64,000 bases of DNA from Candidatus Omnitrophota bacterium (GTDB lineage: Bacteria; Omnitrophota; Gorgyraeia; Gygaellales; Profunditerraquicolaceae), in contig JAQTQJ010000002.1 in assembly GCA_028712255.1 (NCBI GenBank), positions 22,846 through 86,845 of the forward strand. Reading direction: 5' to 3'. The notes under the pieces are model-generated. The model had not been told where the DNA came from and did not search any database. It saw nothing but the letters and a program-made list of their open reading frames with translations. Every line of letters begins with the position of its first letter. Within the stretch, counting starts at the first letter, position 1. Position numbers and translations under genes: made by a program. This document shows, piece after piece, positions 1-64,000 of this stretch.

Positions 1-48
1 TCGGCCGGAGCCTGCACTGAGCGAAGCGAATGTGGCCTCAGAATGACG
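1..48. repeat. Partial copy (3' half) of a nested-palindrome intergenic repeat (…tgagcgaagcgaa…cctcagaatgacg), truncated by the window edge
   Basis: Shares the gagcgaagcga core and the cctcag(a/g)atgac arm with the copies at 9219-9304 and 10396-10460. Confidence 0.4.
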
Positions 49-89
49 CAAGATTAGTAATTTTGTAACAGTTCAAGGAAAGGGTGCTG

Positions 90-572
90 ATGCAATATAA
101 AGTTGGTATAGGTTACGATATTCATCGTTTAATTGAAGGCAGGCCTCTGTTTTTAGGGGCAGTTGAAATCCCTTATTTTAAAGGCCTTTTGGGACATTCC
201 GACGGCGATGCTTTGATACATGCGCTTTGTGATGCCTTATTGGGCGCCTTGGCATTGGGCGATATTGGAGAGCATTTTCCAGATACTGACCCTAAGTATC
301 AGGGAATCGCAAGTAGTAAGTTGCTGATGAGTGTTAAAGGATTGGTGGAAAAAAGCGGCTATAAAATCAATAATCTTGATTTAATTATTATTGCCCAGGA
401 ACCAACGCTTATTCCATTTAAGAAACAGATGAGGGAAAAGATTTGTGCCCTTTTGGATATTACGGAAGAGGCTGTAAATATAAAGGCCAAAACAAACGAG
501 GGATTGGGCGCGGTGGGAAACAAGGAGGCAATTGCCTGTTATGCGGTAGTTTCTTTGGTCAAAGGAGGATAG
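90..572 (+). CDS. ispF: 2-C-methyl-D-erythritol 2,4-cyclodiphosphate synthase
   Basis: Translation [11 protein letters not shown]…[11 protein letters not shown]…FPDTDPKY matches the IspF signature. ATG at 90 lies behind an aaggaaaggg RBS. The ORF track's 84 start is an upstream GTG. Confidence 0.9.
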
Positions 573-574
573 AG

Positions 575-1261
575 ATGCTTTCTATTATTATAAATATATT
601 AATTATATTGTTAGCGCTTATTTTGATTAAGCTTGCGCTTATTTCCATAATTTTTTATGCAGACATAAGGGCGGCGCAAAGAAGAGACCCTGCGGCAAAA
701 AGTTTTATGGAGGTAATTTTTCTGTATCCAGGGCTGCATGCTTTGATCTATTATCGTATCGCGCATTTTTTATATCAGGCGCATTTATTTTTTCTGGCGC
801 GCCTTTTATCGCAAATCGCCAGGTTTTCTACCGGTATTGAGATTCACCCCGGAGCAAAAATCGGCAAAAGGTTTTTTATTGATCATGGTTTAGGTGTAGT
901 GATCGGAGAGACTGCGGTTATCGGAGATGATGTTCTGCTTTATCAAGGGTCAACTTTAGGCGGTACGGGGATTGTTAAGGGGAAACGCCATCCTACTGTT
1001 GGTAATAATGTGGTAGTCGGAGCAGGAGCGAAAGTCTTGGGTAATATTACTATCGGAGATAATTCTTATATAGGGGCAAATGCGGTGGTAATCAAAGATG
1101 TTCCTGCCAACTCCACGGTGGTAGGCGTTCCCGGGAGGATTACTAAGCAGGACGGTAAAAAAATAGATGTAAGCCTGGATCATATGCATACATTGGATCC
1201 GATCATGCAGTCAATCGAAGAGCTGCAGGATAGGATTAAAGAGTTAGAAAAGAATAAATAA
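575..1261 (+). CDS. cysE: Serine O-acetyltransferase
   Basis: RDPAAKS…LYPG(L)HAL motif, then left-handed hexapeptide repeats ([11 protein letters not shown]…[13 protein letters not shown]…). The long ORF 443-1261 overlaps ispF, so the internal ATG at 575 is the likely true start. Confidence 0.85.
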
Positions 1262-1325
1262 GTTTTAAGCCGTAAGCTTAAAGCTTATAACTTACAACTT
1301 ATAGCTTATTTTGGCTTTAATAATC

Positions 1326-2786
1326 ATGCCTATTTTTATATATAATTCCCTCACAAGAAAAAAAGAAGAGTTTGTTCCTTTAAATCATCCGAAAGTAAAT
1401 ATCTATACTTGCGGCGTAACCGTTTATGACGATAGCCATATCGGGCATGCACGAAGTCTTTATATCTTCGATATAATCAGGAGATATTTAAAATACAGAG
1501 GTTTTGATGTTAAGTTTGTGCGCAACATTACCGATGTTGATGATAAAATTATCAACCGCGCAAACGAACTTAAAGTGCACTGGCAGGAATTGGTAAAAAA
1601 ATATATCGGCAGGTATTACCAAGATTTGGCGGCACTTGGTATTGAAAAAGGAGATTTTGAACCGCAGGCAACCGAGAATATCCCCGATATGGTTAGGTAT
1701 ATACAAACATTAATTGATAAAGGTTATGCTTATGCAGCAGGCGGCGATGTATATTTTAATGTGAGGAAATTTTCCGGCTATGGTTTGTTATCCGGGCAAA
1801 GCATAGATCAAATGGAAACCGGAGTCAGGATCGGCCCTTCGGAACTAAAGCATGATTCTCTGGATTTTGCGTTATGGAAAAAATCAAAAACTGGGGAGCC
1901 GTCCTGGGATAGTCCTTGGAGCCAAGGCAGGCCAGGTTGGCATATTGAATGTTCCGTAATGTCGCAGAAATTTTTGAAGACAGATACGCTTGATATACAC
2001 GCTGGCGGAAGAGACTTGATTTTTCCGCATCATGAAAATGAAATCGCCCAGGCTGAGGCACTCACCGGTAAACAGTTTGCCAAATACTGGATACATCACG
2101 GACTGCTGACAATTAATGGCCAGAAAATGTCCAAGTCGCTGGGGAATTTTGTTACGATAAAAGATGCATTAAGAAAATATCATCCCGATGTTTTAAAGTT
2201 GTTTTATCTTCAAGCTCATTATTCTAGTCCTATCGATTTCTCTGAGAAAAAGATGACTGAAGAAAAGCATCGATATATATCTTTTGTGCGCTTAAATGAT
2301 ATTTATAAAGAGTATAGAGCAAAGAATTTGAAAAAGGTACTAAGATTAAAAGATGTAGATATCGTAACCGTAAAAGAATATGAACATAAGTTTGAGAGTG
2401 CGATGGACGATGATTTTAATACACCACAAGTTTTAGCCGTTTTGGAACAGTTAAAGTCATATGCATATCATCTTCATGCCGATGATATAGTTAAGAATTG
2501 GCCTCAATTTAAATATTCGGTAGATACAATGAATCGTTTACTTCGTGATATTTTCGGTATGCATCCCGATATGGCCGACCTTATGGTGGATTCGAGATTC
2601 AGGGATATAATTGATGAAAATCTTAAAGATACTAAAATAATAGATGAAATGGTTAAAGAGCGTACGAGATTAAAGAAAGAAAAGAGTTTTACCGAGGCAG
2701 ATAAGATTAGGAAAGATTTAGAAGTAAAAGGTATTATATTAGAAGATAGGAAAGACGGTAAAACAGTTTGGAGATGGAATTTCTAG
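1326..2786 (+). CDS. cysS: Cysteine--tRNA ligase
   Basis: Class I aaRS HIGH motif (YTCGVTVYDDSHIGHARS) and KMSKS motif (KMSKSLGN). Start is ambiguous between 1311 (TTG) and 1326 (ATG). Confidence 0.9.
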   Translation: MPIFIYNSLTRKKEEFVPLNHPKVNIYTCGVTVYDDSHIGHARSLYIFDIIRRYLKYRGFDVKFVRNITDVDDKIINRANELKVHWQELVKKYIGRYYQDLAALGIEKGDFEPQATENIPDMVRYIQTLIDKGYAYAAGGDVYFNVRKFSGYGLLSGQSIDQMETGVRIGPSELKHDSLDFALWKKSKTGEPSWDSPWSQGRPGWHIECSVMSQKFLKTDTLDIHAGGRDLIFPHHENEIAQAEALTGKQFAKYWIHHGLLTINGQKMSKSLGNFVTIKDALRKYHPDVLKLFYLQAHYSSPIDFSEKKMTEEKHRYISFVRLNDIYKEYRAKNLKKVLRLKDVDIVTVKEYEHKFESAMDDDFNTPQVLAVLEQLKSYAYHLHADDIVKNWPQFKYSVDTMNRLLRDIFGMHPDMADLMVDSRFRDIIDENLKDTKIIDEMVKERTRLKKEKSFTEADKIRKDLEVKGIILEDRKDGKTVWRWNF

Positions 2787-2870
2787 CAGATGGTCGAAGT
2801 TATAAAGGATCAAGACGCTGTTGGTATTTTTTTATGAATGCATCGGGTTTAAGAGCGTTGATTTTGTAGC

Positions 2871-3278
2871 GTATCCCCCTCCCCTTGTGGGAGGGGAAAG
2901 GGGCGGGGTAGGTGAAGGGCAAATTGACATCCACTGCCAGGAAGTTAAGGAATAATTCCACAGAAACTGAAAAATGCCTCTGGCAGGCGCTTCGTTACCA
3001 TGGGCTTGGGGTTAAGTTTCGCAGGCAGGCTGTTATCGGCCGGTATATCGTTGATTTTGTATGTTTTGAAAAGAAATTGATTATTGAAGTTGACGGTGGA
3101 CAGCATTCATCATCACAGGAAGATATTGAACGTGATCAATGGCTGCTTAAGCAGGGGTTCAAGATTTTAAGGTTTTGGAATCATGATGTGCTTGGCAATC
3201 AAGAGGGAGTTTTATCTAAGATAGTTGATTCTTTAAAATTGCCCCCTCCCTATCCCTCCCCACAAGGGGGAGGGTATC
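2871..3278 (+). mobile_element. Compact DUF559-endonuclease cassette bounded by ~37-bp GC-rich imperfect inverted repeats, each itself a palindrome
   Basis: Left arm at 2871-2908 is gtatccccctccccttgtgggaggggaaaggggcgggg. The reverse complement of the right arm at 3241-3278 aligns to it at roughly 30 of 36 positions. The arms are far more GC-rich than their surroundings. Confidence 0.45.
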
Positions 3279-3298
3279 TCAATGGGATAAAATTATGA
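2912..3298 (+). CDS. DUF559 (endonuclease-domain, Vsr-like fold) protein
   Basis: Core VDF…EVDGGQH…D..RD..L…G..ILRF.N..V is typical of DUF559. GTG start sits directly after the left repeat. The C-terminal tail LPPPYPSPQGGGY is encoded by the right repeat and the stop overlaps the tmk ATG. Confidence 0.7.
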   Translation: MKGKLTSTARKLRNNSTETEKCLWQALRYHGLGVKFRRQAVIGRYIVDFVCFEKKLIIEVDGGQHSSSQEDIERDQWLLKQGFKILRFWNHDVLGNQEGVLSKIVDSLKLPPPYPSPQGGGYLNGIKL

Positions 3299-3903
3299 AA
3301 GGTAAATTCATTACATTCGAAGGGTCTGAGGGCTGCGGGAAGAGTACGCAGTCAAAAATGCTCTTTGACTGTCTTTTAGCAAAGGGGTTAAAGGTGATTT
3401 ATCTTCGCGAGCCCGGAGGTGTCAATGTAAGTGAAATGATTAGGGAGATATTGCTTAATCCTAAAAATAAGATATCTGCCGAAGCCGAGACTTTGCTTTA
3501 TATGGCTGCCCGCGCTCAAGTAGTTGAAGAGATTATTAAACCTGCGCTTATGGCGGAAAAAATAGTTATTTGCGATAGATTCATGGATTCAACTATTTGT
3601 TATCAGGGTTATGGATTAGGCATAGATATAAAATTAATTAAATCCATCGGTAATTTTGCTACTAGCGGTATAAGCCCTGATTTAACTATTTTTTTGGATC
3701 TACCTGTTAAAAGTGGGCTTAAATATCGGCATAAGTGCAAAGATCGTATCGAACAACGCTCTATCGGCTATCATGAGAAGGTGAGGAAAGGGTATCTTAG
3801 GCTTGTTAATAATGAGCCAGGAAGAATTAAGATAGTTAAGGTAGAAGAGAATAAATTTGAAACTCAAGCTAAAGTCAGGGAGATTGTGAATGCACTTTTC
3901 TGA
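3295..3903 (+). CDS. tmk: Thymidylate kinase
   Basis: P-loop FITFEGSEGCGKSTQ and the DRF…S motif. Confidence 0.9.
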   Translation: MKGKFITFEGSEGCGKSTQSKMLFDCLLAKGLKVIYLREPGGVNVSEMIREILLNPKNKISAEAETLLYMAARAQVVEEIIKPALMAEKIVICDRFMDSTICYQGYGLGIDIKLIKSIGNFATSGISPDLTIFLDLPVKSGLKYRHKCKDRIEQRSIGYHEKVRKGYLRLVNNEPGRIKIVKVEENKFETQAKVREIVNALF

Positions 3904-4849
3904 TATTTTAGGGCACAAAAAATCCTTAAACATAATCAATGCTTATATAGAAGGATCAAGCTTTTCCGGCGGATTTATCTTTAGCGGACCGGAAGGAATT
4001 GGTAAAAGAATGGTTGCCCAAGTTTGCGCTCAAAAATTAAATTGTACGGCTCAAAATGATAAACCATGCGGCTTATGTGTTGCCTGCCGCAAAATTGAAA
4101 AGCTAGAGCATCCCGATCTACATATTATCCAAAATGGCCAGTCGCAGATAAAAATTGAGGATATTCGTGGTATTTTGCGGGAGGCCAATTTTCGCCCGTA
4201 TGAGGGATCGATGAAGATTTTTATTATCGATAACGCGCATAAGCTTAATATAGAGGCGGCAAACTCACTGCTTAAAACGCTGGAGGAGCCACCCAAAGAT
4301 GTATTGATTATTTTAATAACGCATAAACCACAGAATATCATTAAAACTATTAGTTCTCGCTGTAAGCAAATAAAATTTTCTCCACTCGTAAGGGGGGAGC
4401 TTGAAACCATTTTGATTAAGGATTATTCTTTGGACAAGGCTGCTGCGCATTTCCTTAGTTTTTATTCCGAAGGCAGATTAGGCCTGGCTTTGAGATTAAA
4501 GGACTCTTTGTATCTGGCTCAAAAAAATAAGATATTTGATTCTTTTGTACTTTCTTCAAAGCCCCTTGAGCCTAATTTGATGGGGCAAAATAAGGAAGAG
4601 CTGCGTTCTTGTTTAAATATTCTTGCTTCCTGGTTCAGGGATATATATCTAATTAAGGCAGGATGTCCAGATAAAGAAATAATACATTTGGATAGGATTG
4701 GCGATTTATCAAAAATACACCTAAGATTTTCATTTAAACAGCTCGATGATATTATGGCGACTATATCGGATAGCTCGCTGTATTTGGAAAAAAATATTAA
4801 CAGTAAGTTACTCTTACACAACTTAGGAGCATTATGGCAGAGAACATGA
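3890..4849 (+). CDS. holB: DNA polymerase III delta-prime subunit
   Basis: AAA+ clamp-loader fold: GPEGIGK Walker A, a CGLCVACRKI zinc module, and the SRC motif (SSRCKQIKF). Confidence 0.85.
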   Translation: MHFSDILGHKKSLNIINAYIEGSSFSGGFIFSGPEGIGKRMVAQVCAQKLNCTAQNDKPCGLCVACRKIEKLEHPDLHIIQNGQSQIKIEDIRGILREANFRPYEGSMKIFIIDNAHKLNIEAANSLLKTLEEPPKDVLIILITHKPQNIIKTISSRCKQIKFSPLVRGELETILIKDYSLDKAAAHFLSFYSEGRLGLALRLKDSLYLAQKNKIFDSFVLSSKPLEPNLMGQNKEELRSCLNILASWFRDIYLIKAGCPDKEIIHLDRIGDLSKIHLRFSFKQLDDIMATISDSSLYLEKNINSKLLLHNLGALWQRT

Positions 4850-5649
4850 TTTTGGTACAGCTTAGGAATTCCGGCTTGGTTGGCCTGTATCAAGCAGGGA
4901 ATTTAATTTTAAAAGCCGGTGATTGTGTGATTGTTGAGCATGACAGGGGATTAGATTACGGGAGTGTTGTTTTACCAGGGCATGCCCGTTGTTGTGCTAC
5001 TACTGAGGAGGGGGCAAAAGAGCCAGCGAAGAGGATAATTCGTCTGGCTAAGGAAAGCGATCTTAAGCAGATTGAAGATAATTTATCTAAAGCTAAGGAA
5101 GCATATAATGTTTGCGAGAAAAAAATCCTTGAGCATAAACTGGATATGAAATTAGTAAAGGCAGAGTATTCCTTTGACCGCTCAAAAATCTTGTTTTATT
5201 TTACTTCAGACGGCAGGGTAGATTTTCGTAACTTAGTCAAAGATTTGGCCAAGATGTTTAAGGCGCGTATTGAATTAAGGCAGATTGGGGTAAGGGATGA
5301 GGCCAGGCTTTTTGGTGGATATGGTTCATGCGGCCGGGAACTTTGCTGTAAAAAATTCCTGAAGGATTTTGAGCCGGTAACTATTAAAATGGCTAAAGAA
5401 GAAGGGCTGCCTTTGAATCCGCCTAAGATTTCTGGTCTCTGCGGCAGGCTTATGTGCTGCCTCTCTTATGAATATGAAACCTATAAGTTACTTTCTAAAG
5501 GCTTGCCGCATGAAGGAGAACATATAAGCACACAGCAAGGCAAGGGTAAGGTCATTAGTGTAAATGTTTTTAAGCGCATAGTCGGTGTTGAGCTTGAAGA
5601 GGGCGGTTATTTAGAAGTAAGTTATAAAGAAAAAGAGCATGGCAAATAA
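4834..5649 (+). CDS. ricT: PSP1-domain protein (YaaT/RicT-like)
   Basis: PSP1 C-terminal domain with the conserved Cys-rich GSCGRELCCKKFL…GLCGRLMCC segment. Sits directly after holB as in many bacteria. Confidence 0.75.
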   Translation: MAENMILVQLRNSGLVGLYQAGNLILKAGDCVIVEHDRGLDYGSVVLPGHARCCATTEEGAKEPAKRIIRLAKESDLKQIEDNLSKAKEAYNVCEKKILEHKLDMKLVKAEYSFDRSKILFYFTSDGRVDFRNLVKDLAKMFKARIELRQIGVRDEARLFGGYGSCGRELCCKKFLKDFEPVTIKMAKEEGLPLNPPKISGLCGRLMCCLSYEYETYKLLSKGLPHEGEHISTQQGKGKVISVNVFKRIVGVELEEGGYLEVSYKEKEHGK

Positions 5650-7216
5650 ATTTTATATCACTACTCCTATTTATTATGTGAATGCATCCCCGCATATCGG
5701 CCATTCATATACAAATATTGCCGCAGACACCCTTGCCCGCTATAACCGTAATATTCTAGGAAAAGAAAATGTCTGGTTTCTTACCGGGACCGATGAACAC
5801 GGCCAAAAAATAAAGAAAGCTGCCGATGATGCAGGGCTTTCACCAATTGAATTTGTCGATAAAGTAGTACTGCAGTTTAGGGATCTATGGAAGAAGCTTG
5901 AGATATCCAATGACGATTTCATCCGCACGACTCAAGGCAAGCATATTAAGTGCGTACAAAAGGCGCTTCAGATTGTATATGACAAAGGGGATATTTATGA
6001 AGGTAAATATGAAGGCTGGTATTGTACTCCTTGTGAGACATTCTGGCCCCTTTCGCAAATTACTGATAAGCCGCACGGCAATGGTTTGGCCTCCACTGGC
6101 CAAAGCCATAGCCTTTGTCCGGATTGTAAACGGCCACTTGAAAAAATAGTTGAAACTAATTTTTTCTTCAAATTATCAAAATATCAAGATTGGCTGATTA
6201 AATACATTAAAGATACTGATAATAATCCAGAGCGTATTCATTATATCCAACCGGCTTCCAGAAGGAATGAAGTCTTGGGTTTTTTAGAGAATAATAAACT
6301 GGAAGATCTTTGTATTTCCCGCCCCATAGAACGGCTCAGCTGGGGTATACCTTTACCTTTTAGCGCAAAGCATGTTACTTATGTTTGGTTTGATGCCCTG
6401 ATTAATTATATCAGCGCGGTTGGGGAGTTTGACGCGCAAAATATCTATCGCTCCGCTTGGTGGGATAAGGATGTAAGGGTTGTACATTTGGTAGGTAAAG
6501 ATATTTTAAGGCATCATGCTGTTTACTGGCCGATTATGTTGGAGGCTCTGGGTATAAGGCAGCCGGACACAATATTTGCTCATGGCTGGTGGATGATTAA
6601 CGAAGATAAAATGTCCAAGTCACGCGGTAATATGGTTAATCCAGTTGAAATGGTAGATAAATTTGGCATAGACGTATACCGTTATTTTCTTCTGCGTGAT
6701 GTGCCATTTGGTTTAGATGGTAATTTTTCAGAAGAAGCTATAATTAAAAGATTCAACGGTGATTTAGCCAATGATTTAGGCAATCTGATATATCGCACAC
6801 TAACGATGATCGAGAAATATTATTCGGGTAAAATACCGGATTTGGATATTTATAATACTGGTTATGATGTTAGTGGCCAGAATATAAAAGATACGATAAA
6901 AAATCTGCATCAAGCAGTTTATGCTTCTTTAAATTGGGGTAATGATTTTAGCCTGGCACTTGAGAAAATTTGGGAGGTTATAGGTATAACAAATAAGTAT
7001 GTTGAAGAGACCAAGCCCTGGAACCTGGTAAAAGAGGGTAAGGTTGAGCAGTTGCAAGCTTTTATCTGTTTATTAGTTGAGGCGATTAGAAAAATTGGCA
7101 TAGAGATTGCTCCTTTTATGCCAAAGACCGCAGAATCTATTTTTTTGCAATTAGGCGGCAAAGAGATTAAAAAAGGAGCGCCTTTATTCCCTCGTATTGA
7201 AACCAAAAAGAAATAA
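5639..7216 (+). CDS. metG: Methionine--tRNA ligase
   Basis: HIGH motif (PHIGHSYT), KMSKS motif (KMSKSRGN) and a CPDC zinc knuckle. Confidence 0.9.
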   Translation: MANKFYITTPIYYVNASPHIGHSYTNIAADTLARYNRNILGKENVWFLTGTDEHGQKIKKAADDAGLSPIEFVDKVVLQFRDLWKKLEISNDDFIRTTQGKHIKCVQKALQIVYDKGDIYEGKYEGWYCTPCETFWPLSQITDKPHGNGLASTGQSHSLCPDCKRPLEKIVETNFFFKLSKYQDWLIKYIKDTDNNPERIHYIQPASRRNEVLGFLENNKLEDLCISRPIERLSWGIPLPFSAKHVTYVWFDALINYISAVGEFDAQNIYRSAWWDKDVRVVHLVGKDILRHHAVYWPIMLEALGIRQPDTIFAHGWWMINEDKMSKSRGNMVNPVEMVDKFGIDVYRYFLLRDVPFGLDGNFSEEAIIKRFNGDLANDLGNLIYRTLTMIEKYYSGKIPDLDIYNTGYDVSGQNIKDTIKNLHQAVYASLNWGNDFSLALEKIWEVIGITNKYVEETKPWNLVKEGKVEQLQAFICLLVEAIRKIGIEIAPFMPKTAESIFLQLGGKEIKKGAPLFPRIETKKK

Positions 7217-7218
7217 AT

Positions 7219-7992
7219 TTGTTTTTTATGCTTATCGATACTCATTGCCATCTTGATTTTCCTGCATTCAACGTGGACCGCGACGCGGTTATCCAGCGGG
7301 CAACCGATGCGGGAATAGCCTATTTTATAAATATCGGCGCTACTCTTGAATCTTCAATTGCTTCCTGTGAATTAGCCAAAAAATATACGCAAATTTATGC
7401 CAGCGTGGGTGTGCATCCGCATGATGCAGATGGTTTTGATGTTCGAGCAGAAAATAAATTAAGGGAGCTTGCGCAAAGTAACAAGGTCGTTGCTATCGGT
7501 GAAACAGGCCTTGATTATTATCGCAATTTGTCTAACCCGGATAATCAGAAAGAAGCGTTTATTAAACAAATTGAATTAGCCAAAGAATTAAAATTGCCAT
7601 TGGTGATTCACTGCCGCCAGGCTGAAGCTGATGTTATACAGATTATAAAAAGCGCTTTGCCTTTGGCTGCTGTGGTGCATTGTTTTTCCGGAGATGAAAA
7701 ATTTTTACAAGAATGCCTGGAATGCGGATTCTTTATCTCTTTTACCTGTAATATTACTTACAAAAAGGCTCAAAACTTAAGGGAGATGGTTCACTTAGCT
7801 CCCCTTGATAGATTGATGTTGGAAACCGATGCCCCATATTTGTCCCCGGAAGGATTCCGAGGGTTACGTAATGAGCCGCTTCAGATAAAATTATTGGCAG
7901 AGGAGGTTAGCCGGATAAAAGGGGTTAGTTTTGGGGAGATTGCAAACAAAACAAGCCAAAACGCAAAGAAATTCTTTAATTTAAAGGAATAA
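7219..7992 (+). CDS. tatD: TatD-family metal-dependent hydrolase
   Basis: LIDTHCHLD N-terminal signature and the later GETGLDY, HCR, ETDAPY motifs. Confidence 0.85.
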   Translation: MFFMLIDTHCHLDFPAFNVDRDAVIQRATDAGIAYFINIGATLESSIASCELAKKYTQIYASVGVHPHDADGFDVRAENKLRELAQSNKVVAIGETGLDYYRNLSNPDNQKEAFIKQIELAKELKLPLVIHCRQAEADVIQIIKSALPLAAVVHCFSGDEKFLQECLECGFFISFTCNITYKKAQNLREMVHLAPLDRLMLETDAPYLSPEGFRGLRNEPLQIKLLAEEVSRIKGVSFGEIANKTSQNAKKFFNLKE

Positions 7993-8050
7993 AAGGAACC
8001 GTTTCTATTTTTTAGAACGGAACTCGAAAAAATAGAAACGGTCCCTTTTA
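7993..8050 (+). terminator. Long hairpin followed by a T-run; member of the gaaccgt/acggttc hairpin family
   Basis: aaaaggaaccgtttctatttttt…aaaaaatagaaacggtccctttt forms an ~18-bp stem, then ttttatt. Followed by a gagaaccgtcccctt half-site. Confidence 0.5.
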
Positions 8051-8066
8051 TTAGAGAACCGTCCCC

Positions 8067-9200
8067 TTGATATTTAAAATGAATGCTAAAGTTTCTATAG
8101 TTAGATGTGGTAGTTATGAACCAAAAGCCGTCCAACAGGCAATAAGTGATATGCTTGGTTTTTTAGGCGGAATCACAGCTTTTATTAAACCGGGTTCCTT
8201 AGTACTGGTAAAACCAAATCTTCTGATGGCTAAGGAGCCGGAGAGCGGCATTACTACGCATCCGGAAGTCGTCAGGGCGGTTATCCGTATATTAAAAGAA
8301 ATAAATTGCAAGATTATCATTGGTGACGGGCCAAGCGTCTGGGGTAAATATGTGGAAAATGTAGATGGTGTTTATGATATTACCGGGATAAAGAAGGTTT
8401 GTCAGGATGAAGGGGTTGGCCTGGTAATTTTCGATAAGCGCAGGATGCGTGATAAATTTCCGTTGACCACCTGGCTAGATGATTGCGATTATTTAGTGAA
8501 CTTGCCTAAATTTAAAACTCATGAATTTACTTTACTTACCGGCTCAATCAAAAATCTTTTTGGTTTGGTTTCCGGAACCTACAAAACCGAACTGCATAAA
8601 AATTATTTTGAGCCTGCGGAATTTGCCAAGATTCTTGTAGATATATATGAACAAGCTAAACCTGCTCTAACGATTATCGATGGGATCTTAGCCATGGAGG
8701 GAGATGGCCCGGCAACTAGCGGCAAAACTCGCCAGCTTGGCCTTTTATTGGGCGGTTCTGATTGTGTGGCGCTGGATACGATTATGGCTAAAATAATGGG
8801 GATTACTAATCAGGAGATTTTATCGACAAAAGAAGCAGCAAGGCGCGGCCTGGGAGAAAATCAGGTACGTAGAATTAAAATAGAAGGAGAGGATATTAAT
8901 AAATTGAATATTCGGCCGTTTATCATGCCGACAAATTCTATAATGATAAGCAGGCTGCCGGCGCCGATTAAAAAAATGCTTAAGCCTTTGATTCGGTATT
9001 ATCCATATTGCCTTAATGCAAAATGTATCCGTTGTGGGCATTGCGTTGAGGTTTGCCCGCGCCGATGCATTAAGCTAAAAAAGAACGGTGTTCGTTTTGA
9101 TTATAAAAATTGTATTGCCTGTTTTTGTTGCCAGGAGACTTGTCCACAAGCGGCAATTAAAGTGAAAAAGAGTATCTTGGCTAAGCTCATAGGGTTATAA
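8067..9200 (+). CDS. DUF362-domain protein with a C-terminal 2x[4Fe-4S] ferredoxin module
   Basis: Two CxxCxxCxxxCP motifs at the C-terminus (CIRCGHCVEVCP, CIACFCCQETCP) after a DUF362-like body. Confidence 0.7.
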   Translation: MIFKMNAKVSIVRCGSYEPKAVQQAISDMLGFLGGITAFIKPGSLVLVKPNLLMAKEPESGITTHPEVVRAVIRILKEINCKIIIGDGPSVWGKYVENVDGVYDITGIKKVCQDEGVGLVIFDKRRMRDKFPLTTWLDDCDYLVNLPKFKTHEFTLLTGSIKNLFGLVSGTYKTELHKNYFEPAEFAKILVDIYEQAKPALTIIDGILAMEGDGPATSGKTRQLGLLLGGSDCVALDTIMAKIMGITNQEILSTKEAARRGLGENQVRRIKIEGEDINKLNIRPFIMPTNSIMISRLPAPIKKMLKPLIRYYPYCLNAKCIRCGHCVEVCPRRCIKLKKNGVRFDYKNCIACFCCQETCPQAAIKVKKSILAKLIGL

Positions 9201-9218
9201 TGTTAGCGGGTTATTATT

Positions 9219-9304
9219 CGTCATTCTGAGGAGCCCCGCCAAAGGCGGGACGACGAAGAATCTTAGAAGCGAGATCCTTCGGGCCTATGGCCCTCAGGAT
9301 GACA
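9219..9304. repeat. Nested-palindrome intergenic repeat (cgtcattctgagg…gaagaatc…gatccttcg…cctcaggatgac)
   Basis: Outer 12-bp inverted arms plus inner hairpins (ccccgcc aaa ggcggg; gaagaatc/gatccttc). A second full copy sits immediately downstream of mtnA. Confidence 0.5.
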
Positions 9305-9320
9305 GCCACCCACTAATAAA

Positions 9321-10385
9321 ATGAATATGAATATCATAACTATAGACTGGAAGAATAATAAAATCAGGTTAATTGATCAAACTAAATTGCCTCTTGAGTT
9401 AGTATATATTGATATTGATAACTTAAAAAGTTTATGGAGCGCAATTAAAGAGCTAAAGGTGCGCGGAGCTCCGGCATTGGGAGCGGCTGCCGGTTTAGGG
9501 ATGTATCTGGGAATAAAAGATTATCCGGGCTCTGATTGGGGAAGTTTTAACCGTAAATTAAAAACAGTAGCTAAATATATTGCAAGTAGCCGTCCAACAG
9601 CCAGGAATTTATTCTGGGGTATTGAGAGGATATGCGAAGTTGTTTTAAAGAATAAAAATAAACCTATTCTTGAGATTAAACAAATAATTTTTTCTGAAGC
9701 CAAAAAAATTATGCGTGAGGATATGATCTCTTGCCGTAAAATGGGCGACTATGGCGCCAAACTGTTAAAGAACCATGATACAGTTTTAACAATCTGTAAT
9801 GCTGGGATTCTTGCCACAATCGATTACGGTACTGCTTTGGGGGTTATTTATTCTGCCGCAAAGCTGGGTAAAAAAATAAAAGTTTTCTCTTGTGAAACTC
9901 GCCCTCTTTTACAGGGGTCACGTTTATCTGCCTGGGAATTGCATAAACAAGGCGTGGATGTTACAATGATTGCCGATAATACCGCAGCGCATCTTATGCA
10001 TAAAGGAGAAGTAGACGCGGTAATTGCCGGAGCAGACCGGATTGCCTCAAACGGCGATTCCGCCAATAAAATCGGAACTTTTAACTTAGCAATTTTGGCT
10101 AAATACCATAAAATTCCTTTCTATATCGTAGCTCCCAAGAGTACCTTTGACCTGAAAATTAAAAACGGGCATGGTATTGAAATTGAGATGCGCACAAGAG
10201 AAGAAGTAGTCAAGATTCTCCTAAAAAAAGATACTGCTCCTTTTGGTGTGAAAGTGTTAAATCCCGCTTTTGATGTTACACCATCTTCGTTAATTAGTGG
10301 CATTATTACTGATTATGGAGTTATTCGGAGGCCGTATGTTTTAAATATTAAGAAAATTTTAAAAGGCAAGACTATCGCGAAATGA
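9321..10385 (+). CDS. mtnA: Methylthioribose-1-phosphate isomerase (eIF-2B alpha/beta/delta family)
   Basis: LKVRGAPALGAAA…, CNAG…T, GADRIA.NGD motifs. Confidence 0.85.
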   Translation: MNMNIITIDWKNNKIRLIDQTKLPLELVYIDIDNLKSLWSAIKELKVRGAPALGAAAGLGMYLGIKDYPGSDWGSFNRKLKTVAKYIASSRPTARNLFWGIERICEVVLKNKNKPILEIKQIIFSEAKKIMREDMISCRKMGDYGAKLLKNHDTVLTICNAGILATIDYGTALGVIYSAAKLGKKIKVFSCETRPLLQGSRLSAWELHKQGVDVTMIADNTAAHLMHKGEVDAVIAGADRIASNGDSANKIGTFNLAILAKYHKIPFYIVAPKSTFDLKIKNGHGIEIEMRTREEVVKILLKKDTAPFGVKVLNPAFDVTPSSLISGIITDYGVIRRPYVLNIKKILKGKTIAK

Positions 10386-10395
10386 AATTTGTATT

Positions 10396-10460
10396 GTCAT
10401 TCTGAGGGAGCGAAGCGACCGAAGAATCCAGATCCTTCGCCCTTCGGGCTCAGGATGACG
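10396..10460. repeat. Second full copy of the nested-palindrome repeat
   Basis: gtcattctgagggagcgaagcgaccgaagaatccagatccttcgcccttcgggctcaggatgac. Confidence 0.5.
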
Positions 10461-10496
10461 GAAAATGGTATTTTACAACAGTGCCAAGGTAGATAA

Positions 10497-11393
10497 ATGC
10501 AATTAAATAAAATTGGTGAATTTGGTTTAATTGAAAGGTTTCAGAGGATGATTAAAACTAATTCTTCTGTAATCCAGGGTAGCGGTGATGATTGCGCGGT
10601 TTTAAAGCTGGATAAGTTTAATTACCAGTTGTTTACTACCGATATGATAATTGAGGGGATAGATTTTAAAAAAAATGAAAATCTCAAGCTTGTAGGCAGA
10701 AAGTCCCTGGCTATCTCAATCAGCGATATTGCCGCCTGCGGTGGTATTCCTATGCATGCGGTAGTTGCCCTTGGCCTGCCGCAAAATATGCAGGTTAAAC
10801 AGGTTGACCTATTGTCTAGGGGTATATTTGATTTGGCGAAAAAATTTAATATTAATATTGTCGGAGGGGATATCAGCGTCTCGGATAAATTGATTATTAA
10901 TGTGAGTATGTTGGGCAGTGTTGAAAAAGATAAACTTTGCTTGCGCCTTGGCGCAAAAATAGGCGATATTATTATGGTTACCGGTGAGTTTGGCGGTTCG
11001 ATAAAAGGGAAGCATCTAAAATTCATTCCTCGCCTGAAGGAGGCGCGTTTTTTAGTGAATAATTTTAAAATTAATTCAATGATTGATGTTTCTGACGGGT
11101 TAATCCAGGATTTAGGGCATATTTTAGAACAGAGTTTGGTGGGAGCGGTTTTATATGAGAGCCTTATTCCGCAAAGCAAGGAGGCCAAAGGGCTAGAGGA
11201 TGCGCTTTATTCAGGTGAGGAGTTTGAATTGGTTTTTACGGCGTCAAGAGATCAGGCAAAAAAAATTATTCAAAATTCTAAATATTATTTTAAAGTTATC
11301 GGTGAAATTATGCCGGTATCATTTGGTTTAAAAATGATTAATCTTAAGGATAAATACTCTAAGATCAGGCTGCAGGGGTTTAAACATTTTTAA
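10497..11393 (+). CDS. thiL: Thiamine-monophosphate kinase
   Basis: GEFGLIERF…GDDCAVL N-terminus typical of ThiL, with PurM-like fold. Confidence 0.85.
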   Translation: MQLNKIGEFGLIERFQRMIKTNSSVIQGSGDDCAVLKLDKFNYQLFTTDMIIEGIDFKKNENLKLVGRKSLAISISDIAACGGIPMHAVVALGLPQNMQVKQVDLLSRGIFDLAKKFNINIVGGDISVSDKLIINVSMLGSVEKDKLCLRLGAKIGDIIMVTGEFGGSIKGKHLKFIPRLKEARFLVNNFKINSMIDVSDGLIQDLGHILEQSLVGAVLYESLIPQSKEAKGLEDALYSGEEFELVFTASRDQAKKIIQNSKYYFKVIGEIMPVSFGLKMINLKDKYSKIRLQGFKHF

Positions 11394-11861
11394 ATGGAAA
11401 AAATATCTACTTCGGTTAATCAAACATTAAAAATAGGCAGTAAACTGGCAGGCTATCTTCGCGGAGGTGAAATTATTCTTTTATCCGGTTGCCTCGGTGC
11501 AGGCAAGACGGTTCTGGCTAAAGGGATTGCTCAGGGATTAGGGATTAACAAAGATTTTGTAATTAGCCCGACTTTTGTCCTCTTGCGCGTACATAAAGGT
11601 AAGCATCTGCTGCAGCATTTTGATCTTTACCGTTTGAAATCTATCGAGGATATTTTTGCTTTAGGATATGAAGAATATTTTTACTCGCAGGCCGTAACGC
11701 TTATTGAATGGCCCCAACGGTTGAAATTTCTCTTGCCAAAGGAATTTTTAAAGATTATTCTATCTGTGAAAACTAAAAATAAAAGGCTAATTAAATTCAT
11801 CGCAAAAGGAAGAAAGCATAAAGAATTATTGGAGAAAATTCATGAATCCCGCACCTTCTAG
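11394..11861 (+). CDS. tsaE: tRNA threonylcarbamoyladenosine biosynthesis protein TsaE
   Basis: P-loop GCLGAGKT in a ~150-aa YjeE-family protein. Adjacent to tsaB. Confidence 0.85.
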   Translation: MEKISTSVNQTLKIGSKLAGYLRGGEIILLSGCLGAGKTVLAKGIAQGLGINKDFVISPTFVLLRVHKGKHLLQHFDLYRLKSIEDIFALGYEEYFYSQAVTLIEWPQRLKFLLPKEFLKIILSVKTKNKRLIKFIAKGRKHKELLEKIHESRTF

Positions 11862-11915
11862 AAATTTAACTATTAAAGCCGTATGGTTTGATGAATTAAG
11901 TAAGAAAGAAGGTGC

Positions 11916-12593
11916 ATGATGAAGATACTGGGTATTGATACTACTACTAAAATTCTCTGCCTTGGGGTTTATATAGACGGAAGGCTTTACGAATATAATC
12001 TCGAAGTAGGAAGGCACCTTTCAGAGTTATTGGTTCCGACTATCCTAAGAGTAGTAACGGCAGTAGGATTAAAAATTGCGGATATCGATTATTTTGCCTG
12101 CGGTCTTGGCCCGGGGTCTTTTACCGGCATGCGCATAGGGTTGGCTACGATAAAAGGATTAAGCATTGTAAGGAATAAACCGGTTATCGGGGTATCCTCG
12201 TTGGATATTTTGGCTAAGAACACAGACTCGACAGAGCGCTTAATTGTTACTGCTCTTGATGCCAGGCGCAACTTTATTTATTGCAGTTCTTATAAATATG
12301 AAAAGGGTTGCCTTAAACGTAAAAGTGGATATTTACTTTTAGGCCTGGATGAATTTCTAAAAAAATTTGACAATAAGCCAATAGTTTTAGGAGACGCCAT
12401 ATCTTTGTATGGCGATAAAATATCAACTCGTATAAAAGGCGCAATTCTTCTGGATAAGGATTATTGGCCCCTTAAGGCGCATAATCTTATGGAACTTGCC
12501 CTTATGAAAATTCAAGCCAAGCAATTTACTTCGGCTCTCAATGTAAAACCAATTTATTTATACCCAAAAGAATGTCAAATAAAGAAAAAATAG
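11916..12593 (+). CDS. tsaB: tRNA threonylcarbamoyladenosine biosynthesis protein TsaB
   Basis: ILGIDTTT N-terminus of the YeaZ/Kae1-like ASKHA fold. Confidence 0.8.
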   Translation: MMKILGIDTTTKILCLGVYIDGRLYEYNLEVGRHLSELLVPTILRVVTAVGLKIADIDYFACGLGPGSFTGMRIGLATIKGLSIVRNKPVIGVSSLDILAKNTDSTERLIVTALDARRNFIYCSSYKYEKGCLKRKSGYLLLGLDEFLKKFDNKPIVLGDAISLYGDKISTRIKGAILLDKDYWPLKAHNLMELALMKIQAKQFTSALNVKPIYLYPKECQIKKK

Positions 12594-13693
12594 GTTATCG
12601 GCCCACTTGGGCAGAGGTAAACCTTAATAATTTAGAGCATAATTTTAAAGAGGTTAAATCTTGCCTTGGTCTCCAGACAAAAATCCTGGTTACCGTAAAA
12701 GCTGATTCCTATGGCCACGGATTAATTGCTGTATCAAAAAGATTATCTGATTGTAATGTAGATTACTTAGGAGTTGCCTCGATTGATGAAGGGATTAAAT
12801 TAAGAAAGGCCGGTATAAAGACGCCGATCTTACTTCTTGGCCTGATCCTGAAAAAAGATATCCAGCCGCTTTTTACCTATCAGCTTACTCCGACTGTTTG
12901 TGATAAAGAACTGGCATCTGCTATAAACAGCAAAGCCGCTAAGCTAAAAGAAAAAAAAGCGTTGCATATCAAAGTAGACACCGGAATGGGTAGAATTGGA
13001 GTCTTACATGATGAGGCGTTTTGTTTAGTAAGGCAGGTGCATAAGCTTAAAAATATTATCATTGAAGGCGTCTTTACGCATTTTGCCTTCGCGGATATTA
13101 ACCGTGAATTTACAGATTACCAAATCAGTTTATTTAATAAGTTGATCATTGATTTAAAGAAAAGCGGTATAGTTATTCCGCTGGTGCATGCCGCCAATAG
13201 TATCGGGTTAATTGATTATAAACATAGTCACTTTACGATGGTTAGGCCGGGGTTAGTAATTTACGGGTTACATCCAAAGGGTGGCTTGAGTATAAAATTA
13301 AAACCGGTCTTGAGTTTAAAGACGCGTATCATTTTTATTAAGAAGCTCAAAAAAGGAAACAGTATAAGCTATGCAGGTACTTATATAACTAATCGCACAA
13401 GCAATATTGTTACTTTACCTATTGGTTATGGTGATGGATATCCTCGCAATCTTTCTAATTTAGCTCCGCTTTTGATTTCAGGAAAGCGATTTCATATCGC
13501 AGGCCGGATTTGTATGGACCAGGTTATGGTTGATGTGGGAAATTTTAAACCGAAAATCGGAGATGAAGTGGTTCTAATCGGCAGGCAGGGTAAGCAAAAA
13601 GTTACCGCTGAGGAGCTTGCGGATTTATCCGGTACGATTTCCTACGAGATTGTCTGTGGCTTAGGCAGCCGCATTCCTAGGATTTATAAATAA
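12572..13693 (+). CDS. alr: Alanine racemase
   Basis: PLP-lysine motif VKADSYGHG, with the later GRICMDQ C-terminal segment. Confidence 0.9.
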   Translation: MSNKEKIGYRPTWAEVNLNNLEHNFKEVKSCLGLQTKILVTVKADSYGHGLIAVSKRLSDCNVDYLGVASIDEGIKLRKAGIKTPILLLGLILKKDIQPLFTYQLTPTVCDKELASAINSKAAKLKEKKALHIKVDTGMGRIGVLHDEAFCLVRQVHKLKNIIIEGVFTHFAFADINREFTDYQISLFNKLIIDLKKSGIVIPLVHAANSIGLIDYKHSHFTMVRPGLVIYGLHPKGGLSIKLKPVLSLKTRIIFIKKLKKGNSISYAGTYITNRTSNIVTLPIGYGDGYPRNLSNLAPLLISGKRFHIAGRICMDQVMVDVGNFKPKIGDEVVLIGRQGKQKVTAEELADLSGTISYEIVCGLGSRIPRIYK

Positions 13694-13738
13694 AGGGGAC
13701 GGTTCTCTTGAAGAAGAGAACCGTCCCCTTTATTTTAT
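13693..13738. terminator. Bidirectional rho-independent terminator between alr (+) and lptG (-)
   Basis: Perfect hairpin aaaggggacggttctctt gaa gaagagaaccgtccccttt, flanked by T-runs on both strands. Confidence 0.6.
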
Positions 13739-14835
13739 GGTAATCTTGCTATAAGATAGAGGCTGGTGGATAAAACGATTATGTGGCTTAGTGATGCAGC
13801 TAGAAATGGCATAAGTAACCCGGATTTTCCAATCGCCAGGCATATGGCGTCTAAGACGTAATAGAGGAATCCTACGCTAATTGATATTCCGATAGCCGAC
13901 ATTCCCGTGGCACGTTTATGCATCAAGAGAGAAAAAGGAATTCCTAAGAGGATAATTATTATACTTGTAAACGGAGAAGTAAAACGTTGGTAAAGGTCTA
14001 CTTTTAAGTTTCGGATTACTCCGGTTGCTCCGCTTTTAGAAAGCCTCCAGATATAATTTTGCATCTGGCGTATGTTCATTTGTTCCGGTTTTTGTCTTAA
14101 CGATGCCATGTCCTCCGGGGTTTCTGGTATGGCCATAATTTCTTCTTCCATATAAAGCGGCTCATCGATTACCTGTCCATTTTGGTCAAAACTATATGTA
14201 ATAGTCTGAAAAAACCTCCATAATCCGTCCCGATACGCTCCTTTTGAAGCGATGATCTTACTGGTTAAGTTTTGGTTTTGATCATGTTCTAAAATAGTGA
14301 TTCCTTCCATAGTTTTTTTACTGGGTGAAAATTTACTGATAAAAAATAATCTATTCCTTAGGCCGTACATGGAAAGGTTTACAATTTCGTCAGACTTTTG
14401 TAGTTTACTTTTTAGCGAGCCTTCATCAATTTGGGCTTTAATTTTCTGGTTCTCAGCTAAAGAGGAGGGAACAAACCTGTCGCTTACCCAAAATACCGCA
14501 AAGCTAATAAGTAGGCCAAAAATCAGAGCATTTCTGGCGATATCAAATATACCTAGCCCACTTGAACGCATGGCAATAATTTCATTATTGTGATTGAGTT
14601 TTCCGAATGTGTAAACTGTGCTTAAGAGGCAGGCAAAAGGAGAGACCTGCACAAACATTATCGGTAAATATGAAAAATAGTAGCGTATTAAGAGTAAAAG
14701 TGTGGTTTGGTGTTTTATTATTTCATCCAGGTTTGTAAGCAGGTCGATGACAACATAAAGGAATAGGAAAACAAAGATACAGGAAATAAATATAGAGACA
14801 ATCGATTTTAAAATGTAGCGGTCTAAGATGCGCAT
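13735..14835 (-). CDS. lptG: LptF/LptG-family LPS export permease
   Basis: YjgP/YjgQ architecture: N-terminal TM helices, a periplasmic beta-jellyroll, and C-terminal TMs. Paired with the adjacent paralog. Confidence 0.75.
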   Translation of the reverse strand: MRILDRYILKSIVSIFISCIFVFLFLYVVIDLLTNLDEIIKHQTTLLLLIRYYFSYLPIMFVQVSPFACLLSTVYTFGKLNHNNEIIAMRSSGLGIFDIARNALIFGLLISFAVFWVSDRFVPSSLAENQKIKAQIDEGSLKSKLQKSDEIVNLSMYGLRNRLFFISKFSPSKKTMEGITILEHDQNQNLTSKIIASKGAYRDGLWRFFQTITYSFDQNGQVIDEPLYMEEEIMAIPETPEDMASLRQKPEQMNIRQMQNYIWRLSKSGATGVIRNLKVDLYQRFTSPFTSIIIILLGIPFSLLMHKRATGMSAIGISISVGFLYYVLDAICLAIGKSGLLMPFLAASLSHIIVLSTSLYLIARLP

Positions 14836-15926
14836 AGTTTATAGGTCAAGTATCCTGCTACGGCAGTAAAGATAATATTTGGAAGCCAGCAGGCAAGGGC
14901 CGCAGGAAGAATTCCCTCCATTGCCAGCGCCACTAGGCCAATATACAAAGGATAGTAGCAGACAATAACTAATACAGCGATTCCGATGTTAATAGATTTT
15001 TCGCGCCTGCGCGTAATAATTCCCAGTGAAGACCCCAGGAGCATAAATACTAAGCAAGTGAATGCAAGGGCTAATTTTTCGTGGATTTTAGTGATTAGTG
15101 GAGCCGGGCTGATTCCCTCGCTTTTTAATTTTTTTGCCTCTCTTTTTAATTCTTTAATTGTCATCTCTTTGTATTTTTTATCTACGACCTTATCCTGCAT
15201 TTGTGCCATATCCAGGTTCATAAAGTAAGTGCGGAAATTAAGTTTATAAAAGTTAGTAGGGTTTTCCGGATCGGGCTCATCGCTTGTACCGTCGATAAGT
15301 TTCAATTTAATGATATTCTTTCCGGGTATGGTAATAAATTCTCCTGCCTTGGCGACAATCGTGCGTGTAGGCTTATCATCTCCTTGAGGTTCATAGATGC
15401 GGATATTATTTAGGCGGTTTTTCTTTTGATCCACATGATAGATAAAAAGAATATATTTTTGAAAGGAATCGATAAATACGCCTTCCTCAAAAGCTGCGGT
15501 GGGATTTTTTATCCCCATTTCTTGTAGAACCCTGCGGTAAGCAAAATGCGCATATGAGGCAGCCTGGTCATTAAAAACTGCCAGAGCTAAACTTAAGGCT
15601 AGGCCGATGGCCAATAAAGGCAGAATTAATTTAAACAGGTTTACGCCGCTGGCGCGGATAGCAATTACTTCGTTATCTCCGGATAACCTGCCCAAAGCAA
15701 GCAATATCGCTACCAGTATTGATATGGGTAAGGTATAGGTGACGATGTAGGGGGTAAGATAGATAAAAATTTGTATAACACTAAATAAATCGACACCTTT
15801 ATTAATGACTAAGTCGGCAATACGTTTTAAGTTACCGATTAATACCATAACGAATGTCAATACTCCAAGGCATAAGAGAAGCGGCCCAACAAATTCCCTT
15901 AAGATGTAATTACGCAATATTTTCAT
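14823..15926 (-). CDS. lptF: LptF/LptG-family LPS export permease
   Basis: Same family as the downstream gene. The 13-nt overlap suggests an operon. Confidence 0.75.
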   Translation of the reverse strand: MKILRNYILREFVGPLLLCLGVLTFVMVLIGNLKRIADLVINKGVDLFSVIQIFIYLTPYIVTYTLPISILVAILLALGRLSGDNEVIAIRASGVNLFKLILPLLAIGLALSLALAVFNDQAASYAHFAYRRVLQEMGIKNPTAAFEEGVFIDSFQKYILFIYHVDQKKNRLNNIRIYEPQGDDKPTRTIVAKAGEFITIPGKNIIKLKLIDGTSDEPDPENPTNFYKLNFRTYFMNLDMAQMQDKVVDKKYKEMTIKELKREAKKLKSEGISPAPLITKIHEKLALAFTCLVFMLLGSSLGIITRRREKSINIGIAVLVIVCYYPLYIGLVALAMEGILPAALACWLPNIIFTAVAGYLTYKLCAS

Positions 15927-15928
15927 AT

Positions 15929-16654
15929 TTAGTTAGCTAAAGTCATAAGAAGCACCATTTTTGCCCCGGCTTCCTTTAGGCTTTTGGCTGCTTCGTTTGA
16001 GGTGGAACCGGTAGTTAAGACATCGTCGATTAACAGTAAATTCATATTTTTAATTAAATCCGGCTTAGCAACTAAGAAACTCATTTCTACGTTTTGACGG
16101 CGTTGCTGTGGAGTTAATTCTGTCTGAGTTTTGGTTGCTTTCCTGCGGATGAGTATATCACTTGCTATTTTTTTGTTAAATTCACCTGCAACCTGCTGAG
16201 CTAAGAGATTGGCTTGGTTGAATTCTCTTTCCCTTTGACGGCTTTTATGCAACGGGACAGGAATAATGAAATCAAGATATTCAATAGGCAGGTTATAATC
16301 CCTGATGAATGTATTCATGATGGATCCCAGAGGTTTTTTAAGGTAATCTTTACCGTTATATTTGAATTCATGTATCAATTTTTTTATTACTCCTGTATAT
16401 ACACATGGGCAAAACGCGCGGTCAAAATAAAATTTTGCGTTTGAACAATGTAAACAGGTATTTTTATCTATCGCTTTTATGTCCAAATGCCTGCCGCATG
16501 TTGCGCAGAAAGGAGGCAGGTTTTTTTCGATTCTTACCCAGCAGCTAGCGCAGATTGAGCCCTGTTCTTCTGTTAAATTTATCCTGTTTCCGCAGCTCAA
16601 ACAGCAGTTTGGGTAAATTAAATCCTTTAATCCTTTAAGCAAACCGGACAGCAT
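15929..16654 (-). CDS. comF: ComF-family protein (phosphoribosyltransferase domain with N-terminal zinc finger)
   Basis: CxxC…CxxC N-terminus and the PRTase motif LLIDDVLTTGST. Confidence 0.75.
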   Translation of the reverse strand: MLSGLLKGLKDLIYPNCCLSCGNRINLTEEQGSICASCWVRIEKNLPPFCATCGRHLDIKAIDKNTCLHCSNAKFYFDRAFCPCVYTGVIKKLIHEFKYNGKDYLKKPLGSIMNTFIRDYNLPIEYLDFIIPVPLHKSRQREREFNQANLLAQQVAGEFNKKIASDILIRRKATKTQTELTPQQRRQNVEMSFLVAKPDLIKNMNLLLIDDVLTTGSTSNEAAKSLKEAGAKMVLLMTLAN

Positions 16655-16729
16655 AAAGCTATAATAACAATGAAAATAAGCTTTGTCAAAGTAATTGACA
16701 GCCAGCTTTGGCGATAGTAGAATAACATT

Positions 16730-17290
16730 ATGAAAAACTTAAAAACCATGCAATTAAAAGATAAATTATTTGAATTATTGAATAAAGAGGCTTTAAAAAG
16801 AGGAAAATTTGTGCTTTCTTCAGGTAAAAAAAGCAATTATTACCTTGATGGCCGGGTAATTACTTTGGATCCTGAAGGTGCCTATCTGGTTGCCGATATA
16901 ATATTGGATATGGTTAAAGATGAAGCTTTGGATGCTATCGGCGGGCCGACTTTAGGAGCTGATCCTATTGTAGGGGCATTGGCTGCTTTAAGTTATATCA
17001 ATAAACAGCCAATTAAAACTTTTATTGTGCGTAAACAGGCAAAAGAGCATGGAACGCAGAGGCAGGTGGAAGGTCCGGAATTAAAAAAAGGCCAACGTGT
17101 GATTCTTATAGATGATGTAGCTACTAGTGGAAAAGCAATCCTGGAAGCCAAACAGGCTTTGGATAAAATAGGAGTAGTCGCCGAGAAGGCAATTGTGATT
17201 GTTGACCGCAACCAAGGGGCTGCTGAAAATTTAGCTAAAGCAGGTTTGAAGCTAGAGTCAATTTTTAAGATCGCCGATTTCGGTCTCTAG
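16730..17290 (+). CDS. pyrE: Orotate phosphoribosyltransferase
   Basis: GKFVLSSGKKSNYYLD and the PRPP-binding motif ILIDDVATSG. Confidence 0.9.
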   Translation: MKNLKTMQLKDKLFELLNKEALKRGKFVLSSGKKSNYYLDGRVITLDPEGAYLVADIILDMVKDEALDAIGGPTLGADPIVGALAALSYINKQPIKTFIVRKQAKEHGTQRQVEGPELKKGQRVILIDDVATSGKAILEAKQALDKIGVVAEKAIVIVDRNQGAAENLAKAGLKLESIFKIADFGL

Positions 17291-17298
17291 ATATTCTT

Positions 17299-18582
17299 GT
17301 GAAAAAAATAAAAATTGTAGTAGTTGGAGCAGGGCCGTCAGGGATGATGGCGGCAATCCATGCAGCATCTTTAGGCCGGGAGGTCATCCTTCTTGAAAGG
17401 AAGGCTACCTTAGGCAATAAACTTCTCTTAAGCGGCAAAGGCCGCTGCAATCTCACTAATACCGAAGAGCTGCAATATTTTCTGAAACGTTTCTCTAACG
17501 GAGATTTTTTAAGAGATGCATTTAAGAAATTCTTTTCCCCAGAATTAATCTCCTTTTTTGAGGAACGCGGTTTAAAGTTAAAAGTTGAGCGTCAAATGCG
17601 CGTATTCCCTCAGAGTGACCGATCATCTAGTGTCTTAGACATATTAAAAAAAGAATTAATTAAACAAAAAGTAGAAATCATTTGTAAAAGTAAAGTAGTT
17701 GATTTGCTTGTTGCTAATGGCGCAGCCAGAGGAGTGCGCTTAGAGGATCAAAAAGATATTGCGGCTGACCGGATAATTTTAGCCGGGGGAGGGGCAAGTT
17801 ACAGTTTTACCGGTTCCGACGCATCACTAATAAATATCGCCAAGAGATTCGGGCATACGATTGTTCCTCTAAAAGCAGGTTTAGTGCCGCTTGATGTGAA
17901 ACAAAGTTATCTTAAAAAAATAGAAGGCCTCACTTTGCGTAATATCAGGTTTTCCGCCAAAGTCCTTGGCGGATCCGCCACGATTTGTGGCGGAAAATTT
18001 TCCGATGGTAAAACACAGATTAACTCTGAAATAGGAGAACTGGTTTTTACGTCGACCGGAATATCCGGGCCGCTTGTAATTTCTTTAAGCGGCAAGGTAA
18101 GCGATTTATTGGGGCCAGGCAAAAAAGTTTATGTGGATATAGATCTAAAACCGGCATTATCGATTGAGCAGTTGGATGGGCGCTTGCTTAGAGAGTTTAA
18201 ATCCAACTCCAAAAAAATTATTCAGAATATGCTCAAAGAATTATTGCCTTTACGTTTAATTAAAGTTTTTACAAATATTACAGGAATCAACCCGCTTAAA
18301 AAATGCAGCCAGATTACGCAAGGCGAAAGGCAAAAGATCATTTCCTTGCTTAAAGGTTTTCGCATGGAGATTTCTGGTCCCCGTCCCATTGAAGAAGGTA
18401 TGGTTACCCGGGGAGGAGTGAGTCTAAAGGAAATAAACCCGCGCACTATGGAATCACGCCTGATTAAGGGATTATATTTCTGCGGAGAGATGATTGATAT
18501 AGACGCGGATACCGGCGGATTTAACCTTCAGGCAGCTTTTTCGACGGGGTATTTGGCGGGGGAGAGCGTGGCGATAAGTTAA
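17299..18582 (+). CDS. NAD(P)/FAD-dependent oxidoreductase, HI0933/BaiN-like (aminoacetone-oxidase family)
   Basis: GAGPSG dinucleotide fold followed by GKGRCNLTN, characteristic of the HI0933 family. Confidence 0.8.
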   Translation: MKKIKIVVVGAGPSGMMAAIHAASLGREVILLERKATLGNKLLLSGKGRCNLTNTEELQYFLKRFSNGDFLRDAFKKFFSPELISFFEERGLKLKVERQMRVFPQSDRSSSVLDILKKELIKQKVEIICKSKVVDLLVANGAARGVRLEDQKDIAADRIILAGGGASYSFTGSDASLINIAKRFGHTIVPLKAGLVPLDVKQSYLKKIEGLTLRNIRFSAKVLGGSATICGGKFSDGKTQINSEIGELVFTSTGISGPLVISLSGKVSDLLGPGKKVYVDIDLKPALSIEQLDGRLLREFKSNSKKIIQNMLKELLPLRLIKVFTNITGINPLKKCSQITQGERQKIISLLKGFRMEISGPRPIEEGMVTRGGVSLKEINPRTMESRLIKGLYFCGEMIDIDADTGGFNLQAAFSTGYLAGESVAIS

Positions 18583-18594
18583 GCAAATGATAGT

Positions 18595-19938
18595 ATGAAA
18601 ATCTATTTAGCATCAAAATCAAAAGCCAGAAAAAAATTGTTAGATAAGTTTGGCTTGAAATTCAAAGCCTTTCCTTCTAAAGTCAAAGAAGTAAATAAAC
18701 GCGGTAATTTATCTTATGCGCAATTAGTTAAGAATAATGCGCGCAATAAGGCCAAAGATGTAGCTTCGAAAGTAAAAGAGGGCATTATTATTGCCGCCGA
18801 TACTATTTGCGTACAGAATGGGTTGATATTTGGCAAACCTAAAAATATTCAAGATGCCCGTCGAATGCTTAAAAAACTATCCAGCGCCCCGCAGTGGCTT
18901 TATACTGGGATAGCAGTGATCAAAAAAGACAAAAGCACAGAAAAGTTAGTATTAGATTATGAAAAAACAAAAGTCCATATGGACAGATTAAACGATAAAG
19001 AAATCAGTAAATATTTTAAACAGGTATCTCCAATGGATAAAGCAGGGAGTTTTGATATACAGGGGAAGGGGGCGTTTTTTATTAAGAAGATAGATGGCTG
19101 TTTTTATAACGTCGTAGGTTTGCCTTTACGAAAACTTTATCATATCTTTAAAAGGTTTGGGGTACTCTCTGTAATCTGTTTTGTCTTATTGCTTTGTGGC
19201 TGTTCTACCGAGTATAATCTTGTCACTAAACAGGAGGAGCAATATTATTACAGTACAGATAAAGAAGTGGCGATGGGACAGGCGATTAACCGCCAGGTAG
19301 AAAAAGAATTAAAATTCTCTAATGACCCTTTGCAGAAAAAACGCCTGGAGGATATCGGTAAGAAGATCGTCGCAGTAAGCGATAGAAAAGAGATCGATTA
19401 TTATTTTCAGGTTTTGCAGGATGATACCGTGAATGCCGTTTCTTTGCCCGGAGGCTACATCTACGTAAATACCGGATTATTGGATAAAGTTTCTAGTGAT
19501 GATGAGTTGGCTTGCGTTTTGGCGCACGAAGTCGGCCATATCGTTGCCCGGCATTCTATTAAAAAACTTCAGGCAATGCAAAGCTTTTCTATATTAAGAT
19601 TGTTGGTAGCTGTAGCTCCTACTGGCGGCTCAGGAGAAATCGGTAATGCCGCCGATATTGCTTTTACCCAATTTCTCCTTGGATATAGCCGGGAGGATGA
19701 GTTGCTGGCGGATCAATTGGGGGCCCGTTATGCTAAGCGGGCCGGCTATGATCCGCACGCGATGATTACTTTTTTAAATAAACTGCAGGATATAAACCGT
19801 AGGATGCCACTTCAGGAACAATCATATTTTAAAACCCACCCCTATGTTCCTGACAGGATTAGAATTGTTAAGCAGGAAATTGGCGAGCCAATTAAATTTA
19901 GCGATTATATCAATATTGAACAGAAGCCGCATGAATAA
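18595..19938 (+). CDS. Single ORF joining an N-terminal Maf nucleotide pyrophosphatase domain to a signal-peptide/TM segment and an M48 zinc metallopeptidase (HEVGH)
   Basis: Residues 1 to about 188 are Maf-like (IYLASKS…GLPL). Then VLSVICFVLLLCGC (lipoprotein-like signal), then the M48 HExxH motif HEVGHIVARH. No stop or plausible internal start lies between the domains. Confidence 0.7.
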   Translation: MKIYLASKSKARKKLLDKFGLKFKAFPSKVKEVNKRGNLSYAQLVKNNARNKAKDVASKVKEGIIIAADTICVQNGLIFGKPKNIQDARRMLKKLSSAPQWLYTGIAVIKKDKSTEKLVLDYEKTKVHMDRLNDKEISKYFKQVSPMDKAGSFDIQGKGAFFIKKIDGCFYNVVGLPLRKLYHIFKRFGVLSVICFVLLLCGCSTEYNLVTKQEEQYYYSTDKEVAMGQAINRQVEKELKFSNDPLQKKRLEDIGKKIVAVSDRKEIDYYFQVLQDDTVNAVSLPGGYIYVNTGLLDKVSSDDELACVLAHEVGHIVARHSIKKLQAMQSFSILRLLVAVAPTGGSGEIGNAADIAFTQFLLGYSREDELLADQLGARYAKRAGYDPHAMITFLNKLQDINRRMPLQEQSYFKTHPYVPDRIRIVKQEIGEPIKFSDYINIEQKPHE

Positions 19939-21064
19939 GTTAATTTGTTCTTTAGCGATAATTTTATTAGTTTTTATTTATTTTTATGCAGGCCTACCTG
20001 TTGGGCGGGTAGGGAAAATTTTACCGCAAGAAAAATTGGATAAAGATTTAATAAAATTAAATAAAATAAATATGGATAATCCTTTCGGGGTTCTTGAATT
20101 TCTACATTGGAATCATTCTTGGAATAATTACAAATATCCCAGCAATCTTGACCTAGAAAAGGCCGTCTCTCTGATGCAAAGTGCCGGAGTTGGTTGGATA
20201 AGATTGGATTTCCTATGGGAAGATATCGAGCCGGCTGAGGGTAACTTTGATTTTGCAAAATATGATAATATTGTTAAATTAGTTAGGAGTAAAGGAATCT
20301 ATATTCTAGGTATATTGCATTACAGTACAGGTTGGGCTTCCTCATGCAGAGAATGGAATTGTCCGCCTAAAGATAACACTTTATTTATTAATTACACAAA
20401 CAAAGTTATCCAACGCTATAAGGAACAGATTAAATACTGGGAGATTTGGAATGAGCCGGATTCTGTTACCTATTGGAAACAACAGGATGGCCTTAAGTCT
20501 TACTGCGTTTTATTAAAAGAAGTATATCTTGCGGCTAAGAAAATTGATCCGGATTGTAAAATTTTAAATGGCGGCCTTGCTAATGGGCTCTCAAGTATCA
20601 ACCATCTTTATGATAACGGCGCAAAAGATTATTTTGACATATTAAACCTGCATTTTTTTCAAAACCCATTATTCGGGAACAATGCCATGAGAGCTATAGC
20701 CACTTTCCCTAAGCTTGCTTATAAGATAATGGTGCGTAACGGGGATGCAAATAAGAAAATATGGATAACTGAAATTGGTTGTCCGGGAGTAAGGACGGGA
20801 TTACAAACAAATAACTGGTGGCTGGGAGATAATCCCAGTGAATCTGAGCAGTCCAGGTGGCTTAAAGATGTGTATATTGAATTGTTAAAAAATCCGCGGG
20901 TAGAGAAGATTTTTTGGGCATTTTTCCGGGATACTAAAGATCACTGGAAAAATGGAGTGGATTATTTTGGTTTAGTGCGTTGGGATTATTCGTGTAAACC
21001 TTCTTTTAAGGCTTATCAAGAATGTTTTAAAGAATGGAAAAGAGATAAGAATTTAAAAAAATAA
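19931..21064 (+). CDS. Secreted glycoside hydrolase, clan GH-A TIM barrel (GH5-like)
   Basis: N-terminal signal anchor, catalytic acid motif WEIWNEPD, and putative nucleophile region WITEIG. Confidence 0.6.
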   Translation: MNKLICSLAIILLVFIYFYAGLPVGRVGKILPQEKLDKDLIKLNKINMDNPFGVLEFLHWNHSWNNYKYPSNLDLEKAVSLMQSAGVGWIRLDFLWEDIEPAEGNFDFAKYDNIVKLVRSKGIYILGILHYSTGWASSCREWNCPPKDNTLFINYTNKVIQRYKEQIKYWEIWNEPDSVTYWKQQDGLKSYCVLLKEVYLAAKKIDPDCKILNGGLANGLSSINHLYDNGAKDYFDILNLHFFQNPLFGNNAMRAIATFPKLAYKIMVRNGDANKKIWITEIGCPGVRTGLQTNNWWLGDNPSESEQSRWLKDVYIELLKNPRVEKIFWAFFRDTKDHWKNGVDYFGLVRWDYSCKPSFKAYQECFKEWKRDKNLKK

Positions 21065-21095
21065 TGGTATACTTAAAGTAAGGGGGGTGATTTTC

Positions 21096-21482
21096 TTGAA
21101 AAAGAAAATAATGATAATTGATGATGAAGAGAATTTCGCCTTATTACTTAAAATACGCCTTGAGTATTCCGGTAGTTACGAAGTTATGGCTGCCACCGAG
21201 GCAAAAGATATAATTGAACGTATCCATGTTTTTAAGCCGGATGTTATTCTGTTAGATTTACTTATGCCTGGTATCGGAGGGTTGGATGTTTGCGAAATGC
21301 TTAATAATGACCCTTTTGGCCAGGCTATTCCGATAATAGTAGTTTCGGGATTAGATAAAAGTGCGGATAAGATTGAGGCTTTTAAATTGGGAATTACTGA
21401 TTATTTTGTTAAGCCTGTTGATGATGCCAAGCTTATTGAAGCGATAGAAAAAGCTATAAAATCTAAATCAGAGCAATCCTAA
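21096..21482 (+). CDS. Stand-alone response-regulator receiver-domain protein (CheY-like)
   Basis: IMIIDDEE…DVILLDLLMPG…KP motifs. Start is ambiguous: GTG 21087, TTG 21096 or ATG 21111. Confidence 0.75.
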   Translation: MKKKIMIIDDEENFALLLKIRLEYSGSYEVMAATEAKDIIERIHVFKPDVILLDLLMPGIGGLDVCEMLNNDPFGQAIPIIVVSGLDKSADKIEAFKLGITDYFVKPVDDAKLIEAIEKAIKSKSEQS

Positions 21483-21493
21483 GTTTTAATTAG

Positions 21494-21574
21494 TGCGGAG
21501 GAAGAGACTTGAACTCTTATGGGTTGCCCCACACGCTTCTGAGACGTGCGCGTCTGCCATTCCGCCACCCCCGC
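21494..21574 (-). tRNA. tRNA-Leu (anticodon CAG)
   Basis: Reverse complement folds as a cloverleaf. Acceptor GCGGGGG/CCUCCGC, anticodon loop CUCAGAA, long variable arm, T-arm AAGAG-TTCAAGT-CTCTT. No encoded CCA. Confidence 0.8.
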
Positions 21575-21630
21575 AAAAATCAGATTTAAGTATATCTTAG
21601 CTCACTAATCCTGTCAACCGGTTAAAACTA

Positions 21631-21683
21631 GGGGACGGTTCTGCTTTTCTCGAGGCTAACGCTAGAAAAGTAGAACCGTCCTC
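21631..21683. terminator. Long imperfect hairpin of the ggggacggttct family
   Basis: ggggacggttctgcttttctcg…tagaaaagtagaaccgtcc forms an ~19-bp stem, followed by ttgattt. Confidence 0.45.
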
Positions 21684-21768
21684 TTGATTTAAATGAATTG
21701 CGGCTGCGTTTTTTTGCTGTTATAATACGAGTTTACTAAGGAGCCTGCCTGCCGGCAGGGAGAAAAGA

Positions 21769-22725
21769 GTGTTTTTGGAACATTTTAAGATTACCGGTTT
21801 TGCTATGGCCCAGATATTTATTTTGGGGGCTTTAGGTTATATTTTGGTGAGGAAAAATATGCTTTCCCACTCCGGCCTTGACGCTTTAAGCCGTTTGGTG
21901 ATACAGGTTATTTTTCCAGCGATGATTTTTACTCAGTTGATGCAGAATTTTAGCTTTAGTCTTTATCCGAATTGGTGGATTTTCCCTCTGGTTAGCCTAG
22001 TAATCACTGCTTGTGGACTGTTGGTAGGTTTCTTTTTACTCAAGCTTATTAAATTAAAAAATCATAAATTGCAATTTTTAAGCCTTGTAGGTTTTCAGAA
22101 CTCCGGGTATTTACCTTTGGCGATGGTAGCATCGATATTTTCAGGTCAACAGATGAGCAGTATTTTTATTTATATATTTCTATTTCTATTGGGTTTTGAT
22201 CTGGTGGCTTGGTCATTGGGAATGTATATGCTTACCTACGATAAAGAGGCAAAGTTTAAACTTCAGCATATTTTTAGCCCCCCGGTAATTGCAAATTTAT
22301 CGACCCTCGCTCTTATCGCGCTGGGTTTAAATAAATTTATTCCGGCTGTTTTATCGAAGCCTATTCAAATGGTGAGTAATTGCGCTTTGCCTTTGGCTTT
22401 AATTGTCGTCGGGGGAAATGTCGCTTTAGTGCAGCTGAAGAATATTGATAAAAAAACTGTCTTCTTTTTCCTTCTGGGGAAGTTGATTATTCTGCCGGCA
22501 TTAGGCATATGGGTGGTACTTAAATTGGGGCTACCGCAATTATTTGGTTTTTTAATCGTTATGCAGCTAGCTATGCCTTCGGCGACTTCTTTATCGGTGA
22601 TTATTCGCCATTACAATAAAGAAGATGCTTTGATTAGCCAAGGAGTATTTTTTAGCCACGTCATTAGCCTGGTTACTATACCGTTATTTTTAGGTTTATA
22701 TTTATCGCTGGTTGTGCTAAAATGA
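21769..22725 (+). CDS. AEC-family (auxin efflux carrier-like) membrane transporter
   Basis: About 10 predicted TM helices in two halves, with a glycine/proline-rich loop pattern typical of the AEC family. Confidence 0.65.
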   Translation: MFLEHFKITGFAMAQIFILGALGYILVRKNMLSHSGLDALSRLVIQVIFPAMIFTQLMQNFSFSLYPNWWIFPLVSLVITACGLLVGFFLLKLIKLKNHKLQFLSLVGFQNSGYLPLAMVASIFSGQQMSSIFIYIFLFLLGFDLVAWSLGMYMLTYDKEAKFKLQHIFSPPVIANLSTLALIALGLNKFIPAVLSKPIQMVSNCALPLALIVVGGNVALVQLKNIDKKTVFFFLLGKLIILPALGIWVVLKLGLPQLFGFLIVMQLAMPSATSLSVIIRHYNKEDALISQGVFFSHVISLVTIPLFLGLYLSLVVLK

Positions 22726-23177
22726 GTAAGATTATTATAACTAACCGCAAAGCCTATAGGGATTATGAAGTTCTGGAGTCTATAGAAAGCGGCATCGAGC
22801 TTAAGGGCTCAGAAGTAAAATCCCTGCGCGCAGGGAAAATTAATTTAGACGATAGCTTTGCTCGTCCTGAGAAAGAAGAACTTTTCTTATATAACGCCCA
22901 TATTAGCCATTATACAGAGGCTAGTTATTTAAATGTTGATCCGGACCGGCCTCGTAAGCTTCTTTTGCATAAGAATCAGATTCAAAGAATTATTGGAAAA
23001 CTTACCCAAAAAGGCCTGACTCTAGTTCCATTAAAGATCTATTTCAATGACCGGGGTTTTGTTAAGGTGGATTTAGCGCTTTGTCGTGGAAAGAAACTTT
23101 ATGATAAGCGAGCAAGTATTAAGCGCAGGGAAACAGACCGTGAAATGCGCAGGGCAGTAAAGAGTAGAAGAAAATAG
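22722..23177 (+). CDS. smpB: SsrA-binding protein
   Basis: IAxNRKAxxDY…GxEVKS signature and a basic C-terminal tail. Followed immediately by tmRNA. Confidence 0.9.
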   Translation: MSKIIITNRKAYRDYEVLESIESGIELKGSEVKSLRAGKINLDDSFARPEKEELFLYNAHISHYTEASYLNVDPDRPRKLLLHKNQIQRIIGKLTQKGLTLVPLKIYFNDRGFVKVDLALCRGKKLYDKRASIKRRETDREMRRAVKSRRK

Positions 23178-23181
23178 GTAT

Positions 23182-23586
23182 GGGGGTGAAAGGGTTCGAC
23201 TTAAGATATGTCGGATAAAAGCAGCATGCCGCGGACGCATGGTTAGCCGCGTTAATAATCCGTGCACAATTCAAACGCAAACACGACAGTGTCACGTTTA
23301 GGAACATTTGTCCAGCCGTCTTTTGCGGCTAGACCGATGTTTCTTCCAGCCTACTGCCCTAATTAAGGCAGTAGCCTCTAACCGTCCAGCCTACGGGATG
23401 GATTAGGGCCTTGGTAGGATAGTCTCGGCGGTTAGCCTTCCAAACTGGGATGAAATCGAAAAGGCTGCGCTTTGCAAATCCTGCCTTATAGAAGTTGCAA
23501 AGCTAAGACAAATTATAAGGCTAAGCATGTAGCGGCTTCTATTCGATTACTTAGGGACGGCGGTTCAATTCCGCCCACCTCCACCA
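23182..23586 (+). ncRNA. ssrA: Transfer-messenger RNA (tmRNA)
   Basis: 5' end GGGGGUGAAAGGGUUCGAC and 3' end GGACGGCGGUUCAAUUCCGCCCACCUCCACCA form a tRNA-Ala-like acceptor/T-arm with encoded CCA. The gene lies immediately downstream of smpB. The tag ORF could not be resolved. Confidence 0.85.
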
Positions 23587-23593
23587 AAAGTTT

Positions 23594-23959
23594 ATGGAAG
23601 AAAAACGTAAATCAATCAGAATTAGTAAACCGCTTCTTCTCAGGTTGAAGGACGCAGCCGGAAAATCTCAAATCCTTTATATTAGTAATATTAATCAGGA
23701 AGGGATTTGTTTTATCAGCCAGGTTCAGCTTCCGGAAGGAGGGTATGTTGAAGTGTCTTTAAAGCTTCCTGTCCTGCCGCATGAATGGCTTGATTGCAGG
23801 TGTAAAGTTTTAGAATCCAAAGACATAACAAAATTTCCCGGAGCTTTTATCAGTGGTTTCCGTAACCGCGTAAAATTTGATTCTATTTCTGAACAGACGA
23901 TGATATTCATTAAAGACTACTGCGATTTTGCCGTTAAACAGAACAGAGCGCATCTTTGA
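23594..23959 (+). CDS. PilZ-domain protein (putative c-di-GMP receptor)
   Basis: N-terminal RxxxR-like stretch (KRKSIRISKP) and a D/NxSxGG-like stretch (NINQEGICF) in a ~120-aa protein. Confidence 0.5.
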   Translation: MEEKRKSIRISKPLLLRLKDAAGKSQILYISNINQEGICFISQVQLPEGGYVEVSLKLPVLPHEWLDCRCKVLESKDITKFPGAFISGFRNRVKFDSISEQTMIFIKDYCDFAVKQNRAHL

Positions 23960-24021
23960 AGAGGCGTAAGTAAGGAAAATAACAAAAGGCCGATACCGGC
24001 ACCCATAAGTCAATAGTTGCT

Positions 24022-25107
24022 ATGATGATTAAAAAATTAAATATATTATTTTTCTTAGCCATACTTTTAATCTCTGGTTGCGTCACGGTTCCTACTGGCG
24101 AGAATATCGCGACGTATTCAATAGGCGGGAAAACTTATTATCCTTTGGTCAGTTTATGTGATTTACGCGGCGTCCAGATGCAGTATGAGCCGCTCACGCG
24201 CACTACCTATCTGAACAGAGATGCTAATTCCGTAAATCTAAGGGCGCAAGATACTTTGGTCTTAGTTAATAATAACGTAATGCATTTAAATTCTCCCATT
24301 GATATCTATCAAGGCACGATTGTGGTGCCTCAACAATTTAAGGAACAGGTTTTTGATGTATTATTTAGTCAAGCTACTATGGCCTATCACCGCCGGCCGG
24401 GTACAGGTAAAATAAAATTAACTAAGGTGGTTATCGATGCCGGCCATGGAGGCAATGATCCTGGGGCAATTGGTAGAAGTGGTTTGAGAGAGAAAGATGT
24501 AAATTTAGATATTGCCAAAAGATTAAGTAATCTTTTAAGGGCAGAAGGTGTTGTGACAGTGCTTACCCGTTCAAGTGACAGGTTTATTTCGTTATCCGGC
24601 CGGGTCAATATCGCCAATAAATCAGGGGCAGATTTATTTATCAGTATTCATTCTAATGCTGCGCGTAGCCGTTCGTTGAACGGTTTTGAAGTTTATTATG
24701 TTGCTCCCAGTGTAAGTGATTCTAAGCGCGCTGCCCTTACGGCAAGGAGCGCTTCATTAAATTTAAAAGACGCTGTTTTTGCCGGCAGCAATCAGGATTT
24801 AAAGGCGATTGTCTGGGATATGATTTATACCAATAGCCGGGCCGAATCAATAGAGCTATCCCGCTCTGTATGTAAGATTATGGATGGTTGTATTGATGCT
24901 AATATTTTAGGGGTAAAAAATGCGCGTTTTCAAGTATTAAAAGGGATTAGGATGCCCGGTGTATTGATTGAGGTTGGTTTTGTCTCTAATTCAAATGAAG
25001 AAAGATTGTTGAAGACTGGCGCATATCGTCAAAAATTAGCCGAAGGTATATTGGAAGGCCTGCGGGATTATTCACAAGATATGGCATTAGTAGAGTTATT
25101 AAAATGA
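24022..25107 (+). CDS. amiC: N-acetylmuramoyl-L-alanine amidase (Amidase_3, AmiC-like) lipoprotein
   Basis: Lipobox LLISGC, AMIN-like N-domain, then VIDAGHGG…D.GA and FISIHSNA motifs. Confidence 0.85.
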   Translation: MMIKKLNILFFLAILLISGCVTVPTGENIATYSIGGKTYYPLVSLCDLRGVQMQYEPLTRTTYLNRDANSVNLRAQDTLVLVNNNVMHLNSPIDIYQGTIVVPQQFKEQVFDVLFSQATMAYHRRPGTGKIKLTKVVIDAGHGGNDPGAIGRSGLREKDVNLDIAKRLSNLLRAEGVVTVLTRSSDRFISLSGRVNIANKSGADLFISIHSNAARSRSLNGFEVYYVAPSVSDSKRAALTARSASLNLKDAVFAGSNQDLKAIVWDMIYTNSRAESIELSRSVCKIMDGCIDANILGVKNARFQVLKGIRMPGVLIEVGFVSNSNEERLLKTGAYRQKLAEGILEGLRDYSQDMALVELLK

Positions 25108-25895
25108 GTTCAATCGGAGTTTTTGATTCAGGGGTAGGAGGGCTTACGGTAGCCAGGGAGATAATTCGCCAGCTGCCTAATGAAAATATAGTTTATTTCG
25201 GTGACACTGCCCGTGTCCCTTACGGGATTAAATCACCGCAGACGGTTATCCGTTTTTCGATTGAGAATATTTTATTTTTATTAAAACAGGATGTTAAGCT
25301 TATTTGTGTTGCTTGTAATACAGCGTCTAGCTTTGCTCTTCCGGTAATAAAAAATCATTTCCGCGCTCCAATTATCGGTGTCATTACTCCCGGAGTAAGA
25401 GAGGCAGTTTATGCCTCGCAGAATAAGCGCATCGGGGTAATCGGGACCAAAGGCACAATCAAAAGCCGTACTTACGAAATAGAGATTAAGCAGCTTGATC
25501 CTAAGGCTAAAGTTACCGTCGTAGCCTGTCCTTTGTTTGTTCCTTTTGTTGAAGAGGGTTGGCTTAGCGGTGAAGTTGTTTTGAGTGTGGCCAAAGAGTA
25601 TTTGAAACCGCTTCGAGAGGCTGGGGTGGATACAGTAATTTTAGGCTGCACGCATTATCCTTTGCTAAAACCGGTGATTCAGGAAATATTAGGTAAAAAT
25701 GTTACTTTAATTGATTCTGCTAAACAGGTTGCTTTTGAGGTCAAGAAAATTTTAGCCAGCGAAGATATGCTTAATCGCGGTAAGGGTGGTAAGCACAAAT
25801 TTTATGTCAGCGATAACCCGGAGTGGTTTAGTTCCTTGGCTCAGAGATTTATGGGTAGAAAATTAACTAACGTTAAGAAGGTGGATAATGTATAG
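25104..25895 (+). CDS. murI: Glutamate racemase
   Basis: IGVFDSGVGGLTV, CNTAS and GCTHYP motifs. Confidence 0.9.
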   Translation: MSSIGVFDSGVGGLTVAREIIRQLPNENIVYFGDTARVPYGIKSPQTVIRFSIENILFLLKQDVKLICVACNTASSFALPVIKNHFRAPIIGVITPGVREAVYASQNKRIGVIGTKGTIKSRTYEIEIKQLDPKAKVTVVACPLFVPFVEEGWLSGEVVLSVAKEYLKPLREAGVDTVILGCTHYPLLKPVIQEILGKNVTLIDSAKQVAFEVKKILASEDMLNRGKGGKHKFYVSDNPEWFSSLAQRFMGRKLTNVKKVDNV

Positions 25896-26244
25896 TTTAA
25901 AAATAGAAGGTACTTTTAGTTCCGCGCATAATTTAAGAGGCTACAAAGGTAAATGTGAGGATTTGCATGGCCATAACTGGCGCATAGAGGCAATCGTTAA
26001 ATCAGAGAAACTAAATAATATCGGTATAGTGGTAGATTTTAAAGAACTGAAGAAGAAATTAAATGCTGTTTTGGAAGAGTTGGACCATAAATATCTAAAT
26101 AAACTAGCTTATTTTAAAAAAGTAAACCCAACAAGCGAGAATATCGCAAAATATCTTTATAAGAAACTTGCAACCAAAATTCCCTTATTGAGTTCTGTGA
26201 CTGTTTGGGAGAATTCTACCAGTTGCGCTACTTATGAAGAATAA
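25888..26244 (+). CDS. queD: 6-carboxy-5,6,7,8-tetrahydropterin synthase
   Basis: SAHNL…CEDLHGHNW motif. Confidence 0.85.
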   Translation: MYSLKIEGTFSSAHNLRGYKGKCEDLHGHNWRIEAIVKSEKLNNIGIVVDFKELKKKLNAVLEELDHKYLNKLAYFKKVNPTSENIAKYLYKKLATKIPLLSSVTVWENSTSCATYEE

Positions 26245-26893
26245 ATTTCCCAAGCAGGCGGTGGTGCTGCTGTCGGGTGGCCTGGATTCGGCAACGGTTT
26301 TATATTTTGCCAAGGCACTTGGCTACACCTGCTACTGTTTAATTTTTGATTATGGACAGCTCCATAAAAAAGAAATCAATTGTGCTGTTAATGTCGCCAA
26401 AGCAAGCCGATCAATATATCGAATTTTAAAAATCGATTTTCCCTGGAAAGGCTCAGCGCTCTTAGATAAGAAAATAAAAGTTCCGGATAAAATTACTAAA
26501 GGTATTCCGGCCACTTACGTGCCGGCGCGTAACATTATATTTTTAAGTTTTGCTTTGTCATTTGCCGAAACAATTAATGCGCAGGCGATTTTTATTGGAG
26601 CGCACGCGCAGGATTATTCCGGATATCCTGATTGCCGGCCTGAGTTTTTTAGGGCTTTTGTTAAAATGGCCAAAGCTGGTACTTTAGGCGCAGGCAAGAT
26701 TAAAATTTTAGCTCCGTTGTTAAACCGGAAGAAAGCGCAGATTATAAGCCTGGGGCTTAAACTTAATGTACCTTATAAATTAACTTGGTCATGTTATCGT
26801 GGGGCAAAAATGCCTTGTGGAAAATGTGATAGTTGCCATTATCGTGCAAAAGGTTTTAAAGAGGCGGGTTTAGTCGATCCGTTAATCGATTGA
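26234..26893 (+). CDS. queC: 7-cyano-7-deazaguanine synthase
   Basis: PP-loop LLSGGLDS and C-terminal Cys cluster CGKCDSCHYR. Confidence 0.9.
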   Translation: MKNKFPKQAVVLLSGGLDSATVLYFAKALGYTCYCLIFDYGQLHKKEINCAVNVAKASRSIYRILKIDFPWKGSALLDKKIKVPDKITKGIPATYVPARNIIFLSFALSFAETINAQAIFIGAHAQDYSGYPDCRPEFFRAFVKMAKAGTLGAGKIKILAPLLNRKKAQIISLGLKLNVPYKLTWSCYRGAKMPCGKCDSCHYRAKGFKEAGLVDPLID

Positions 26894-27561
26894 AGGCCAG
26901 GATTTCCGAGATATTTGATAGCGTGCAGGGAGAAGGGCTGTATTTGGGTGAAAAACAGATCTTTGTGCGTTTTTTTAATTGTAACTTAAGCTGTACTTAC
27001 TGTGATACTAAACCAGACCGGTTTATAGAATATGAACCGCATGAACTTTTTGAAGAGATTAAGCTTTACCGTGATAAATACCATTCTGTTTCATTCACCG
27101 GAGGGGAACCGCTTTTATATAAAGATTTTTTAAAAGAGATATTGAAACTTACTTCAAAGCACGGCCATAAGCATTATTTAGAGACAAACGGCACATTATT
27201 TTTTGAGTTGGAGGATATAATCGACCGCATAGATATCGTGGCTATGGATCTAAAGTTTCCAAGTTCAAGCGGAATGGGAAATCTTTGGAATATGCACAGG
27301 AAGTTTCTTAAGGTTGCTGTTAATAAAGAAGTGTTCCTTAAAGCAATTATTTGCCTGGCTACGCAAAAAGAAGATTTGATGGAGGCACTGAGCCTGATTA
27401 GGGAGGTAAGCCCTTCCAGTGTTTTAGTTTTACAGCCGAACAGTTATGAAAATCAAGATGTTTTGAATGTAAAACTGTCGCAGTTTAGAGAGATAGCCAG
27501 CCGGCATAAAGTTACAGCGTGTGTTATACCACAGATTCATAAAATAGTGGGGTTACGATGA
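26890..27561 (+). CDS. queE: 7-carboxy-7-deazaguanine synthase (radical SAM)
   Basis: CNLSCTYCDT radical-SAM motif after the SVQGEG N-terminus. Confidence 0.85.
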   Translation: MKARISEIFDSVQGEGLYLGEKQIFVRFFNCNLSCTYCDTKPDRFIEYEPHELFEEIKLYRDKYHSVSFTGGEPLLYKDFLKEILKLTSKHGHKHYLETNGTLFFELEDIIDRIDIVAMDLKFPSSSGMGNLWNMHRKFLKVAVNKEVFLKAIICLATQKEDLMEALSLIREVSPSSVLVLQPNSYENQDVLNVKLSQFREIASRHKVTACVIPQIHKIVGLR

Positions 27562-27992
27562 AAAATAAACGAGGAAAAATGTCTGCCATAAATGGTGGCG
27601 GAAAGAAATCCGATTACGAAGGTTTACAGAGAAATATTCGAAAATTTAAAACTCCTTCTATTGAAGTTTGGCTTAATCAATACGCGGATAAGCTTTATAC
27701 GATTGACCTGGATATTCCGGAGTTTACTTGTATCTGTCCAAAAACGGGCTTACCGGATTTTGCGACTATTCGGATAGAATATTCTCCGGCTAAATTCTGC
27801 GTAGAGTTAAAATCTTTTAAGATGTATACTATATCTTTTCGCAATTTAGGGATTTTTCATGAGCATTTAATTAATAAAATGCTTGAGGATTTTGTGGCTG
27901 TGGTCAGGCCGCGCTGGTTAAAGATTAGTGGAATTTTTAATCCTCGGGGCGGTATTACTACGACTGTCTCAAGAGAATATAAAGCTAAATGA
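27558..27992 (+). CDS. queF: NADPH-dependent 7-cyano-7-deazaguanine reductase
   Basis: EFTCICPKTGLPDFATI catalytic Cys motif. The start may be the internal ATG around 27576. Confidence 0.85.
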   Translation: MKNKRGKMSAINGGGKKSDYEGLQRNIRKFKTPSIEVWLNQYADKLYTIDLDIPEFTCICPKTGLPDFATIRIEYSPAKFCVELKSFKMYTISFRNLGIFHEHLINKMLEDFVAVVRPRWLKISGIFNPRGGITTTVSREYKAK

Positions 27993-28834
27993 GAGAAATT
28001 AAAGCAACTCAAATAAGTGTGGCTGTTACTGAATTAGTGCGTCGCGCTAATTTTCTTTTGCGTAAGGATGTTTTATCTGCTTTATGTCGCGCTTATCGAT
28101 TAGAAAAAAATAAGCGTTCAAAAGCAATCCTTAAGGCGATACTGGATAATGCCGCTTATGCTAAGCAAAAAAACTTAGCTATTTGTCAGGATACCGGTAT
28201 GCCGGTTGTGTTTGCCGATGTTGGACAGGATGTAAAAATATCCGGAGATTTGAAAACAGCGATAAATAAGGGAGTCAAAGACGGATATAAAAAATATGCC
28301 TTAAGAAATTCCATTGTCGTTGATCCTCTTTTAAGAGGAAAATCTAAGTTTTCACCGTGCGTAATCCATACGGATGTAGTTAAAGGAAATAAAATTAAAT
28401 TAACGGTTTTACCTAAAGGTTTTGGCTGTGAGAATAAATCGCAATTAAAAATGTTTAAGCCTACAGCCAGCACAGAGGAGATCGCCAAATTTATAATTGA
28501 TGCAGTAAAAAACGCAGGTCCTGATGCTTGTCCTCCATATGTTGTCGGTGTGGGTATTGGAGGAACGGCAGATTACGCTGCTTTATTGGCTAAAAAGGCG
28601 CTTTTGAAAAGGATTAGACTACAGAGGGGACTGTCCCCGCAGGGGACTGTCCCCGGTTTTGAGCGGAAACTGTTATTTGAGATAAATAATCTTAATATCG
28701 GCCCGATGGGCCTGGGCGGTAAGACTACAGCTTTGGCGGTAAATATTGCAACATACCCGACACATATTGCCGGGTTACCGGTGAGTGTAAATATCAGCTG
28801 TCACGCCTTAAGAAGCGCCTCAGTAATTTTATGA
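27989..28834 (+). CDS. fumA: Fe-S hydro-lyase alpha subunit (class I fumarate hydratase / L(+)-tartrate dehydratase family)
   Basis: ICQDTGMPVVF and GVGIGGT motifs. Followed by the beta subunit. Confidence 0.85.
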   Translation: MREIKATQISVAVTELVRRANFLLRKDVLSALCRAYRLEKNKRSKAILKAILDNAAYAKQKNLAICQDTGMPVVFADVGQDVKISGDLKTAINKGVKDGYKKYALRNSIVVDPLLRGKSKFSPCVIHTDVVKGNKIKLTVLPKGFGCENKSQLKMFKPTASTEEIAKFIIDAVKNAGPDACPPYVVGVGIGGTADYAALLAKKALLKRIRLQRGLSPQGTVPGFERKLLFEINNLNIGPMGLGGKTTALAVNIATYPTHIAGLPVSVNISCHALRSASVIL

Positions 28835-29331
28835 AAAAATTCAATACTTTAAAAGCCGGCCAACAGATTTATTTTAACGGGACAATTTATACAGCCCGAG
28901 ACCAGGCGCATAAAAGAATGTTTGAGGCAATTAAAAAAGGAAAGCGGCTGCCTTTTGAATTAAAAGGAGCAATTATTTATTATTGCGGCCCAACGCAGGC
29001 ACCCAAGGGAAAAATTATCGGTTCCTGCGGTCCGACGACTAGTTCGCGTATGGATGAGTTTACTCCGTTATTGCTGACTAAAGGATTAAGCGCAACGATT
29101 GGCAAAGGAAGCCGTTCTAGAGAAGTAAGAGATGCGATAAAAAAACACAGAGGAGTTTATTTTGTGACTTACGCCGGCTGCGGTGCGTTATTAAGTAAAT
29201 ATGTTAAGAAGGCTAAAACAATTGCTTACCGTGATTTAGGCCCGGAGGCAATCTTAAAATTAGAAGTAAAGGATTTTCCTTTGATTGTGGCAATTGATGC
29301 TAACGGAGGGGATATTTATGATGCGTATTGA
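28831..29331 (+). CDS. fumB: Fe-S hydro-lyase beta subunit (fumarate/tartrate)
   Basis: Beta-subunit fold with YYCGP…G.G.TTS.RMD signature. Translationally coupled to the alpha subunit. Confidence 0.85.
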
Positions 29332-30034
29332 CGGACGCGGTAATGACAAAATCAGAAAAGTTAACATAACCAGAAATTATATTAAATTTCCGGAAGGCTC
29401 TTGTTTAATAGAATTAGGGAATACCAAAGTAATCTGTACTGCATCCGTTGATGAATTTGTCCCGCCGTTTTTAAGGGGCTCAGGCACAGGCTGGGTTACC
29501 GCCGAGTACGGAATGCTCCCTCGTTCATGCGGAACGCGTATCCCGCGCGGAAAAGATTCCGGCCGCACTTATGAAATTCAGCGTTTAATCGGCAGATCCC
29601 TTCGGGCAATTACCGAGATGAAGTATTTAGGTGAGCGTACCATTTGGATTGATTGTGATGTTATTCAAGGTGACGGCGGTACGCGTACCGCTTCAATTAC
29701 CGGAAGTTTCATTGCTTTAGTTGATGCTTTACAAAAACTTAAAAAAGATGGCAAGATTAGTAAGGTTCCCGTACAGGATTATGTTGCCGCAACCAGCGTT
29801 GGGATGCTAAATGGAGATTTGTTGTTAGATTTGTGTTATGAGGAGGATTCTAAAGCCGAAGTAGATATGAATGTGATTATGACTGGTTCGGGTGAATTTA
29901 TCGAAGTGCAGGGTAATGCGGAACGCAAGCCTTTTTCCAAAGAAAAAATGGATACAATGCTTGATTTCGCCAAAAAAGGAATTGAAGAACTTTTTAGTGT
30001 TCAGAGAAAACTTGTCGGAGACATATTGCTATAA
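29318..30034 (+). CDS. rph: Ribonuclease PH
   Basis: MRIDGRG…[13 protein letters not shown]…, then AEYGMLPRS and [14 protein letters not shown] motifs. ATG at 29318 lies behind an aacggagggg RBS. Confidence 0.9.
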
Positions 30035-30642
30035 TGAAGTTAGTAGTTGCTACACGAAACAAAAAGAAGTTGCTTGAGATAAAAGAAATTTTAAAGGGGA
30101 TGGATTTAACTTTATTGTCCCTTGACACCTATAAAAATTCTCCGAGAGTAGTTGAGAATGGCAAGACTTTCAAGGAGAATGCGGTAAAGAAAGCGGTGAA
30201 ATTAGCTCGATTTACAGGCGAGCTTTGCTTGGGCGAAGATTCCGGCTTGTGCGTCGACGCTCTGGATGGAGCTCCGGGGATTTATTCAGCGCGTTTCTCA
30301 GGGAAAGATAAAAGCGATATTAAGAATAATTTTAAATTACTTAAGTTACTTAAAGATATACCTTGGCAAAAAAGAAAAGCCCATTATGTTTGCGCTGTAG
30401 CGCTAGCCGATAAGCAGGAATTGATAGAAGTAGTTGAGGGAAGATGCAATGGTTTAATTGCCTTTGAACCTAAAGGCGCTGCCGGATTTGGATATGATCC
30501 GGTATTTTATATTCCAAAATATAAGAAGACATTCGCTCAAACGGGAGAAAAAATCAAGCATAAAATGAGCCACCGTTACCATGCTTTAAAAAAAGCCAAG
30601 CGGATAATCCAGAAATATATTGTTAAGCAAGTAGAGAGTTGA
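30034..30642 (+). CDS. rdgB: Non-canonical purine NTP pyrophosphatase (RdgB/HAM1)
   Basis: VATRN.KKL.E, GEDSGL.VDALDGAPG.YSAR and GFGYDP motifs. Confidence 0.9.
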   Translation: MKLVVATRNKKKLLEIKEILKGMDLTLLSLDTYKNSPRVVENGKTFKENAVKKAVKLARFTGELCLGEDSGLCVDALDGAPGIYSARFSGKDKSDIKNNFKLLKLLKDIPWQKRKAHYVCAVALADKQELIEVVEGRCNGLIAFEPKGAAGFGYDPVFYIPKYKKTFAQTGEKIKHKMSHRYHALKKAKRIIQKYIVKQVES

Positions 30643-30664
30643 TATAATAAAAGTTTACGCAATA

Positions 30665-30742
30665 CGGGGCGTGGCTCAGTTTGGCTAGAGCGTCCGCCAT
30701 TAGAACGTTGGCGGACGAGCGCCAAAGATTCAGTGGCGCTCG
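30665..30742 (+). other. 5' half of a tRNA-Pro-like gene (acceptor CGGGGCG plus D arm), followed by a 50-nt double-hairpin element, then disrupted
   Basis: cggggcg tg gctcagtttggctagagcg has the same D arm as the intact tRNA-Pro. Then tccgccattagaacgttggcgga + cgagcgccaaagattcagtggcgctcg. The matching 3' acceptor strand cgccccg is ~590 nt downstream at 31325-31331. Confidence 0.5.
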
Positions 30743-30748
30743 CCTGTT

Positions 30749-31000
30749 TTGATGATTATGTTTGTTTACGTATTAAGAAGTAAAAAAGATAAAAGTCTCT
30801 ATATAGGCTCAACAAAAAATGTAGATCAAAGGTTTAATAGCCATAATAGAGGAGAAAGTTTATCTACAAAATCGAAAAGACCGTGGGTATTAACTAGGGT
30901 TGAGGAATATAATAGTGATTCTTTAGCGTTAAAACGGGAAAAGTTTTTAAAAAGCGGTGAAGGTAGAAGGGTTCTTAAGAATCTAACTTTGTTTAAGTAA
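30749..31000 (+). CDS. Small GIY-YIG nuclease (YhbQ/UPF0213-like, nuclease domain only)
   Basis: GIY-YIG core FVYVLRS…SLYIGSTKNVDQRFNSHNRG, then SLAL.RE..K. Located inside the interrupted tRNA gene, 3 nt upstream of the intact tRNA-Pro. Confidence 0.75.
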   Translation: MMIMFVYVLRSKKDKSLYIGSTKNVDQRFNSHNRGESLSTKSKRPWVLTRVEEYNSDSLALKREKFLKSGEGRRVLKNLTLFK

Positions 31001-31003
31001 TAA

Positions 31004-31078
31004 CGGGGAGTGGCTCAGTTTGGCTAGAGCGCTTGCTTTGGGAGCAAGAGGTCGTGAGTTCAAGTCTCACCTCCCCGA
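31004..31078 (+). tRNA. tRNA-Pro (anticodon UGG)
   Basis: Cloverleaf with C1-G72 acceptor CGGGGAG/CUCCCCG, D arm GCUC-AGUUUGGCUA-GAGC, anticodon stem-loop CUUGC-UUUGGGA-GCAAG, T arm GUGAG-UUCAAGU-CUCAC, discriminator A. No encoded CCA. Confidence 0.85.
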
Positions 31079-31080
31079 CA

Positions 31081-31334
31081 TGTTAACGTATTGTATTTGG
31101 CTAGAGCGTCCGCCATTAGAACGTTGGCGGACGAGCGCCAAAGATTCAGTGGCGCTCGCTTGCTTTGGGAGCAAGAGGTCGTGAGTTCAAGTCTCACCTC
31201 CCCGACATGTTAACGTATTGTATTTGGCTAGAGCGTCCGCCATTAGAACGTTGGCGGACGAGCGCCAAAGATTCAGTGGCGCTCGCTTGCTTTGGGAGCA
31301 AGAGGTCACAGATTCAAGTCCTGTCGCCCCGATA
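31081..31334 (+). repeat. Two tandem ~127-bp units derived from the 3' three-quarters of tRNA-Pro, each carrying the identical 50-nt double-hairpin insert between tRNA positions 26 and 27
   Basis: Each unit is tgttaacgtattgta + tttggctagagcg + [50-nt insert] + cttgctttgggagcaag aggtc + T arm + acceptor 3' strand. Unit 1 ends ctcacctccccgaca, identical to the intact tRNA-Pro. Unit 2 ends acagattcaagtcctgtcgccccgata, complementary to the orphan 5' half at 30665. Confidence 0.6.
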
Positions 31335-31399
31335 AAATGTTTCGGGTAAGACCTCGCCAATGTTTAGTGGTGGGTCGCCCCGACTTTGAAAAATTAAAT

Positions 31400-31680
31400 G
31401 CGCCTGTAGCTCAAATGGATAGAGCACCTGCCTTCCAAAGGAGCCTCTATGGGGAAATAAAACTCATAGAGTGCATGTGGCTGTATGCAAGGAAATCCTT
31501 ATTTTTTAAGGATCACTTGCAGGCAACCCCCGCTATAAGCGGGGAGAGTCCTCAGAGACTATACGCCACACACCTGTAAAGGTGAAGACATAGTCCAGAC
31601 CGCAACAAGTGTTTCTGGCCGGAGTAATCCGGTGCGGTAAGCTAAGCCGGTTGTTGGCCGTTCGATTCGGCCCAGGCGCA
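31400..31680 (+). tRNA. tRNA gene interrupted in the anticodon loop by a ~207-nt group I intron; inferred tRNA-Arg (anticodon UCU) after splicing
   Basis: 5' acceptor GCGCCUG (31400-31406) and 3' strand CAGGCGC-A (31673-31680) are perfectly complementary across 281 nt. D arm GCUC-AAAUGGAUA-GAGC and T arm GGCCG-UUCGAUU-CGGCC are canonical. Exon 1 ends at …CCUGC-CUU (31434) and exon 2 begins after a G at CUAAGCCGG (31642). The anticodon assignment depends on the exact splice sites. Confidence 0.6.
31435..31641 (+). other. Putative group I intron (no ORF)
   Basis: Contains a P7-like pairing agACTAtacg … acaTAGTCcagac and several stem-loops (cctctatgggg/ctcatagag; cccgc-tataa-gcggg). Terminal G sits before exon 2 and a U before the 5' splice site. 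Size is comparable to the smallest known tRNA group I introns. Confidence 0.5.
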
Positions 31681-31817
31681 TTTAAATAGTATAAAGAATC
31701 GAACGGAAGGGGGTGTGGGGGAAAAGTGATGTCCCCCACGCTTTCGGGGTGACAGCGAACGAAGTGAGCGCCATAGGGGCAGAGCCCCTATGGGGAGCGA
31801 TCCGCCATAGGCGGAGC

Positions 31818-31846
31818 GCGACAAGTTCGATTCGGCCCAGGCGCAT
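31818..31846 (+). repeat. Direct repeat of the 3' end of the intron-containing tRNA (gttcgattcggcccaggcgcat), about 140 bp downstream
   Basis: A 22-nt exact copy of 31660-31681 preceded by a degenerate T-arm. The spacer is rich in small palindromes (cataggggcagagcccctatgg; tccgccataggcgga). Confidence 0.45.
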
Positions 31847-31853
31847 AAAATTT

Positions 31854-33080
31854 ATGGAAAACTGGAAAAAAATATTCACAATTATCGCAATTGTTGTTAT
31901 CTTTTTTAGCTTTGCCTATGCCTTTCTCTTAGTGGAAGCTAAAAATATAATTGCAGAAAAGATTGCACAGGTAACCGGCCACTCTACCACTATAAGTAAG
32001 CTGGATATTAAACCGCCGCTAAATCTTGAGATAAGAGACCTGGAGATCCAAGGCCTGCTGAAGGCTGGTTATATTTATATATCGCCGAGCATTCCTAACC
32101 TTTTATTTGGCAGAATTGCTCTTAATAAAGTTAAAATTGTAGGACCGCAGCTTACTTATCAGCGTTTAGCTGTGCCTGTTCCAGTACAAGAGAGCAGTAT
32201 CTTGGTTGTGGAAACTGTACCTGCGGCTGTTGCGCCTGCGCCTGTTATAACGCCTGCTCCTGCCGCCGCTGCGCAGCATAAAGTTTTGCCCGTAACCATA
32301 AAAAGCCTGAAAGTTTATTCTGGTAAGTTAGATTTTATCGATTCAACAGCAAAAAGCGGGGTCATAAAAGTTATGGTTAAGGATATTTACTTTTACCTAA
32401 CTAATTTATCTACTGTTGTTAAGGATTCCGTAACTAATTTTAGTTTAAAAGGCAATATTTCTTGGAATAGCGGTGAGCCTGACGGCAGGCTCCTTGCGCA
32501 GGGATGGATAAATGTTTATAAGAAGGATATGTTGGCTACTTTAAAGATTGAAAATATCGACGCCATTGTTTTTTATCCTTATTATTCAACTTGGGTGGAT
32601 TTGGAGAAGGCGCGCATTGATAAGGCTAAGTTAAATTTCAGCAGTAATATTAAAGGGGTAAATAATGATGTTGCGGCGGTTTGCCACTTAGAATTAGCTG
32701 ATATCGTGCGTAAGGTGCGGGCTCCTGAGGAGCCGCAGCAAAAGGCAGAGCGCCTGACTGACGCGGTGCTGGATATGTTTAAAAACATGAATCAAGGAAA
32801 AGTAGTTTTGGATTTTACTCTGCATACAAAAATGGATCAGCCGGTTTTTGGGTTTGGCGATATAAAATCCGCGTTTGAGGGAAAACTTATGCAGGGCAGG
32901 GCTCAAGCCGGCTTGCGGCCTCAAGACATGTTGCTATTTCCGGCTAAGATGCTGCAGAACGGAATTAAGAGCGGAGTAGATTTCTCTAGCGCCGCGGTTG
33001 ACGGAGTATTTGCTGTGGGTAATGGAATAAAGGAATTTTTTGAAGACGTTATAAATAAACCGGCTCCGGCGGCAAATTAG
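31854..33080 (+). CDS. Membrane-anchored DUF748/AsmA-like protein
   Basis: N-terminal signal anchor (IFTIIAIVVIFFSF), then a repetitive beta-rich body. Upstream ORF extension 31713-31853 overlaps the tRNA repeat and was discounted. Confidence 0.45.
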   Translation: MENWKKIFTIIAIVVIFFSFAYAFLLVEAKNIIAEKIAQVTGHSTTISKLDIKPPLNLEIRDLEIQGLLKAGYIYISPSIPNLLFGRIALNKVKIVGPQLTYQRLAVPVPVQESSILVVETVPAAVAPAPVITPAPAAAAQHKVLPVTIKSLKVYSGKLDFIDSTAKSGVIKVMVKDIYFYLTNLSTVVKDSVTNFSLKGNISWNSGEPDGRLLAQGWINVYKKDMLATLKIENIDAIVFYPYYSTWVDLEKARIDKAKLNFSSNIKGVNNDVAAVCHLELADIVRKVRAPEEPQQKAERLTDAVLDMFKNMNQGKVVLDFTLHTKMDQPVFGFGDIKSAFEGKLMQGRAQAGLRPQDMLLFPAKMLQNGIKSGVDFSSAAVDGVFAVGNGIKEFFEDVINKPAPAAN

Positions 33081-33096
33081 TTGTTTATAGAGATTT

Positions 33097-33160
33097 TCGT
33101 GGGTATAGCTTAGTTGTTTGCTCAGCGGTAGAGTCAGAGCGGTAGACTGTGGGCTATTTC
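33097..33160 (+). pseudogene. Degenerate duplicate of the 5' half of tRNA-His (acceptor through anticodon region)
   Basis: gtgggtatagcttag… matches the tRNA-His 5' end gtgggtatagctcag. Followed by gctcagcggtagag (D-arm-like) and gactgtgggc (anticodon-loop-like; intact gene has gactgtggctc). Confidence 0.45.
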
Positions 33161-33201
33161 ATTATTTTGATAAACTTATTGTTCTTTGATATAATTAAAT
33201 C

Positions 33202-33663
33202 ATGCCAAATCAAAAATGTAAGATTTGCGGTAAAGAATTCTATACAAAGCCTTTTCATGTGAAGAAAGGTTGGGGTAAATATTGTTCTATAAAATGTCGT
33301 TCTAAATCTCAATTTAATGGAAAATGGGTCAAATGCGTTAACTGCGGAAGGAAAATTTATAGGACCCCGCGTGATTATAGAAAATCAAAAAGCAAAAGAT
33401 TTTTTTGTTCAGTAGGTTGCCATTGTTCATGGGAAAATAAAAACGTGCGTTGTGGCGTTAATGCGCCAAATTGGATTGCTGGAGAAAATGCTTATAGGGA
33501 TATAATGAGAAGGTCCGGTATAGTAAAAAAATGTAATAAATGCGGAATAGATGATAAAAGAATTTTGGCAGTCCATCATAAAGACGGGAATAGAAAAAAT
33601 AATGTAATAGAAAATTTAGAATGGCTCTGTCGCAATTGTCATTTTATTGTTCATTGGTATTAG
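33202..33663 (+). CDS. HNH endonuclease
   Basis: N-terminal CxxC zinc knuckles (CKICGK, CVNCGR) and HNH core AVHHKDGNRKNNVIENLEWLCRNCH. Lies between the tRNA-His 5' fragment and the intact tRNA-His. Confidence 0.75.
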   Translation: MPNQKCKICGKEFYTKPFHVKKGWGKYCSIKCRSKSQFNGKWVKCVNCGRKIYRTPRDYRKSKSKRFFCSVGCHCSWENKNVRCGVNAPNWIAGENAYRDIMRRSGIVKKCNKCGIDDKRILAVHHKDGNRKNNVIENLEWLCRNCHFIVHWY

Positions 33664-33668
33664 TTTTT

Positions 33669-33746
33669 GGTGGGTATAGCTCAGCTGGATAGAGCACCTG
33701 ACTGTGGCTCAGGTTGTCGCGAGTTCGAATCTCGTTACCCACCCCA
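33669..33746 (+). tRNA. tRNA-His (anticodon GUG) with encoded G-1 and 3' CCA
   Basis: G-1 pairs with discriminator C73. Acceptor GUGGGUA/UACCCAC, anticodon stem-loop CCUGA-CUGUGGC-UCAGG, T arm GCGAG-UUCGAAU-CUCGU, then CCA. Confidence 0.9.
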
Positions 33747-34370
33747 TTTTTTATTTTGAGCATATAAAGCCTCCCAACTGGCCGTAGAATCAACGAGTTG
33801 CGTCGGTTCTAATCTGTTGTGGAGGCTTTGTACGTCAGGTGCCACACATTCGAACATGGCAAGGCACTTTTCCTGCTCAAATTGCAGTTTCTTGCCGTGT
33901 AAGACGAGTTTTGTGCCCAGACACGAGAGAACATACCGCTTGTCCTCTAAAGTGCCCGTGTCGAACCGTTTCTTGGCCGTTTGCGCGAACATAAACGCCT
34001 TATCCGCCCGATCCAGCCACGTTTCAGCCCTTGCCTGAGTATCGCCGATTAATTCCTCGTATTTCTGCTTTTCCTTGAGGATATCCTCTTTTTTCTTGGC
34101 GTATTCTTCCGCGCCGATCTCTTCGTTCAATCGCATATTAAAAAGCGCGTCTAATTTTTTAACGCAGGCGTCCAGATTATGCCGGTGCGCCTTGGTGATC
34201 TCATCGCGGTCGACTATTTCTTTTGATTGATCAGCTTTAAGTTGTTTTATCGCCCAATCCCGGAATTGCGGCGGTATGGTTATTTTGCCTAAAATGTCAC
34301 GGATTTGATTCTCAAGATCCTCTAAGCGTATAGGCGGCTCGGAGCAATCCCGTTTGATACTGCGCGCCCT
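33735..34370 (-). pseudogene. C-terminal fragment of a serine-recombinase-like protein (coiled-coil/zinc-ribbon region); N-terminal catalytic domain absent
   Basis: Open frame runs with no start codon from a TAA near 34370 to the first Met at 34136: …IRLEDLENQIRDILGKI…DEITKAHRHNLDACVKKLDALFNMRLNEE…. The 3' end overlaps the tRNA-His 3' end by ~12 nt, an integrase-next-to-tRNA arrangement. The family assignment is tentative. Confidence 0.45.
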
Positions 34371-34485
34371 TTATTGCACAGGAGGCTCCTTGTTAGAGGC
34401 TTATTCTATCAACTTTTCAAAGAACTTTTCGGCTCTTTAAAATCTAATAGTTGCACATAAATCGGGGAAGAACTTTAAAAAATTA

Positions 34486-34513
34486 TTGACATATTTAGTG
34501 AATATGCTAAACT
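34486..34513 (+). promoter_or_regulatory. Sigma-70-type promoter for the DUF134 operon, with a downstream operator-like palindrome
   Basis: TTGACA, 16-nt spacer, TAAACT. Followed by GTTATGcacatatgttCATAAC before the aggaggc RBS. Confidence 0.35.
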
Positions 34514-34550
34514 TGTTATGCACATATGTTCATAACGATAGGAGGCTATT

Positions 34551-34856
34551 TTGAGGCCAAAGAAAACTAGATGGGTAAAGTGTATTCCAGGTGAAAGGTG
34601 TTTTAAACCACTTTGTAAACCTTTAAATAAGCTGGAAGGGGTCTTTTTGACACTTGATGAGTTTGAGGCTGTGCGTCTAGCCTGTCTTGAAGGATTAAAA
34701 CAGGTAGAAGCGGCAAAGTTAATGAAGATTTCCCGGTCGACTTTCTCTAGAATTATTACTTTAGCGCACCGTAAGATAGCTGATGGATTAGTTAATATAA
34801 AAGCAATTAGGATTGAAGGCGGTTGCTGTAAGATTAAGGGGAGGGGCAAGCAATGA
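34551..34856 (+). CDS. DUF134 (UPF0251) predicted DNA-binding protein
   Basis: …CFKP…LTLDEFEA.RL..LEGL.Q.EAA..M.ISR.TF.RI…A.RK.ADALVNGKAIRIEGG is the conserved DUF134 pattern, a sigma region-4-like HTH. Confidence 0.75.
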   Translation: MRPKKTRWVKCIPGERCFKPLCKPLNKLEGVFLTLDEFEAVRLACLEGLKQVEAAKLMKISRSTFSRIITLAHRKIADGLVNIKAIRIEGGCCKIKGRGKQ

Positions 34857-36025
34857 AAGATTGGAAAAAGTTTCTATATATATTAGCAGCATTTCTGGCT
34901 TGTTTTTATCTGCCGGTAGAAAATATGCGTTTTAATAACGCGGTCTTTGAAGCATTAGCGCTTGTTAAGTGGTATGCGCGGGAGCACGTGCTCTTGTGTT
35001 TGGTTCCGGCTTTCTTTATTGCAGGAGCGATATCGGTGTTTGTCAGCCAAGCGTCAGTGATGAAGTATTTCGGCGCTAAGGCAAATAAATTTCTTTCCTA
35101 TAGCGTTGCCTCGGTATCGGGAACGATTCTAGCGGTATGCTCATGTACTGTGTTACCTTTATTCTCCGGTATTTATAAAAGAGGAGCTGGACTTGGTCCT
35201 GCGGTTGTGTTTCTTTATTCAGGGCCTGCCATAAATGTTTTGGCGATTATCCTAACAGCGCGTATTCTTGGCTGGCAGCTAGGGTTAGCACGAGCCATAG
35301 GCGCGGTTATTTTTAGTATTGTTATCGGATTGCTCATGCATTTAATTTTTCTTAAGGAGGAGCGCGCTCGCCATGCGAGCGGAGATTTACAATTAGGTGA
35401 GGTTAAAGTGACTCGGCCACTATGGAAAGATATTATTTATTTCTTCTCTATGGTCGCCATACTTGTTTTCGCCAACTGGGGGAGGCCTTTAGAAGGAGAT
35501 ACAGGAATTTGGAGTTTAATCTATGCTTCCAAATGGTGGATTACAGGATTTTTCTTAATAGTTTTAGGATTTAGTATTTTTAGGTGGTTTAAAAAGGATG
35601 AATTAAAGGAATGGACCGGAGCGACATGGGGTTTTGCGCTTCAGATTCTGCCGCTTCTTTTAGGAGGGGTGCTTGTATCTGGATTTCTTTTGGGAAGGGT
35701 TGGACATGAGGGGGTTATTCCTTCGCGGTTTGTTGAAATGCTGGTGGGAGGGAATTCCTTACGGGCGAATTTCTTTTCATCGATTGTTGCGGCATTTATG
35801 TATTTTGCCACATTAACCGAAGTACCTATTTTGCAGGGTCTTATTGGCTCCGGGATGGGCAAGGGGCCTGCTTTAGCGCTTCTTTTGGCGGGACCCGCTT
35901 TGAGTTTGCCGAGTATGCTGGTCATTCGGGGTATTATAGGTACTAAGAAAACGGTGGTATATGTGGCGTTGGTTGTGGTGATGGCGACCATAAGTGGCAT
36001 GATCTTTGGGGCGATAGTTAAGTAG
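34853..36025 (+). CDS. DUF318/ArsP-family permease (two-CxC membrane permease)
   Basis: Polytopic membrane protein with the intramembrane VCSCTVLPLF motif (compare the ArsP TPFCSC motif). Confidence 0.7.
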   Translation: MKDWKKFLYILAAFLACFYLPVENMRFNNAVFEALALVKWYAREHVLLCLVPAFFIAGAISVFVSQASVMKYFGAKANKFLSYSVASVSGTILAVCSCTVLPLFSGIYKRGAGLGPAVVFLYSGPAINVLAIILTARILGWQLGLARAIGAVIFSIVIGLLMHLIFLKEERARHASGDLQLGEVKVTRPLWKDIIYFFSMVAILVFANWGRPLEGDTGIWSLIYASKWWITGFFLIVLGFSIFRWFKKDELKEWTGATWGFALQILPLLLGGVLVSGFLLGRVGHEGVIPSRFVEMLVGGNSLRANFFSSIVAAFMYFATLTEVPILQGLIGSGMGKGPALALLLAGPALSLPSMLVIRGIIGTKKTVVYVALVVVMATISGMIFGAIVK

Positions 36026-36034
36026 ATAGGGAAA

Positions 36035-36919
36035 ATGCATAGAGAAAATAACAAAGAAAGTCGGCTAATTATATCTGCAGGGCTTAATTTGGTAACAACT
36101 GCAGCGCAAATTATCGGTGGTGTCTTTTCAGGAAGTCTTTCGCTGATCTCTGACGCGCTGCATAATTTAAGCGATACTGTGGCTTTGGTGATTAGTTTCT
36201 TTGCGGTGCGCCTCGCTAAGCGTAAGAATACCGAAGCCCAGACTTTCGGCTATAAGCGTGCTGAGATTCTGGCTGCGCTCTTTAATGCCTGCGCGCTGGT
36301 AGTAGTCTCAATATTTCTATTTAAGGAGGCCATTGCCAGATTTTCTCATCCGCACCCGATCAACGGCGTGCTTATGTTGTCTGTGGCTTCAGTTGGATTA
36401 ATTGCCAACATTGTTTCCGTATTTCTTCTTAAAGCGCATGCACATGAGGATTTAAATATACGGGCAGCATATGTACATCTTTTCTCTGATTTTCTTTCTT
36501 CTATTGCGGTAATTATTGGCGCCTTGGCGATTCTAATATCAAAAGCCTATTGGATTGACCCGGCTTTGACTATTCTTATTGGTATCTATGTATTGAGGGA
36601 AGGATATAAGATTATCGAAGAAAGCACCCGCATTCTCATGCAACATGTCCCAAAAAGAATAAACTTAAGGGAAATTCAGGCGCGCATAGAAGGAATTGAA
36701 GGAGTAAAAGACATTCACCACGCTCACCTGTGGGCGGTAACCGAACGGGATATTCATTTTGAAGCGCATATCAATGTATCGCGGGATATGCCGGTCAGCG
36801 AGACGTGTCTTTTAGTAAGGCAAGTAGAAGAAGCGCTTAAAGAAAGTTTCGCTATTACTCATGTGACTTTGCAGGTTGAGTTTAATTCGTGTAAAGGAGT
36901 TAGCTTGATTAAGGTCTGA
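36035..36919 (+). CDS. Cation diffusion facilitator (CDF) family metal efflux transporter
   Basis: Six TM helices with the HxxxD motif in TM2/TM5 (SDALHNLSD; HLFSDF) and a C-terminal cytoplasmic domain (HHAHLWAV). Confidence 0.85.
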   Translation: MHRENNKESRLIISAGLNLVTTAAQIIGGVFSGSLSLISDALHNLSDTVALVISFFAVRLAKRKNTEAQTFGYKRAEILAALFNACALVVVSIFLFKEAIARFSHPHPINGVLMLSVASVGLIANIVSVFLLKAHAHEDLNIRAAYVHLFSDFLSSIAVIIGALAILISKAYWIDPALTILIGIYVLREGYKIIEESTRILMQHVPKRINLREIQARIEGIEGVKDIHHAHLWAVTERDIHFEAHINVSRDMPVSETCLLVRQVEEALKESFAITHVTLQVEFNSCKGVSLIKV

Positions 36920-37113
36920 TATGGAGAAAAGAAAACTTATTATTCTTAATGAAGGAGATTTATTTAAAGTCGAGCAGATTGTTATTGACCGGGATAAAGA
37001 CGGAGCGCTGGATTTTGTTAAAGAAGTGATCAAGAAAAAAATCGACAGAGAAAATGCCTCAAAAATGAAACGGGAAGGTATATAGAAGGTATATAAGGAG
37101 GGTGGGTAATAAA

Positions 37114-37347
37114 ATGAAAATAGAAATTTTAGGGGTAGGTTGCCCAAAGTGTAAGCAATTAACCGCAAATGCAGAAAGCGCACTTAAGGAGCTTGGTATT
37201 TGCGTGGATATTGCCAAGATTACCGATATCGGTAAGATCACCGAATATGGGGTGATGATGACGCCGGCATTAGCAATTGACGGCACGGTGGTTTCGGCGG
37301 GTAAGGTATTAAGTAAGGATGAGATTAAAAAGATTCTCTCAAAATAG
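37114..37347 (+). CDS. Small thioredoxin-fold protein (TM0996/MTH895 redox-active disulfide protein 2 family)
   Basis: MKIEILGVGCPKC has the N-terminal CxxC, in a ~78-aa Trx-like protein. ATG 37114 lies behind a taaggaggg RBS. Confidence 0.65.
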   Translation: MKIEILGVGCPKCKQLTANAESALKELGICVDIAKITDIGKITEYGVMMTPALAIDGTVVSAGKVLSKDEIKKILSK

Positions 37348-37359
37348 GAAAGGATAAAA

Positions 37360-37770
37360 ATGTCAGCTAAAAATTGTATGTGTCAGGAAACAGGATTGTT
37401 GGTTTTTCCTTGTTCAGGCAGCTCGGATGTAGGAGAATTGTCTGATCGGGTTGGCAGAGCGATTGCCAAGTGCGGCCAGGCAAAGATGTTTTGTCTTGCC
37501 GGTATTGGGGCACATATTTCCGGGATGATTGAATCTGCCAAGGCAGCCAAGAAAATTATCTCTATTGATGGCTGCCCGGTTTCATGCGCCAAGAAGACGC
37601 TTGAGCATGCCGGCTTTAAAATCGAAGCATATAATCTCAAAGATTTGGGGTTTGAGAAAGGTAAGACCAAAGTCGATGAAAATTCTATTAAAAGTGCGAC
37701 ATCAAAAATAACAGGAGGAAAAATTGAAGAAACTATTACTCGTTCTTCTGGCGGTTGTTGTACTAAGTAG
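37360..37770 (+). CDS. DGC-domain putative zinc-binding protein
   Basis: IDGCPVSCA motif and additional conserved Cys (FPCSGSS; CCTK C-terminus). Confidence 0.65.
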   Translation: MSAKNCMCQETGLLVFPCSGSSDVGELSDRVGRAIAKCGQAKMFCLAGIGAHISGMIESAKAAKKIISIDGCPVSCAKKTLEHAGFKIEAYNLKDLGFEKGKTKVDENSIKSATSKITGGKIEETITRSSGGCCTK

Positions 37771-38161
37771 CGTTGGCATAATTTTTTCACCTCTAGCTCA
37801 AGCAGTAGAGAATGTGAATGGTGCGCATGTGGTTGTTTATTATTTCCATGGACAGATGCGGTGTCCGACCTGCCACAAGTTGGAGCAGTATTCAAAGGAA
37901 GTAATAGAAACTAACTTTAAGGATGCGCTTGCGTCCGGAAAACTGGAGTTTAAGGTTGTTAATGTGGAGGATAAAGGCAATGAGCATTATGGGAAGGACT
38001 ATCAGCTTTACACTAAATCTCTTATTCTGTCCTTAGTCAAAGATGGGAAGGAAGTAAAGTGGACTAATATGGATAAGATTTGGGAGTATGTTAGTAATAA
38101 GCCGAGATTTATTGATTATGTAAAGAGCGGGGTTACCGATTTATTAAGGGAAGCTAAATGA
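37724..38161 (+). CDS. Secreted thioredoxin-like protein
   Basis: Signal peptide (LLLVLLAVVVLSSVG), then a CPTC redox motif in a Trx-like context (VVYYFHGQMRCPTCHK). Confidence 0.5.
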   Translation: MKKLLLVLLAVVVLSSVGIIFSPLAQAVENVNGAHVVVYYFHGQMRCPTCHKLEQYSKEVIETNFKDALASGKLEFKVVNVEDKGNEHYGKDYQLYTKSLILSLVKDGKEVKWTNMDKIWEYVSNKPRFIDYVKSGVTDLLREAK

Positions 38162-38847
38162 CAGAGATGTTTATAAGCCTTGCGTCAGCTTTGTGGTTGG
38201 GAATTTTAACTTCCATTAGTCCGTGCCCTTTAGCCAGTAACGTGGCTGCCATTTCGTTTCTCTCTAAGAAAATAGCGCATCCGGCGCTGGTGTTTATTTC
38301 AGGTTTGGCGTATACGCTTGGGCGGATGGTTTCTTATGCTGTCCTGGGATGGATTATTATTAATTCACTATTAAGTGTTCCTCAAGTTGCCCAGTTCTTG
38401 CAGAAGTATATGGGTAAAGCTTTAGGGCCGCTGTTAATCTTTACCGGCCTCGTGCTGCTTGAGATAATACCACTTCGTCTTCCCGGGCTGTTGCTATCGC
38501 AAAAGCATCATAATAAGCTTGTAGAATCCGGCGCTCCGGGTGCCTTTTTGCTTGGTTTTATTTTTGCTCTGGCATTTTGCCCTATTTCTGCTGCGTTATA
38601 CTTCGGGAGTTTTATTCCTTTAGCGATTAACAGTGAAAGCGGTATCGCACTGCCATTCATTTACGGAATTGGAACAGGTTTGCCGGTTTTTGCATTTGCT
38701 GTTGCCATTGCCTTAGGCGTGACATCATTGAGTCATTGGTTTAATAAAATCACAAGGCTCGAATACTATACCCGAAAGATTACCGGGATCATATTTATCC
38801 TTGTTGGCCTGTACTATGCAGGAATATATATTCTGAGGTTATTTTAA
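38158..38847 (+). CDS. ccdA: CcdA/DsbD-family transmembrane thiol:disulfide electron transporter
   Basis: Six TM helices with the SPCP motif in TM1 (ISPCPLAS) and a second Cys in TM4 (FCPIS). Confidence 0.75.
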   Translation: MTEMFISLASALWLGILTSISPCPLASNVAAISFLSKKIAHPALVFISGLAYTLGRMVSYAVLGWIIINSLLSVPQVAQFLQKYMGKALGPLLIFTGLVLLEIIPLRLPGLLLSQKHHNKLVESGAPGAFLLGFIFALAFCPISAALYFGSFIPLAINSESGIALPFIYGIGTGLPVFAFAVAIALGVTSLSHWFNKITRLEYYTRKITGIIFILVGLYYAGIYILRLF

Positions 38848-38850
38848 GGT

Positions 38851-39663
38851 GTGCGATTGGAAATAAACAAGAGCAAACAGTATGAAATTATTGTTTTTCC
38901 GAATCAAGATGAGGGTTTAAAAGCCCAGGGAATCTTGATTTCTAAAGGGTTAGATTTTAAGCATATTTCTACTTTGGCAGTAGTTGTTACTGAAGAACAC
39001 AAAGAGACGGCGTGTTTGACTATTATTGATGGGGATGTGCTGATTAGCGGGTGCTATCCGTTTTTATATCGTGATTATGAAGAAGATTATTTTAAAAAAG
39101 CGCAAGAATATAAGGCGCTGGAATCAGACGATGAATTTCTAAAGAGTATCACGTTGTGCTATGTGGCTCCCTGCATGGCCGATGAAAAGAAAATCCGGCT
39201 CATCGGATACCTTGACCGGGATATTACGGAAATCTTGCCGTATATTAATGCTGTTATTAAGGGCGCTTCATATAACAAGAACGCTTCCACATTGACCTAC
39301 GCCAAAGAACGTCAAATGATTAATCTTTATAATATTAAGATTACCGTTGCCAAGGCAGGCGATATTATTGATGCCTGGGTCGTTTTAGATGAAGTTAAGA
39401 AGTTGATTAACGACACGTATCGTAGACGCGATAGCATCAAGCCTAATTACGAAGAAAAAGTTAAAGTAACGGCGCTTCAAATCTATGGTTGGCTTCCTAA
39501 AACTAATTGTAAGGCATGCAGGGAAGCGACATGCCTTGCTTTTGCGTGCAGGCTTTTATTGGGAGAACAGAAACTTTCAAACTGTACACCACTGTCAACG
39601 GAACCAAAATTTTCCGAGAATAATAAAATTATGCAGGAGATGGCAGAAGCATTAGGTGTTTAA
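38851..39663 (+). CDS. Hypothetical protein with a C-terminal Cys cluster ([14 protein letters not shown])
   Basis: GTG start. No family recognised. The Cx2Cx4Cx4C tail and position between ccdA and acr3 suggest a metal(loid)-binding role. Confidence 0.4.
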
Positions 39664-40864
39664 AGATAGTGAAAGAAAGGATAAAAACATGGAGAGAGCT
39701 GTTCATGAAGAAAGGCATCTAGGAGTATTTGAGAAATATCTCACGCTTTGGGTTTTTGTATGTATTGGATTAGGTGTATTGACCGGTAAAGTTGCTCCGC
39801 AGGCGGCCAAGTTGCTTGATGGTATGGCGATTTATGTAAATGGAGCCCCGGTAGTTTCAATTCCGATCGCGATCTGTTTATTTTTCATGATGTATCCCAT
39901 AATGGTCAAGATTGATTTTGCCGAAGTCATCAAAGCCGGGAAATCCCCAAAACCGGTATGGCTTACACTTTTCGTGAATTGGGCAATCAAGCCTTTTACG
40001 ATGTATGCCATAGCTTATATTTTTCTGGGAATTTTGTTTAAAGGGTTTATTGGTGTAGAGGCGATGGATTTTGTTAAGCTTCCTCCCGGGGCTGACTGGT
40101 TGTTGGGTTCCATCCATGGTTCAGGAACAGTGGTCATGCATGAAGGTTTAAAGGTTCTTCAGGTGCCGCTGTGGCGTAGTTATTTCGCGGGTTGTATTCT
40201 GCTGGGGATTGCTCCCTGTACCGCCATGGTTTTAGTTTGGGGTTTTTTGGCTAAAGGCAATGATGGTCATACCTTGGTGATGGTGGCGATTAATTCACTA
40301 ACTATGCTTTTGCTTTACGGAGTTTTAGGCGGGTTTCTTTTGGGTGTTGGAAGGATGCCGGTTCCCTGGCAGGCGTTATTATTATCGATCGTTATTTATG
40401 TGGCATTGCCTCTTATCACAGGATACTTTTCGCGGAAGTTGATTGTAGCGCTAAAAGGTATAGAATGGTTTAATAAGAAATTTTTACATGTATTGAGCCC
40501 GGTTTCAATTATTGCGCTCTTGTTTACGCTTGTGCTTTTGTTTTCCTTTAAAGGGGAGATTATCCTTGGGCAGCCGTTAACTATCCTTTGGATAGCGGTT
40601 CCGCTTTTTATCCAGACTTGTTTAATATTTATAGTCACCTATTGGCTGGCTAAAAAGTTAAAATTAAAATATGAGGATGCGGCTCCTTCAGCGATGGTGG
40701 GGGCAAGTAATCATTTTGAGGTGGCGATTGCTACCGCAACCATGCTATTTGGTATTTCTTCAGGGGTAGCGCTGGCGACCGTGGTCGGGGTATTGATTGA
40801 AGTGCCGGTAATGCTGATGTTAGTCAAGTTTTGCTTGCGGACACGCAGTTGGTTTACGCGTTAG
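39656..40864 (+). CDS. acr3: ACR3-family arsenite efflux transporter
   Basis: …[12 protein letters not shown]… and 10-TM BART-superfamily topology typical of Acr3/ArsB(ACR3). Confidence 0.8.
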
Positions 40865-40898
40865 CGATATTCACAACCTTGCTTTAACAGGAGAAAAC

Positions 40899-41321
40899 AT
40901 GATGGACAAAAAACGGGTTTTATTTATTTGTGTGCATAATTCGGCAAGGTCTCAAATGGCCGAGTCCTTTTTAAAAGAGATGGCGGGGTATAAGTTTGAG
41001 GTTGAAAGTGCTGGCCTTGAGCCGGGCAAGCTAAATCCCGTAGTTGTCGAGGTCATGAGAGAGGTAGGTATAGACATTTCGCAGAATAAGACCAAGAGCG
41101 TTTTTGATTTCTATAAACAGGGCAAACAATATGATTACGTCATTACTGTCTGCGACGAATCGCAGTCAGGCGCATGTCCTGTGTTTCCTGGTAAGGGCGA
41201 GCGGCTTCATTGGGGATTTGATGATCCTTCTGGGTTTCAGGGAACATGGGAGGAGAAGCTAGAGAAAATAAGGCAAGTGCGAGATAAGATAAAACAAAAA
41301 ATTATCGAATGGCTTAAATGA
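40899..41321 (+). CDS. arsC: Arsenate reductase (LMW-PTPase family, thioredoxin-coupled)
   Basis: VLFICVHNSARSQMAE P-loop (CX5R) with downstream Cys pair (CDES…C). Confidence 0.85.
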   Translation: MMDKKRVLFICVHNSARSQMAESFLKEMAGYKFEVESAGLEPGKLNPVVVEVMREVGIDISQNKTKSVFDFYKQGKQYDYVITVCDESQSGACPVFPGKGERLHWGFDDPSGFQGTWEEKLEKIRQVRDKIKQKIIEWLK

Positions 41322-41328
41322 ATGATCC

Positions 41329-41781
41329 ATGTGGGAGTCATACAGAGACATCATCCGGAGCTATCCTAGAATTCCCCTCTTTGAAGAAAGGCGTTTGATT
41401 CTCAAAGCTCAAAAAGGTTCAAAGAAGAGTAAAGATGAGCTTGTCCTTAGCCACGTTAGTTTTTTAATCTTTAGAATCCATAAAATCGCATTTCCTTCGT
41501 TGGTTCGGTCCTTTGGAGAGGATCTACTAGCAGAAGCTATCCTTATCGTTTATAAGAAGATCGAAAGCTATGACCTTAATTACTGTGATAAGCATGGCAA
41601 TCCTAATCCAGTTAAATTTACTTCTTACATTTGGAAGCGAATCGATGGGTTCATAATCGATGCTTTAAAGAAAGAGCTCAGCGAGTCAAATTATTACGAT
41701 AGATACAGCGGATACGTCCTTAAAAATGGGGATTTATCGTTTATGTCCGGGTCAATAGAGTCGGACAATTTTATCTCTTGA
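41329..41781 (+). CDS. Sigma-70 region-2-only protein (sigma-factor-like; region 4 absent), paralog 1
   Basis: EERRLILKAQKGSKKSKDELVLSHVSFLIFRIHKIA…GEDLLAEAILIVYKKIESYD…FTSYIWKRIDGFI follows the sigma-70 region 1.2/2.1-2.4 pattern. The ~150-aa length leaves no room for regions 3 and 4. Confidence 0.55.
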   Translation: MWESYRDIIRSYPRIPLFEERRLILKAQKGSKKSKDELVLSHVSFLIFRIHKIAFPSLVRSFGEDLLAEAILIVYKKIESYDLNYCDKHGNPNPVKFTSYIWKRIDGFIIDALKKELSESNYYDRYSGYVLKNGDLSFMSGSIESDNFIS

Positions 41782-41994
41782 TTTATCAGAGAGTTACGAA
41801 ATTCCGAGCCAAAAAAGACCGGACAAAACGGACATATTGGCGAGGAAATGCCTTCTCTAAACCTAGAATATTCTTGATATATTGAGGTATCGCGCCTATA
41901 ATTAGTCTAATAAATTAAGAGAGGTTTCCCCTCAGGTAATACGAGAGTGACGCCATTTCTAAATGGAAGTAGCATATTAGGAGAAAAGGGAAGA

Positions 41995-42576
41995 ATGATG
42001 GAGAATAAAAGGTTAGTTGGTAAAAATATCTTAGTTACCTTAATAAGCAAAATTTTAATTGTGATTTTGATTTTCAGTATTGTTCTAATTGGAGAATTGT
42101 GGATTTGTAACAAACCAATCTTTGCCGAGAATCAGGGAGTAACAATAACTACCGACAAAACAGAATATAGTCAGGGAGATACAGTGACAATAATAGGGAG
42201 AAATGGCCTAGATAAATCAATATGGGGTTTTAATTCTTGCGGTGGTAGGCCGTTTTGGGGTCTTCAGAAATTAACCGATGGAACATGGAAAAATCTGGAT
42301 TTATGTCTCCCATTAAAGAATAAAAAAGACTGGGAATGTATCATGGTGCTTTGCGAGAGGTCAGAACCCCGAGAGCTAAAATCAAAATTAGAGATTAAGG
42401 ATGAGTGGCACATTACATTTTTTTGCGACTTTATTAACGAAAAAGGCATTTTATTGGATAAACCTAAAGAAAGAATAATTAAAAAAGGCATTTATAGATT
42501 GGTATTATCTTACGTATTTGATGAAGATAGTATTGATAGGGAAATTATCTATTCTAACGAATTTAAGATTAAATAA
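41995..42576 (+). CDS. Hypothetical membrane-anchored/secreted protein
   Basis: N-terminal hydrophobic anchor, then a Cys-containing beta-rich domain. Flanked by short gagaggtttccc(c/t)tc direct repeats at 41918 and 42721. Confidence 0.4.
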   Translation: MMENKRLVGKNILVTLISKILIVILIFSIVLIGELWICNKPIFAENQGVTITTDKTEYSQGDTVTIIGRNGLDKSIWGFNSCGGRPFWGLQKLTDGTWKNLDLCLPLKNKKDWECIMVLCERSEPRELKSKLEIKDEWHITFFCDFINEKGILLDKPKERIIKKGIYRLVLSYVFDEDSIDREIIYSNEFKIK

Positions 42577-42838
42577 AAATTATCCTTGATGGTTATCGGG
42601 AAAATAGGGATAGCGGCCATTTCATATCTCATCACCCCAGTAATCAGCGAGGAATTACCTTTCTAAAGTCGCAGTATTGGGCATATATCAAGGTAATTTC
42701 TATATATAAGTGTTATTTGGAAGCAGAGAGGTTTCCCTTCGGCTCACAGGAGAGGGACCCCCCCATATCTTCGTTTACCGTTTCGGCGAGGGTTTCTCTG
42801 CCAGAATTATTTGTTATTTAGGTTGTCAATAAAAATAG

Positions 42839-42886
42839 TTGACATCGTTCTCAAATATGATACAATTGTTCTCAAAAGGAGAACAA
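42839..42886 (+). promoter_or_regulatory. Promoter (TTGACA, 16 nt, TACAAT) plus a perfect 8-bp inverted-repeat operator overlapping the RBS
   Basis: TTGTTCTC aaaag GAGAACAA sits immediately before the ATG at 42888. A gttctcaaa half-site is repeated upstream. Confidence 0.4.
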
Positions 42887-42887
42887 T

Positions 42888-43460
42888 ATGCTGCAAAGCT
42901 TAATAGCTTCAAAAACTCGTCAAACTCTTCTTAAGGCATTCTTTGAGGCGCCTGAGATAGAGTATTATACCCGCCAATTAGCTAGTAAATACCATATGTC
43001 TGTTGGGACGCTTCATAGGGAACTGCAAAAACTGAGTACCTCTGGGATACTTAAATCACGTAAAATCGGTAACATAAAGCTGTTTTCCTTAAATAAACAA
43101 AATTCTATTTATGAAGAAATTAAAAACATTATTTCTAAAACGCAAGGGGTAATAAGGTTTATAAAAGATGCCTTATTTGGCATAAAAAGCATTAAAGTTG
43201 CTTTTATATACGGTTCTCTTGCTAAAGGAGATGAGCGGCAAGACAGCGATGTAGATATATTTTTGATAGGGGATAGTATAGATGATAATGAATTGGTGAT
43301 AAAAATTAGCAGTCTGGAAAAGAAATTATTTAAAGAAGTTAATTATACATGTTATACAGAAAATGAATACAAAAAGGAAAAAAAGAAAAAGAATTCGTTT
43401 GTTTTAGAAGTAATAAAGGGCAAAAAGATATTTATCAAAGGAGATGAAGGTGACCTCTGA
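42888..43460 (+). CDS. Winged-HTH plus minimal nucleotidyltransferase (MNT-type antitoxin-like) protein
   Basis: N-terminal HTH (…LASKYHMSVGTLHRELQKL…), then the nucleotidyltransferase motif GSLAKGDERQDSDVDIF. Confidence 0.7.
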   Translation: MLQSLIASKTRQTLLKAFFEAPEIEYYTRQLASKYHMSVGTLHRELQKLSTSGILKSRKIGNIKLFSLNKQNSIYEEIKNIISKTQGVIRFIKDALFGIKSIKVAFIYGSLAKGDERQDSDVDIFLIGDSIDDNELVIKISSLEKKLFKEVNYTCYTENEYKKEKKKKNSFVLEVIKGKKIFIKGDEGDL

Positions 43461-43541
43461 TAGCTTTTTGAATGAGTATATAGAAAAAAATTTATAAAAC
43501 CGGAAAAGATAGGCCTTGATCAGATTGAAAAATTCGATTAT

Positions 43542-43697
43542 ATGAGGAAAAATCGTAATAATTTTATCTATGAACCTTGGAAAATCAATATTTCCATGAC
43601 TGACGCAAAAAGTGCTTTAAAATTAGCTCAGGAATTTGTCAAGATTATTAAAGACGAAATTCAGCGAGAACATCCGCAGATTAATTTTAAATTTTAA
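43542..43697 (+). pseudogene. Possible decayed HEPN-domain partner of the upstream nucleotidyltransferase
   Basis: Short ORF (MRKNRNNFIYEP…ALKLAQEFVKIIKDEI) resembling the C-terminal half of HEPN domains. The upstream part of that frame is closed by a stop at 43473. Confidence 0.3.
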
Positions 43698-43910
43698 GTT
43701 TTGTTTTTTGCCACTTAAAAATTGCGGCGGTTTTTTGAAAAGATAACGCTAGGCGAGGCGCGGGGCATTATAGATGTTTCATTAAGCACCTTGGCCTATT
43801 GGATATAGCCAAGTGTCCTGCATTCTGCAGGAAGATCAGCTTTACTCCCCGGGGGGTACAAATAGTTCTCTTTGGGTTTTATGGAAAATTTTCTTAAAAG
43901 GAGAGAGGCC

Positions 43911-45134
43911 ATGTTCAAACAATTCATTGCTGGTAGTTGCTACTCTTATATTTTAAGTTCAAATGAAGAAGCATTAGTTATCGATCCGCATATCAGCCTG
44001 TTGGATGAATACAGCGAATATTTAAAGAAAAATAGGCTTATGCTGAAGCTTATCATAGACACGCACACACATGCCGACCATTTTTCTTTAGCATCCGTAT
44101 TAAAGAAGAAATTTGGTGCGCAGGTATTGATGCATGAAAAAGCAATTTCTAGCGTTGCGGATAGGCGCTTAAAGGATAATGAGCAAGTCGCCATAGGCTC
44201 CAGTAGCTTTAAAGTCATATATACTCCTGGTCATACAGATGATGCCGTTAGTTTATACGGCGAAAATAAATTATTTTCCGCAGATGCCCTCTTAATCGGC
44301 AGTGTCGGCCGTACGGATTTTCAGAATGGTTCTCCTGAGTCTATGTTTGATACATTAAAAAAGCTTAAAGCTTTTCCGGGAGAGACGGTAATTTTTCCCG
44401 GCCATGACTATCATGAAAAACGTTCGTCTACATTAGCTAAAGAGAAAGGAGAAAATCCTTTTTTAAAAGAAGAGGATAAAGAGGCATTTGTTAAAAACAT
44501 GCGTTCAAAGGTTATTCCCAAGCCTTTTAATATAGACAATATTATCCGCGTAAACCAGAAAGGCCAAGTCGCGGCATTAGAGATGATTGAGCCTAGGGAT
44601 GCCCTGGTAATTATAGAGAAAGATCCTCAGGCCAAATTACTGGATGTACGTTCTGCCTTGGAATTCAGTGAAGTGCATATTAAAGATTCAATTAATATCC
44701 CCATAGATATGCTTTCTGCTAAAATCAATGACCTAAGTCAATCTATGCAAAGCTATATTGTCCTTTGCCGCACCGGTAATCGTTCCCCTATGGCTGCGGA
44801 TATGTTAATACAGTCTGGTATTCATGGCGTTAAGGTAATGCAAGGCGGTATGACGCGTTGGCAGAAGGAAAGGTTACCTGTTATCAAAGGTGAGGGCGGC
44901 ATATCACTAGAACGCCAGGTCCGGCTTATTGCCGGAAGTTTAGTGTTATTGGGGATACTTTTATCATGGATTGTGCATTGGGTGTTTATTTTTATCCCGG
45001 TATTTGTCAGCTGCGGCCTTATTTTTTCCGGCTTGACTGATAACTGCATAATGGGTATGCTGTTAATGAAATTGCCTTATAACAAAAAATTATATAAAAT
45101 AAAACTTGGCGGTGGAACATGTGCCATGGGATAA
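43911..45134 (+). CDS. Three-domain MBL-fold hydrolase (persulfide-dioxygenase-like) + rhodanese + DUF2892 membrane tail
   Basis: HTHADH metal motif, rhodanese active-site loop CRTGNRS, and a C-terminal two-helix DUF2892/YgaP-like segment. ATG 43911 lies behind an aaaaggagagagg RBS. Confidence 0.75.
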   Translation: MFKQFIAGSCYSYILSSNEEALVIDPHISLLDEYSEYLKKNRLMLKLIIDTHTHADHFSLASVLKKKFGAQVLMHEKAISSVADRRLKDNEQVAIGSSSFKVIYTPGHTDDAVSLYGENKLFSADALLIGSVGRTDFQNGSPESMFDTLKKLKAFPGETVIFPGHDYHEKRSSTLAKEKGENPFLKEEDKEAFVKNMRSKVIPKPFNIDNIIRVNQKGQVAALEMIEPRDALVIIEKDPQAKLLDVRSALEFSEVHIKDSINIPIDMLSAKINDLSQSMQSYIVLCRTGNRSPMAADMLIQSGIHGVKVMQGGMTRWQKERLPVIKGEGGISLERQVRLIAGSLVLLGILLSWIVHWVFIFIPVFVSCGLIFSGLTDNCIMGMLLMKLPYNKKLYKIKLGGGTCAMG

Positions 45135-45226
45135 TAAAATAATGCTTTCCTAAAAAGTGTTATATAATGCCTAGTAAGAGATTGAGAAAGGTTATGCCGT
45201 TAGCATGAGATTGTGCCGTGATAAAC

Positions 45227-46675
45227 ATGAATAAAAAAATAGCTATAATAGGAGCGGGAGTGGGAGGGTTGGCTGCTGCTGCCCGGTTAGCCAAACAGGG
45301 ATATTCTGTTGAGGTTTTTGAGAAGCTGGGTGAATGCGGCGGCAGGAACCATTTGCTTGAAGACAAGGGCTTTAAGTTTGACATGGGGCCTTCGTTTGTG
45401 CTTATGCCGGATTTTTTCGAGGAGGTTTTTTCTTACTGCCGGGAGGATATAAAAGAATATTTGGATCTAAGAGCGATAGATCCTGGTTATACGATCTTTT
45501 TTCCTGACGGAGATTCACTTACGGTTTATAAGGATAGCGCAAGGACCAAAAATGAGCTTGAGAAGATAGAGCCGGGAAGCAGTATTGGTTTTGACGGTTT
45601 TATGCGGGAAACCGCCAAGATCTACCGAACAGTCAGGCCTCTGCTTTACGATTGTTTTACCACTAAGGCGGTATTTAACCCCCGTTATTGGGGGCTGCTG
45701 GGAAAAATCCGGGCTTTTGATTCTTACTGGCAACTGGCAAAAAAGTTCTTTAAGAGCGAGAAACTTTGTTATGCCTTTACCTTCGAGGCGATGTTTATGG
45801 GCGTTTCCCCATTTAATGCCCCGGCATTTTATAGCATAATCAGTTATGCTGACCACGTACAGAAAATATTTCATCCTATGGGCAGTATGTATCAGATTCC
45901 TCTGGCTTTGGAAAAGATGGCGAAAAAATTCGGAGCCCGGTTTCAGTACAATTCAGAGGTGAAGAAAATCAAGCCCAGTGGCGGGGAACTTATTTTGGAA
46001 TTAGACGGCCGGGAAGAGGCTTTTGATAAAGTGGTGGTGAATGCCGATTACGCTTACGCGCAGAGCGAGCTTTTAGGAAGGCGTATATCCAATTATAAGT
46101 ACTCTTGTTCGGTTTATCTTATCTATCTGGGATTAAAGCAAAAGGTAAGTGGGTTCGCTCACCATAATTTATTTTTTTCCAACGACCTTAAGAAAAACCT
46201 AAGCCAAATATTTAAAGAAAAGGCAATGCCTGATAATCCCTCTTTTTACGTGCATGTGCCGACAGTGACAGATTCCTCTTTGGCGCCTGTAGGCAAAGAG
46301 ATATTTTACATATTGGTTCCGGTAGCGAACCTGGAAAAGAACAAAGAAGATATTTCTAGGTATGAAGAGATGTTGCGCAAAATTACTTTTGACAAAATTA
46401 GCGAAAAATTAGGCAGCAGGATTGAGGATTTGATTGAGGTGGAACATAGATTCTACCCTAAGGATTTTATCGGCCGTTATAATATCAAATACGGCGCTAC
46501 TTTTGGCCTGGCGCATAATTTGATGCAAAGCGCTTTTTTTAGGCCCCCCAATTTTGACCATAAGATTAAAAATCTTTATTTTGTAGGAGCCAGCACCCAG
46601 CCGGGAGGAGGGCTACCCGTAGTAATTGCCGGTTCCCGGATTGTTGCTGATTTGATTACAGGCAAGGCGAAATAG
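45227..46675 (+). CDS. crtI: Phytoene desaturase-family FAD-dependent oxidoreductase (CrtI/CrtN-like)
   Basis: IAIIGAGVGGLAAAARLA…E…GGR dinucleotide-binding fold and a C-terminal GASTQPGGG-type motif. Confidence 0.75.
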   Translation: MNKKIAIIGAGVGGLAAAARLAKQGYSVEVFEKLGECGGRNHLLEDKGFKFDMGPSFVLMPDFFEEVFSYCREDIKEYLDLRAIDPGYTIFFPDGDSLTVYKDSARTKNELEKIEPGSSIGFDGFMRETAKIYRTVRPLLYDCFTTKAVFNPRYWGLLGKIRAFDSYWQLAKKFFKSEKLCYAFTFEAMFMGVSPFNAPAFYSIISYADHVQKIFHPMGSMYQIPLALEKMAKKFGARFQYNSEVKKIKPSGGELILELDGREEAFDKVVVNADYAYAQSELLGRRISNYKYSCSVYLIYLGLKQKVSGFAHHNLFFSNDLKKNLSQIFKEKAMPDNPSFYVHVPTVTDSSLAPVGKEIFYILVPVANLEKNKEDISRYEEMLRKITFDKISEKLGSRIEDLIEVEHRFYPKDFIGRYNIKYGATFGLAHNLMQSAFFRPPNFDHKIKNLYFVGASTQPGGGLPVVIAGSRIVADLITGKAK

Positions 46676-47525
46676 GAAGGTTGTTTAAGGTTGCCTTTTT
46701 TATGTAGGCAATGATTTCTTTTGTGGTATCATCAGGGGTCGATGCCCCAGCAGTAATCCCCACCGAATTTACCCCTTTAAACCAGGCAGGCTTTATATCT
46801 TTTTTTGATCGGACCCAATAGCTCCTATCGTTTAGCGATTTTGAGATTTCGTAAAGCCTTTTAGTATTAGCGCTGGTCTTTGAACCGATAATAATCATAA
46901 CGTCATTTTCCAAAGGCATATTTTTCATCTCTTGCTGTTTTAAACGCGTCGGGAGGCAGATAGTATTAAATAATTTTAATTCTTTGATATGCGGTTTTAA
47001 TAGATCAAAAATTTTCATTACCTTTTCAATATTCTGCGTAGACTGAACTACAAGAGTAGCCTTTTTTATTTTTTTGATCTTTTTCAAATGTACGCTTTGC
47101 AGGCTATCGATTAGTATTGGTTTCTTTTTCAGCTGCCCTATGATTCCGATTACCTCGTCATGGTTTTTATCTCCGATTAATATAACCGTCTGTCCATGGC
47201 TCTGGGCATTATGGGCGATTTTATGGATTTCCTTTACCATGGGGCAAGTAGCATCGACAATTTTGTATCCGAGCTTACGGGCTTGTTCGATAATATTAAG
47301 GCCGGCTCCGTGGGCGCGGATTAAAAAGATTTTATTTTTTCCGCAGCCGAGCCCCTGAGTTTTTTTTAAGCCCGCCTTTTCCAGCCTTTTAGCCACCTCT
47401 TCGTTATGCACAATATTGCCGAGCATATAGACGTTCTTATTACCGGCGAGTGTTTTATAGGCGATGTCAATCGCCCTTTTTACGCCAAAACAGAAACCTG
47501 CTGATTTAGCCAGATTTATTTTCAT
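46656..47525 (-). CDS. ispH: 4-hydroxy-3-methylbut-2-enyl diphosphate reductase
   Basis: MKINLAKSAGFCFGVKRAI N-terminus and conserved Cys (…DATCPMV…, …NTIC…). Confidence 0.9.
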   Translation of the reverse strand: MKINLAKSAGFCFGVKRAIDIAYKTLAGNKNVYMLGNIVHNEEVAKRLEKAGLKKTQGLGCGKNKIFLIRAHGAGLNIIEQARKLGYKIVDATCPMVKEIHKIAHNAQSHGQTVILIGDKNHDEVIGIIGQLKKKPILIDSLQSVHLKKIKKIKKATLVVQSTQNIEKVMKIFDLLKPHIKELKLFNTICLPTRLKQQEMKNMPLENDVMIIIGSKTSANTKRLYEISKSLNDRSYWVRSKKDIKPAWFKGVNSVGITAGASTPDDTTKEIIAYIKKATLNNLPISPCL

Positions 47526-48367
47526 AGATACTTTCCTTTAAATATTATCTTTGAGACAGCGATTATTTTTTTCGGGGTGCTTACGCAGGCACGTTTGGTA
47601 AAGACATCAAAATCATTTTTTTCTATGGAGTTTAGTATTCCGGAGTAGATGTCAGCCATAGCGCAGGCCACAAAACGGGAATTTAGGTCAGCAAGCATCT
47701 TTATCCCTTGTTTGGCTTTTTCGTAATATTCTCTTGAGCGGGCTATTTGGAATTTCATCAATGCTTTAAAATTCTCATTTATTTGTGAACGAAAGATATC
47801 GCTTTCTGATACTTGAAAGCGCTGCATTTCATCTTCAGGGAGGTAGATCCTGTTTCGATTAAAATCTTCTTTGATGTCGCGCAGGATATTAGTTAATTGC
47901 ATGGCTACGCCCAAACTTATGGCATAATCTGCTGCCTTTGGGTTTGTGTAGCCGAATATCTCTAACATGATTAGCCCCACTACGCCGGCTGCCTTGTAAC
48001 AGTAATCATATAATTCCTCAAAGTTTTTGTAGCGGTTCTTATATAAATCCATATACATGCCTTCTATGAGGGCGTCAAAATATTTTTTTTGGACATGGTA
48101 TTTGTTTATAGATTGCTGAAAGGCTAATAAGAGAGGATCGGCAGGGGGCGCGTTTTTGTAGACAGAATCAATTTTTTGTTGAAGTATAGCTAGGCTGCCT
48201 AAGGTTGAAGGATCTCGTTTACCATCTACAGCTTCATCGCTGATGCGGCATATTGCATATACCGCATATGCGGCGGATCTTTTTTCTTTTTTTAGGAATC
48301 GGGAAGAAAAATAGAATGTTTTGGCATGTTGTTTGGTGATCGCCTCTGCTAATAGCAAACCTTCCAT
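47522..48367 (-). CDS. crtB: Phytoene/squalene synthase-family protein (CrtB/CrtM-like)
   Basis: Head-to-head prenyltransferase motifs: YAICRISDEAVD (first DxxxD region), MQLTNILRDIKED (second Asp-rich region). Confidence 0.8.
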   Translation of the reverse strand: MEGLLLAEAITKQHAKTFYFSSRFLKKEKRSAAYAVYAICRISDEAVDGKRDPSTLGSLAILQQKIDSVYKNAPPADPLLLAFQQSINKYHVQKKYFDALIEGMYMDLYKNRYKNFEELYDYCYKAAGVVGLIMLEIFGYTNPKAADYAISLGVAMQLTNILRDIKEDFNRNRIYLPEDEMQRFQVSESDIFRSQINENFKALMKFQIARSREYYEKAKQGIKMLADLNSRFVACAMADIYSGILNSIEKNDFDVFTKRACVSTPKKIIAVSKIIFKGKYL

Positions 48368-48452
48368 GATTATATTCTACAATAAATAATCTAAAATCAA
48401 AACCAAATTTTACCTTTGAAAAACACAATATTTGCAATACAATATATGTGTT

Positions 48453-48761
48453 ATGTCAGAATATATGGTAGTTTTAATTTTGTCCATAGTAGTGCCTTTT
48501 CTGTTAAGTTTTTGGCCCGGACTTAAATTTTACCGCAATATCCGTTCCCTTTTTATCAGCGTATTTCTCATAGTTATTATCTTCGGCAGTTGGGATATAT
48601 TCGCAACATATAGAGGCCACTGGTACTTTAATCCAAGAGGCGTCTGGGGTTTTAGGGTTATTAACCTTCCGCTGGAAGAGGTATTGTTTTTTGTGGTTAT
48701 ACCTTTTTGTTGTATTTTTACTTGGGAAGCGATTAAGTATCTTGGGGGAAGATTTAAATGA
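48453..48761 (+). CDS. Lycopene cyclase-domain small membrane protein (heterodimeric CrtYc/CrtYd type)
   Basis: ~100-aa, 3-TM protein with PLEE motif (NLPLEEVLFFVVIP). Translationally coupled to a second homologous half. Confidence 0.6.
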   Translation: MSEYMVVLILSIVVPFLLSFWPGLKFYRNIRSLFISVFLIVIIFGSWDIFATYRGHWYFNPRGVWGFRVINLPLEEVLFFVVIPFCCIFTWEAIKYLGGRFK

Positions 48762-49057
48762 AAGAGTATACTATCTTAGGTATAGCCGCGGTTTTATTGA
48801 CTGTCTACTTAGATAAGGCCAGCCATATTAACCTGCTTAAGAAAAAGGGGTACTATGTATTTATCCTGGTAATTCTATTTTTTAAAATGTTGGTGAACGG
48901 TTATTTAACCGGCAAGCAAATTGTAATGTATCGGCCGCAATTTTTTTTGGGATTAAGGATAGGGAGTATTCCTCTGGAAGATTTTTTATTTGGCTTTAGC
49001 ATGGTAACCATGACCATAATTTTCTGGGAGTATTTTAAAAAGAGGCAGGCATGTTAA
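48758..49057 (+). CDS. Lycopene cyclase-domain small membrane protein (second half)
   Basis: Paralogous ~99-aa membrane protein with PLED motif (IPLEDFLFGFSM). Confidence 0.6.
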   Translation: MKEYTILGIAAVLLTVYLDKASHINLLKKKGYYVFILVILFFKMLVNGYLTGKQIVMYRPQFFLGLRIGSIPLEDFLFGFSMVTMTIIFWEYFKKRQAC

Positions 49058-49947
49058 AAAGATCAATATTATTTTTCGTTGCATTTTCTTTTTTAGGGAT
49101 AAATTTATCTTACGGTTTAGATTGGAAAGAGTTGCATGAAAAAGCAGATAATATGATTTTATCGGATATCTTAGCCGATGTTAAGGCAAGGCCTGATTCT
49201 ATAAATGATTTATATGTTCTGGGTTTGGTCTATTTGAATTTACATAAGGATAAAGAAGCAGGAGAGGCTTTTAATAAAGTTTTAACTTTAGACCCTAGGG
49301 CAATCGAGGCAAAATGGGGAAAGGCTGAAGTCCTGCGCCGGCGGCATCAGCCGCAGAAAAGCGAAGAGCTGTTAAGCGGGGTATTAAAACAGAATCCCGA
49401 TTTCCCCCCGGCCTCTATAACCCTGGCTTATATAAGATACACCCAGATGAATTTTAAAGCAGCGGTCAGATTGGCTATAACGGTATTGAGACAGGGAGAA
49501 AAAAATGTTGACCGGGGCAATCAGGTGCGTGCCCATTTGATATACGGAGGTACAAAGGGTATGATCGCGCACTACGGAGGCCCTCTCTCAAAGATCATCA
49601 ATGGCACAGCGGTATTACCGAGCTTAAAGGCGGCGGAGAGATTACAGCCTGAATCAGCGGAGGTCAAATTTGGCTTGGGTAGTTTTTATCTTTTGGCGCC
49701 TGCTTTAGCCGGGGGAAATTTGGAAAAGGCAGAAGCTTATCTCAAAAAAGCAGTTGAAAATGATCCGCTATTTGCTGATGCTTATGTAAGATTGGGTCAG
49801 CTTTATAAAGTTAAGGGTGATGACGTAAGATATAATAAATATTTAAATAAAGCGCTGGAGATTGATCCTCAGAACGAATTAGCACTGGATATCAAAAGTG
49901 GCACATGTAAATTTATTTGTTTTAATAAAGGCATAGAATCAAATTAG
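49051..49947 (+). CDS. Secreted TPR-repeat protein
   Basis: Signal peptide, then several TPR-like helical repeats (…AGEAFNKVLTLDP…, …AEAYLKKAVENDP…, …NKYLNKALEIDP…). Confidence 0.5.
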   Translation: MLKRSILFFVAFSFLGINLSYGLDWKELHEKADNMILSDILADVKARPDSINDLYVLGLVYLNLHKDKEAGEAFNKVLTLDPRAIEAKWGKAEVLRRRHQPQKSEELLSGVLKQNPDFPPASITLAYIRYTQMNFKAAVRLAITVLRQGEKNVDRGNQVRAHLIYGGTKGMIAHYGGPLSKIINGTAVLPSLKAAERLQPESAEVKFGLGSFYLLAPALAGGNLEKAEAYLKKAVENDPLFADAYVRLGQLYKVKGDDVRYNKYLNKALEIDPQNELALDIKSGTCKFICFNKGIESN

Positions 49948-50196
49948 TTGTAAGTTTACCGGTCGCTGTTCGATGTAAAAGTATAACCGATTACGGAATA
50001 GGAAAGGCCCCCAAGCAATATCGTTCTCTGGTGGTAACTATTTTTGGGATTTTTATGTATGAAAAAATAGCGTAGCGGCATTGGAGCAGGCCAGGACGGT
50101 GGCAGTTAATGTGCTTGTTTTCGGAGAACTTTTTCATCTTTTTAGCTGCCGGTCTCTAACCCGGTCGATGTCCGCTCTCGGAGTGTTCTCTAACAG

Positions 50197-50628
50197 GTGG
50201 ATATTCTTCGGCGTTATCCTAGAATTTCCCTATCTGAAGAAAGACGTTTGATTCACAAGGCTCAAAATGGTTCAAAGAAAAGCAAGGAAGAGCTTGTATT
50301 GCGTCATGTTGGCTTTGTAATTTTTAGAATTCACAAAGTAGCGTTTCCTGCCTTGATCCAGAGATTTGGAGACGACCTGCTTGAAGAAGCCATCCTGATT
50401 ATCTATAAAAAAATCGAAAGCTATAACCTTGATTACCGCGATAAGAAAGGCAATCCTAATCCGGTGAAATTTACCTCTTACATTTGGAAACGGATCGATG
50501 GTTTTATAATCGTTTCATTAAAGAAGGAGCTTGGCGAGTCAAATTATTACGATAGGTATAGCGGATATGCCCTTAAAATTTATAAAAAGACACTTTCCAG
50601 CATAAAATTGGTGCAGTTTTCTGATTGA
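50197..50628 (+). CDS. Sigma-70 region-2-only protein, paralog 2
   Basis: About three-quarters identical by eye to the 41329 paralog over the whole protein (EERRLIHKAQNGSKKSKEELVLRHVGFVIFRIHKVA…FTSYIWKRIDGFII). GTG start. Confidence 0.55.
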   Translation: MDILRRYPRISLSEERRLIHKAQNGSKKSKEELVLRHVGFVIFRIHKVAFPALIQRFGDDLLEEAILIIYKKIESYNLDYRDKKGNPNPVKFTSYIWKRIDGFIIVSLKKELGESNYYDRYSGYALKIYKKTLSSIKLVQFSD

Positions 50629-50892
50629 GATGGAAAGCGTCTGTATCTTTGTATTTTCAATAGCGGTTGTAGGTCTTTTTATGTTGCGATGTTTCTGGAG
50701 TTAGGGTATTGCGTTTATTAGTTGTATATCGGCCGTATTCCTAGGTGTTTTTACGGATTCACCCCTTCAAAAAAAGTTAAGAAAAGGTCTAAATACACTA
50801 AATACATATAAGATTAGAGTATAAACTCTAAAAACTAATGCTATAATTATAGAAATGACCTTTCAAGTGAATTTGGAGAAATATTTAACTAT

Positions 50893-51642
50893 ATGTTAAT
50901 GCCATCTATATTATCTGGTACTTTGTTAACATCGGATCATCAAAAGATAGCGTATTGTCATTATAAGGTTGGTCACGATAAAGTAGTTATTATAGTTCAC
51001 GGTTTTTATAATAGTAAAGACGCCGTAATATTAAAGAAATTCGCTGAGGTTCTGTATGATGATTATGATATATTTATGTTCGATTTTAGAGGGCACGGGA
51101 AGAGCAGTGGATTTTTTTCATGGACAAGTAAAGAGGGTATAGATTTAGAAGTAGCGCTGGACTATATGGATGGAAAATATAAGAAAATAGCCATGCTCGC
51201 TTTTTCTTTTGGAGCAAGCGTAGCTATCAATACCTTAGCGTACGATAAACGGGTCGATTCGCTTATATGTGTAAGTTCTGTATCAGATCCTAACAAAATT
51301 GATTATCAGTTTTGGGAGTTGGATTTAAAAGGTGACTTAGCATATACTTTGTTTACTTTCGAAGGCCTTAAAGGAAGAGGATTTCGTCTCGGGCCATTTT
51401 GGCTTAAAAAAGAAAAGCCTATTGATAATGTAGCTAAAATACAAATTCCTATCCTATATATTCACGGAGACAGGGATTGGGTGATTAAGCCATGGCATTC
51501 TCAAGCGCTTTATGATAAAACGCAGTCTAAGAAAAGGATGGCCATTATTAAAGGCGGGCCACATGCGGAATATTTAATAAGAGATTATTTCACGCAATTT
51601 ATGACTGAAACTAAAAATTGGTTTCAGGAAACATTAACATAA
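50893..51642 (+). CDS. Alpha/beta-fold hydrolase
   Basis: VHGFYNS oxyanion region, nucleophile elbow AFSFGAS (GxSxG), and a C-terminal HGDRD/His region. Confidence 0.65.
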   Translation: MLMPSILSGTLLTSDHQKIAYCHYKVGHDKVVIIVHGFYNSKDAVILKKFAEVLYDDYDIFMFDFRGHGKSSGFFSWTSKEGIDLEVALDYMDGKYKKIAMLAFSFGASVAINTLAYDKRVDSLICVSSVSDPNKIDYQFWELDLKGDLAYTLFTFEGLKGRGFRLGPFWLKKEKPIDNVAKIQIPILYIHGDRDWVIKPWHSQALYDKTQSKKRMAIIKGGPHAEYLIRDYFTQFMTETKNWFQETLT

Positions 51643-51651
51643 GGAGATATA

Positions 51652-52395
51652 GTGAAAAGTATATTTATTACTATTGGCCAACTTATTTTCTCGTTGGTTA
51701 TGTATATTATTGGAACAGTATATTTTGGTTTAGCATTAATTCCCAGTATTGCTATTGTTTTAAAAGCTTGGAATGCAGGCCTGTTAATGCAGCCGATTAG
51801 CCGTTATGCGCTTTTAGGATTTTCATTAGCTGGGGGATATTTTGTTTTTGGTTTTTCTATGATTATACTTGCAGGCTTAACAAGGACGATTTTAGGTTTA
51901 CGACTTAAAGAGGGAAATTATCCAATTTTTTCTCCGATGGCTTTAAAATGGGCTTTTGTTAGTGCCCTGTATCTTTTTATTAATTTTACCTTCGTTGATT
52001 TTATTCTTCTTACTCCCTTTGCTAATTTGTTGCAGCGACTTTTAGGTGCTAAGCTAGGGAAAAATGTTCAAATAAATTCAAAATTCGTATTTGATGCCAC
52101 TCTTCTTGAGATTGGCGATAATACAGTAGTCGGAGGCGGTGCAATTATTATTGGGCATGTGGTAGAACGAGGTATTCTTAAACTTAAAAGAGTAAAAATT
52201 GGGAAAAATGTAACCATTGGTTCTCACGCTACAATTATGCCGGGATGCGAGATTGGTGATAATGCAATCATTGGTGCAAGCGCAGTCCTTTTGAAAAATA
52301 CCAAAGTTGAATCGAGGGCGGTGTATTTTGGTGTACCCGCCGAGCAGCTTAAGCCTCATCATCATAAAGAGGAAACTGATAATGCCCAACGTTAG
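51652..52395 (+). CDS. Membrane-anchored hexapeptide-repeat (left-handed beta-helix) acyl/acetyltransferase
   Basis: Four N-terminal TM helices, then an LbH domain (GDNTVVGGGAIIIG…IGKNVTIGSHATIMPGCEIGDNAIIGASAVL). GTG start behind an aaggag RBS. Confidence 0.6.
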   Translation: MKSIFITIGQLIFSLVMYIIGTVYFGLALIPSIAIVLKAWNAGLLMQPISRYALLGFSLAGGYFVFGFSMIILAGLTRTILGLRLKEGNYPIFSPMALKWAFVSALYLFINFTFVDFILLTPFANLLQRLLGAKLGKNVQINSKFVFDATLLEIGDNTVVGGGAIIIGHVVERGILKLKRVKIGKNVTIGSHATIMPGCEIGDNAIIGASAVLLKNTKVESRAVYFGVPAEQLKPHHHKEETDNAQR

Positions 52396-55081
52396 CTTTA
52401 AAGATTTAAAGATAATTGATCTTATGGTTGCAATTAACCAGCGTTTTTCTGATATCCCTGCTTTACAGATCAAAGAATATGGTAAGTTTAGGGCTCTTTC
52501 TTATATTGATCTTGGGAGGCGGACCGCAGATACCGCTCATAATTTAAAAAAATTGGGAGTAGATCGAGGAAATAGAGTAGCTATTTTGTCTGAAAGTAGG
52601 CCTGAATGGGCCATCGCTTTCTTTGGCATTGTTTCTTGCGCTGGCATTACTGTTCCAATGGATGTGAAATTGAGTGATGCAGAAGTAGAATTTATTATTA
52701 ATGATTCTGGTGCTAAGTGTATTTTTATTTCCAATAAGTTTTTGGAAAGGATTAAAGGGCTAAGGCCAAAGCTTAAATTTATTGAACATATTATTTGTTT
52801 AGATAATGATGCAAAAGAAGATGTAATACTATTGAAAGATTTCAAAGTTTCCGAAAAGGAAGTTACGTATAGAGAAATAAAGGAAGATGATGTTGCAGTA
52901 ATAGTTTATACTTCCGGGACAACAGGTGTTGCTAAGGGCGTAGAACTAACTTATAAGAATTTATTGTTCGAAGTTACCTCTTTACACGATTTGATTAATT
53001 TTAATGACAAGGATGAGTTTTTATCCATTTTGCCTCTTAATCACATGCTTGAGTTAACAGGTGGTCTCCTTGGCCCTCTGTATGCGGGTGCGACAGTAAC
53101 TTATTGTGATAGTTTAAAACCTACAAATATCCTTCAATTGATGAACGAAACAAAATCGACAGTTATGATTTGCGTTCCTCTTGTTTTGAAGATGTTTCAT
53201 AATAGCATAATGAATAAAATATATGATCTGCCGGAAATTAAAAGGCTATTTGTTAAAACCTTACTTAATATTTCAAGATTTTTGCTAAAATTTCATATAC
53301 GAGTTGGTAAAGTTTTATTTATGTCAATACATAAGCAATTTGGATCAAATATACGTGGTTTTGTTTCCGGAGGCGCCCCGTTAGATGCAATTGTAGAACT
53401 TAATTTCAACGCTATGGGTTTTAGGATATTGCAAGGTTATGGTTTAACAGAAACAGCTCCAGTAATTACAGTTAATAATTTTGAAGATTGCAAATATGGA
53501 TCTGTCGGCAAGCCTTTGCCTGGAGTTGATGTAAAGATTATTCCAAATAACGAAACTGGTGGTAAGGATGGAGAGATTGTCGTTTGCGGTCCGAATGTCA
53601 TGAAAGGTTATTATAAAAGCGAAGAAAAGACAAAAGAAGTTTTAAAAGAAGGCTGGTTTCATACTGGTGATATTGGTTATTTTGATGTGGATGGTTTTTT
53701 ATTCATTTCGGGGAGAATAAGAAACTTGATAGTTTTAGGTTCAGGGAAGAAGGTATTTCCAGAAGAGATTGAAGAAGTAATGTCGGCCAGCCAGTATATA
53801 AAAGAAATATGTGTTTTAGGAAAGGTTGCCCAGCAAGGAATAAGAAAAGGTTGTGAAGAAGTTTATGCAGTTGTTGTCCCAAATTTAGATATGTTTGATA
53901 AAGAAAATAGAGTAAATAAAGAGTTTGTTAGGGAAAAGATCAATTCTGAGATATTAAGGTTGGGAGCAAATTTGGCTGAATATAAAAGAATAATGAATTT
54001 TGATATTTTTTATGATGAGTTGCCAAAGACATCAACGCGTAAAATAAAAAGGAAGGTTCTGTTGGAGCTTATTTCGAAAGCTGGAGTAGAGACAGAAAAG
54101 GAAGAATTTATTGAATCTACCCAGATCATGGAAGATGATTTTACCTTAAAATTAAGAAAAATAATTTCTGATTTAGCAAAGATTTCTCCTGAGAGAATAA
54201 CTCTTAATGCAGCACTTTATAATGATTTAGGGGTTGATTCTCTAATGAAAGTAGAGATTTTGACAAGTATACAAAAAGAACTCGGCATTAATATTCCGGA
54301 TAGTTTGAGTTATGAAATTAATACTCTTGGAGATTTAATAAAATTTGCTAAAGAATATAAAGCTGGTAGGAGTGGTGATGAGGAAGGAGAAAATAAAGAG
54401 GTTAATGATTTTGTAAATAAAAGGGTAAAATTCAAGTTAACACATGATGCCGCATATTTTATTTTTAAGTCCTTTTTTAAGATTTATTTTAATAAAACCG
54501 TATTTGGGTTAGAAAATATACCTCGTAATGGTTCATTTATTATTGCTGCAAATCATACCAGCTTATTGGATTTTCCTTTAATTATGACCAGTTTGCCTTA
54601 TGAGAAAATGAAAAACGTATTTGCTCCTGCCGCACAAGATTATTTTTATGTTAAGAAATATCGTAGAGCAATAATAGAATTATTATTTAATACGTTTCCT
54701 TTCGAAAGAATGGGAGATTTTGTAAAAGGATTAAAGATATGTGAGGCCCTTGTTAAAAACAATTGTTCGATAATTCTCTTCCCGGAAGGCACAAGAGTCA
54801 TGTCTGATCAATTACAGCCGTTTAAACCTGGATTAGGATCTTTGGCTTTAAATTTAAATGTTCCAATTTTACCAGTTTATATTGAAGGTGCTTTTAGGGC
54901 TATGCCAAAAGGGAAAGCTTTTCCTTCGCCAAGCAAGATTGAAATAATATTTGGGAAGGCTATATACCCAGATAAAATGGATTTATCAAATATTGTAAAT
55001 AATTACGAAAAATATGTTTATCTTTCTAAGGTATCTTTTGATGAAGTAGTTAAATTAAAAGAAAGAGGGCGAGGAAAATGA
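52382..55081 (+). CDS. Triple fusion: AMP-dependent acyl-CoA/acyl-ACP synthetase + acyl-carrier-protein domain + lysophospholipid (PlsC-type) acyltransferase
   Basis: AMP-binding motifs (YTSGTTGVAKGV; GYGLTETA; TGDIGYFD…GR), a phosphopantetheine site (LGVDSLMKVE), then acyltransferase motifs NHTSLLD (HX4D) and FPEGTR. ATG 52382 lies behind an agaggaaa RBS. Confidence 0.75.
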   Translation: MPNVSFKDLKIIDLMVAINQRFSDIPALQIKEYGKFRALSYIDLGRRTADTAHNLKKLGVDRGNRVAILSESRPEWAIAFFGIVSCAGITVPMDVKLSDAEVEFIINDSGAKCIFISNKFLERIKGLRPKLKFIEHIICLDNDAKEDVILLKDFKVSEKEVTYREIKEDDVAVIVYTSGTTGVAKGVELTYKNLLFEVTSLHDLINFNDKDEFLSILPLNHMLELTGGLLGPLYAGATVTYCDSLKPTNILQLMNETKSTVMICVPLVLKMFHNSIMNKIYDLPEIKRLFVKTLLNISRFLLKFHIRVGKVLFMSIHKQFGSNIRGFVSGGAPLDAIVELNFNAMGFRILQGYGLTETAPVITVNNFEDCKYGSVGKPLPGVDVKIIPNNETGGKDGEIVVCGPNVMKGYYKSEEKTKEVLKEGWFHTGDIGYFDVDGFLFISGRIRNLIVLGSGKKVFPEEIEEVMSASQYIKEICVLGKVAQQGIRKGCEEVYAVVVPNLDMFDKENRVNKEFVREKINSEILRLGANLAEYKRIMNFDIFYDELPKTSTRKIKRKVLLELISKAGVETEKEEFIESTQIMEDDFTLKLRKIISDLAKISPERITLNAALYNDLGVDSLMKVEILTSIQKELGINIPDSLSYEINTLGDLIKFAKEYKAGRSGDEEGENKEVNDFVNKRVKFKLTHDAAYFIFKSFFKIYFNKTVFGLENIPRNGSFIIAANHTSLLDFPLIMTSLPYEKMKNVFAPAAQDYFYVKKYRRAIIELLFNTFPFERMGDFVKGLKICEALVKNNCSIILFPEGTRVMSDQLQPFKPGLGSLALNLNVPILPVYIEGAFRAMPKGKAFPSPSKIEIIFGKAIYPDKMDLSNIVNNYEKYVYLSKVSFDEVVKLKERGRGK

Positions 55082-55689
55082 TTACGGTTTACGATTTAAA
55101 ACCGCGTTTTCAAAAAATTCTACAACCAACTATGCAATATCTTATCAAAAAAGGGGTAACTCCTAATATTGTTACTTTTATGGCGCTTTTAGGATCTTTT
55201 TTAGTAGCGATTTTTTCCATTATTCTTAAAGATCGTGCTTGGATTTTGTTAATTTTACCTATGTGGTTATTCATTAGGATGGCTTTAAACGCAATTGATG
55301 GAATGATGGCTCGACAATTTAATTTATCTTCTCGTCTTGGCGCTGTCTTAAATGAAACAGGAGATATCCTTTCTGATATTTTTCTTTATCTTTCTTTAAT
55401 TGTTTTCTACCCTGGTGTATTATGGGCTATATATCTTTTCGTTATTTTAGCTATTTTAACAGAATTCTGTGGAGTTTTAGGACAAGCTCTGGGGGTTGGC
55501 CGTTGTTATGACGGGCCGATGGGTAAAAGCGATAGAGCTTTTTTTGTTGGCTTACTAGCGGTTATTTCTTTTATTTTCCCTTCAGTATTTAAATTGTGGA
55601 GCTATTTTTTTTATGGAGTTTCTTTCTTAAGTATTTTAACCTGTTGGAATAGACTCCGTCATAGTTTAAAAAGTAGGGAGCAAGGATGA
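55078..55689 (+). CDS. CDP-alcohol phosphatidyltransferase-family protein
   Basis: DG(x)2AR…G(x)3D(x)3D signature: AIDGMMARQFNLSSRLGAVLNETGDILSD. Confidence 0.8.
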   Translation: MITVYDLKPRFQKILQPTMQYLIKKGVTPNIVTFMALLGSFLVAIFSIILKDRAWILLILPMWLFIRMALNAIDGMMARQFNLSSRLGAVLNETGDILSDIFLYLSLIVFYPGVLWAIYLFVILAILTEFCGVLGQALGVGRCYDGPMGKSDRAFFVGLLAVISFIFPSVFKLWSYFFYGVSFLSILTCWNRLRHSLKSREQG

Positions 55690-56639
55690 AAGAACTCTTT
55701 TTATCTCTTACGTTGACACAGCAAGGCGGAATCATTGTTTTATTTTTATTGATACCTGCCTCAGCTATTCTTTATATTTTAAAGAAGATTCGTCCAGATA
55801 CTGACTGGGCCGAACTTGGTAATCGTATAAAGGCTTGGTGGATTATGGCCGTAGTTTTTCTTACAGCTATGTCAGTGAACCGTAATATTTCAATCGTTTT
55901 TTTCGCTCTTTTAAGTTTTTTAGCTTTGAAAGAATATTTTTCCATTTTTAAAACGAGATTGGTTGATCAACGCGCTATTTTTTGGGCATTTTTAACCATA
56001 CCTATTCAATATTATTGGATTGTCACACAGTGGTATGGTATGTTCTTGATTTTTATTCCTGTTTATATGTTTTTATTTCTTCCAGTTCGTCTGGTTTTGG
56101 TCGGAGAAATGCAAGGCTTTTTAGCGGCGGCTTCCAGGATTCAATGGGGTATTATGGCATTTGTATTTGGTTTGGGCCACATTGCCTATCTTTTAACTTT
56201 ACCACAACTTTCTGGTATTAAGGTTAGCGGAACCTCCTTGGTTTTCTTTCTCGTTTTAATGACCGAGTTGGGTGATGTTTCTCAATATATTTGGGGTAAG
56301 ATTTTGGGGAAACATAAAATCCTGCCATTGGTGAGTCCTAAAAAGACGTGGGAGGGATTTTTAGGTGGGGTTTTTTCAGCGATGATTCTTGGTGCCGTGT
56401 TTAGATTTTTAACTCCTTTTTCAGTAGCCAGCGCTATTGTAATAGGAGCTATTATTGCGATTGTTGGTTTTTGTGGGGATGTGGTTATGTCTGCCGTTAA
56501 AAGAGATGCAGGTGTTAAGGATTTCGGACAACTGATTCCAGGCCACGGTGGAATGCTAGATCGTGTTGACTCTCTATGTTTTACTGCGCCTGTATTCTTT
56601 CACATTGTAGTATTTTTTTATTACTCTCACTTATCATAA
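55686..56639 (+). CDS. cdsA: Phosphatidate cytidylyltransferase-family protein (CdsA-like, N-terminally extended)
   Basis: C-terminal CdsA signature KRDAGVKDFGQLIPGHGGMLDRVDS. Confidence 0.75.
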   Translation: MKELFLSLTLTQQGGIIVLFLLIPASAILYILKKIRPDTDWAELGNRIKAWWIMAVVFLTAMSVNRNISIVFFALLSFLALKEYFSIFKTRLVDQRAIFWAFLTIPIQYYWIVTQWYGMFLIFIPVYMFLFLPVRLVLVGEMQGFLAAASRIQWGIMAFVFGLGHIAYLLTLPQLSGIKVSGTSLVFFLVLMTELGDVSQYIWGKILGKHKILPLVSPKKTWEGFLGGVFSAMILGAVFRFLTPFSVASAIVIGAIIAIVGFCGDVVMSAVKRDAGVKDFGQLIPGHGGMLDRVDSLCFTAPVFFHIVVFFYYSHLS

Positions 56640-56923
56640 TAATTGTGTGATTTCAATAAAGAGGGGGTCTCCCTTGATTAGGATTATTTTTTTTATGGGG
56701 ATTTTTTCAGGCTACTATTTTTTTCTTAGCTCCTGACGTTTATTTAACGGGAGTTGTTCTAAAGGCTGATTTAAAGAAAACATTAGGGGCTCTTTTAGTG
56801 GGAGCTCTTGTATATTATTTTGCTTTCATGTATCCTTTGAAAACATTAAATTGGTTCGATCATATTCCGGGAATTTTTGTAAAACTAATTCAGGATGTCC
56901 GCTTTTTATTGAAAGGAGAGGCC

Positions 56924-57301
56924 ATGTTAATGAGAATGATGGGAGTTATTTTATTAACCCTAATTATAGGAGGCTGCGCGACAGGCGTAAAGAAACAAAC
57001 AACGCAGCAATCAGACTATCAGTGGCCTTCGCAAACATATCAACAAAATACTTCTTCTTGGGATTATGAAGATGTCCAGCCAGCCAAAAGCACAACATAT
57101 TCCGTTCCTGTTAACTTAAGTGCGAAGCAAATTCAAAGGGCATTAAAAAGCGCCGGTTTTTATCAAGGAGCGGTTGACGGTAAAATCGGGCCCAAGACTA
57201 AGAGTGCTATCATAAAATTTCAGAAAGCACATAATCTTAAGGCAGATGGTGTTGTAGGCAAGAGAACATCGATGGAGCTAAATAAATATTTATCTGAATA
57301 A
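56924..57301 (+). CDS. Lipoprotein with C-terminal peptidoglycan-binding (PG_binding_1) domain
   Basis: Lipobox LIIGGC, then GFYQGAVDGKIGPKTKSAIIKFQKAHNLKADGVVG. ATG 56924 lies behind a gaaaggagag RBS. The upstream in-frame extension to 56798 is discounted. Confidence 0.65.
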   Translation: MLMRMMGVILLTLIIGGCATGVKKQTTQQSDYQWPSQTYQQNTSSWDYEDVQPAKSTTYSVPVNLSAKQIQRALKSAGFYQGAVDGKIGPKTKSAIIKFQKAHNLKADGVVGKRTSMELNKYLSE

Positions 57302-57371
57302 TGAAAGCAAAGGTAAAAGCGCAATAGTATAGAGCGATAATCTAGTATTCGGTTTAGTTCTAGGATTTTGT

Positions 57372-58412
57372 TTGAGAAAGGATTCTATGGTTAAAACTAA
57401 GATAATCTGCACGCTTGGCCCGGCATCATCAAGGGCGAGGATACTTAGAAAAATGATTCTTGCCGGCATGGATGTCGCCCGTTTGAACTTCTCGCACGGT
57501 AAACCGCGGGAGTTACTTGATAGAATAGGCTTCATTCGGATATTAAACGCGAAATACCGTAGGCACATAAAGCTTCTAGGCGATCTTCAGGGGCATCGAA
57601 TAAGGATAGGAGAGCTCGTTGCTCCAGCTTTGCTTAAAAAAAGCCGGATTGTATGGCTTACTCAGCAAAACATAAAAGGATCGCATGAAATTATACCTTT
57701 GGATTACCGCGGCCCGCTAATCAGTATTAAGAACGGCCACCGGATATTCATCGATGATGGAAATATTGGTTTAGAAGTGATCGGTAGGGCTAAAAACAAA
57801 CTTAAGGCCAAGGTGATAACCGGCGGCCTGCTTAAGGAGCATAAGGGCGTAAATATCCCGGAGGCAAGGCTTGAATTCGGTGGTATAAGCCAGAAGGATA
57901 TGCAGGATATATCTTTTTGCGAAAAACATGGCGTGGAATATATCGCCCAGTCATTCGTGCGCACAAAGAGGGATATAATGGATGTAAGAGGGGTTCTCGG
58001 GGAAAGCTCTCAGATTAAGATTATCGCTAAAATCGAGAATAGGGAGGGCATAAAGAATGTCGATGAAATAATTAAGGTTTCCGATGGCATTATGATAGCG
58101 CGCGGAGATATGGGGGTATCGCTGCCCATCTATGAAATACCCGTTATCCAAAAGATGATTATAAAAAAATGTAACCGTGCAAGAAAGTTTGTTATTACCG
58201 CAACCCAGATGCTTGAGAGCATGACTGAAAATCTTAGGCCTACCCGCGCTGAGGTAACGGACGTGGCAAATGCCATAATCGACGGCACTGATTTTGTGAT
58301 GCTTTCGGCAGAATCAGCCGTGGGTAAATACCCGGTTGAAACGGTTGCTATGATGAATAATATCATAAAATTTACGGAAGGTTATTTAAAAGAAAAGAAA
58401 GCTTCAGAATAG
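57372..58412 (+). CDS. pyk: Pyruvate-kinase-like protein lacking the C-terminal domain (A + B domains only)
   Basis: PK N-terminal signature [10 protein letters not shown]…[13 protein letters not shown] and TIM-barrel motifs (KIIAKIEN; MIARGDMGV; ATQMLESM). Ends after the A-domain at 346 aa, where canonical PKs continue with a further C-terminal domain. Confidence 0.7.
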
Positions 58413-58465
58413 ATACCTCGCGCTAATTGGTATTGCGCGAGTGTTGTCTAGGTAGACAAGGAGCT

Positions 58466-58528
58466 CATGATGACCAGATTAAGAAAGTATTTTATAACCG
58501 GGCTAGCAGTGATAGTGTTGGTTTTTTG
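58466..58528 (+). pseudogene. Truncated duplicate of the 5' end of the DUF502 gene (MMTRLRKYFITGLAVIVLVF*)
   Basis: Roughly 48 of 57 nt identical by eye to 60040-60100, the start of the intact DUF502 gene. Closed by a stop after 20 codons. Confidence 0.4.
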
Positions 58529-58832
58529 ACGACTTAATTTGGCTGAATAGAATATTATTTTGATTTACTATTTTGATAAATTAGCCTAATTGTTAAAGTT
58601 TCTATTGTATAAAACTAGGTTTTAAAACAAACGGAGGAATTAAATGTTTAGGGTGAACATTCTCGAAGCAGAGGATTACTCAGCCTGAGTCCGTCAGAAG
58701 GTCAGAAGACTGTGGTTTGGTTTTGGTAGCCAAAATCACTAACCTCATAAATTTAAAAAAATAATATGGGTAGAGTATTTATTTTTAGGTTTTTTATTTA
58801 ATTTATGCGGGATACAAAAGGAGAATGTAAAA

Positions 58833-59459
58833 ATGTGGGGATTAATAGTTAAGGGCGGTCCTGTAATGATACCCATAATAATGGGTTCAATAATCGGCTG
58901 GGCGTTAGTTTTGGAAAGGCTTTGGGTTTTTAGAAAAATGAGTACTTTGAATAGCTATGAATTTGTGCAGGAGATTTTTAGAAATATAAAATCCCGCGAT
59001 ATTAAATCTGCTATGCAGTTATGCGAAGAGAACATAAAACATCCTATTGCAGCCGTATTTAAGGTGGGCATTGAAAGAAGGTTGCTGCCGATGGATAGGT
59101 TAGAGAAAATTCTTGAACAGGTTGGGAATAATCAGGTTGAAAGGCTGGAAAAATTTCTCGGCGTCATCGCTTCAGTTATTTCCATAGAGCCTCTTTTGGG
59201 GTTTTTAGGCACTATAACAGGTTTAATCAAAGCTTTTATGTCTTGGGAACATGCGGGAGCGGATATAACGGTGAATGTTCTTGCGGGCGGAATCTACGAA
59301 GCTATGATTACCACAGCCGCGGGATTGATTATTGCCATACCTCTTTATCTTTTTTATAACTATCTCATTAATTGTATTAAGCGCATTTCAAATAGTCTTA
59401 ATAACCACACAATACAGCTTATAGAATTGTTCTCTGAAACTAATGAGTCAACACGGTAA
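58833..59459 (+). CDS. tolQ: MotA/TolQ/ExbB-family proton channel
   Basis: Three TM helices with the conserved GFLGTITGLIKAF… segment. Confidence 0.8.
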   Translation: MWGLIVKGGPVMIPIIMGSIIGWALVLERLWVFRKMSTLNSYEFVQEIFRNIKSRDIKSAMQLCEENIKHPIAAVFKVGIERRLLPMDRLEKILEQVGNNQVERLEKFLGVIASVISIEPLLGFLGTITGLIKAFMSWEHAGADITVNVLAGGIYEAMITTAAGLIIAIPLYLFYNYLINCIKRISNSLNNHTIQLIELFSETNESTR

Positions 59460-59471
59460 GGAAAATAGGAT

Positions 59472-59882
59472 ATGAATATTTCTGGCAAACGTGATTATAC
59501 GATTAGTTTGGAATCAGTGGTAATGACGGATATCGTGCTCAATATGTTTATTTTCTTTTTCATATCTTTCAGCCTTTTGTATACCATAAATCCTTGGAAA
59601 AAACTGGATATGAAATTACCTAAGGCAGAACATGCCTCTACCATTAAGGATAAAGGGCAGATTAACATCACTATTAGTGCCGACGGCCCCGTTTACTTAA
59701 ACAAAGAGTTGGTTACTATGAAAGAACTAAAAGAAAGAGTTTTATTACGATACAAAGCTAATCTCGACGTTTCTGTGCTGTTATGCGCTGATAAACGCCG
59801 TTCTTTTAGGGATGTTGTGCGTGTATTGGATATATTAAGTGGTATTGGAATCACCCGACTTGATATCGCAGCTGTTGAATAA
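59472..59882 (+). CDS. tolR: ExbD/TolR-family biopolymer transport protein
   Basis: Single N-terminal TM, then the ExbD periplasmic domain (…QINITISADGPVYLNKE…). Confidence 0.8.
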   Translation: MNISGKRDYTISLESVVMTDIVLNMFIFFFISFSLLYTINPWKKLDMKLPKAEHASTIKDKGQINITISADGPVYLNKELVTMKELKERVLLRYKANLDVSVLLCADKRRSFRDVVRVLDILSGIGITRLDIAAVE

Positions 59883-60035
59883 GAATAGAGCAAAAATTTA
59901 TTCTAGCGTTTTTTCTACAGAAAGTATTTAAAACCGAGCCCTTAGTAAACTTTGGTTGGTTTTTTGTATTCGGGATTCCTTCACTTCTTTTGTGGGCAAT
60001 GGATGTTTGGAATGGGGACAAAATGAGGATCTTTT

Positions 60036-60626
60036 ATGAATAGATTAAGGAGATATTTTATAACTGGATTGGCAGTGGTAGTACCGGTTTTTTTGACGGT
60101 TTATATTTTGGTGGCCTCATTCCGTTTTATCGATAATATCTTAGGTAGGTTTTTAAACGTTTATTTCAAAAATACCCTGGGATTTTATATTCCCGGTTTA
60201 GGTATTCTAATTTTTATTTTACTCATACTTTTGGTCGGATTTTTAGCTAATCGTTATATAGGTAAAAGGATTTTTCCTTTTATTGATAAGTGGTTCTCTA
60301 ACTTACCCTTAATCAGGAATATTTATCCTACCTTTAAGCAAGTTATTTCATTTATTTTAGCGCAAAAAGAATTCGGATTTAAGAAGGTGGTCTTAGTAGA
60401 GTATCCTTCAAAAGGTATACGGTCTTTAGGATTTTTAACAAACGAAGAATTCCCGAAATTAAGCCAAATATCAAATAAGGCTATGGTATCAATTTTTATG
60501 CCTACTTCTCCCGGGCCATTTACCGGAGTTGTTATTTTTGTAGCCAAAGAAGATTTAAATTTTCCGGATATCTCTATCGCGGACGCCTTCAAAATTATTA
60601 TTTCTGGGGGTGTTTTTAAGCCATGA
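60036..60626 (+). CDS. DUF502-domain membrane protein
   Basis: N-terminus MNRLRRYFITGLAVVVPVFLTVYIL and the DUF502 core (…GFLTNE…FMPTSPGPFTG…). Confidence 0.75.
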   Translation: MNRLRRYFITGLAVVVPVFLTVYILVASFRFIDNILGRFLNVYFKNTLGFYIPGLGILIFILLILLVGFLANRYIGKRIFPFIDKWFSNLPLIRNIYPTFKQVISFILAQKEFGFKKVVLVEYPSKGIRSLGFLTNEEFPKLSQISNKAMVSIFMPTSPGPFTGVVIFVAKEDLNFPDISIADAFKIIISGGVFKP

Positions 60627-60704
60627 TTCACTAATGTTTACCCCAAAGAAATGGACAAGATATAACACTTTATTTTTAAGATAGTTGTGCAATTTCTATC
60701 CAAG

Positions 60705-60755
60705 GGCATGATGGATAATATTATAAAATTTACGGAAGAATATTTAAAGGAATAG
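60705..60755 (+). repeat. Duplicate of the last ~17 codons of the pyruvate-kinase-like gene, placed directly before the P-type ATPase start
   Basis: ggcatgatggataatattataaaatttacggaagaatatttaaaggaatag matches gctatgatgaataatatcataaaatttacggaaggttatttaaaagaa…tag at 58349-58412, about 40 of 45 nt by eye. Confidence 0.4.
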
Positions 60756-60758
60756 AGC

Positions 60759-63500
60759 ATGCCTGGTGAAATACTAGATTTTACTAAAGAATTTTGGCAT
60801 TCGTTGCCTGTTGATGAAGCTGTTAAGCGGCTCGAAGTAGATATTTCTGTTGGTTTATCTTCGGATGAGGTTAGGAAACGCAAGGAACGCTTTGGTTTAA
60901 ATCAAATCACTCCTAAAAAAGGCATACCCCTGTGGCTGCGTTTCTTGCTGCAATTTCATCAGCCTCTCATATATATTCTTCTGGCGGCGACTGCGACCAC
61001 GCTATTCTTAAAAGAATGGGTTGATGCTTCGGTAATTTTTGGAGTCATTCTTATCAATGCCATAGTTGGTTTTCTGCAGGAAGCCAAGGCCTTAAAAGCC
61101 CTTGAAGCCCTTTCTCGCTCTATGACATCTTCTGTTTCTGTGTTAAGAGACGGTAAGGAACAGCATATTACCTCTACCGAGTTGGTTCCTGGGGATGTGG
61201 TTATGATTGCTTCCGGTGATAAAATTAGCGCAGATATGCGTCTTATTTATAGTAGGGATATGCAAGTTAATGAATCGCCTCTCACAGGTGAGTCTATTCC
61301 GGTTGAGAAGCAAATCGATTCCCTCGATGTTAAAACCGTTTTGGCAGATAGATTAAATATGCTTTATGCCTCTACTTTTGTTACCTATGGCCGGGGTAAG
61401 GCCATTGTTACCGCCACAGGAGATGCCACCGAGGTCGGGCGAATCTCAGAGTTGATTACTGCGGCTGAAGATTTAGAAACTCCTCTTACAATTAAAATAG
61501 CCCACTTTAGCCGTTACCTCTTATTTGTTATCATGGGGTTGGCAGCATTTACTTTTGTTGTGGGTGTGCTTCGGGGCAAATCATCTGCGGAAATGTTTAT
61601 GGCTGCGATTGCACTTGCGGTAGGGGCGATTCCTGAGGGACTGCCTGCGGCGGTAACGATAACGCTCGCGATAGGCGTGGCAAGAATGGCTAAGCGCCGT
61701 GCCATTATTCGTAAGCTGCCAGCAGTGGAGACGCTCGGTAGTACCGGCGTTATTTGTTCTGATAAAACCGGAACGCTTACCGAGAATCAAATGACCGTGC
61801 AGGAGATTTTTAGCGCAGGCCAGACATATCAGGTTTCAGGAGTGGGATATAGTTTTGAGGGCGCTATTCAAGGGCTTTCGCGAACGCCCGGAGAGAAATC
61901 TTCCGTAGCTCTTAAGGAATGCCTGGCCGCAGGTATATTGTGTAATGACAGCAGAATTGTGGATAAGAAAGGGGTGTTTCAGGTTGAGGGTGACCCGACA
62001 GAAGCGGCGCTTATTGTATCCGCGAGTAAAGGGAAGAGTTTATTTCCCGAGGGTATGCCTGCGTTGCCGCGCAAAGATTCTATTCCGTTTGAATCGGAAT
62101 ATCAATACATGGCGACATTTCATATTTTACCCAACGGGGACGGAGTTGTTTATTTAAAAGGTTCAGTAGAAAAGATTTTAGCCAAATGCGCTAATCATCT
62201 CGATGAAAATGGCGATATCCGTCCTTTGAAACGTGCCCTAGTTGAGCATCAGATTGAACTTATGGCGGCAAGAGGGCTAAGAGTGCTTGCCTTTGCCCGT
62301 GGCAGTATTTCTTCGCAGAAAGATAGGATTGATCATGGCGATATTACTGAGTCTCTAACCTTTTTAGGGCTACAGGGAATGATAGATCCTCCGCGCAAAG
62401 AAGCGATTGAGGCTGTGCGGCGTTGTCATTCCGCAGGAATTCTTGTGAAGATGATAACTGGAGATCATGCGCTAACGGCTAAAGCCATTGCTGAGCAATT
62501 AAACCTAAAAAGTCGTCTTGGCGAGGAAGGGTCAATTAAAGGTCTAGTGGCGTTGAGCGGAAGCGAACTTGAAAATATGAACGATGAGGAATTACAGGAA
62601 TCTGTTGATCGGGTCAGTGTTTTTGCCCGCGTGACTCCGGAACAGAAGCTGCGGCTTGTTAAAGCGATCCAAACAAGAGGTTATATTGTAGCTATGACCG
62701 GAGACGGCGTCAATGATGCCCCGGCTCTTAAACAAGCTAATATAGGCGTTGCTATGGGGCGTACAGGCACAGAGGTTGCCAAAGAAGCTGCGGATATGGT
62801 TTTAACCGATGATAATTTTGCTTCAATTGAGGCTGCGGTCGAGGAGGGACGGTGCGTTTTTGATAACCTAAGAAAATTCATTGTCTGGACATTGCCGACA
62901 AACTTAGGCGAAGCCCTTGCTATCATGGTTGCCATTTTTGCAGGTATTGTGCTTCCCGTTGCGCCGGTTCAATTACTTTGGATAAATATGACTACCGCTC
63001 TATGTTTGGGTATGATGTTAGCTTTTGAGTCTAAGGAACCCGATTTGATGCAACGGCCTCCCCGTGATCCTAAAATGCCGATTATGACAGGAGAGCTTAT
63101 CTCTCGGACAATTTCGGTAGGCGTACTTTTAGCTCTTGGGGTTTTTGGGCTCTTTTTCTATGAAAGAAATAACAGACTAAGCATTGCGGAGGCGCGAACT
63201 GCGGCTGTCGGCGTGTTGGTCATGGGCGAGCTTTTCTATCTTCTTAATTGCCGTTCCTTGTCGAAGTCAATATTCGCTTTGGGGGTATTTTCGAACCGTT
63301 GGTTGATTTCCGGGGTCTTAATCATGATAGGTTTACAGATGCTTTTTACCTATACTCCCGCTATGAATCGTTTTTTCCATAGCGCGCCGATTTCATTTGA
63401 TGCTTGGGTGCGGATTTTCTTGATAGGCTTGTCGATTTACGGTATTATAGAAGTGGAAAAGTGGGGCCGCAGGTGGTTCTTAAATCGAAAACGGCCATGA
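60759..63500 (+). CDS. P-type (P2, Ca2+/cation-transporting) ATPase
   Basis: Phosphorylation motif CSDKTGTLTEN, MITGDH, GDGVNDAPALKQANIGVAMG, and 10-TM topology. Confidence 0.9.
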   Translation: MPGEILDFTKEFWHSLPVDEAVKRLEVDISVGLSSDEVRKRKERFGLNQITPKKGIPLWLRFLLQFHQPLIYILLAATATTLFLKEWVDASVIFGVILINAIVGFLQEAKALKALEALSRSMTSSVSVLRDGKEQHITSTELVPGDVVMIASGDKISADMRLIYSRDMQVNESPLTGESIPVEKQIDSLDVKTVLADRLNMLYASTFVTYGRGKAIVTATGDATEVGRISELITAAEDLETPLTIKIAHFSRYLLFVIMGLAAFTFVVGVLRGKSSAEMFMAAIALAVGAIPEGLPAAVTITLAIGVARMAKRRAIIRKLPAVETLGSTGVICSDKTGTLTENQMTVQEIFSAGQTYQVSGVGYSFEGAIQGLSRTPGEKSSVALKECLAAGILCNDSRIVDKKGVFQVEGDPTEAALIVSASKGKSLFPEGMPALPRKDSIPFESEYQYMATFHILPNGDGVVYLKGSVEKILAKCANHLDENGDIRPLKRALVEHQIELMAARGLRVLAFARGSISSQKDRIDHGDITESLTFLGLQGMIDPPRKEAIEAVRRCHSAGILVKMITGDHALTAKAIAEQLNLKSRLGEEGSIKGLVALSGSELENMNDEELQESVDRVSVFARVTPEQKLRLVKAIQTRGYIVAMTGDGVNDAPALKQANIGVAMGRTGTEVAKEAADMVLTDDNFASIEAAVEEGRCVFDNLRKFIVWTLPTNLGEALAIMVAIFAGIVLPVAPVQLLWINMTTALCLGMMLAFESKEPDLMQRPPRDPKMPIMTGELISRTISVGVLLALGVFGLFFYERNNRLSIAEARTAAVGVLVMGELFYLLNCRSLSKSIFALGVFSNRWLISGVLIMIGLQMLFTYTPAMNRFFHSAPISFDAWVRIFLIGLSIYGIIEVEKWGRRWFLNRKRP

Positions 63501-63525
63501 TTGGGCAAGAATTATAATTATCCTT

Positions 63526-63561
63526 GACAATGGACTTAATAATTGTAAGATAGTTGCATAT
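63526..63561 (+). promoter_or_regulatory. Sigma-70-type promoter (TTGACA, 16 nt, TAAGAT) ahead of a structured leader/possible small RNA
   Basis: ttgacaatggacttaataattgtaagat. Followed by three hairpins and a T-run before the hflK RBS. Confidence 0.3.
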
Positions 63562-63700
63562 AGCTAAGATTTTATAGTCTCATAAAAATGGGTTCAGGAG
63601 TATCTTCCTGAAGGTTTAGATGGTCGGGCCGCCATCTGCGATTATCGCAGGTGTCGGTTTTTTATTTTTTAGCGTTTAAGTTAAAAGAAAGGAGTCTTTT

Positions 63701-64000
63701 ATGGATTGGCAGAATATTCCTAATCCGGATGATATAATTGATATAGGCAAAAAGAAGTTTCTTAATTATGGTAAATATATCCCTTGGATAGTATTAGGCC
63801 TGATTCTTATTGTGGGGCTAAAAGGTGTAATCTATTCAATAGGCCCGGATGAGGTAGGCGTAATCCAGAGGTTCGGTAAATATCTTGGTTTAAGCTCGCC
63901 AGGGCTGCATACGAAGATTCCTTTTGGAATTGACAAAGTAACTCCTATCAAGGTAGAAAAGATTTTTAAAGAAGAATTTGGGGTTAGAAACATAAACACA
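63701..64000 (+). CDS. hflK: SPFH/band-7 protein (HflK-like), 5' partial at window edge
   Basis: N-terminal TM then SPFH signature …GPDEVGVIQRFGKYLG…PGLHTKIPFGID. ATG behind an aaaggag RBS. Continues beyond the window. Confidence 0.75.
   Translation, partial: MDWQNIPNPDDIIDIGKKKFLNYGKYIPWIVLGLILIVGLKGVIYSIGPDEVGVIQRFGKYLGLSSPGLHTKIPFGIDKVTPIKVEKIFKEEFGVRNINT

Follow-up and report, generated by a model that had tools for sequence, protein, structure and literature searches.

Aas combines acyl-ACP synthetase and 2-acyl-GPE acyltransferase activities, and LplT is a lysophospholipid transporter. For ElbD, the multidomain ether-lipid enzyme of Myxococcus xanthus, fatty-acid activation and loading onto the ACP domain in vitro are among the results described in PMC9131029, whereas the in vitro demonstration of its acyltransferase activity failed (PMC9131029). 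ElbD-like proteins lacking FAR1 were noted by Lorenzen et al. 2014, as cited in PMC9131029, and the reductase-less architecture, which is present in many phyla, has literature precedent (PMC9131029, PMC8460268). The E. coli YnbB protein has CdsA-like activity, yet it does not replace CdsA and does not complement a cdsA knockout; its overproduction increases the glycolipid MPIase, and its knockout has a small effect (PMC6362211). The function of the E. coli ynb genes is itself unsettled, and YnbA and YnbB are largely uncharacterised.

We analysed a window of 64,000 nucleotides from a Candidatus Omnitrophota bacterium that contains an operon related to these systems. The operon is best read as a real, conserved and partly understood membrane-lipid pathway, and not as a one-off oddity, because a predicted activating, carrying and attaching fusion is joined in it to counterparts of YnbA and YnbB.

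Gene content of the operon

Five tightly coupled ORFs on the same strand occupy 50893-56639 (+), as the original prediction had described, and the gene calls agree with the NCBI annotation of a 168-kb MAG contig assigned to Candidatus Omnitrophica (MDD5108187.1-MDD5108190.1). The five-gene order is identical in the two closest relatives, in which the fusion is 87-88% identical. The features of the region are the following.

50839..50847, + strand: extended -10-like promoter element TGCTATAAT (sequence reading)
50893..51642, + strand: alpha/beta hydrolase, 249 aa (Pfam Hydrolase_4 / Abhydrolase_1)
51652..52395, + strand: membrane-anchored LbH (hexapeptide) acyltransferase, 247 aa (Pfam Hexapep)
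52382..55081, + strand: ligase/ACP/PlsC-type fusion, 899 aa (Pfam AMP-binding, PP-binding, Acyltransferase)
52382-54091, + strand: acyl-adenylate-forming ligase of the fusion, residues 1-570
54149-54346, + strand: AcpP-type carrier domain of the fusion, residues 590-655 (Ser620 codon 54239-54241)
54500-54883, + strand: PlsC/AGPAT-type acyltransferase of the fusion, residues 707-834 (H725-x4-D730; FPEGTR 800-805)
55078..55689, + strand: YnbA counterpart, 203 aa (CDP-OH_P_transf; identity to E. coli YnbA)
55686..56639, + strand: YnbB counterpart, 317 aa (CTP_transf_1; identity to E. coli YnbB)
56678..56947, + strand: decayed VTT/DedA-like gene remnant (tblastn)
56784..56810, + strand: terminator-like hairpin with a T-rich tail (terminator-like site scan)

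The hydrolase and LbH genes are separated by a 9-nt gap, with GGAG preceding the GTG start of the LbH gene, whereas the LbH and fusion genes overlap by 14 nt, with AGAGGA preceding the fusion ATG at 52382. Both the fusion/ynbA and the ynbA/ynbB junctions are ATGA overlaps, and the operon genes are predicted to be translationally coupled. The element TGCTATAAT, located 46 nt upstream of the hydrolase ATG inside a 264-bp intergenic region, is a weak, sequence-only indication of a putative promoter; the consensus promoter scan did not score it, and promoter-like sites were not enriched in the region (34 versus 28 +/- 5.4 expected from shuffles). The hairpin, with an 11-pair stem that includes 4 G-C pairs, lies downstream of ynbB within the remnant and is weak evidence for a terminator, since terminator-like sites were not enriched either (4 in the region versus 5.4 expected). 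A second sigma-region-2-like paralogue does exist upstream, as predicted, sharing 79% identity with the one at 41329-41781, but nothing ties it to the operon.

The hydrolase (E = 3e-18) has no detected TM segment and is predicted to be soluble. Its triad is Ser105/Asp195/His224, and the triad motifs xFSxG, HGxxDW and GxHAE are kept in its homologues from related loci. Its similarity to E. coli YnbC, in the hydrolase half, is weak (E = 3e-5). In 12 of the 20 loci with enough upstream sequence, the hydrolase gene immediately precedes the LbH gene.

The LbH protein (Hexapep, E = 2e-14) has about four N-terminal hydrophobic TM helices in the Kyte-Doolittle scan, followed by the LbH domain, in which His169-x-x-Glu172-Arg173 is invariant. 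It is the best-conserved protein of the cluster: the search returned 777 matches, all at E <= 1e-5, the best 120 of these were 66-94% identical, and every taxon name among the matches listed was Omnitrophota. Its best NCBIfam match was one repeat unit of the Pls/PosA-type NRPS C-terminal domain (TIGR02353, E = 3e-28), covering profile positions 38-224 of 695 with the TM hairpin included, at 98.7 bits versus a family cut-off of 423. The AlphaFold2 prediction reached a pLDDT of 85, with one of five models confident, and the best PDB folds for the model were maltose and galactoside O-acetyltransferases.

In the fusion, Pfam detected AMP-binding at residues 20-411 (E = 2e-80, with the ligase C-terminal domain extending to 562), PP-binding at 590-655 (E = 1.4e-14) and Acyltransferase at 707-834 (E = 3e-23); the Kyte-Doolittle scan found no true TM segment. 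The ACP part scored 54 bits against acyl carrier protein models, fitting fatty-acid ACPs over peptidyl carriers, and the acyltransferase part scored 61.5 bits against AGP_acyltrn. Across an alignment of 20 homologues (48-75% identity), the TSGTTG..KG adenylation loop, the D619-S620 attachment site, H725 and D730 of HX4D, and F800-P801-E802-G803 and R805 of FPEGTR were invariant, and every catalytic motif is intact. The domain content had thus been predicted correctly, and the carrier assignment stands because Ser620 of the DSL motif is conserved in all 20 homologues.

The proposed resemblance to Aas in reverse order did not hold. The fusion is 27% identical to E. coli Aas in the ligase (E = 5e-36) and 23% in the acyltransferase (E = 6e-8), whereas it is colinear with a Myxococcales ElbD-type protein at 33% identity over 821 columns (E = 9e-122), and both of these share a 38-residue ligase insertion that Aas lacks. 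A permuted Aas was rejected given the colinearity with the ligase-ACP-acyltransferase part of ElbD-type proteins, and the fusion is an ElbD-like protein without the reductase domain. Its acyltransferase domain scored highest against stand-alone Ynb-module acyltransferase partners (77-87 bits), followed by MFS-linked acyltransferases (54-61), Aas (24) and PlsC (22), and clustered with the ElbD-type domain in a crude NJ tree. The NCBIfam LplT-Aas models gave partial matches (237 versus a cut-off of 1221 bits).

The fourth gene (CDP-OH_P_transf, E = 2e-8) is 44% identical to E. coli YnbA (E = 3e-46) versus 17% to PgsA, and the fifth (CTP_transf_1, E = 1e-66) is 46% identical to E. coli YnbB (E = 4e-77) versus 25% to CdsA. 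The original prediction of a CDP-alcohol transferase and a CdsA named the right families but missed this specific match, which identifies the pair as YnbA and YnbB counterparts and not as PgsA and CdsA. YnbA is a membrane protein with the variant motif N-x2-D-G-x2-A-R-x8-G-x3-N-x3-D-x3-D. Because two of the four motif aspartates, D1 and D3, are asparagine in every member examined, its chemistry may differ from ordinary CDP-alcohol phosphatidyl transfer. The nearest curated family was archaetidylinositol-phosphate synthase (84.6 bits, below the cut-off of 180), and the PIP synthase model gave 52 bits (cut-off 170). YnbB keeps the full CdsA signature (SAVKRDAGVKDFGQLIPGHGGMLDRVD) and aligns with the Thermotoga CdsA structure 4q2g across the catalytic half; it misses the CdsA equivalog model (105 versus 385 bits).

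Conservation and reduction of the cluster

Synteny was counted downstream in 25 related loci that extend 2 kb or more past the fusion, a few of them duplicate contigs, and upstream in 25 with sequence on that side. YnbA and YnbB follow the fusion in 16 of 25 and the LbH gene precedes it in 17 of 25, so that the association of the genes is far above chance. The slot after the fusion holds at least three divergent YnbA/YnbB subtypes, only 25-36% identical to the window pair, even where the adjoining fusions are 59-75% identical (L087, L091, L093/L095, L125); the filling of one slot by divergent subtypes argues for selection on the combination. In four other loci, L128 (Omnitrophica), L129, L130 (Verrucomicrobiota) and L131 (Firmicutes-labelled), the genes after YnbA-YnbB encode a PlsC-type acyltransferase that stands alone and then a membrane protein of the VTT/DedA-like kind. 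Because such an enzyme adjoins the pair there, YnbA and YnbB appear to work with a PlsC-type partner, a role that the fusion appears to fill in the window.

The LbH-fusion pair also occurs without YnbA/YnbB (L004/L097, L098), and relatives carry stand-alone ligases 60-66% identical to the fusion ligase. In one such locus examined (L002/L003), the context is hydrolase-LbH-ligase, as here, and the L002 ligase stands alone without any ACP. These arrangements suggest that the modules are able to work separately and that the ligase has no strict need for a carrier in cis.

The architecture had been called unusual; however, ligase-ACP-acyltransferase proteins form about 50 Omnitrophota protein clusters, and Pfam confirmed the triple architecture in loci labelled Acidobacteriota, Opitutales, Nitrosomonas, Fibrobacteraceae and Saccharibacteria. 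In a Bacteroidales example, Pfam did not detect the PP-binding domain. In the loci examined from other phyla, the ElbD-like genes were not accompanied by the LbH/hydrolase/YnbA-YnbB context.

The picture of a five-gene operon was correct for the genes but incomplete, as the operon is a trimmed form of a larger conserved Omnitrophota cluster, with a decayed VTT/DedA-like sixth gene after ynbB. By tblastn, the remnant at 56678-56947 and the L124 protein share 56% identity across 94 aa (E = 2e-25); identity to the L123 protein is 52%, and the copies of L129-L131 match at 31-38% along about 92 aa. Its frame begins right after a TGA with no ATG, GTG or TTG before 56798; it lacks a start codon and is internally deleted, and the next gene stands in place of its C-terminal half. 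The full-length relatives are membrane proteins of about 190 aa, encoded after ynbB or after the stand-alone acyltransferase. Among five scanned, three matched VTT_dom weakly (24-25 and 20 bits, cut-off 33.9), and the L123 and L130 copies did not match.

The larger cluster adds an LplT-like MFS-acyltransferase at its head, which scores 224 bits against LplT-Aas proteins in their N-terminal two-thirds, together with a DAG-kinase-like fusion and a methyltransferase of the YnbC type. The first two represent classic recycling functions. The window has no MFS-acyltransferase gene and no Methyltransf_20 gene, and its lineage is losing accessory genes of the cluster. A Melainabacteria locus encodes a true MFS-acyltransferase-ligase protein beside ynbB and ynbA.

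Proposed pathway and alternative readings

We propose, at roughly even confidence, that the built-in ACP receives fatty acids, which are then esterified to a lysolipid, and that the product goes on to YnbB and YnbA. The operon would comprise two lipid modules, hydrolase/LbH/ligase and YnbB/YnbA. In the first, free or recycled fatty acids would be taken up, adenylated by the ligase and thioesterified to phosphopantetheine on Ser620 of its own AcpP-like domain, and the PlsC-type domain would transfer the chain through its HX4D motif to a lyso-glycerolipid, most simply converting lysophosphatidate to phosphatidate. YnbB would then form CDP-diacylglycerol from phosphatidate and CTP, and YnbA would transfer the phosphatidyl group to an alcohol or phosphate acceptor. 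From family membership and position, we infer that the Ser-Asp-His hydrolase most likely supplies substrate by deacylating scavenged or damaged lipids, or else edits the carrier domain, and that a second acyl transfer, drawing on the same activated pool, is carried out by the membrane LbH enzyme, a homologue of a single repeat in the carrier-dependent transferase domain of epsilon-poly-lysine synthetase. Two general ideas of the original prediction are thereby supported: fatty acids may be activated, carried and esterified within one polypeptide, and the downstream pair may serve a dedicated lipid instead of bulk phospholipid.

Alternatively, the operon could supply the organism's main PlsC, CdsA and phosphatidyltransferase enzymes, the ligase-ACP part enabling growth on scavenged fatty acids, with no dedicated product. 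The Pfam families fit the core pathway, the LbH-ligase pair occurs very widely across the phylum with high conservation, and lipid scavenging would fit the largely ultra-small size and host dependence reported for Omnitrophota (PMC10066038). This is nevertheless unlikely: the last two genes match YnbA/YnbB, the curated CdsA, PgsA and PIP-synthase models were all missed, the YnbA motif is deviant, and E. coli YnbB fails to complement a cdsA knockout (PMC6362211). Moreover, several related clusters lack the pair, and the loss of accessory genes in the window lineage is unexpected for an essential pathway.

It is distinctly unlikely that the fusion only re-acylates envelope lysophospholipids, as an analogue of Aas/LplT with YnbA/YnbB as mere neighbours. 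The LplT-like protein heading the cluster in relatives, the matches of the LplT-Aas models to both this protein and the fusion, and the Melainabacteria protein beside ynbB and ynbA all point to repair. However, the window has no MFS-acyltransferase gene, the similarity to Aas is low, with an acyltransferase domain nearer to the Ynb-module and ElbD-type ones, and a functional link is favoured both by the translational coupling to ynbA/ynbB and by the presence of YnbA/YnbB after the fusion in 16 of 25 loci.

Metagenomic screens that count Omnitrophota as carriers of ElbD homologues, reported in 93 of 267 Black Sea Omnitrophota MAGs (PMC11868695), assume an ether-lipid role, in which the fusion would act like ElbD and commit fatty acids to alkyl-ether glycerolipids. 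The colinearity with the Myxococcales FAR-ligase-ACP-acyltransferase protein and the acyltransferase grouping agree with this role, but we regard it as very improbable. There is no NAD_binding_4/FAR domain in the fusion, the five genes or their immediate neighbours, and because the reductase is absent, fatty alcohol or aldehyde would be out of reach. In those related loci for which called genes were listed, none of these genes was of the AGPS type (FAD-linked) or the epimerase/NAD-binding type. Almost all non-myxobacterial ElbD-like proteins lack FAR and have no lipid data (PMC9131029), and ether lipids are not produced by a Pontiella isolate that carries an ElbD homologue (PMC11868695).

Finally, a split adenylation-thiolation-transferase machine of the epsilon-poly-lysine synthetase kind, in which ligase-ACP and LbH act at the membrane to acylate a non-lipid acceptor or polymerise it and the PlsC domain and YnbA/YnbB are secondary, is scarcely credible: the Pls/PosA repeat match with its TM hairpin, the minimal conserved LbH-ligase pair and the strong LbH conservation would fit, but the ligase is of the fatty-acyl type and not an NRPS amino-acid adenylation domain, stand-alone-ligase relatives offer LbH no carrier, the TIGR02353 score is far under the cut-off, and the LbH structural matches are ordinary sugar O-acetyltransferases.

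Comparison with described systems

Compared with the Pls/PosA-type NRPS, the LbH protein resembles one of the three TM-hairpin-plus-LbH repeats of the C-terminal domain, and its gene likewise adjoins an adenylation-carrier unit. It differs in being one repeat encoded on its own, with about four TM helices and a presumed homo-trimeric state, and in having a partner ligase of the fatty-acyl type. Aas and LplT-Aas proteins, like the fusion, unite an adenylate-forming fatty-acid ligase and an HX4D acyltransferase in one protein, whereas the fusion has the opposite domain order and a built-in carrier domain; in relatives, the cluster includes a gene for an LplT-like MFS transporter with a fused acyltransferase.

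ElbD has the ligase, ACP and AGPAT-like acyltransferase order of the fusion, the sequence compared being a Myxococcales protein of ElbD architecture and not M. xanthus ElbD itself. The fusion lacks the N-terminal fatty-acyl reductase domain, and its operon also encodes the alpha/beta hydrolase, the membrane LbH acyltransferase and YnbA/YnbB. With E. coli ynbABCD, the locus shares YnbA and YnbB (44% and 46% identity, full-length), which are adjacent and overlapping in the same order in both; the variant motif of YnbA and the CdsA signature of YnbB are also common to the two. A YnbD-type phosphatase was present in none of the loci examined, the two halves of E. coli YnbC (Hydrolase_4 and Methyltransf_20) are separate genes in relatives of the operon, and in Omnitrophota the pair comes with a coupled fatty-acid-activating fusion.

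Operon layout and domains of the triple fusion

The five-gene feature is real and conserved. Its open reading frames lie on the + strand (50893-56639) and encode an alpha/beta hydrolase, a membrane hexapeptide acyltransferase (the LbH protein, 51652..52395), an 899-aa fusion of ligase, ACP and PlsC-type acyltransferase (AT) (52382..55081), and the counterparts of E. coli YnbA and YnbB. The junctions comprise one 9-nt gap, one 14-nt overlap and two ATGA overlaps, and a purine-rich ribosome-binding motif was found at every start. The proteins correspond to NCBI entries MDD5108187.1-MDD5108190.1 and to a 100%-identical "phosphatidate cytidylyltransferase"; these entries carry generic names only, and all lie on a 168,455-bp Candidatus Omnitrophica MAG contig. 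The genes are flanked by the following features:

50839-50847, TGCTATAAT, promoter-like signal in the 264-bp intergenic region 5' of the operon
56678-56947, + strand, VTT/DedA-like remnant (a decayed gene piece), N-terminal half in frame, directly 3' of ynbB
56784-56810, hairpin with T-rich tail, downstream of the operon

The promoter-like and hairpin signals are weak, since neither the promoter nor the terminator consensus scan showed enrichment over shuffles. The Rfam scan of 49900-57500 returned no riboswitch or leader, and its sole match was a chance snoRNA (E = 0.34).

A second sigma-region-2 paralog had been placed directly upstream of the operon. Two small paralogues of 150 and 143 aa, 79% identical, are encoded at 41329-41781 and 50197-50628; the position of the second holds, the region 2 similarity of both is sub-threshold (Pfam E = 7e-4; NCBIfam SigY E = 6e-4), and no functional link to the operon was found. 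A carotenoid-type set lies just upstream (45218-49057), with a CrtI-like amine-oxidase desaturase, two half-size Lycopene_cyc proteins, and LytB/IspH and squalene/phytoene synthase on the - strand, followed by a TPR protein at 49051-49947.

All domain assignments of the original prediction were confirmed with Pfam and NCBIfam. In the fusion, Pfam places AMP-binding, including its C-terminal subdomain, at residues 20-562, PP-binding with the Asp-Ser-Leu attachment site at 590-655 (E = 1.4e-14), and Acyltransferase at 707-834 (PF01553, 82 bits against a cut-off of 23). The adenylation loop, D619-S620, H725/D730 of HX4D, and FPEG-R at 800-805 are invariant in 20 homologues with 48-75% identity, so the carrier is indeed a PP-binding domain with a conserved Ser. 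The isolated carrier segment matched fatty-acid ACP (AcpP-type) models at about 54 bits, short of equivalog cut-offs designed for free ACPs. The AT part has the PlsC/AGPAT signatures HX4D, FPEGTR and PF01553; in isolation it matched AGPAT and Aas-type models, all under equivalog cut-offs, and it also missed the subfamily domain cut-off of TIGR00530 (61.5 bits vs 102.95). Against structures, the ligase scored lower with E. coli FAAL (97 bits) than with fatty-acyl-CoA synthetases (up to 169 bits). Given a fatty-acyl-type ligase and an AcpP-type carrier, we rejected an AlmEFG/Dlt-like system for amino-acid transfer. No TM segments were predicted in the fusion, and about four in the LbH protein.

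YnbA, YnbB and the LbH protein

The operon had been predicted to carry its own CDP-alcohol transferase and CdsA. The families stand, but the two proteins are specifically counterparts of YnbA and YnbB rather than of PgsA and CdsA. Over the full length, the fourth gene product is 44% identical to E. coli YnbA versus 17% to PgsA, and the fifth is 45-46% identical to YnbB versus 25% to CdsA. The YnbA correspondence was drawn from identity, adjacency to ynbB (ATGA overlap) and motif alignment. YnbB keeps the complete CdsA cytidylyltransferase signature. Every YnbA member examined, E. coli's included, carries the variant motif N-x2-DG-x2-AR-x8-G-x3-N-x3-D-x3-D, whereas the canonical motif is D-x2-DG-x2-AR-x8-G-x3-D-x3-D. 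Because D1 and D3 are Asn, YnbA chemistry may differ from standard phosphatidyl transfer. In some Omnitrophota YnbA subtypes, the motif Arg is also replaced by Ile.

Housekeeping phospholipid synthesis is a less likely rival reading that agrees with the protein families. Against it, the curated NCBIfam models for PI-phosphate, archaetidylinositol-phosphate and PG-phosphate synthases and for CdsA were all missed: YnbA scored 84.6 bits vs 180 with the archaetidylinositol-phosphate and 52 vs 170 with the PI-phosphate synthase model, and YnbB scored 105 bits with the housekeeping CdsA equivalog PRK11624, for which the cut-off is 385. The PDB sequence search with YnbA gave spurious pentatricopeptide repeat matches at the top; the real matches were mycobacterial PI-phosphate synthase (E = 1e-6) and eukaryotic choline phosphotransferases. 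When overproduced in E. coli, YnbB raised the glycolipid MPIase; it could not substitute for CdsA, and the knockout effect was small (PMC6362211). Our literature search on the function of ynbA, ynbC, ynbD and ynbABCD found only this YnbB/MPIase work and one regulation paper. In two genome papers on Omnitrophota, lipids do not come up.

Conservation within the cluster is highest in the LbH protein, with 66-94% identity among the best 120 homologues listed, whose taxon names are all Omnitrophota; His169, Glu172 and Arg173 are invariant. Its best family match, TM hairpin included, is to a single repeat, out of three, in the Pls/PosA C-terminal transferase domain (E = 3e-28). Pls/PosA proteins (TIGR02353) have three tandem TM-hairpin-plus-LbH repeats ending an A-T protein, whereas the LbH protein is a single stand-alone repeat and scored 98.7 bits against the TIGR02353 cut-off of 423. 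The AlphaFold2 model (pLDDT 85, confident in only one of five models) comprises a helical membrane bundle and an LbH domain, with maltose and galactoside O-acetyltransferases as the nearest solved folds. The PDB fold search with this model returned generic sugar and serine O-acetyltransferases only and no Pls-type structure. Yamanaka et al. (2008) reportedly found that the Pls C-terminal domain receives its acyl donor from the thiolation domain; by analogy, this suggests that the LbH enzyme may draw on the acylated fusion. The same likeness admits a Pls-like non-lipid transferase as an unlikely rival, set against which are the sub-cut-off TIGR02353 score and the fatty-acyl type of the ligase. 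Elsewhere in the window, tblastn with the operon's LbH protein gave a single match (E = 3e-7), at 443-1261, where a serine-acetyltransferase-like hexapeptide protein is encoded whose N-terminal extension is hydrophobic.

The cluster in Omnitrophota and the Ynb module in other phyla

Neighbourhoods were drawn from metagenome and genome collections. Most of the 80 genome-contig loci were unrelated stand-alone ligases because the search motifs were generic ligase ones. The full cluster order is MarR, LplT-like MFS-acyltransferase, alpha/beta hydrolase, membrane LbH, ligase-ACP-AT fusion, YnbA, YnbB, a dNK-like/DAG-kinase-like fusion, and Methyltransf_20. E. coli YnbC consists of a Hydrolase_4 N-terminal half and a Methyltransf_20 C-terminal domain, and therefore three of the four ynbABCD functions recur in the Omnitrophota cluster; E. 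coli YnbD had no phmmer match in any fetched locus. Among the 25 loci with at least 2 kb 3' of the fusion, a few of which are duplicate contigs, YnbA and YnbB follow the fusion in 16, the kinase in 12, the methyltransferase in 10, and none of these in 4. The LbH gene precedes the fusion in 17/25 loci with upstream sequence, and the smallest version of the cluster pairs LbH with a ligase or fusion (loci L004, L097 and L098).

The two closest relatives, with fusions 87-88% identical, have the same five genes in identical order. The window YnbA and YnbB are nearer to those of E. coli than to the pairs after other Omnitrophota fusions (25-36%), and the slot after the fusion holds at least three divergent YnbA/YnbB subtypes. 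Stand-alone ligases of 565-575 aa, 60-66% identical, occur in many relatives, and in L002/L003 such a ligase stands in a hydrolase-LbH-ligase context without ACP (one locus examined). Given this shared context, the ACP-AT portion was probably appended within one ligase lineage. The protein at L105 9713-10945 combines ACP and AT parts akin to the fusion's; a ligase part was not detected in it, and it may be a split form. The 587-aa kinase fusion, an N-terminal deoxynucleoside/dTMP-kinase-like P-loop domain plus a DAG-kinase catalytic domain (L005 11382-13145, L110, L117, L087, L006 and others), lies directly after ynbB or after the triple fusion, and none is present in the window.

The window's lineage shows decay. 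In the closest relatives, ynbB is followed by an intact VTT/DedA-like gene; the remnant matches the copy of the closest one at 56% identity over 94 aa, lacks a start codon, has an internal deletion, and is in frame with, and overrun by, an unrelated PG_binding_1 lipoprotein gene (signal peptide from ~56921). With tblastn, none of the relatives' Methyltransf_20, DAG-kinase-like and MFS-acyltransferase genes was found in the 64-kb window. In the closest relative, L124, the Methyltransf_20 gene is in two fragments 3' of ynbB (10393-11028). A reverse transcriptase gene of group II intron type (1617-3074) is also present in this locus, some 1 kb 5' of the hydrolase gene.

Homologues of the window YnbB at 55-65% identity carry labels including Omnitrophica, Verrucomicrobiota, Blastocatellia and Firmicutes. 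Four loci with such homologues have YnbA-YnbB followed by a stand-alone 207-227-aa PlsC-type AT and a 183-204-aa membrane protein; the VTT/DedA domain match in the latter was sub-threshold, in three of five copies scanned. In one of the four, the Omnitrophica locus L128, the Ynb module is preceded by MFS-AT, a 505-aa ligase, hydrolase, an LbH gene and DUF2339. Separately, a Clostridium sp. CAG:768 scaffold (L027 8792-15857; the related L013 is labelled Gastranaerophilaceae) encodes a 1161-aa LplT-Aas-type MFS-acyltransferase-ligase, adjoined by an opposite-strand cluster of AT, YnbB (42% identical to the window's), Methyltransf_20 and YnbA. Here Aas-like and Ynb functions are associated independently, outside Omnitrophota.

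Candidate pathway and comparison with ElbD and Aas

From the observed genes, motifs, YnbA/YnbB correspondence and synteny, we infer substrates, direction of flow and final product as follows. The ligase would adenylate a fatty acid and load it in cis on Ser620; the PlsC-type domain would pass the acyl group to a lysolipid, most simply lysophosphatidate; YnbB would CDP-activate the acylated lipid, and YnbA would transfer the head group. The hydrolase and the LbH enzyme would act on the same lipid pool as the fusion, with lysolipid uptake and DAG phosphorylation as extra feeds in fuller clusters. That the operon is a fatty-acid-fed branch of the Ynb pathway is the reading with most support and, in our estimate, an evenly balanced proposition. 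Pure lysophospholipid repair, a less likely rival, fits the LplT-like gene of fuller clusters; the recurrence of YnbA/YnbB after the fusion speaks against it.

A wider and more tentative reading, possible rather than probable, joins the loci from at least three named phyla: YnbA, YnbB, PlsC-type AT and VTT/DedA-like protein would form a lipid pathway with an undescribed product. In Omnitrophota it would be fed with an acyl chain from free fatty acid by the built-in ligase-ACP, and the Pls-like membrane LbH protein would perform a second acylation. The product might, for instance, bear a phosphatidyl- or diacylglycerol-pyrophosphate-linked head group formed at YnbA's variant active site. The function of YnbA and YnbB is unsettled even in E. 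coli despite cross-phylum conservation; repeated, independently assembled synteny ties them to acyl input and a PlsC-type partner, and thus gives a concrete, testable pathway. If the wider reading is true, working out the operon would give E. coli ynbABCD a function and would define a new lipid class in a phylum without cultured members. Omnitrophota are reported to be largely ultra-small and host-dependent (PMC10066038), and fatty-acid activation, lysolipid uptake and re-acylation, DAG phosphorylation and CDP-activation in one cluster make a candidate route to a membrane from scavenged lipids.

The fusion had been described as Aas in reverse order. This description was not upheld, since the fusion is ElbD-like by colinearity and has low identity to Aas. 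E. coli Aas has an N-terminal AT, a C-terminal ligase and a free ACP, whereas the fusion has the reversed order and an internal carrier; identity is 27% in the ligase (E = 5e-36) and 23% in the AT (E = 6e-8), and a 38-residue insertion of the fusion's ligase is absent from E. coli Aas. The fusion also missed the Aas models PRK08633 (237 bits vs 1221) and PRK08043 (27.9 vs 886, AT part). ElbD has ligase, ACP and AGPAT-like AT in the same order as the fusion, which aligned colinearly with a Myxococcales FAR-ligase-ACP-acyltransferase protein (33% identity, 821 columns, E = 9e-122), whose architecture is that of M. xanthus ElbD. The fusion's AT scored 100-104 bits with ElbD-type and Bacteroidales fusions, 77-87 with the stand-alone Ynb-module partners, 54-61 with MFS-linked ATs and 22-24 with E. 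coli PlsC and Aas, and a crude NJ tree without support values was consistent with these scores.

Likeness to ElbD is also what favours ether lipids as a rival reading. The N-terminal fatty-acyl reductase of ElbD (NAD_binding_4 / Sterile) was found in neither the fusion nor its neighbours; L012 has it. In the Black Sea, 93/267 Omnitrophota MAGs were reported to carry ElbD homologues, which the survey interpreted as a possible capacity for ether lipids (PMC11868695); with the reductase missing, such counts do not equal that capacity, and for the window's fusion the ether-lipid reading is doubtful. The reductase domain is likewise missing from nearly all ElbD-like proteins of other phyla (PMC9131029). 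For M. xanthus ElbD, fatty-acid activation and ACP loading have been demonstrated in vitro, but AT activity has not (PMC9131029).

Fusions of acyl-AMP ligase and lysophospholipid acyltransferase have been mentioned in passing (PMC8460268). Our domain scans upheld the triple architecture without a reductase for loci that bear the labels Acidobacteriota, Opitutales, Nitrosomonas, Fibrobacteraceae and Saccharibacteria; PP-binding was not detected in the Bacteroidales example. Full-length triple fusions with 48-88% identity occurred in about 50 of the best 120 protein clusters, with taxon names mostly Omnitrophota and otherwise Wallbacteria, Deltaproteobacteria and "bacterium". The triple fusion is an architecture already known, though uncharacterised. 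The novelty lies in its being coupled, within one operon, to YnbA/YnbB and a Pls-like membrane LbH protein across Omnitrophota, and in the link from this operon to the uncharacterised Ynb module of other phyla.

Follow-up and report, generated by a model that had tools for sequence, protein, structure and literature searches.

In canonical pyruvate kinases (PKs), the C domain carries the allosteric effector site and forms the C-C tetramer interface. The PK described here, encoded in a 64-kb stretch of a Candidatus Omnitrophota contig (the window), has the same (beta/alpha)8 A domain and beta-barrel B domain as the canonical enzymes (E. coli PykF; PDB 1PKY, 4YNG, 8EDS) and shares the catalytic Arg/Asn/Ser, Lys-x-Glu, Asp and Thr motifs of PykF, but it ends at the equivalent of residue ~338 of 470, the whole C domain being missing. 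A short "pyruvate kinase" family without C domain is already defined by the 352-position equivalog NF005234 (PRK06739). The window PK aligns to its positions 5-334 but scores 309.6 bits, well under the cut-off of 564; the Omnitrophota short PK thus represents a separate short lineage and no member of NF005234. No paper on a C-domain-less Omnitrophota PK was found in the literature searched. A cluster of K+-independent PKs is characterized by Lys117 with Leu113, Gln114 and Leu, Ile or Val at position 120 (PMC8835810). The window PK is alike at L113, Q114 and I120 but has Arg instead of Lys at 117, its monovalent-cation site reading D-L-Q-G-H-R within a ten-letter motif.

Downstream of the PK lies a gene pair with the same MotA_ExbB and ExbD domains, in the same operon order, as the TolQ-TolR and ExbB-ExbD pairs. 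The resemblance holds at the Pfam domain level only, as the pair stays below the TolQ, ExbB, TolR and ExbD equivalog cut-offs (TIGR02796, 108 versus 221; TIGR02801, 41.8 versus 127). No TolA, TolB, Pal or TonB gene was found near it in the 55-64 kb part of the window. Unlike the Tol-Pal and TonB pairs, it is found together with a DUF502 membrane protein, and the order is inverted in distant relatives.

Homology-facilitated illegitimate recombination and Campbell-type integration are described for naturally transformable bacteria. The locus resembles their products in having one joint in a homologous segment, the last helix of PK, and the other joint without homology, and in an insertion framed by short and diverged direct repeats of gene ends, transposase and integrase being absent. 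It differs from a single such recombination in that two events are apparently nested here, the mechanism being read from its product alone. Gene relics of streamlined bacterial genomes are similar as well, as they are short, frameshifted or stop-truncated ends with an intact copy nearby. Unlike the usual relics, both relics here match intact junctions of relatives base for base, so that they can be regarded as recent and their source arrangement as identified.

A conserved pyruvate kinase without C domain

The PK gene probably starts at ATG 57387 and encodes 341 residues, as in NCBI protein P0001; the earlier note rightly described a short PK without C domain but counted its length from TTG 57372, the mechanical start of the reading frame. 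The protein matches PF00224 at 2.9e-111 over profile positions 3-328 of 328, whereas the Pfam search gave no match to PF02887 (PK_C), and it aligns to residues 1-338 of PykF (470 residues); its identity to the canonical enzymes is 45-46%. In the AlphaFold model (pLDDT 94.9), residues 316-340 form the terminal helix and a beta-rich insert at residues ~72-156 corresponds to the B (lid) domain. Compared with solved PKs by Foldseek, the model reaches query-normalised TM scores of 0.90-0.92 over 335-347 columns with an rmsd of ~2 A, and only 0.60-0.68 when normalised to the target. The catalytic motifs (30 letters in all) align to PykF and are invariant in 35 homologues. These features, together with a dN/dS of 0.09-0.13 and a TIGR01064 score of 439 bits above the cut-off of 306, contradict the suspicion that the gene might be degenerate. 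The short PK is most likely a catalytically competent enzyme devoid of C domain, its activity being suggested by the catalytic residues and by dN/dS.

The short form is not restricted to this gene. Indeed, the PK genes of related loci all (86 of 86) terminate 5-25 codons past the same helix, marked by a ten-letter motif, and this shared endpoint holds irrespective of the downstream neighbour. The best 120 homologue clusters are 319-360 aa long and carry PF00224 only. Among cluster representatives at 50% identity, the top scorers are mostly short PKs (342-358 aa), and canonical PKs of ~470 aa appear from rank 5. A separate C-domain ORF was searched for with a profile built from 111 PK C domains, and none was present in the window or within +/-7 kb of the 86 PK genes. 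In this clade, a PK without C domain is ancestral; it is widespread in Omnitrophota, also present in Spirochaetota MAGs and frequently fused in operon with P-type ATPases.

Two pairs of gene-end repeats

The region between the PK and P-type ATPase genes displays the layout A1-B1-[noncoding, tolQ, exbD]-B2(full)-A2 (Table 1), in which A1 and A2 are copies of the PK 3' end and B1 and B2 copies of the DUF502 5' end, B2 being the first ~64 nt of the intact gene. The repeat pairs pointed out by the earlier note proved real, and their coordinates essentially right, off by 1-3 nt only. The copies of repeat A are identical at 43 of 49 nt (88%; E=5.9e-10 by self-blastn of the 64-kb window), with a local alignment score of 68 against 17.7 +/- 3.0 and a maximum of 36 in 1000 dinucleotide shuffles. 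For repeat B, positions 58470-58527 and 60036-60093 agree at 45 of 58 nt (78%), and the match reaches ~58540/60108 with one 1-nt gap (E=1.3e-5, self-blastn); its score is 57 against 16.5 +/- 2.5, maximum 30, in dinucleotide shuffles. Both pairs thus exceed all shuffles, with z values of ~16-17, far above chance.

Table 1. Features of the window from the PK gene to its right-hand end
Feature	Coordinates	Strand	Basis or remark
Short PK (A and B domains only)	57387..58412	+	PF00224, TIGR01064, PykF alignment, AlphaFold, Foldseek
A1, live copy of repeat A	58350..58398	+	Second half of last PK helix and start of tail
PK-DUF502 spacer	58413..58466	+	GC hairpin 58417-58441 and AAGGAG ribosome-binding site
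B1, DUF502 5' relic (first ~20 codons)	58467..58531	+	Frameshifted; homology to intact genes ends at 58531
AT-rich non-coding filler	58532..58790	+	Without detectable relative
TolQ/ExbB-family gene with 42 nt conserved leader	58791..59459 (gene 58833-59459)	+	PF01618
ExbD/TolR-family gene	59472..59882	+	PF02472 at 3e-20
ExbD-DUF502 spacer	59883..60035	+	Native to the TolQ-ExbD-DUF502' arrangement
Intact DUF502 gene with 38 nt native downstream sequence	60036..60664 (gene 60036-60626)	+	PF04367
Unmatched joint, DUF502 downstream sequence to A2	60665..60707	+	Homology in none of the loci
A2, 3' relic of displaced PK (last 15 codons)	60708..60756	+	'EEYLKE*' tail; holds ATPase ribosome-binding site
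Type IIA (PMR1/SERCA-like) P-type ATPase	60759..63500	+	Pfam domains; ancestral immediate downstream partner of PK
Band_7/SPFH gene start	63596..64000	+	Conserved right-hand anchor of variable PK...Band_7 interval

An assembly artefact was considered, since the contig comes from a MAG and related haplotypes carrying one or the other junction can be found together in nature, as with L082 and L169 from one sample (L numbers designate the loci compared). Such a chimera would require a false join, at shared sequence, between contigs of two strains that differ in gene order, which is hardly credible here. Two Logan contigs from an independent assembly of run SRR22315508, L168 (window 58206-59552) and L167 (59528-61022), are 100% identical to the window, cover all four repeat copies and span every joint. 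The longest exact runs read off the aligned copies, 16 nt for A1/A2 and 11 nt for B1/B2, are too short for a mis-join because assemblers commonly use k-mers of at least 21 nt, and the joints fall outside the shared sequence.

Mobile elements do not account for the block either. All genes in 55078-63500 have ordinary Pfam assignments without transposase or integrase among them, and comparison of the window sequence revealed no notable inverted repeats bounding the inserted block; a transposon, insertion sequence or integron cassette was thus rejected. A target-site duplication was dismissed as well, the flanking repeats being 49 and 58 nt of diverged coding sequence. The AT-rich filler has no Rfam match, and searches of 166 loci and of the window with blastn and tblastx gave nothing significant for it; it is therefore not regarded as a decayed DUF502 gene. 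A further gene relic, an ATPase fragment, lies at 50051-50221 of the window.

The two stubs are short ORFs. B1 runs over 20 codons from ATG 58467 to TGA 58527-58529, is ended by a 1-nt deletion in a T-run relative to intact DUF502 genes and keeps an AAGGAG site upstream. A2 (15 codons, 60708-60755) stops 3 nt short of the ATPase ATG and includes the AAGGAA ribosome-binding site of the ATPase; its tail corresponds to 'EEYLRKQSHA*' of L008, from which it differs by a CAG-to-TAG change and a 1-nt deletion. Both stubs are open from ATG-ATG to stop. The overlap of the ATPase start with the PK stop in relatives implies that translation of the two genes is coupled. These features would fit a selected function, A2 serving as upstream ORF for translational coupling of the ATPase and B1 encoding a 20-aa membrane peptide, but this is very improbable. 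Detached A-like or B-like stubs occur in 0 of 166 other loci, which means that the stubs are not evolutionarily conserved, and the frameshift closing B1 and the nonsense change and deletion in A2 also argue against such a role.

Source junctions in related genomes

To judge from these alignments and those with relatives, the repeats are real leftovers of a PK gene and a DUF502 gene at recombination joints, and the window holds the remains of two junctions that are intact in related Omnitrophota. In the first junction, PK is followed by a hairpin spacer and DUF502, here cut to 62-65 nt (B1). Indeed, window 58300-58531 and L009 4152-4393 align colinearly over 242 nt (87.6%), and the PK-to-DUF502 junctions of L002, L004 and L063 match as well. 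The spacer, which is the ancestral one of this junction, aligns on its own to L009 with 94.6% over 56 nt, and to L002 in two pieces. A1 encodes the start of an eleven-letter tail type common to the DUF502- or TolQ-linked PK genes of L003, L004, L007, L009 and L002. In the second junction, PK overlaps a Ca-type P-type ATPase gene, and here the PK is reduced to 49 nt (A2). The PK end and ATPase start of L008 align colinearly with window 60707-60800 (86% over 95 nt), which also matches the junctions of L013, L010 and L082. The window ATPase (TIGR01522, 703.7 bits, under the cut-off of 798) is 87-89% identical to those overlapping the PK stop in L008, L010 and L082. The relics being colinear with intact junctions, the earlier note was right in suspecting a past recombination at the PK 3' and DUF502 5' ends.

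The closest syntenic relative, L082, displays the order PGb (90%)...PK (86%)-ATPase (89%)-Band_7 with overlapping PK and ATPase. Relative to L082, the window contains 2,358 extra bp between PK and ATPase, bounded by A1 and A2. Relative to this locus, DNA was inserted there, as proposed earlier, though not as a tolQ-exbD-DUF502 cassette in a single in-situ duplication. The window DUF502 is 88-92% identical at the amino acid level to the PK-linked DUF502 of L002, L009, L063, L169, L170 and L171, and this type (81-92%) lies directly 3' of PK in 8 of 8 other loci, which indicates that tolQ-exbD entered between PK and DUF502. Window 60560-60664 matches the DUF502 3' end and downstream sequence of L009 (82%). 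The sequence between exbD and DUF502 (59911-60035) matches the ExbD-to-DUF502' spacer of L088, with 77% identity between 59911-59987 and L088 1128-1204 and an alignment continuing to the DUF502 start codon. The TolQ leader and gene are homologous to L003, in which TolQ lies 98 nt past the PK stop without an intervening DUF502 relic.

The copies are closer to alleles of other genomes than to their partners, a pattern that favours recombination between lineages over duplication in situ, tandem or target. A1 is 98% identical to L003 and 94% to L004, versus 88% to A2; B1 is 93% identical to L004 and 94% to L009, and B2 92% to L002, versus 78% between B1 and B2, affinities that rest on 3-13 nt differences in short repeats (49-65 nt). 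Of the two origins suggested by the earlier note, duplication or recombination, it is the latter that these affinities support. The PK gene is itself mosaic. Its body groups with L001/L083 with 100% bootstrap in a PK tree whose deep branches are poorly supported; PK genes show further mosaicism, and haplotype assignments are loose outside the window/L001/L083 group. Over the last ~150 nt of PK, the spacer and B1, identity is 92% with L002 and L009 and 27-47% with L001, L083 and L082; the PK bodies of L002 and L009 share only 79-81% with that of the window.

These comparisons leave very little credit to the earlier proposal that a single tolQ-exbD-DUF502 cassette inserted in situ, duplicating the PK and DUF502 ends and removing the PK C domain. 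The nested layout is real and the PK does lack a C domain. However, the short PK is universal in the clade with the same helix end next to many different neighbours, and dominates the highest-scoring representatives; no PK_C remnant was found in the window or around the 86 PK genes; A2 itself has a short-PK stop region colinear with L008; and the DUF502 gene is natively linked to PK. The event did not, then, cost the PK its C domain.

Proposed history of the locus

The locus is probably a recombinant mosaic in a variable interval between the conserved short PK and Band_7 anchors. First, a tolQ-exbD segment would have entered a PK-DUF502 haplotype ~62 nt inside DUF502, together with a filler upstream and a spacer downstream of its own; the intact DUF502 start (B2) would come from the incoming or recombined DNA, the resident start being stranded as B1. 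Then, the block consisting of PK tail, spacer, B1, tolQ, exbD, DUF502 and ~80 nt would have been joined into a PK-ATPase haplotype, at one end by a homologous crossover within, or close to, the conserved part of PK that encodes the last helix (repeat A), at the other by illegitimate joining, the recipient's own last 49 nt of PK remaining before the ATPase as A2. DNA of a diverged lineage may have been joined in by a single crossover (Campbell-type) or by homology-facilitated illegitimate recombination, processes in which no transposase or integrase would take part. Selection would preserve PK, DUF502 and the ATPase translation-initiation region, so that only redundant stubs survive. No intermediate arrangement, such as PK-relic-tolQ-exbD-DUF502 without A2, occurs among the 171 loci, and the order and number of events are thus reconstructed rather than observed. 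In deeper relatives, the order is DUF502-tolQ-exbD, which could offer a different route to a DUF502 relic upstream of tolQ.

A loss of paralogues is the main competitor, and we consider it possible but unlikely. An ancestor PK_a-DUF502_a...tolQ-exbD-DUF502-...PK_b-ATPase, with two short PKs and two DUF502 genes, would have undergone no insertion but two illegitimate deletions removing the bodies of DUF502_a and PK_b, whose ends are B1 and A2. Some Omnitrophota loci do have two short PKs. In L052, 6.4 kb separate two PK-ATPase pairs, and a single MAG contributes two PK contigs, L004 and L028, the latter with DUF502' before PK. The order tolQ-exbD-DUF502' is present in L088. The divergence within the pairs (A1/A2, B1/B2) fits old paralogues, and the ATPase relic elsewhere in the window suggests ongoing deletion. 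On the other hand, the nearest relatives L082 and L001/L083 have one PK within +/-8 kb, and the DUF502 gene after exbD is of the PK-linked type (88-92%) and not the 46% paralogue found there in L088 and L028. The mosaic PK, with body and tail of different lineages, would require recombination besides the deletions. Our view of the host genome is the 64-kb window, and a second PK or DUF502 copy may exist elsewhere in the genome.

Biological meaning

The PK...Band_7 interval measures 0.67-5.2 kb in the loci compared and houses a Ca-type P-type ATPase, a Na+/H+ exchanger with a CBS protein or TolQ-ExbD with DUF502; the Band_7 gene is 82-87% identical to those of L082, L001 and L083 (tblastx). A speculative and rather doubtful reading is that the interval acts in Omnitrophota as a recombination slot through which lineages exchange modules for membrane ion transport and energy. 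Crossovers would take place at the ultra-conserved stretch of PK that encodes the last helix, and the effector-domain-free PK would be kept beside the P-type ATPase, and translationally coupled to it, because it feeds ATP locally to the pump.

As it stands, the locus is an ordinary scar of genome evolution, well resolved. It provides a clean worked example in which two tiny diverged repeats are traced base for base to gene junctions of relatives, and it illustrates that uncultured Omnitrophota genomes reshuffle gene order through recombination without mobile-element genes. A tempting misreading is corrected as well: the C-domain-less PK is a conserved, strongly constrained form of the enzyme and not damage. 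Being naturally minimal and without the usual effector domain, the short PK would be a sensible object of biochemical study.

Duplicated gene ends around the tolQ-exbD-DUF502 block

The genes described in the earlier note (PK, tolQ, exbD, DUF502 and a P-type ATPase) are all present, the short pyruvate kinase (PK) carrying the PF00224 barrel domain only and no further C-terminal domain. The homologues, the NCBI protein and an alignment to PykF all start the PK at an ATG rather than at the TTG of the mechanical ORF. Self-comparison of the whole 64-kb window also recovers both reported gene-end duplications, named repeat A (43/49 nt identical, E=5.9e-10) and repeat B (45/58 nt, E=1.3e-5). Their local alignment scores are 68 and 57, against 17.7 +/- 3.0 and 16.5 +/- 2.5, respectively, in dinucleotide shuffles. 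An assembly chimera is very unlikely as the source of this layout. Indeed, two Logan contigs from an independent assembly (SRR22315508) are 100% identical to the window over 58206-59552 and 59528-61022, so that every joint is reproduced.

Features of the locus and further repeats in the window (window positions)
Feature	Position	Remarks
Repeat cluster	~30650-31320	near-identical (97%) direct or tandem repeats, 72-164 nt
ORF	41329-41781	~145 aa; weak Sigma70_r2 match only
Direct repeat	41356-41725 / 50209-50578	370 nt, 81% identity
TPR gene	49051-49947
ATPase-like stretch	50051-50221	57 aa, 54% identical to ATPase residues 799-855 (C-terminal membrane segment)
ORF	50197-50628	~145 aa
Peptidoglycan-binding lipoprotein gene (PGb)	56798-57301
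PK	57372-58412	mechanical ORF from TTG 57372; likely start ATG 57387, 341 aa, as NCBI protein P0001
A1	58350-58398	inside the PK 3' end
GC hairpin	58417-58441	in the spacer after PK
B1	58470-58527	DUF502 5' relic
Candidate promoter	58526-58553	TTGACG-16-TAGAAT
Filler	58532-58790
TolQ/ExbB-family gene	58833-59459
ExbD/TolR-family gene	59472-59882
DUF502 gene	60036-60626
B2	60036-60093	start of the intact DUF502
Joint	60665-60707
A2	60708-60756	PK-end relic
P-type ATPase	60759-63500	913 aa; nearest to type IIA Ca2+ pumps, below their cut-offs

Relics matched to intact junctions of relatives

The locus was compared with 80 genomic loci that surround relatives of PK, with 80 metagenomic loci that surround relatives of TolQ, and with 11 contigs found by exact protein look-up (loci and contigs are designated by L-numbers). 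Three arrangements occur directly 3' of PK in close relatives. PK is followed by DUF502 (81-92% amino acid identity to that of the window) in L002, L004, L009, L051, L063, L169, L170 and L171, and by TolQ in L003. A P-type ATPase, often overlapping the PK stop, is the third neighbour; it is 87-89% identical to that of the window in L008, L010 and L082, and belongs to other paralogues elsewhere.

Both window junctions align to these intact ones. Thus, the PK end, a 54-nt spacer (GC hairpin, AAGGAG site) and B1 (58300-58531) are colinear with the PK-DUF502 junction of L009 (87.6% over 242 nt) and also of L002, L004 and L063. In B1, a T-run has lost 1 nt compared with intact DUF502 genes, which produces a TGA, and the homology ends abruptly at 58531. 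In the same way, A2 and the ATPase start (60707-60800) are colinear with the PK-end/ATPase-start junction of L008 (86% over 95 nt) and also of L013, A2 differing from L008 by a CAG-to-TAG change and a 1-nt deletion. By these alignments, B1 and A2 are relics of a DUF502 gene and of a PK gene, each at the edge of one of two junction types that relatives preserve whole. Alleles of other genomes are closer to each relic than its own partner is (B1-L004 93% and B2-L002 92% versus 78% for B1-B2; A1-L003 98% versus 88% for A1-A2). A search of 166 loci detected no detached A-like or B-like stub elsewhere.

Other segments of the block also have relatives. The DUF502 3' end and 38 nt downstream, up to 60664, match L009, and the ExbD-DUF502 spacer matches, as far as the start codon, the spacer of L088 between ExbD and DUF502', a 46% paralogue of the PK-linked DUF502. 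For the filler and the joint, blastn and tblastx against the 166 loci and the window gave no relative; neither is decayed DUF502 or PK sequence. No RNA family was found in 57000-61200 by an Rfam scan at E<=1.

A promoter/terminator scan gave 10 promoter-like sites, not above the 12 +/- 3.2 of shuffles. One candidate (10/12 match), to be read against this chance-level count, straddles the B1/filler joint: the final 6 nt of the DUF502 relic form its -35 box, and unrelated filler supplies the -10 box. The hairpin and 'GTCTnnnTAGACAAGGAG' spacer following PK also occur upstream of an unrelated gene (L063, 11484-11539) and may represent an intergenic terminator/RBS module that these genomes use commonly.

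A mosaic gene in a variable interval

The closest syntenic relative, L082, has PGb (90%), PK (86%), an overlapping ATPase (89%) and then Band_7, the right-hand anchor gene. The window shares these anchors, with 2,358 bp extra between PK and ATPase and with A1 and A2 at either end of the added stretch. From PK to Band_7 the interval is variable, its transporter modules differing by genome. It measures 5.2 kb in the window (58412-63596) and 2.9 kb in L082, where it holds the ATPase; in L001/L083 it is 2.4 kb long, with a hypothetical gene, a CBS gene and a Na+/H+ exchanger, and in L050 it shrinks to 0.67 kb.

The window PK is also a mosaic. Its body (last 60 nt removed) groups with L001/L083 with 100% bootstrap, whereas its last ~150 nt, together with the spacer and B1, show 92% identity to L002 and L009, the PK bodies of which reach only 79-81%, and 27-47% identity to L001, L083 and L082. 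The A1 peptide tail is of the type found in DUF502/TolQ-linked PKs; the A2 tail, EEYLKE*, resembles the L008 tail, EEYLRKQSHA*. An alpha/beta clade split of PK genes seen in a protein NJ tree was discarded, as nucleotide bootstrap supports only the window with L001/L083 and a few small groups; the mosaic argument therefore rests on the contrast between body and tail.

Origin of the arrangement

The most likely history is a nested splicing of diverged haplotypes. A tolQ-exbD segment, derived from a locus of the tolQ-exbD-DUF502' type, would have entered a PK-DUF502 haplotype ~62 nt inside DUF502, with B1 left behind. Everything from the PK tail to ~80 nt beyond DUF502 would have been joined into a PK-ATPase haplotype, leaving A2, by one crossover at or close to the conserved PK segment that encodes the last helix and by a second, illegitimate joint. 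The ribosome-binding site of the ATPase (AAGGAA, 7 nt ahead of the ATG) lies within A2, so that A2 could not be lost entirely. Such a pattern is expected from single-crossover integration of a circular intermediate or from homology-facilitated illegitimate recombination. Neither a transposase or integrase gene nor bounding inverted repeats are present in the block and neighbouring genes.

The main rival is paralogue loss, in which deletions removed one PK and one DUF502 gene from an ancestor that had two of each. Two short PKs do occur in some genomes (L052; L004 and L028 of one MAG), and the window holds a further apparent ATPase relic, but loss alone does not account for the mosaic PK. It also leaves unexplained why the DUF502 after exbD is of the PK-linked type and not the 46% paralogue found there in L088 and L028. 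No intermediate arrangement deciding between nested splicing and paralogue loss was found among the loci compared. L082 also has a DUF502 ~8 kb upstream of PK, which is not among the 120 homologues listed. Tandem duplication followed by deletion was set aside, as it needs at least three events and predicts that B1 and B2 are sister copies.

Of the earlier note's proposals, rearrangement with insertion at the PK 3' end is thus retained, whereas one in-situ duplication of the tolQ-exbD-DUF502 cassette is not, the copies being nearer to alleles of other genomes. Comparison with relatives resolves unusually well what is an ordinary outcome of recombination and of the decay of gene relics.

The short pyruvate kinase

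The idea that the same event cost the PK its C-terminal domain is refuted, since the short form is general among related PKs, whatever lies downstream. The best 120 homologue clusters (79-100% identity, mostly Omnitrophota MAGs) measure 319-360 aa with PF00224 only, and the stop lies 5-25 codons after the same last-helix motif in 86/86 PK genes of related loci, with any downstream neighbour. Among 50%-identity cluster representatives, the top scorers are mostly short (342-358 aa), canonical PKs of ~470 aa appearing from rank 5; one cluster of short PKs has its annotation from Spirochaetota MAGs. No stand-alone C domain was detected in the window or near the 86 PK genes with a profile built from 111 C domains.

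Doubts about PK function were not borne out either. With a dN/dS of 0.09-0.13, a score above the TIGR01064 equivalog cut-off and retained catalytic motifs, the PK is under purifying selection and looks complete for its form. Its predicted structure (pLDDT 94.9) has an A+B-domain fold that closes with a helix of 25 residues, with TM values to solved PKs of 0.90-0.92 when query-normalised and 0.60-0.68 when normalised to the three-domain targets. The missing domain would imply a non-allosteric enzyme, dimeric rather than tetrameric.

NCBIfam already holds a short-PK equivalog of 352 positions (NF005234), and short PKs are therefore known at database level; the window PK falls below its cut-off and is assigned to another short lineage. 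The literature searched held nothing relevant on C-domain-less or truncated natural PKs or on Omnitrophota PK. K+-independent PKs show an L113/Q114/I120 pattern with Lys117 (PMC8835810). The cation-site motif of the window PK, D-L-Q-G-H-R-I-R-I, shares L113/Q114/I120 but has Arg for Lys117, so that K+ independence is a prediction only.

Further relics and recurrent gene neighbours

Between the TPR gene and the ORF at 50197 lies the ATPase-like stretch, which appears to be a further gene relic of this genome. The 370-nt direct repeat marks the two paralogous ORFs, and a cluster of shorter repeats lies elsewhere in the window. In L013, the ATPase after PK (1314-1969) covers no more of the window ATPase than residues 1-115 and 811-912, which suggests that the pump gene of this MAG has an internal deletion.

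More distant loci (L101, L104-L108 and L110), whose TolQ is 59-63% identical, have the opposite gene order to the window, DUF502 being immediately upstream of TolQ-ExbD and ~40 nt away from it, which hints that DUF502 works with the TolQ-ExbD proton-channel pair. In L006, L008, L010, L013, L014, L017, L022, L023, L027, L045, L052 (twice) and L082, the gene immediately after the short PK encodes a P-type ATPase, and its start often overlaps the PK stop. These ATPases fall into three or more groups of paralogues, which are 35-42%, 66-67% and 77-89% identical to that of the window. This recurrent pairing suggests a functional link. The modest interest that remains lies in a conserved C-domain-less PK with its recurrent P-type ATPase partner, and in the interval between PK and Band_7 as a variable slot.
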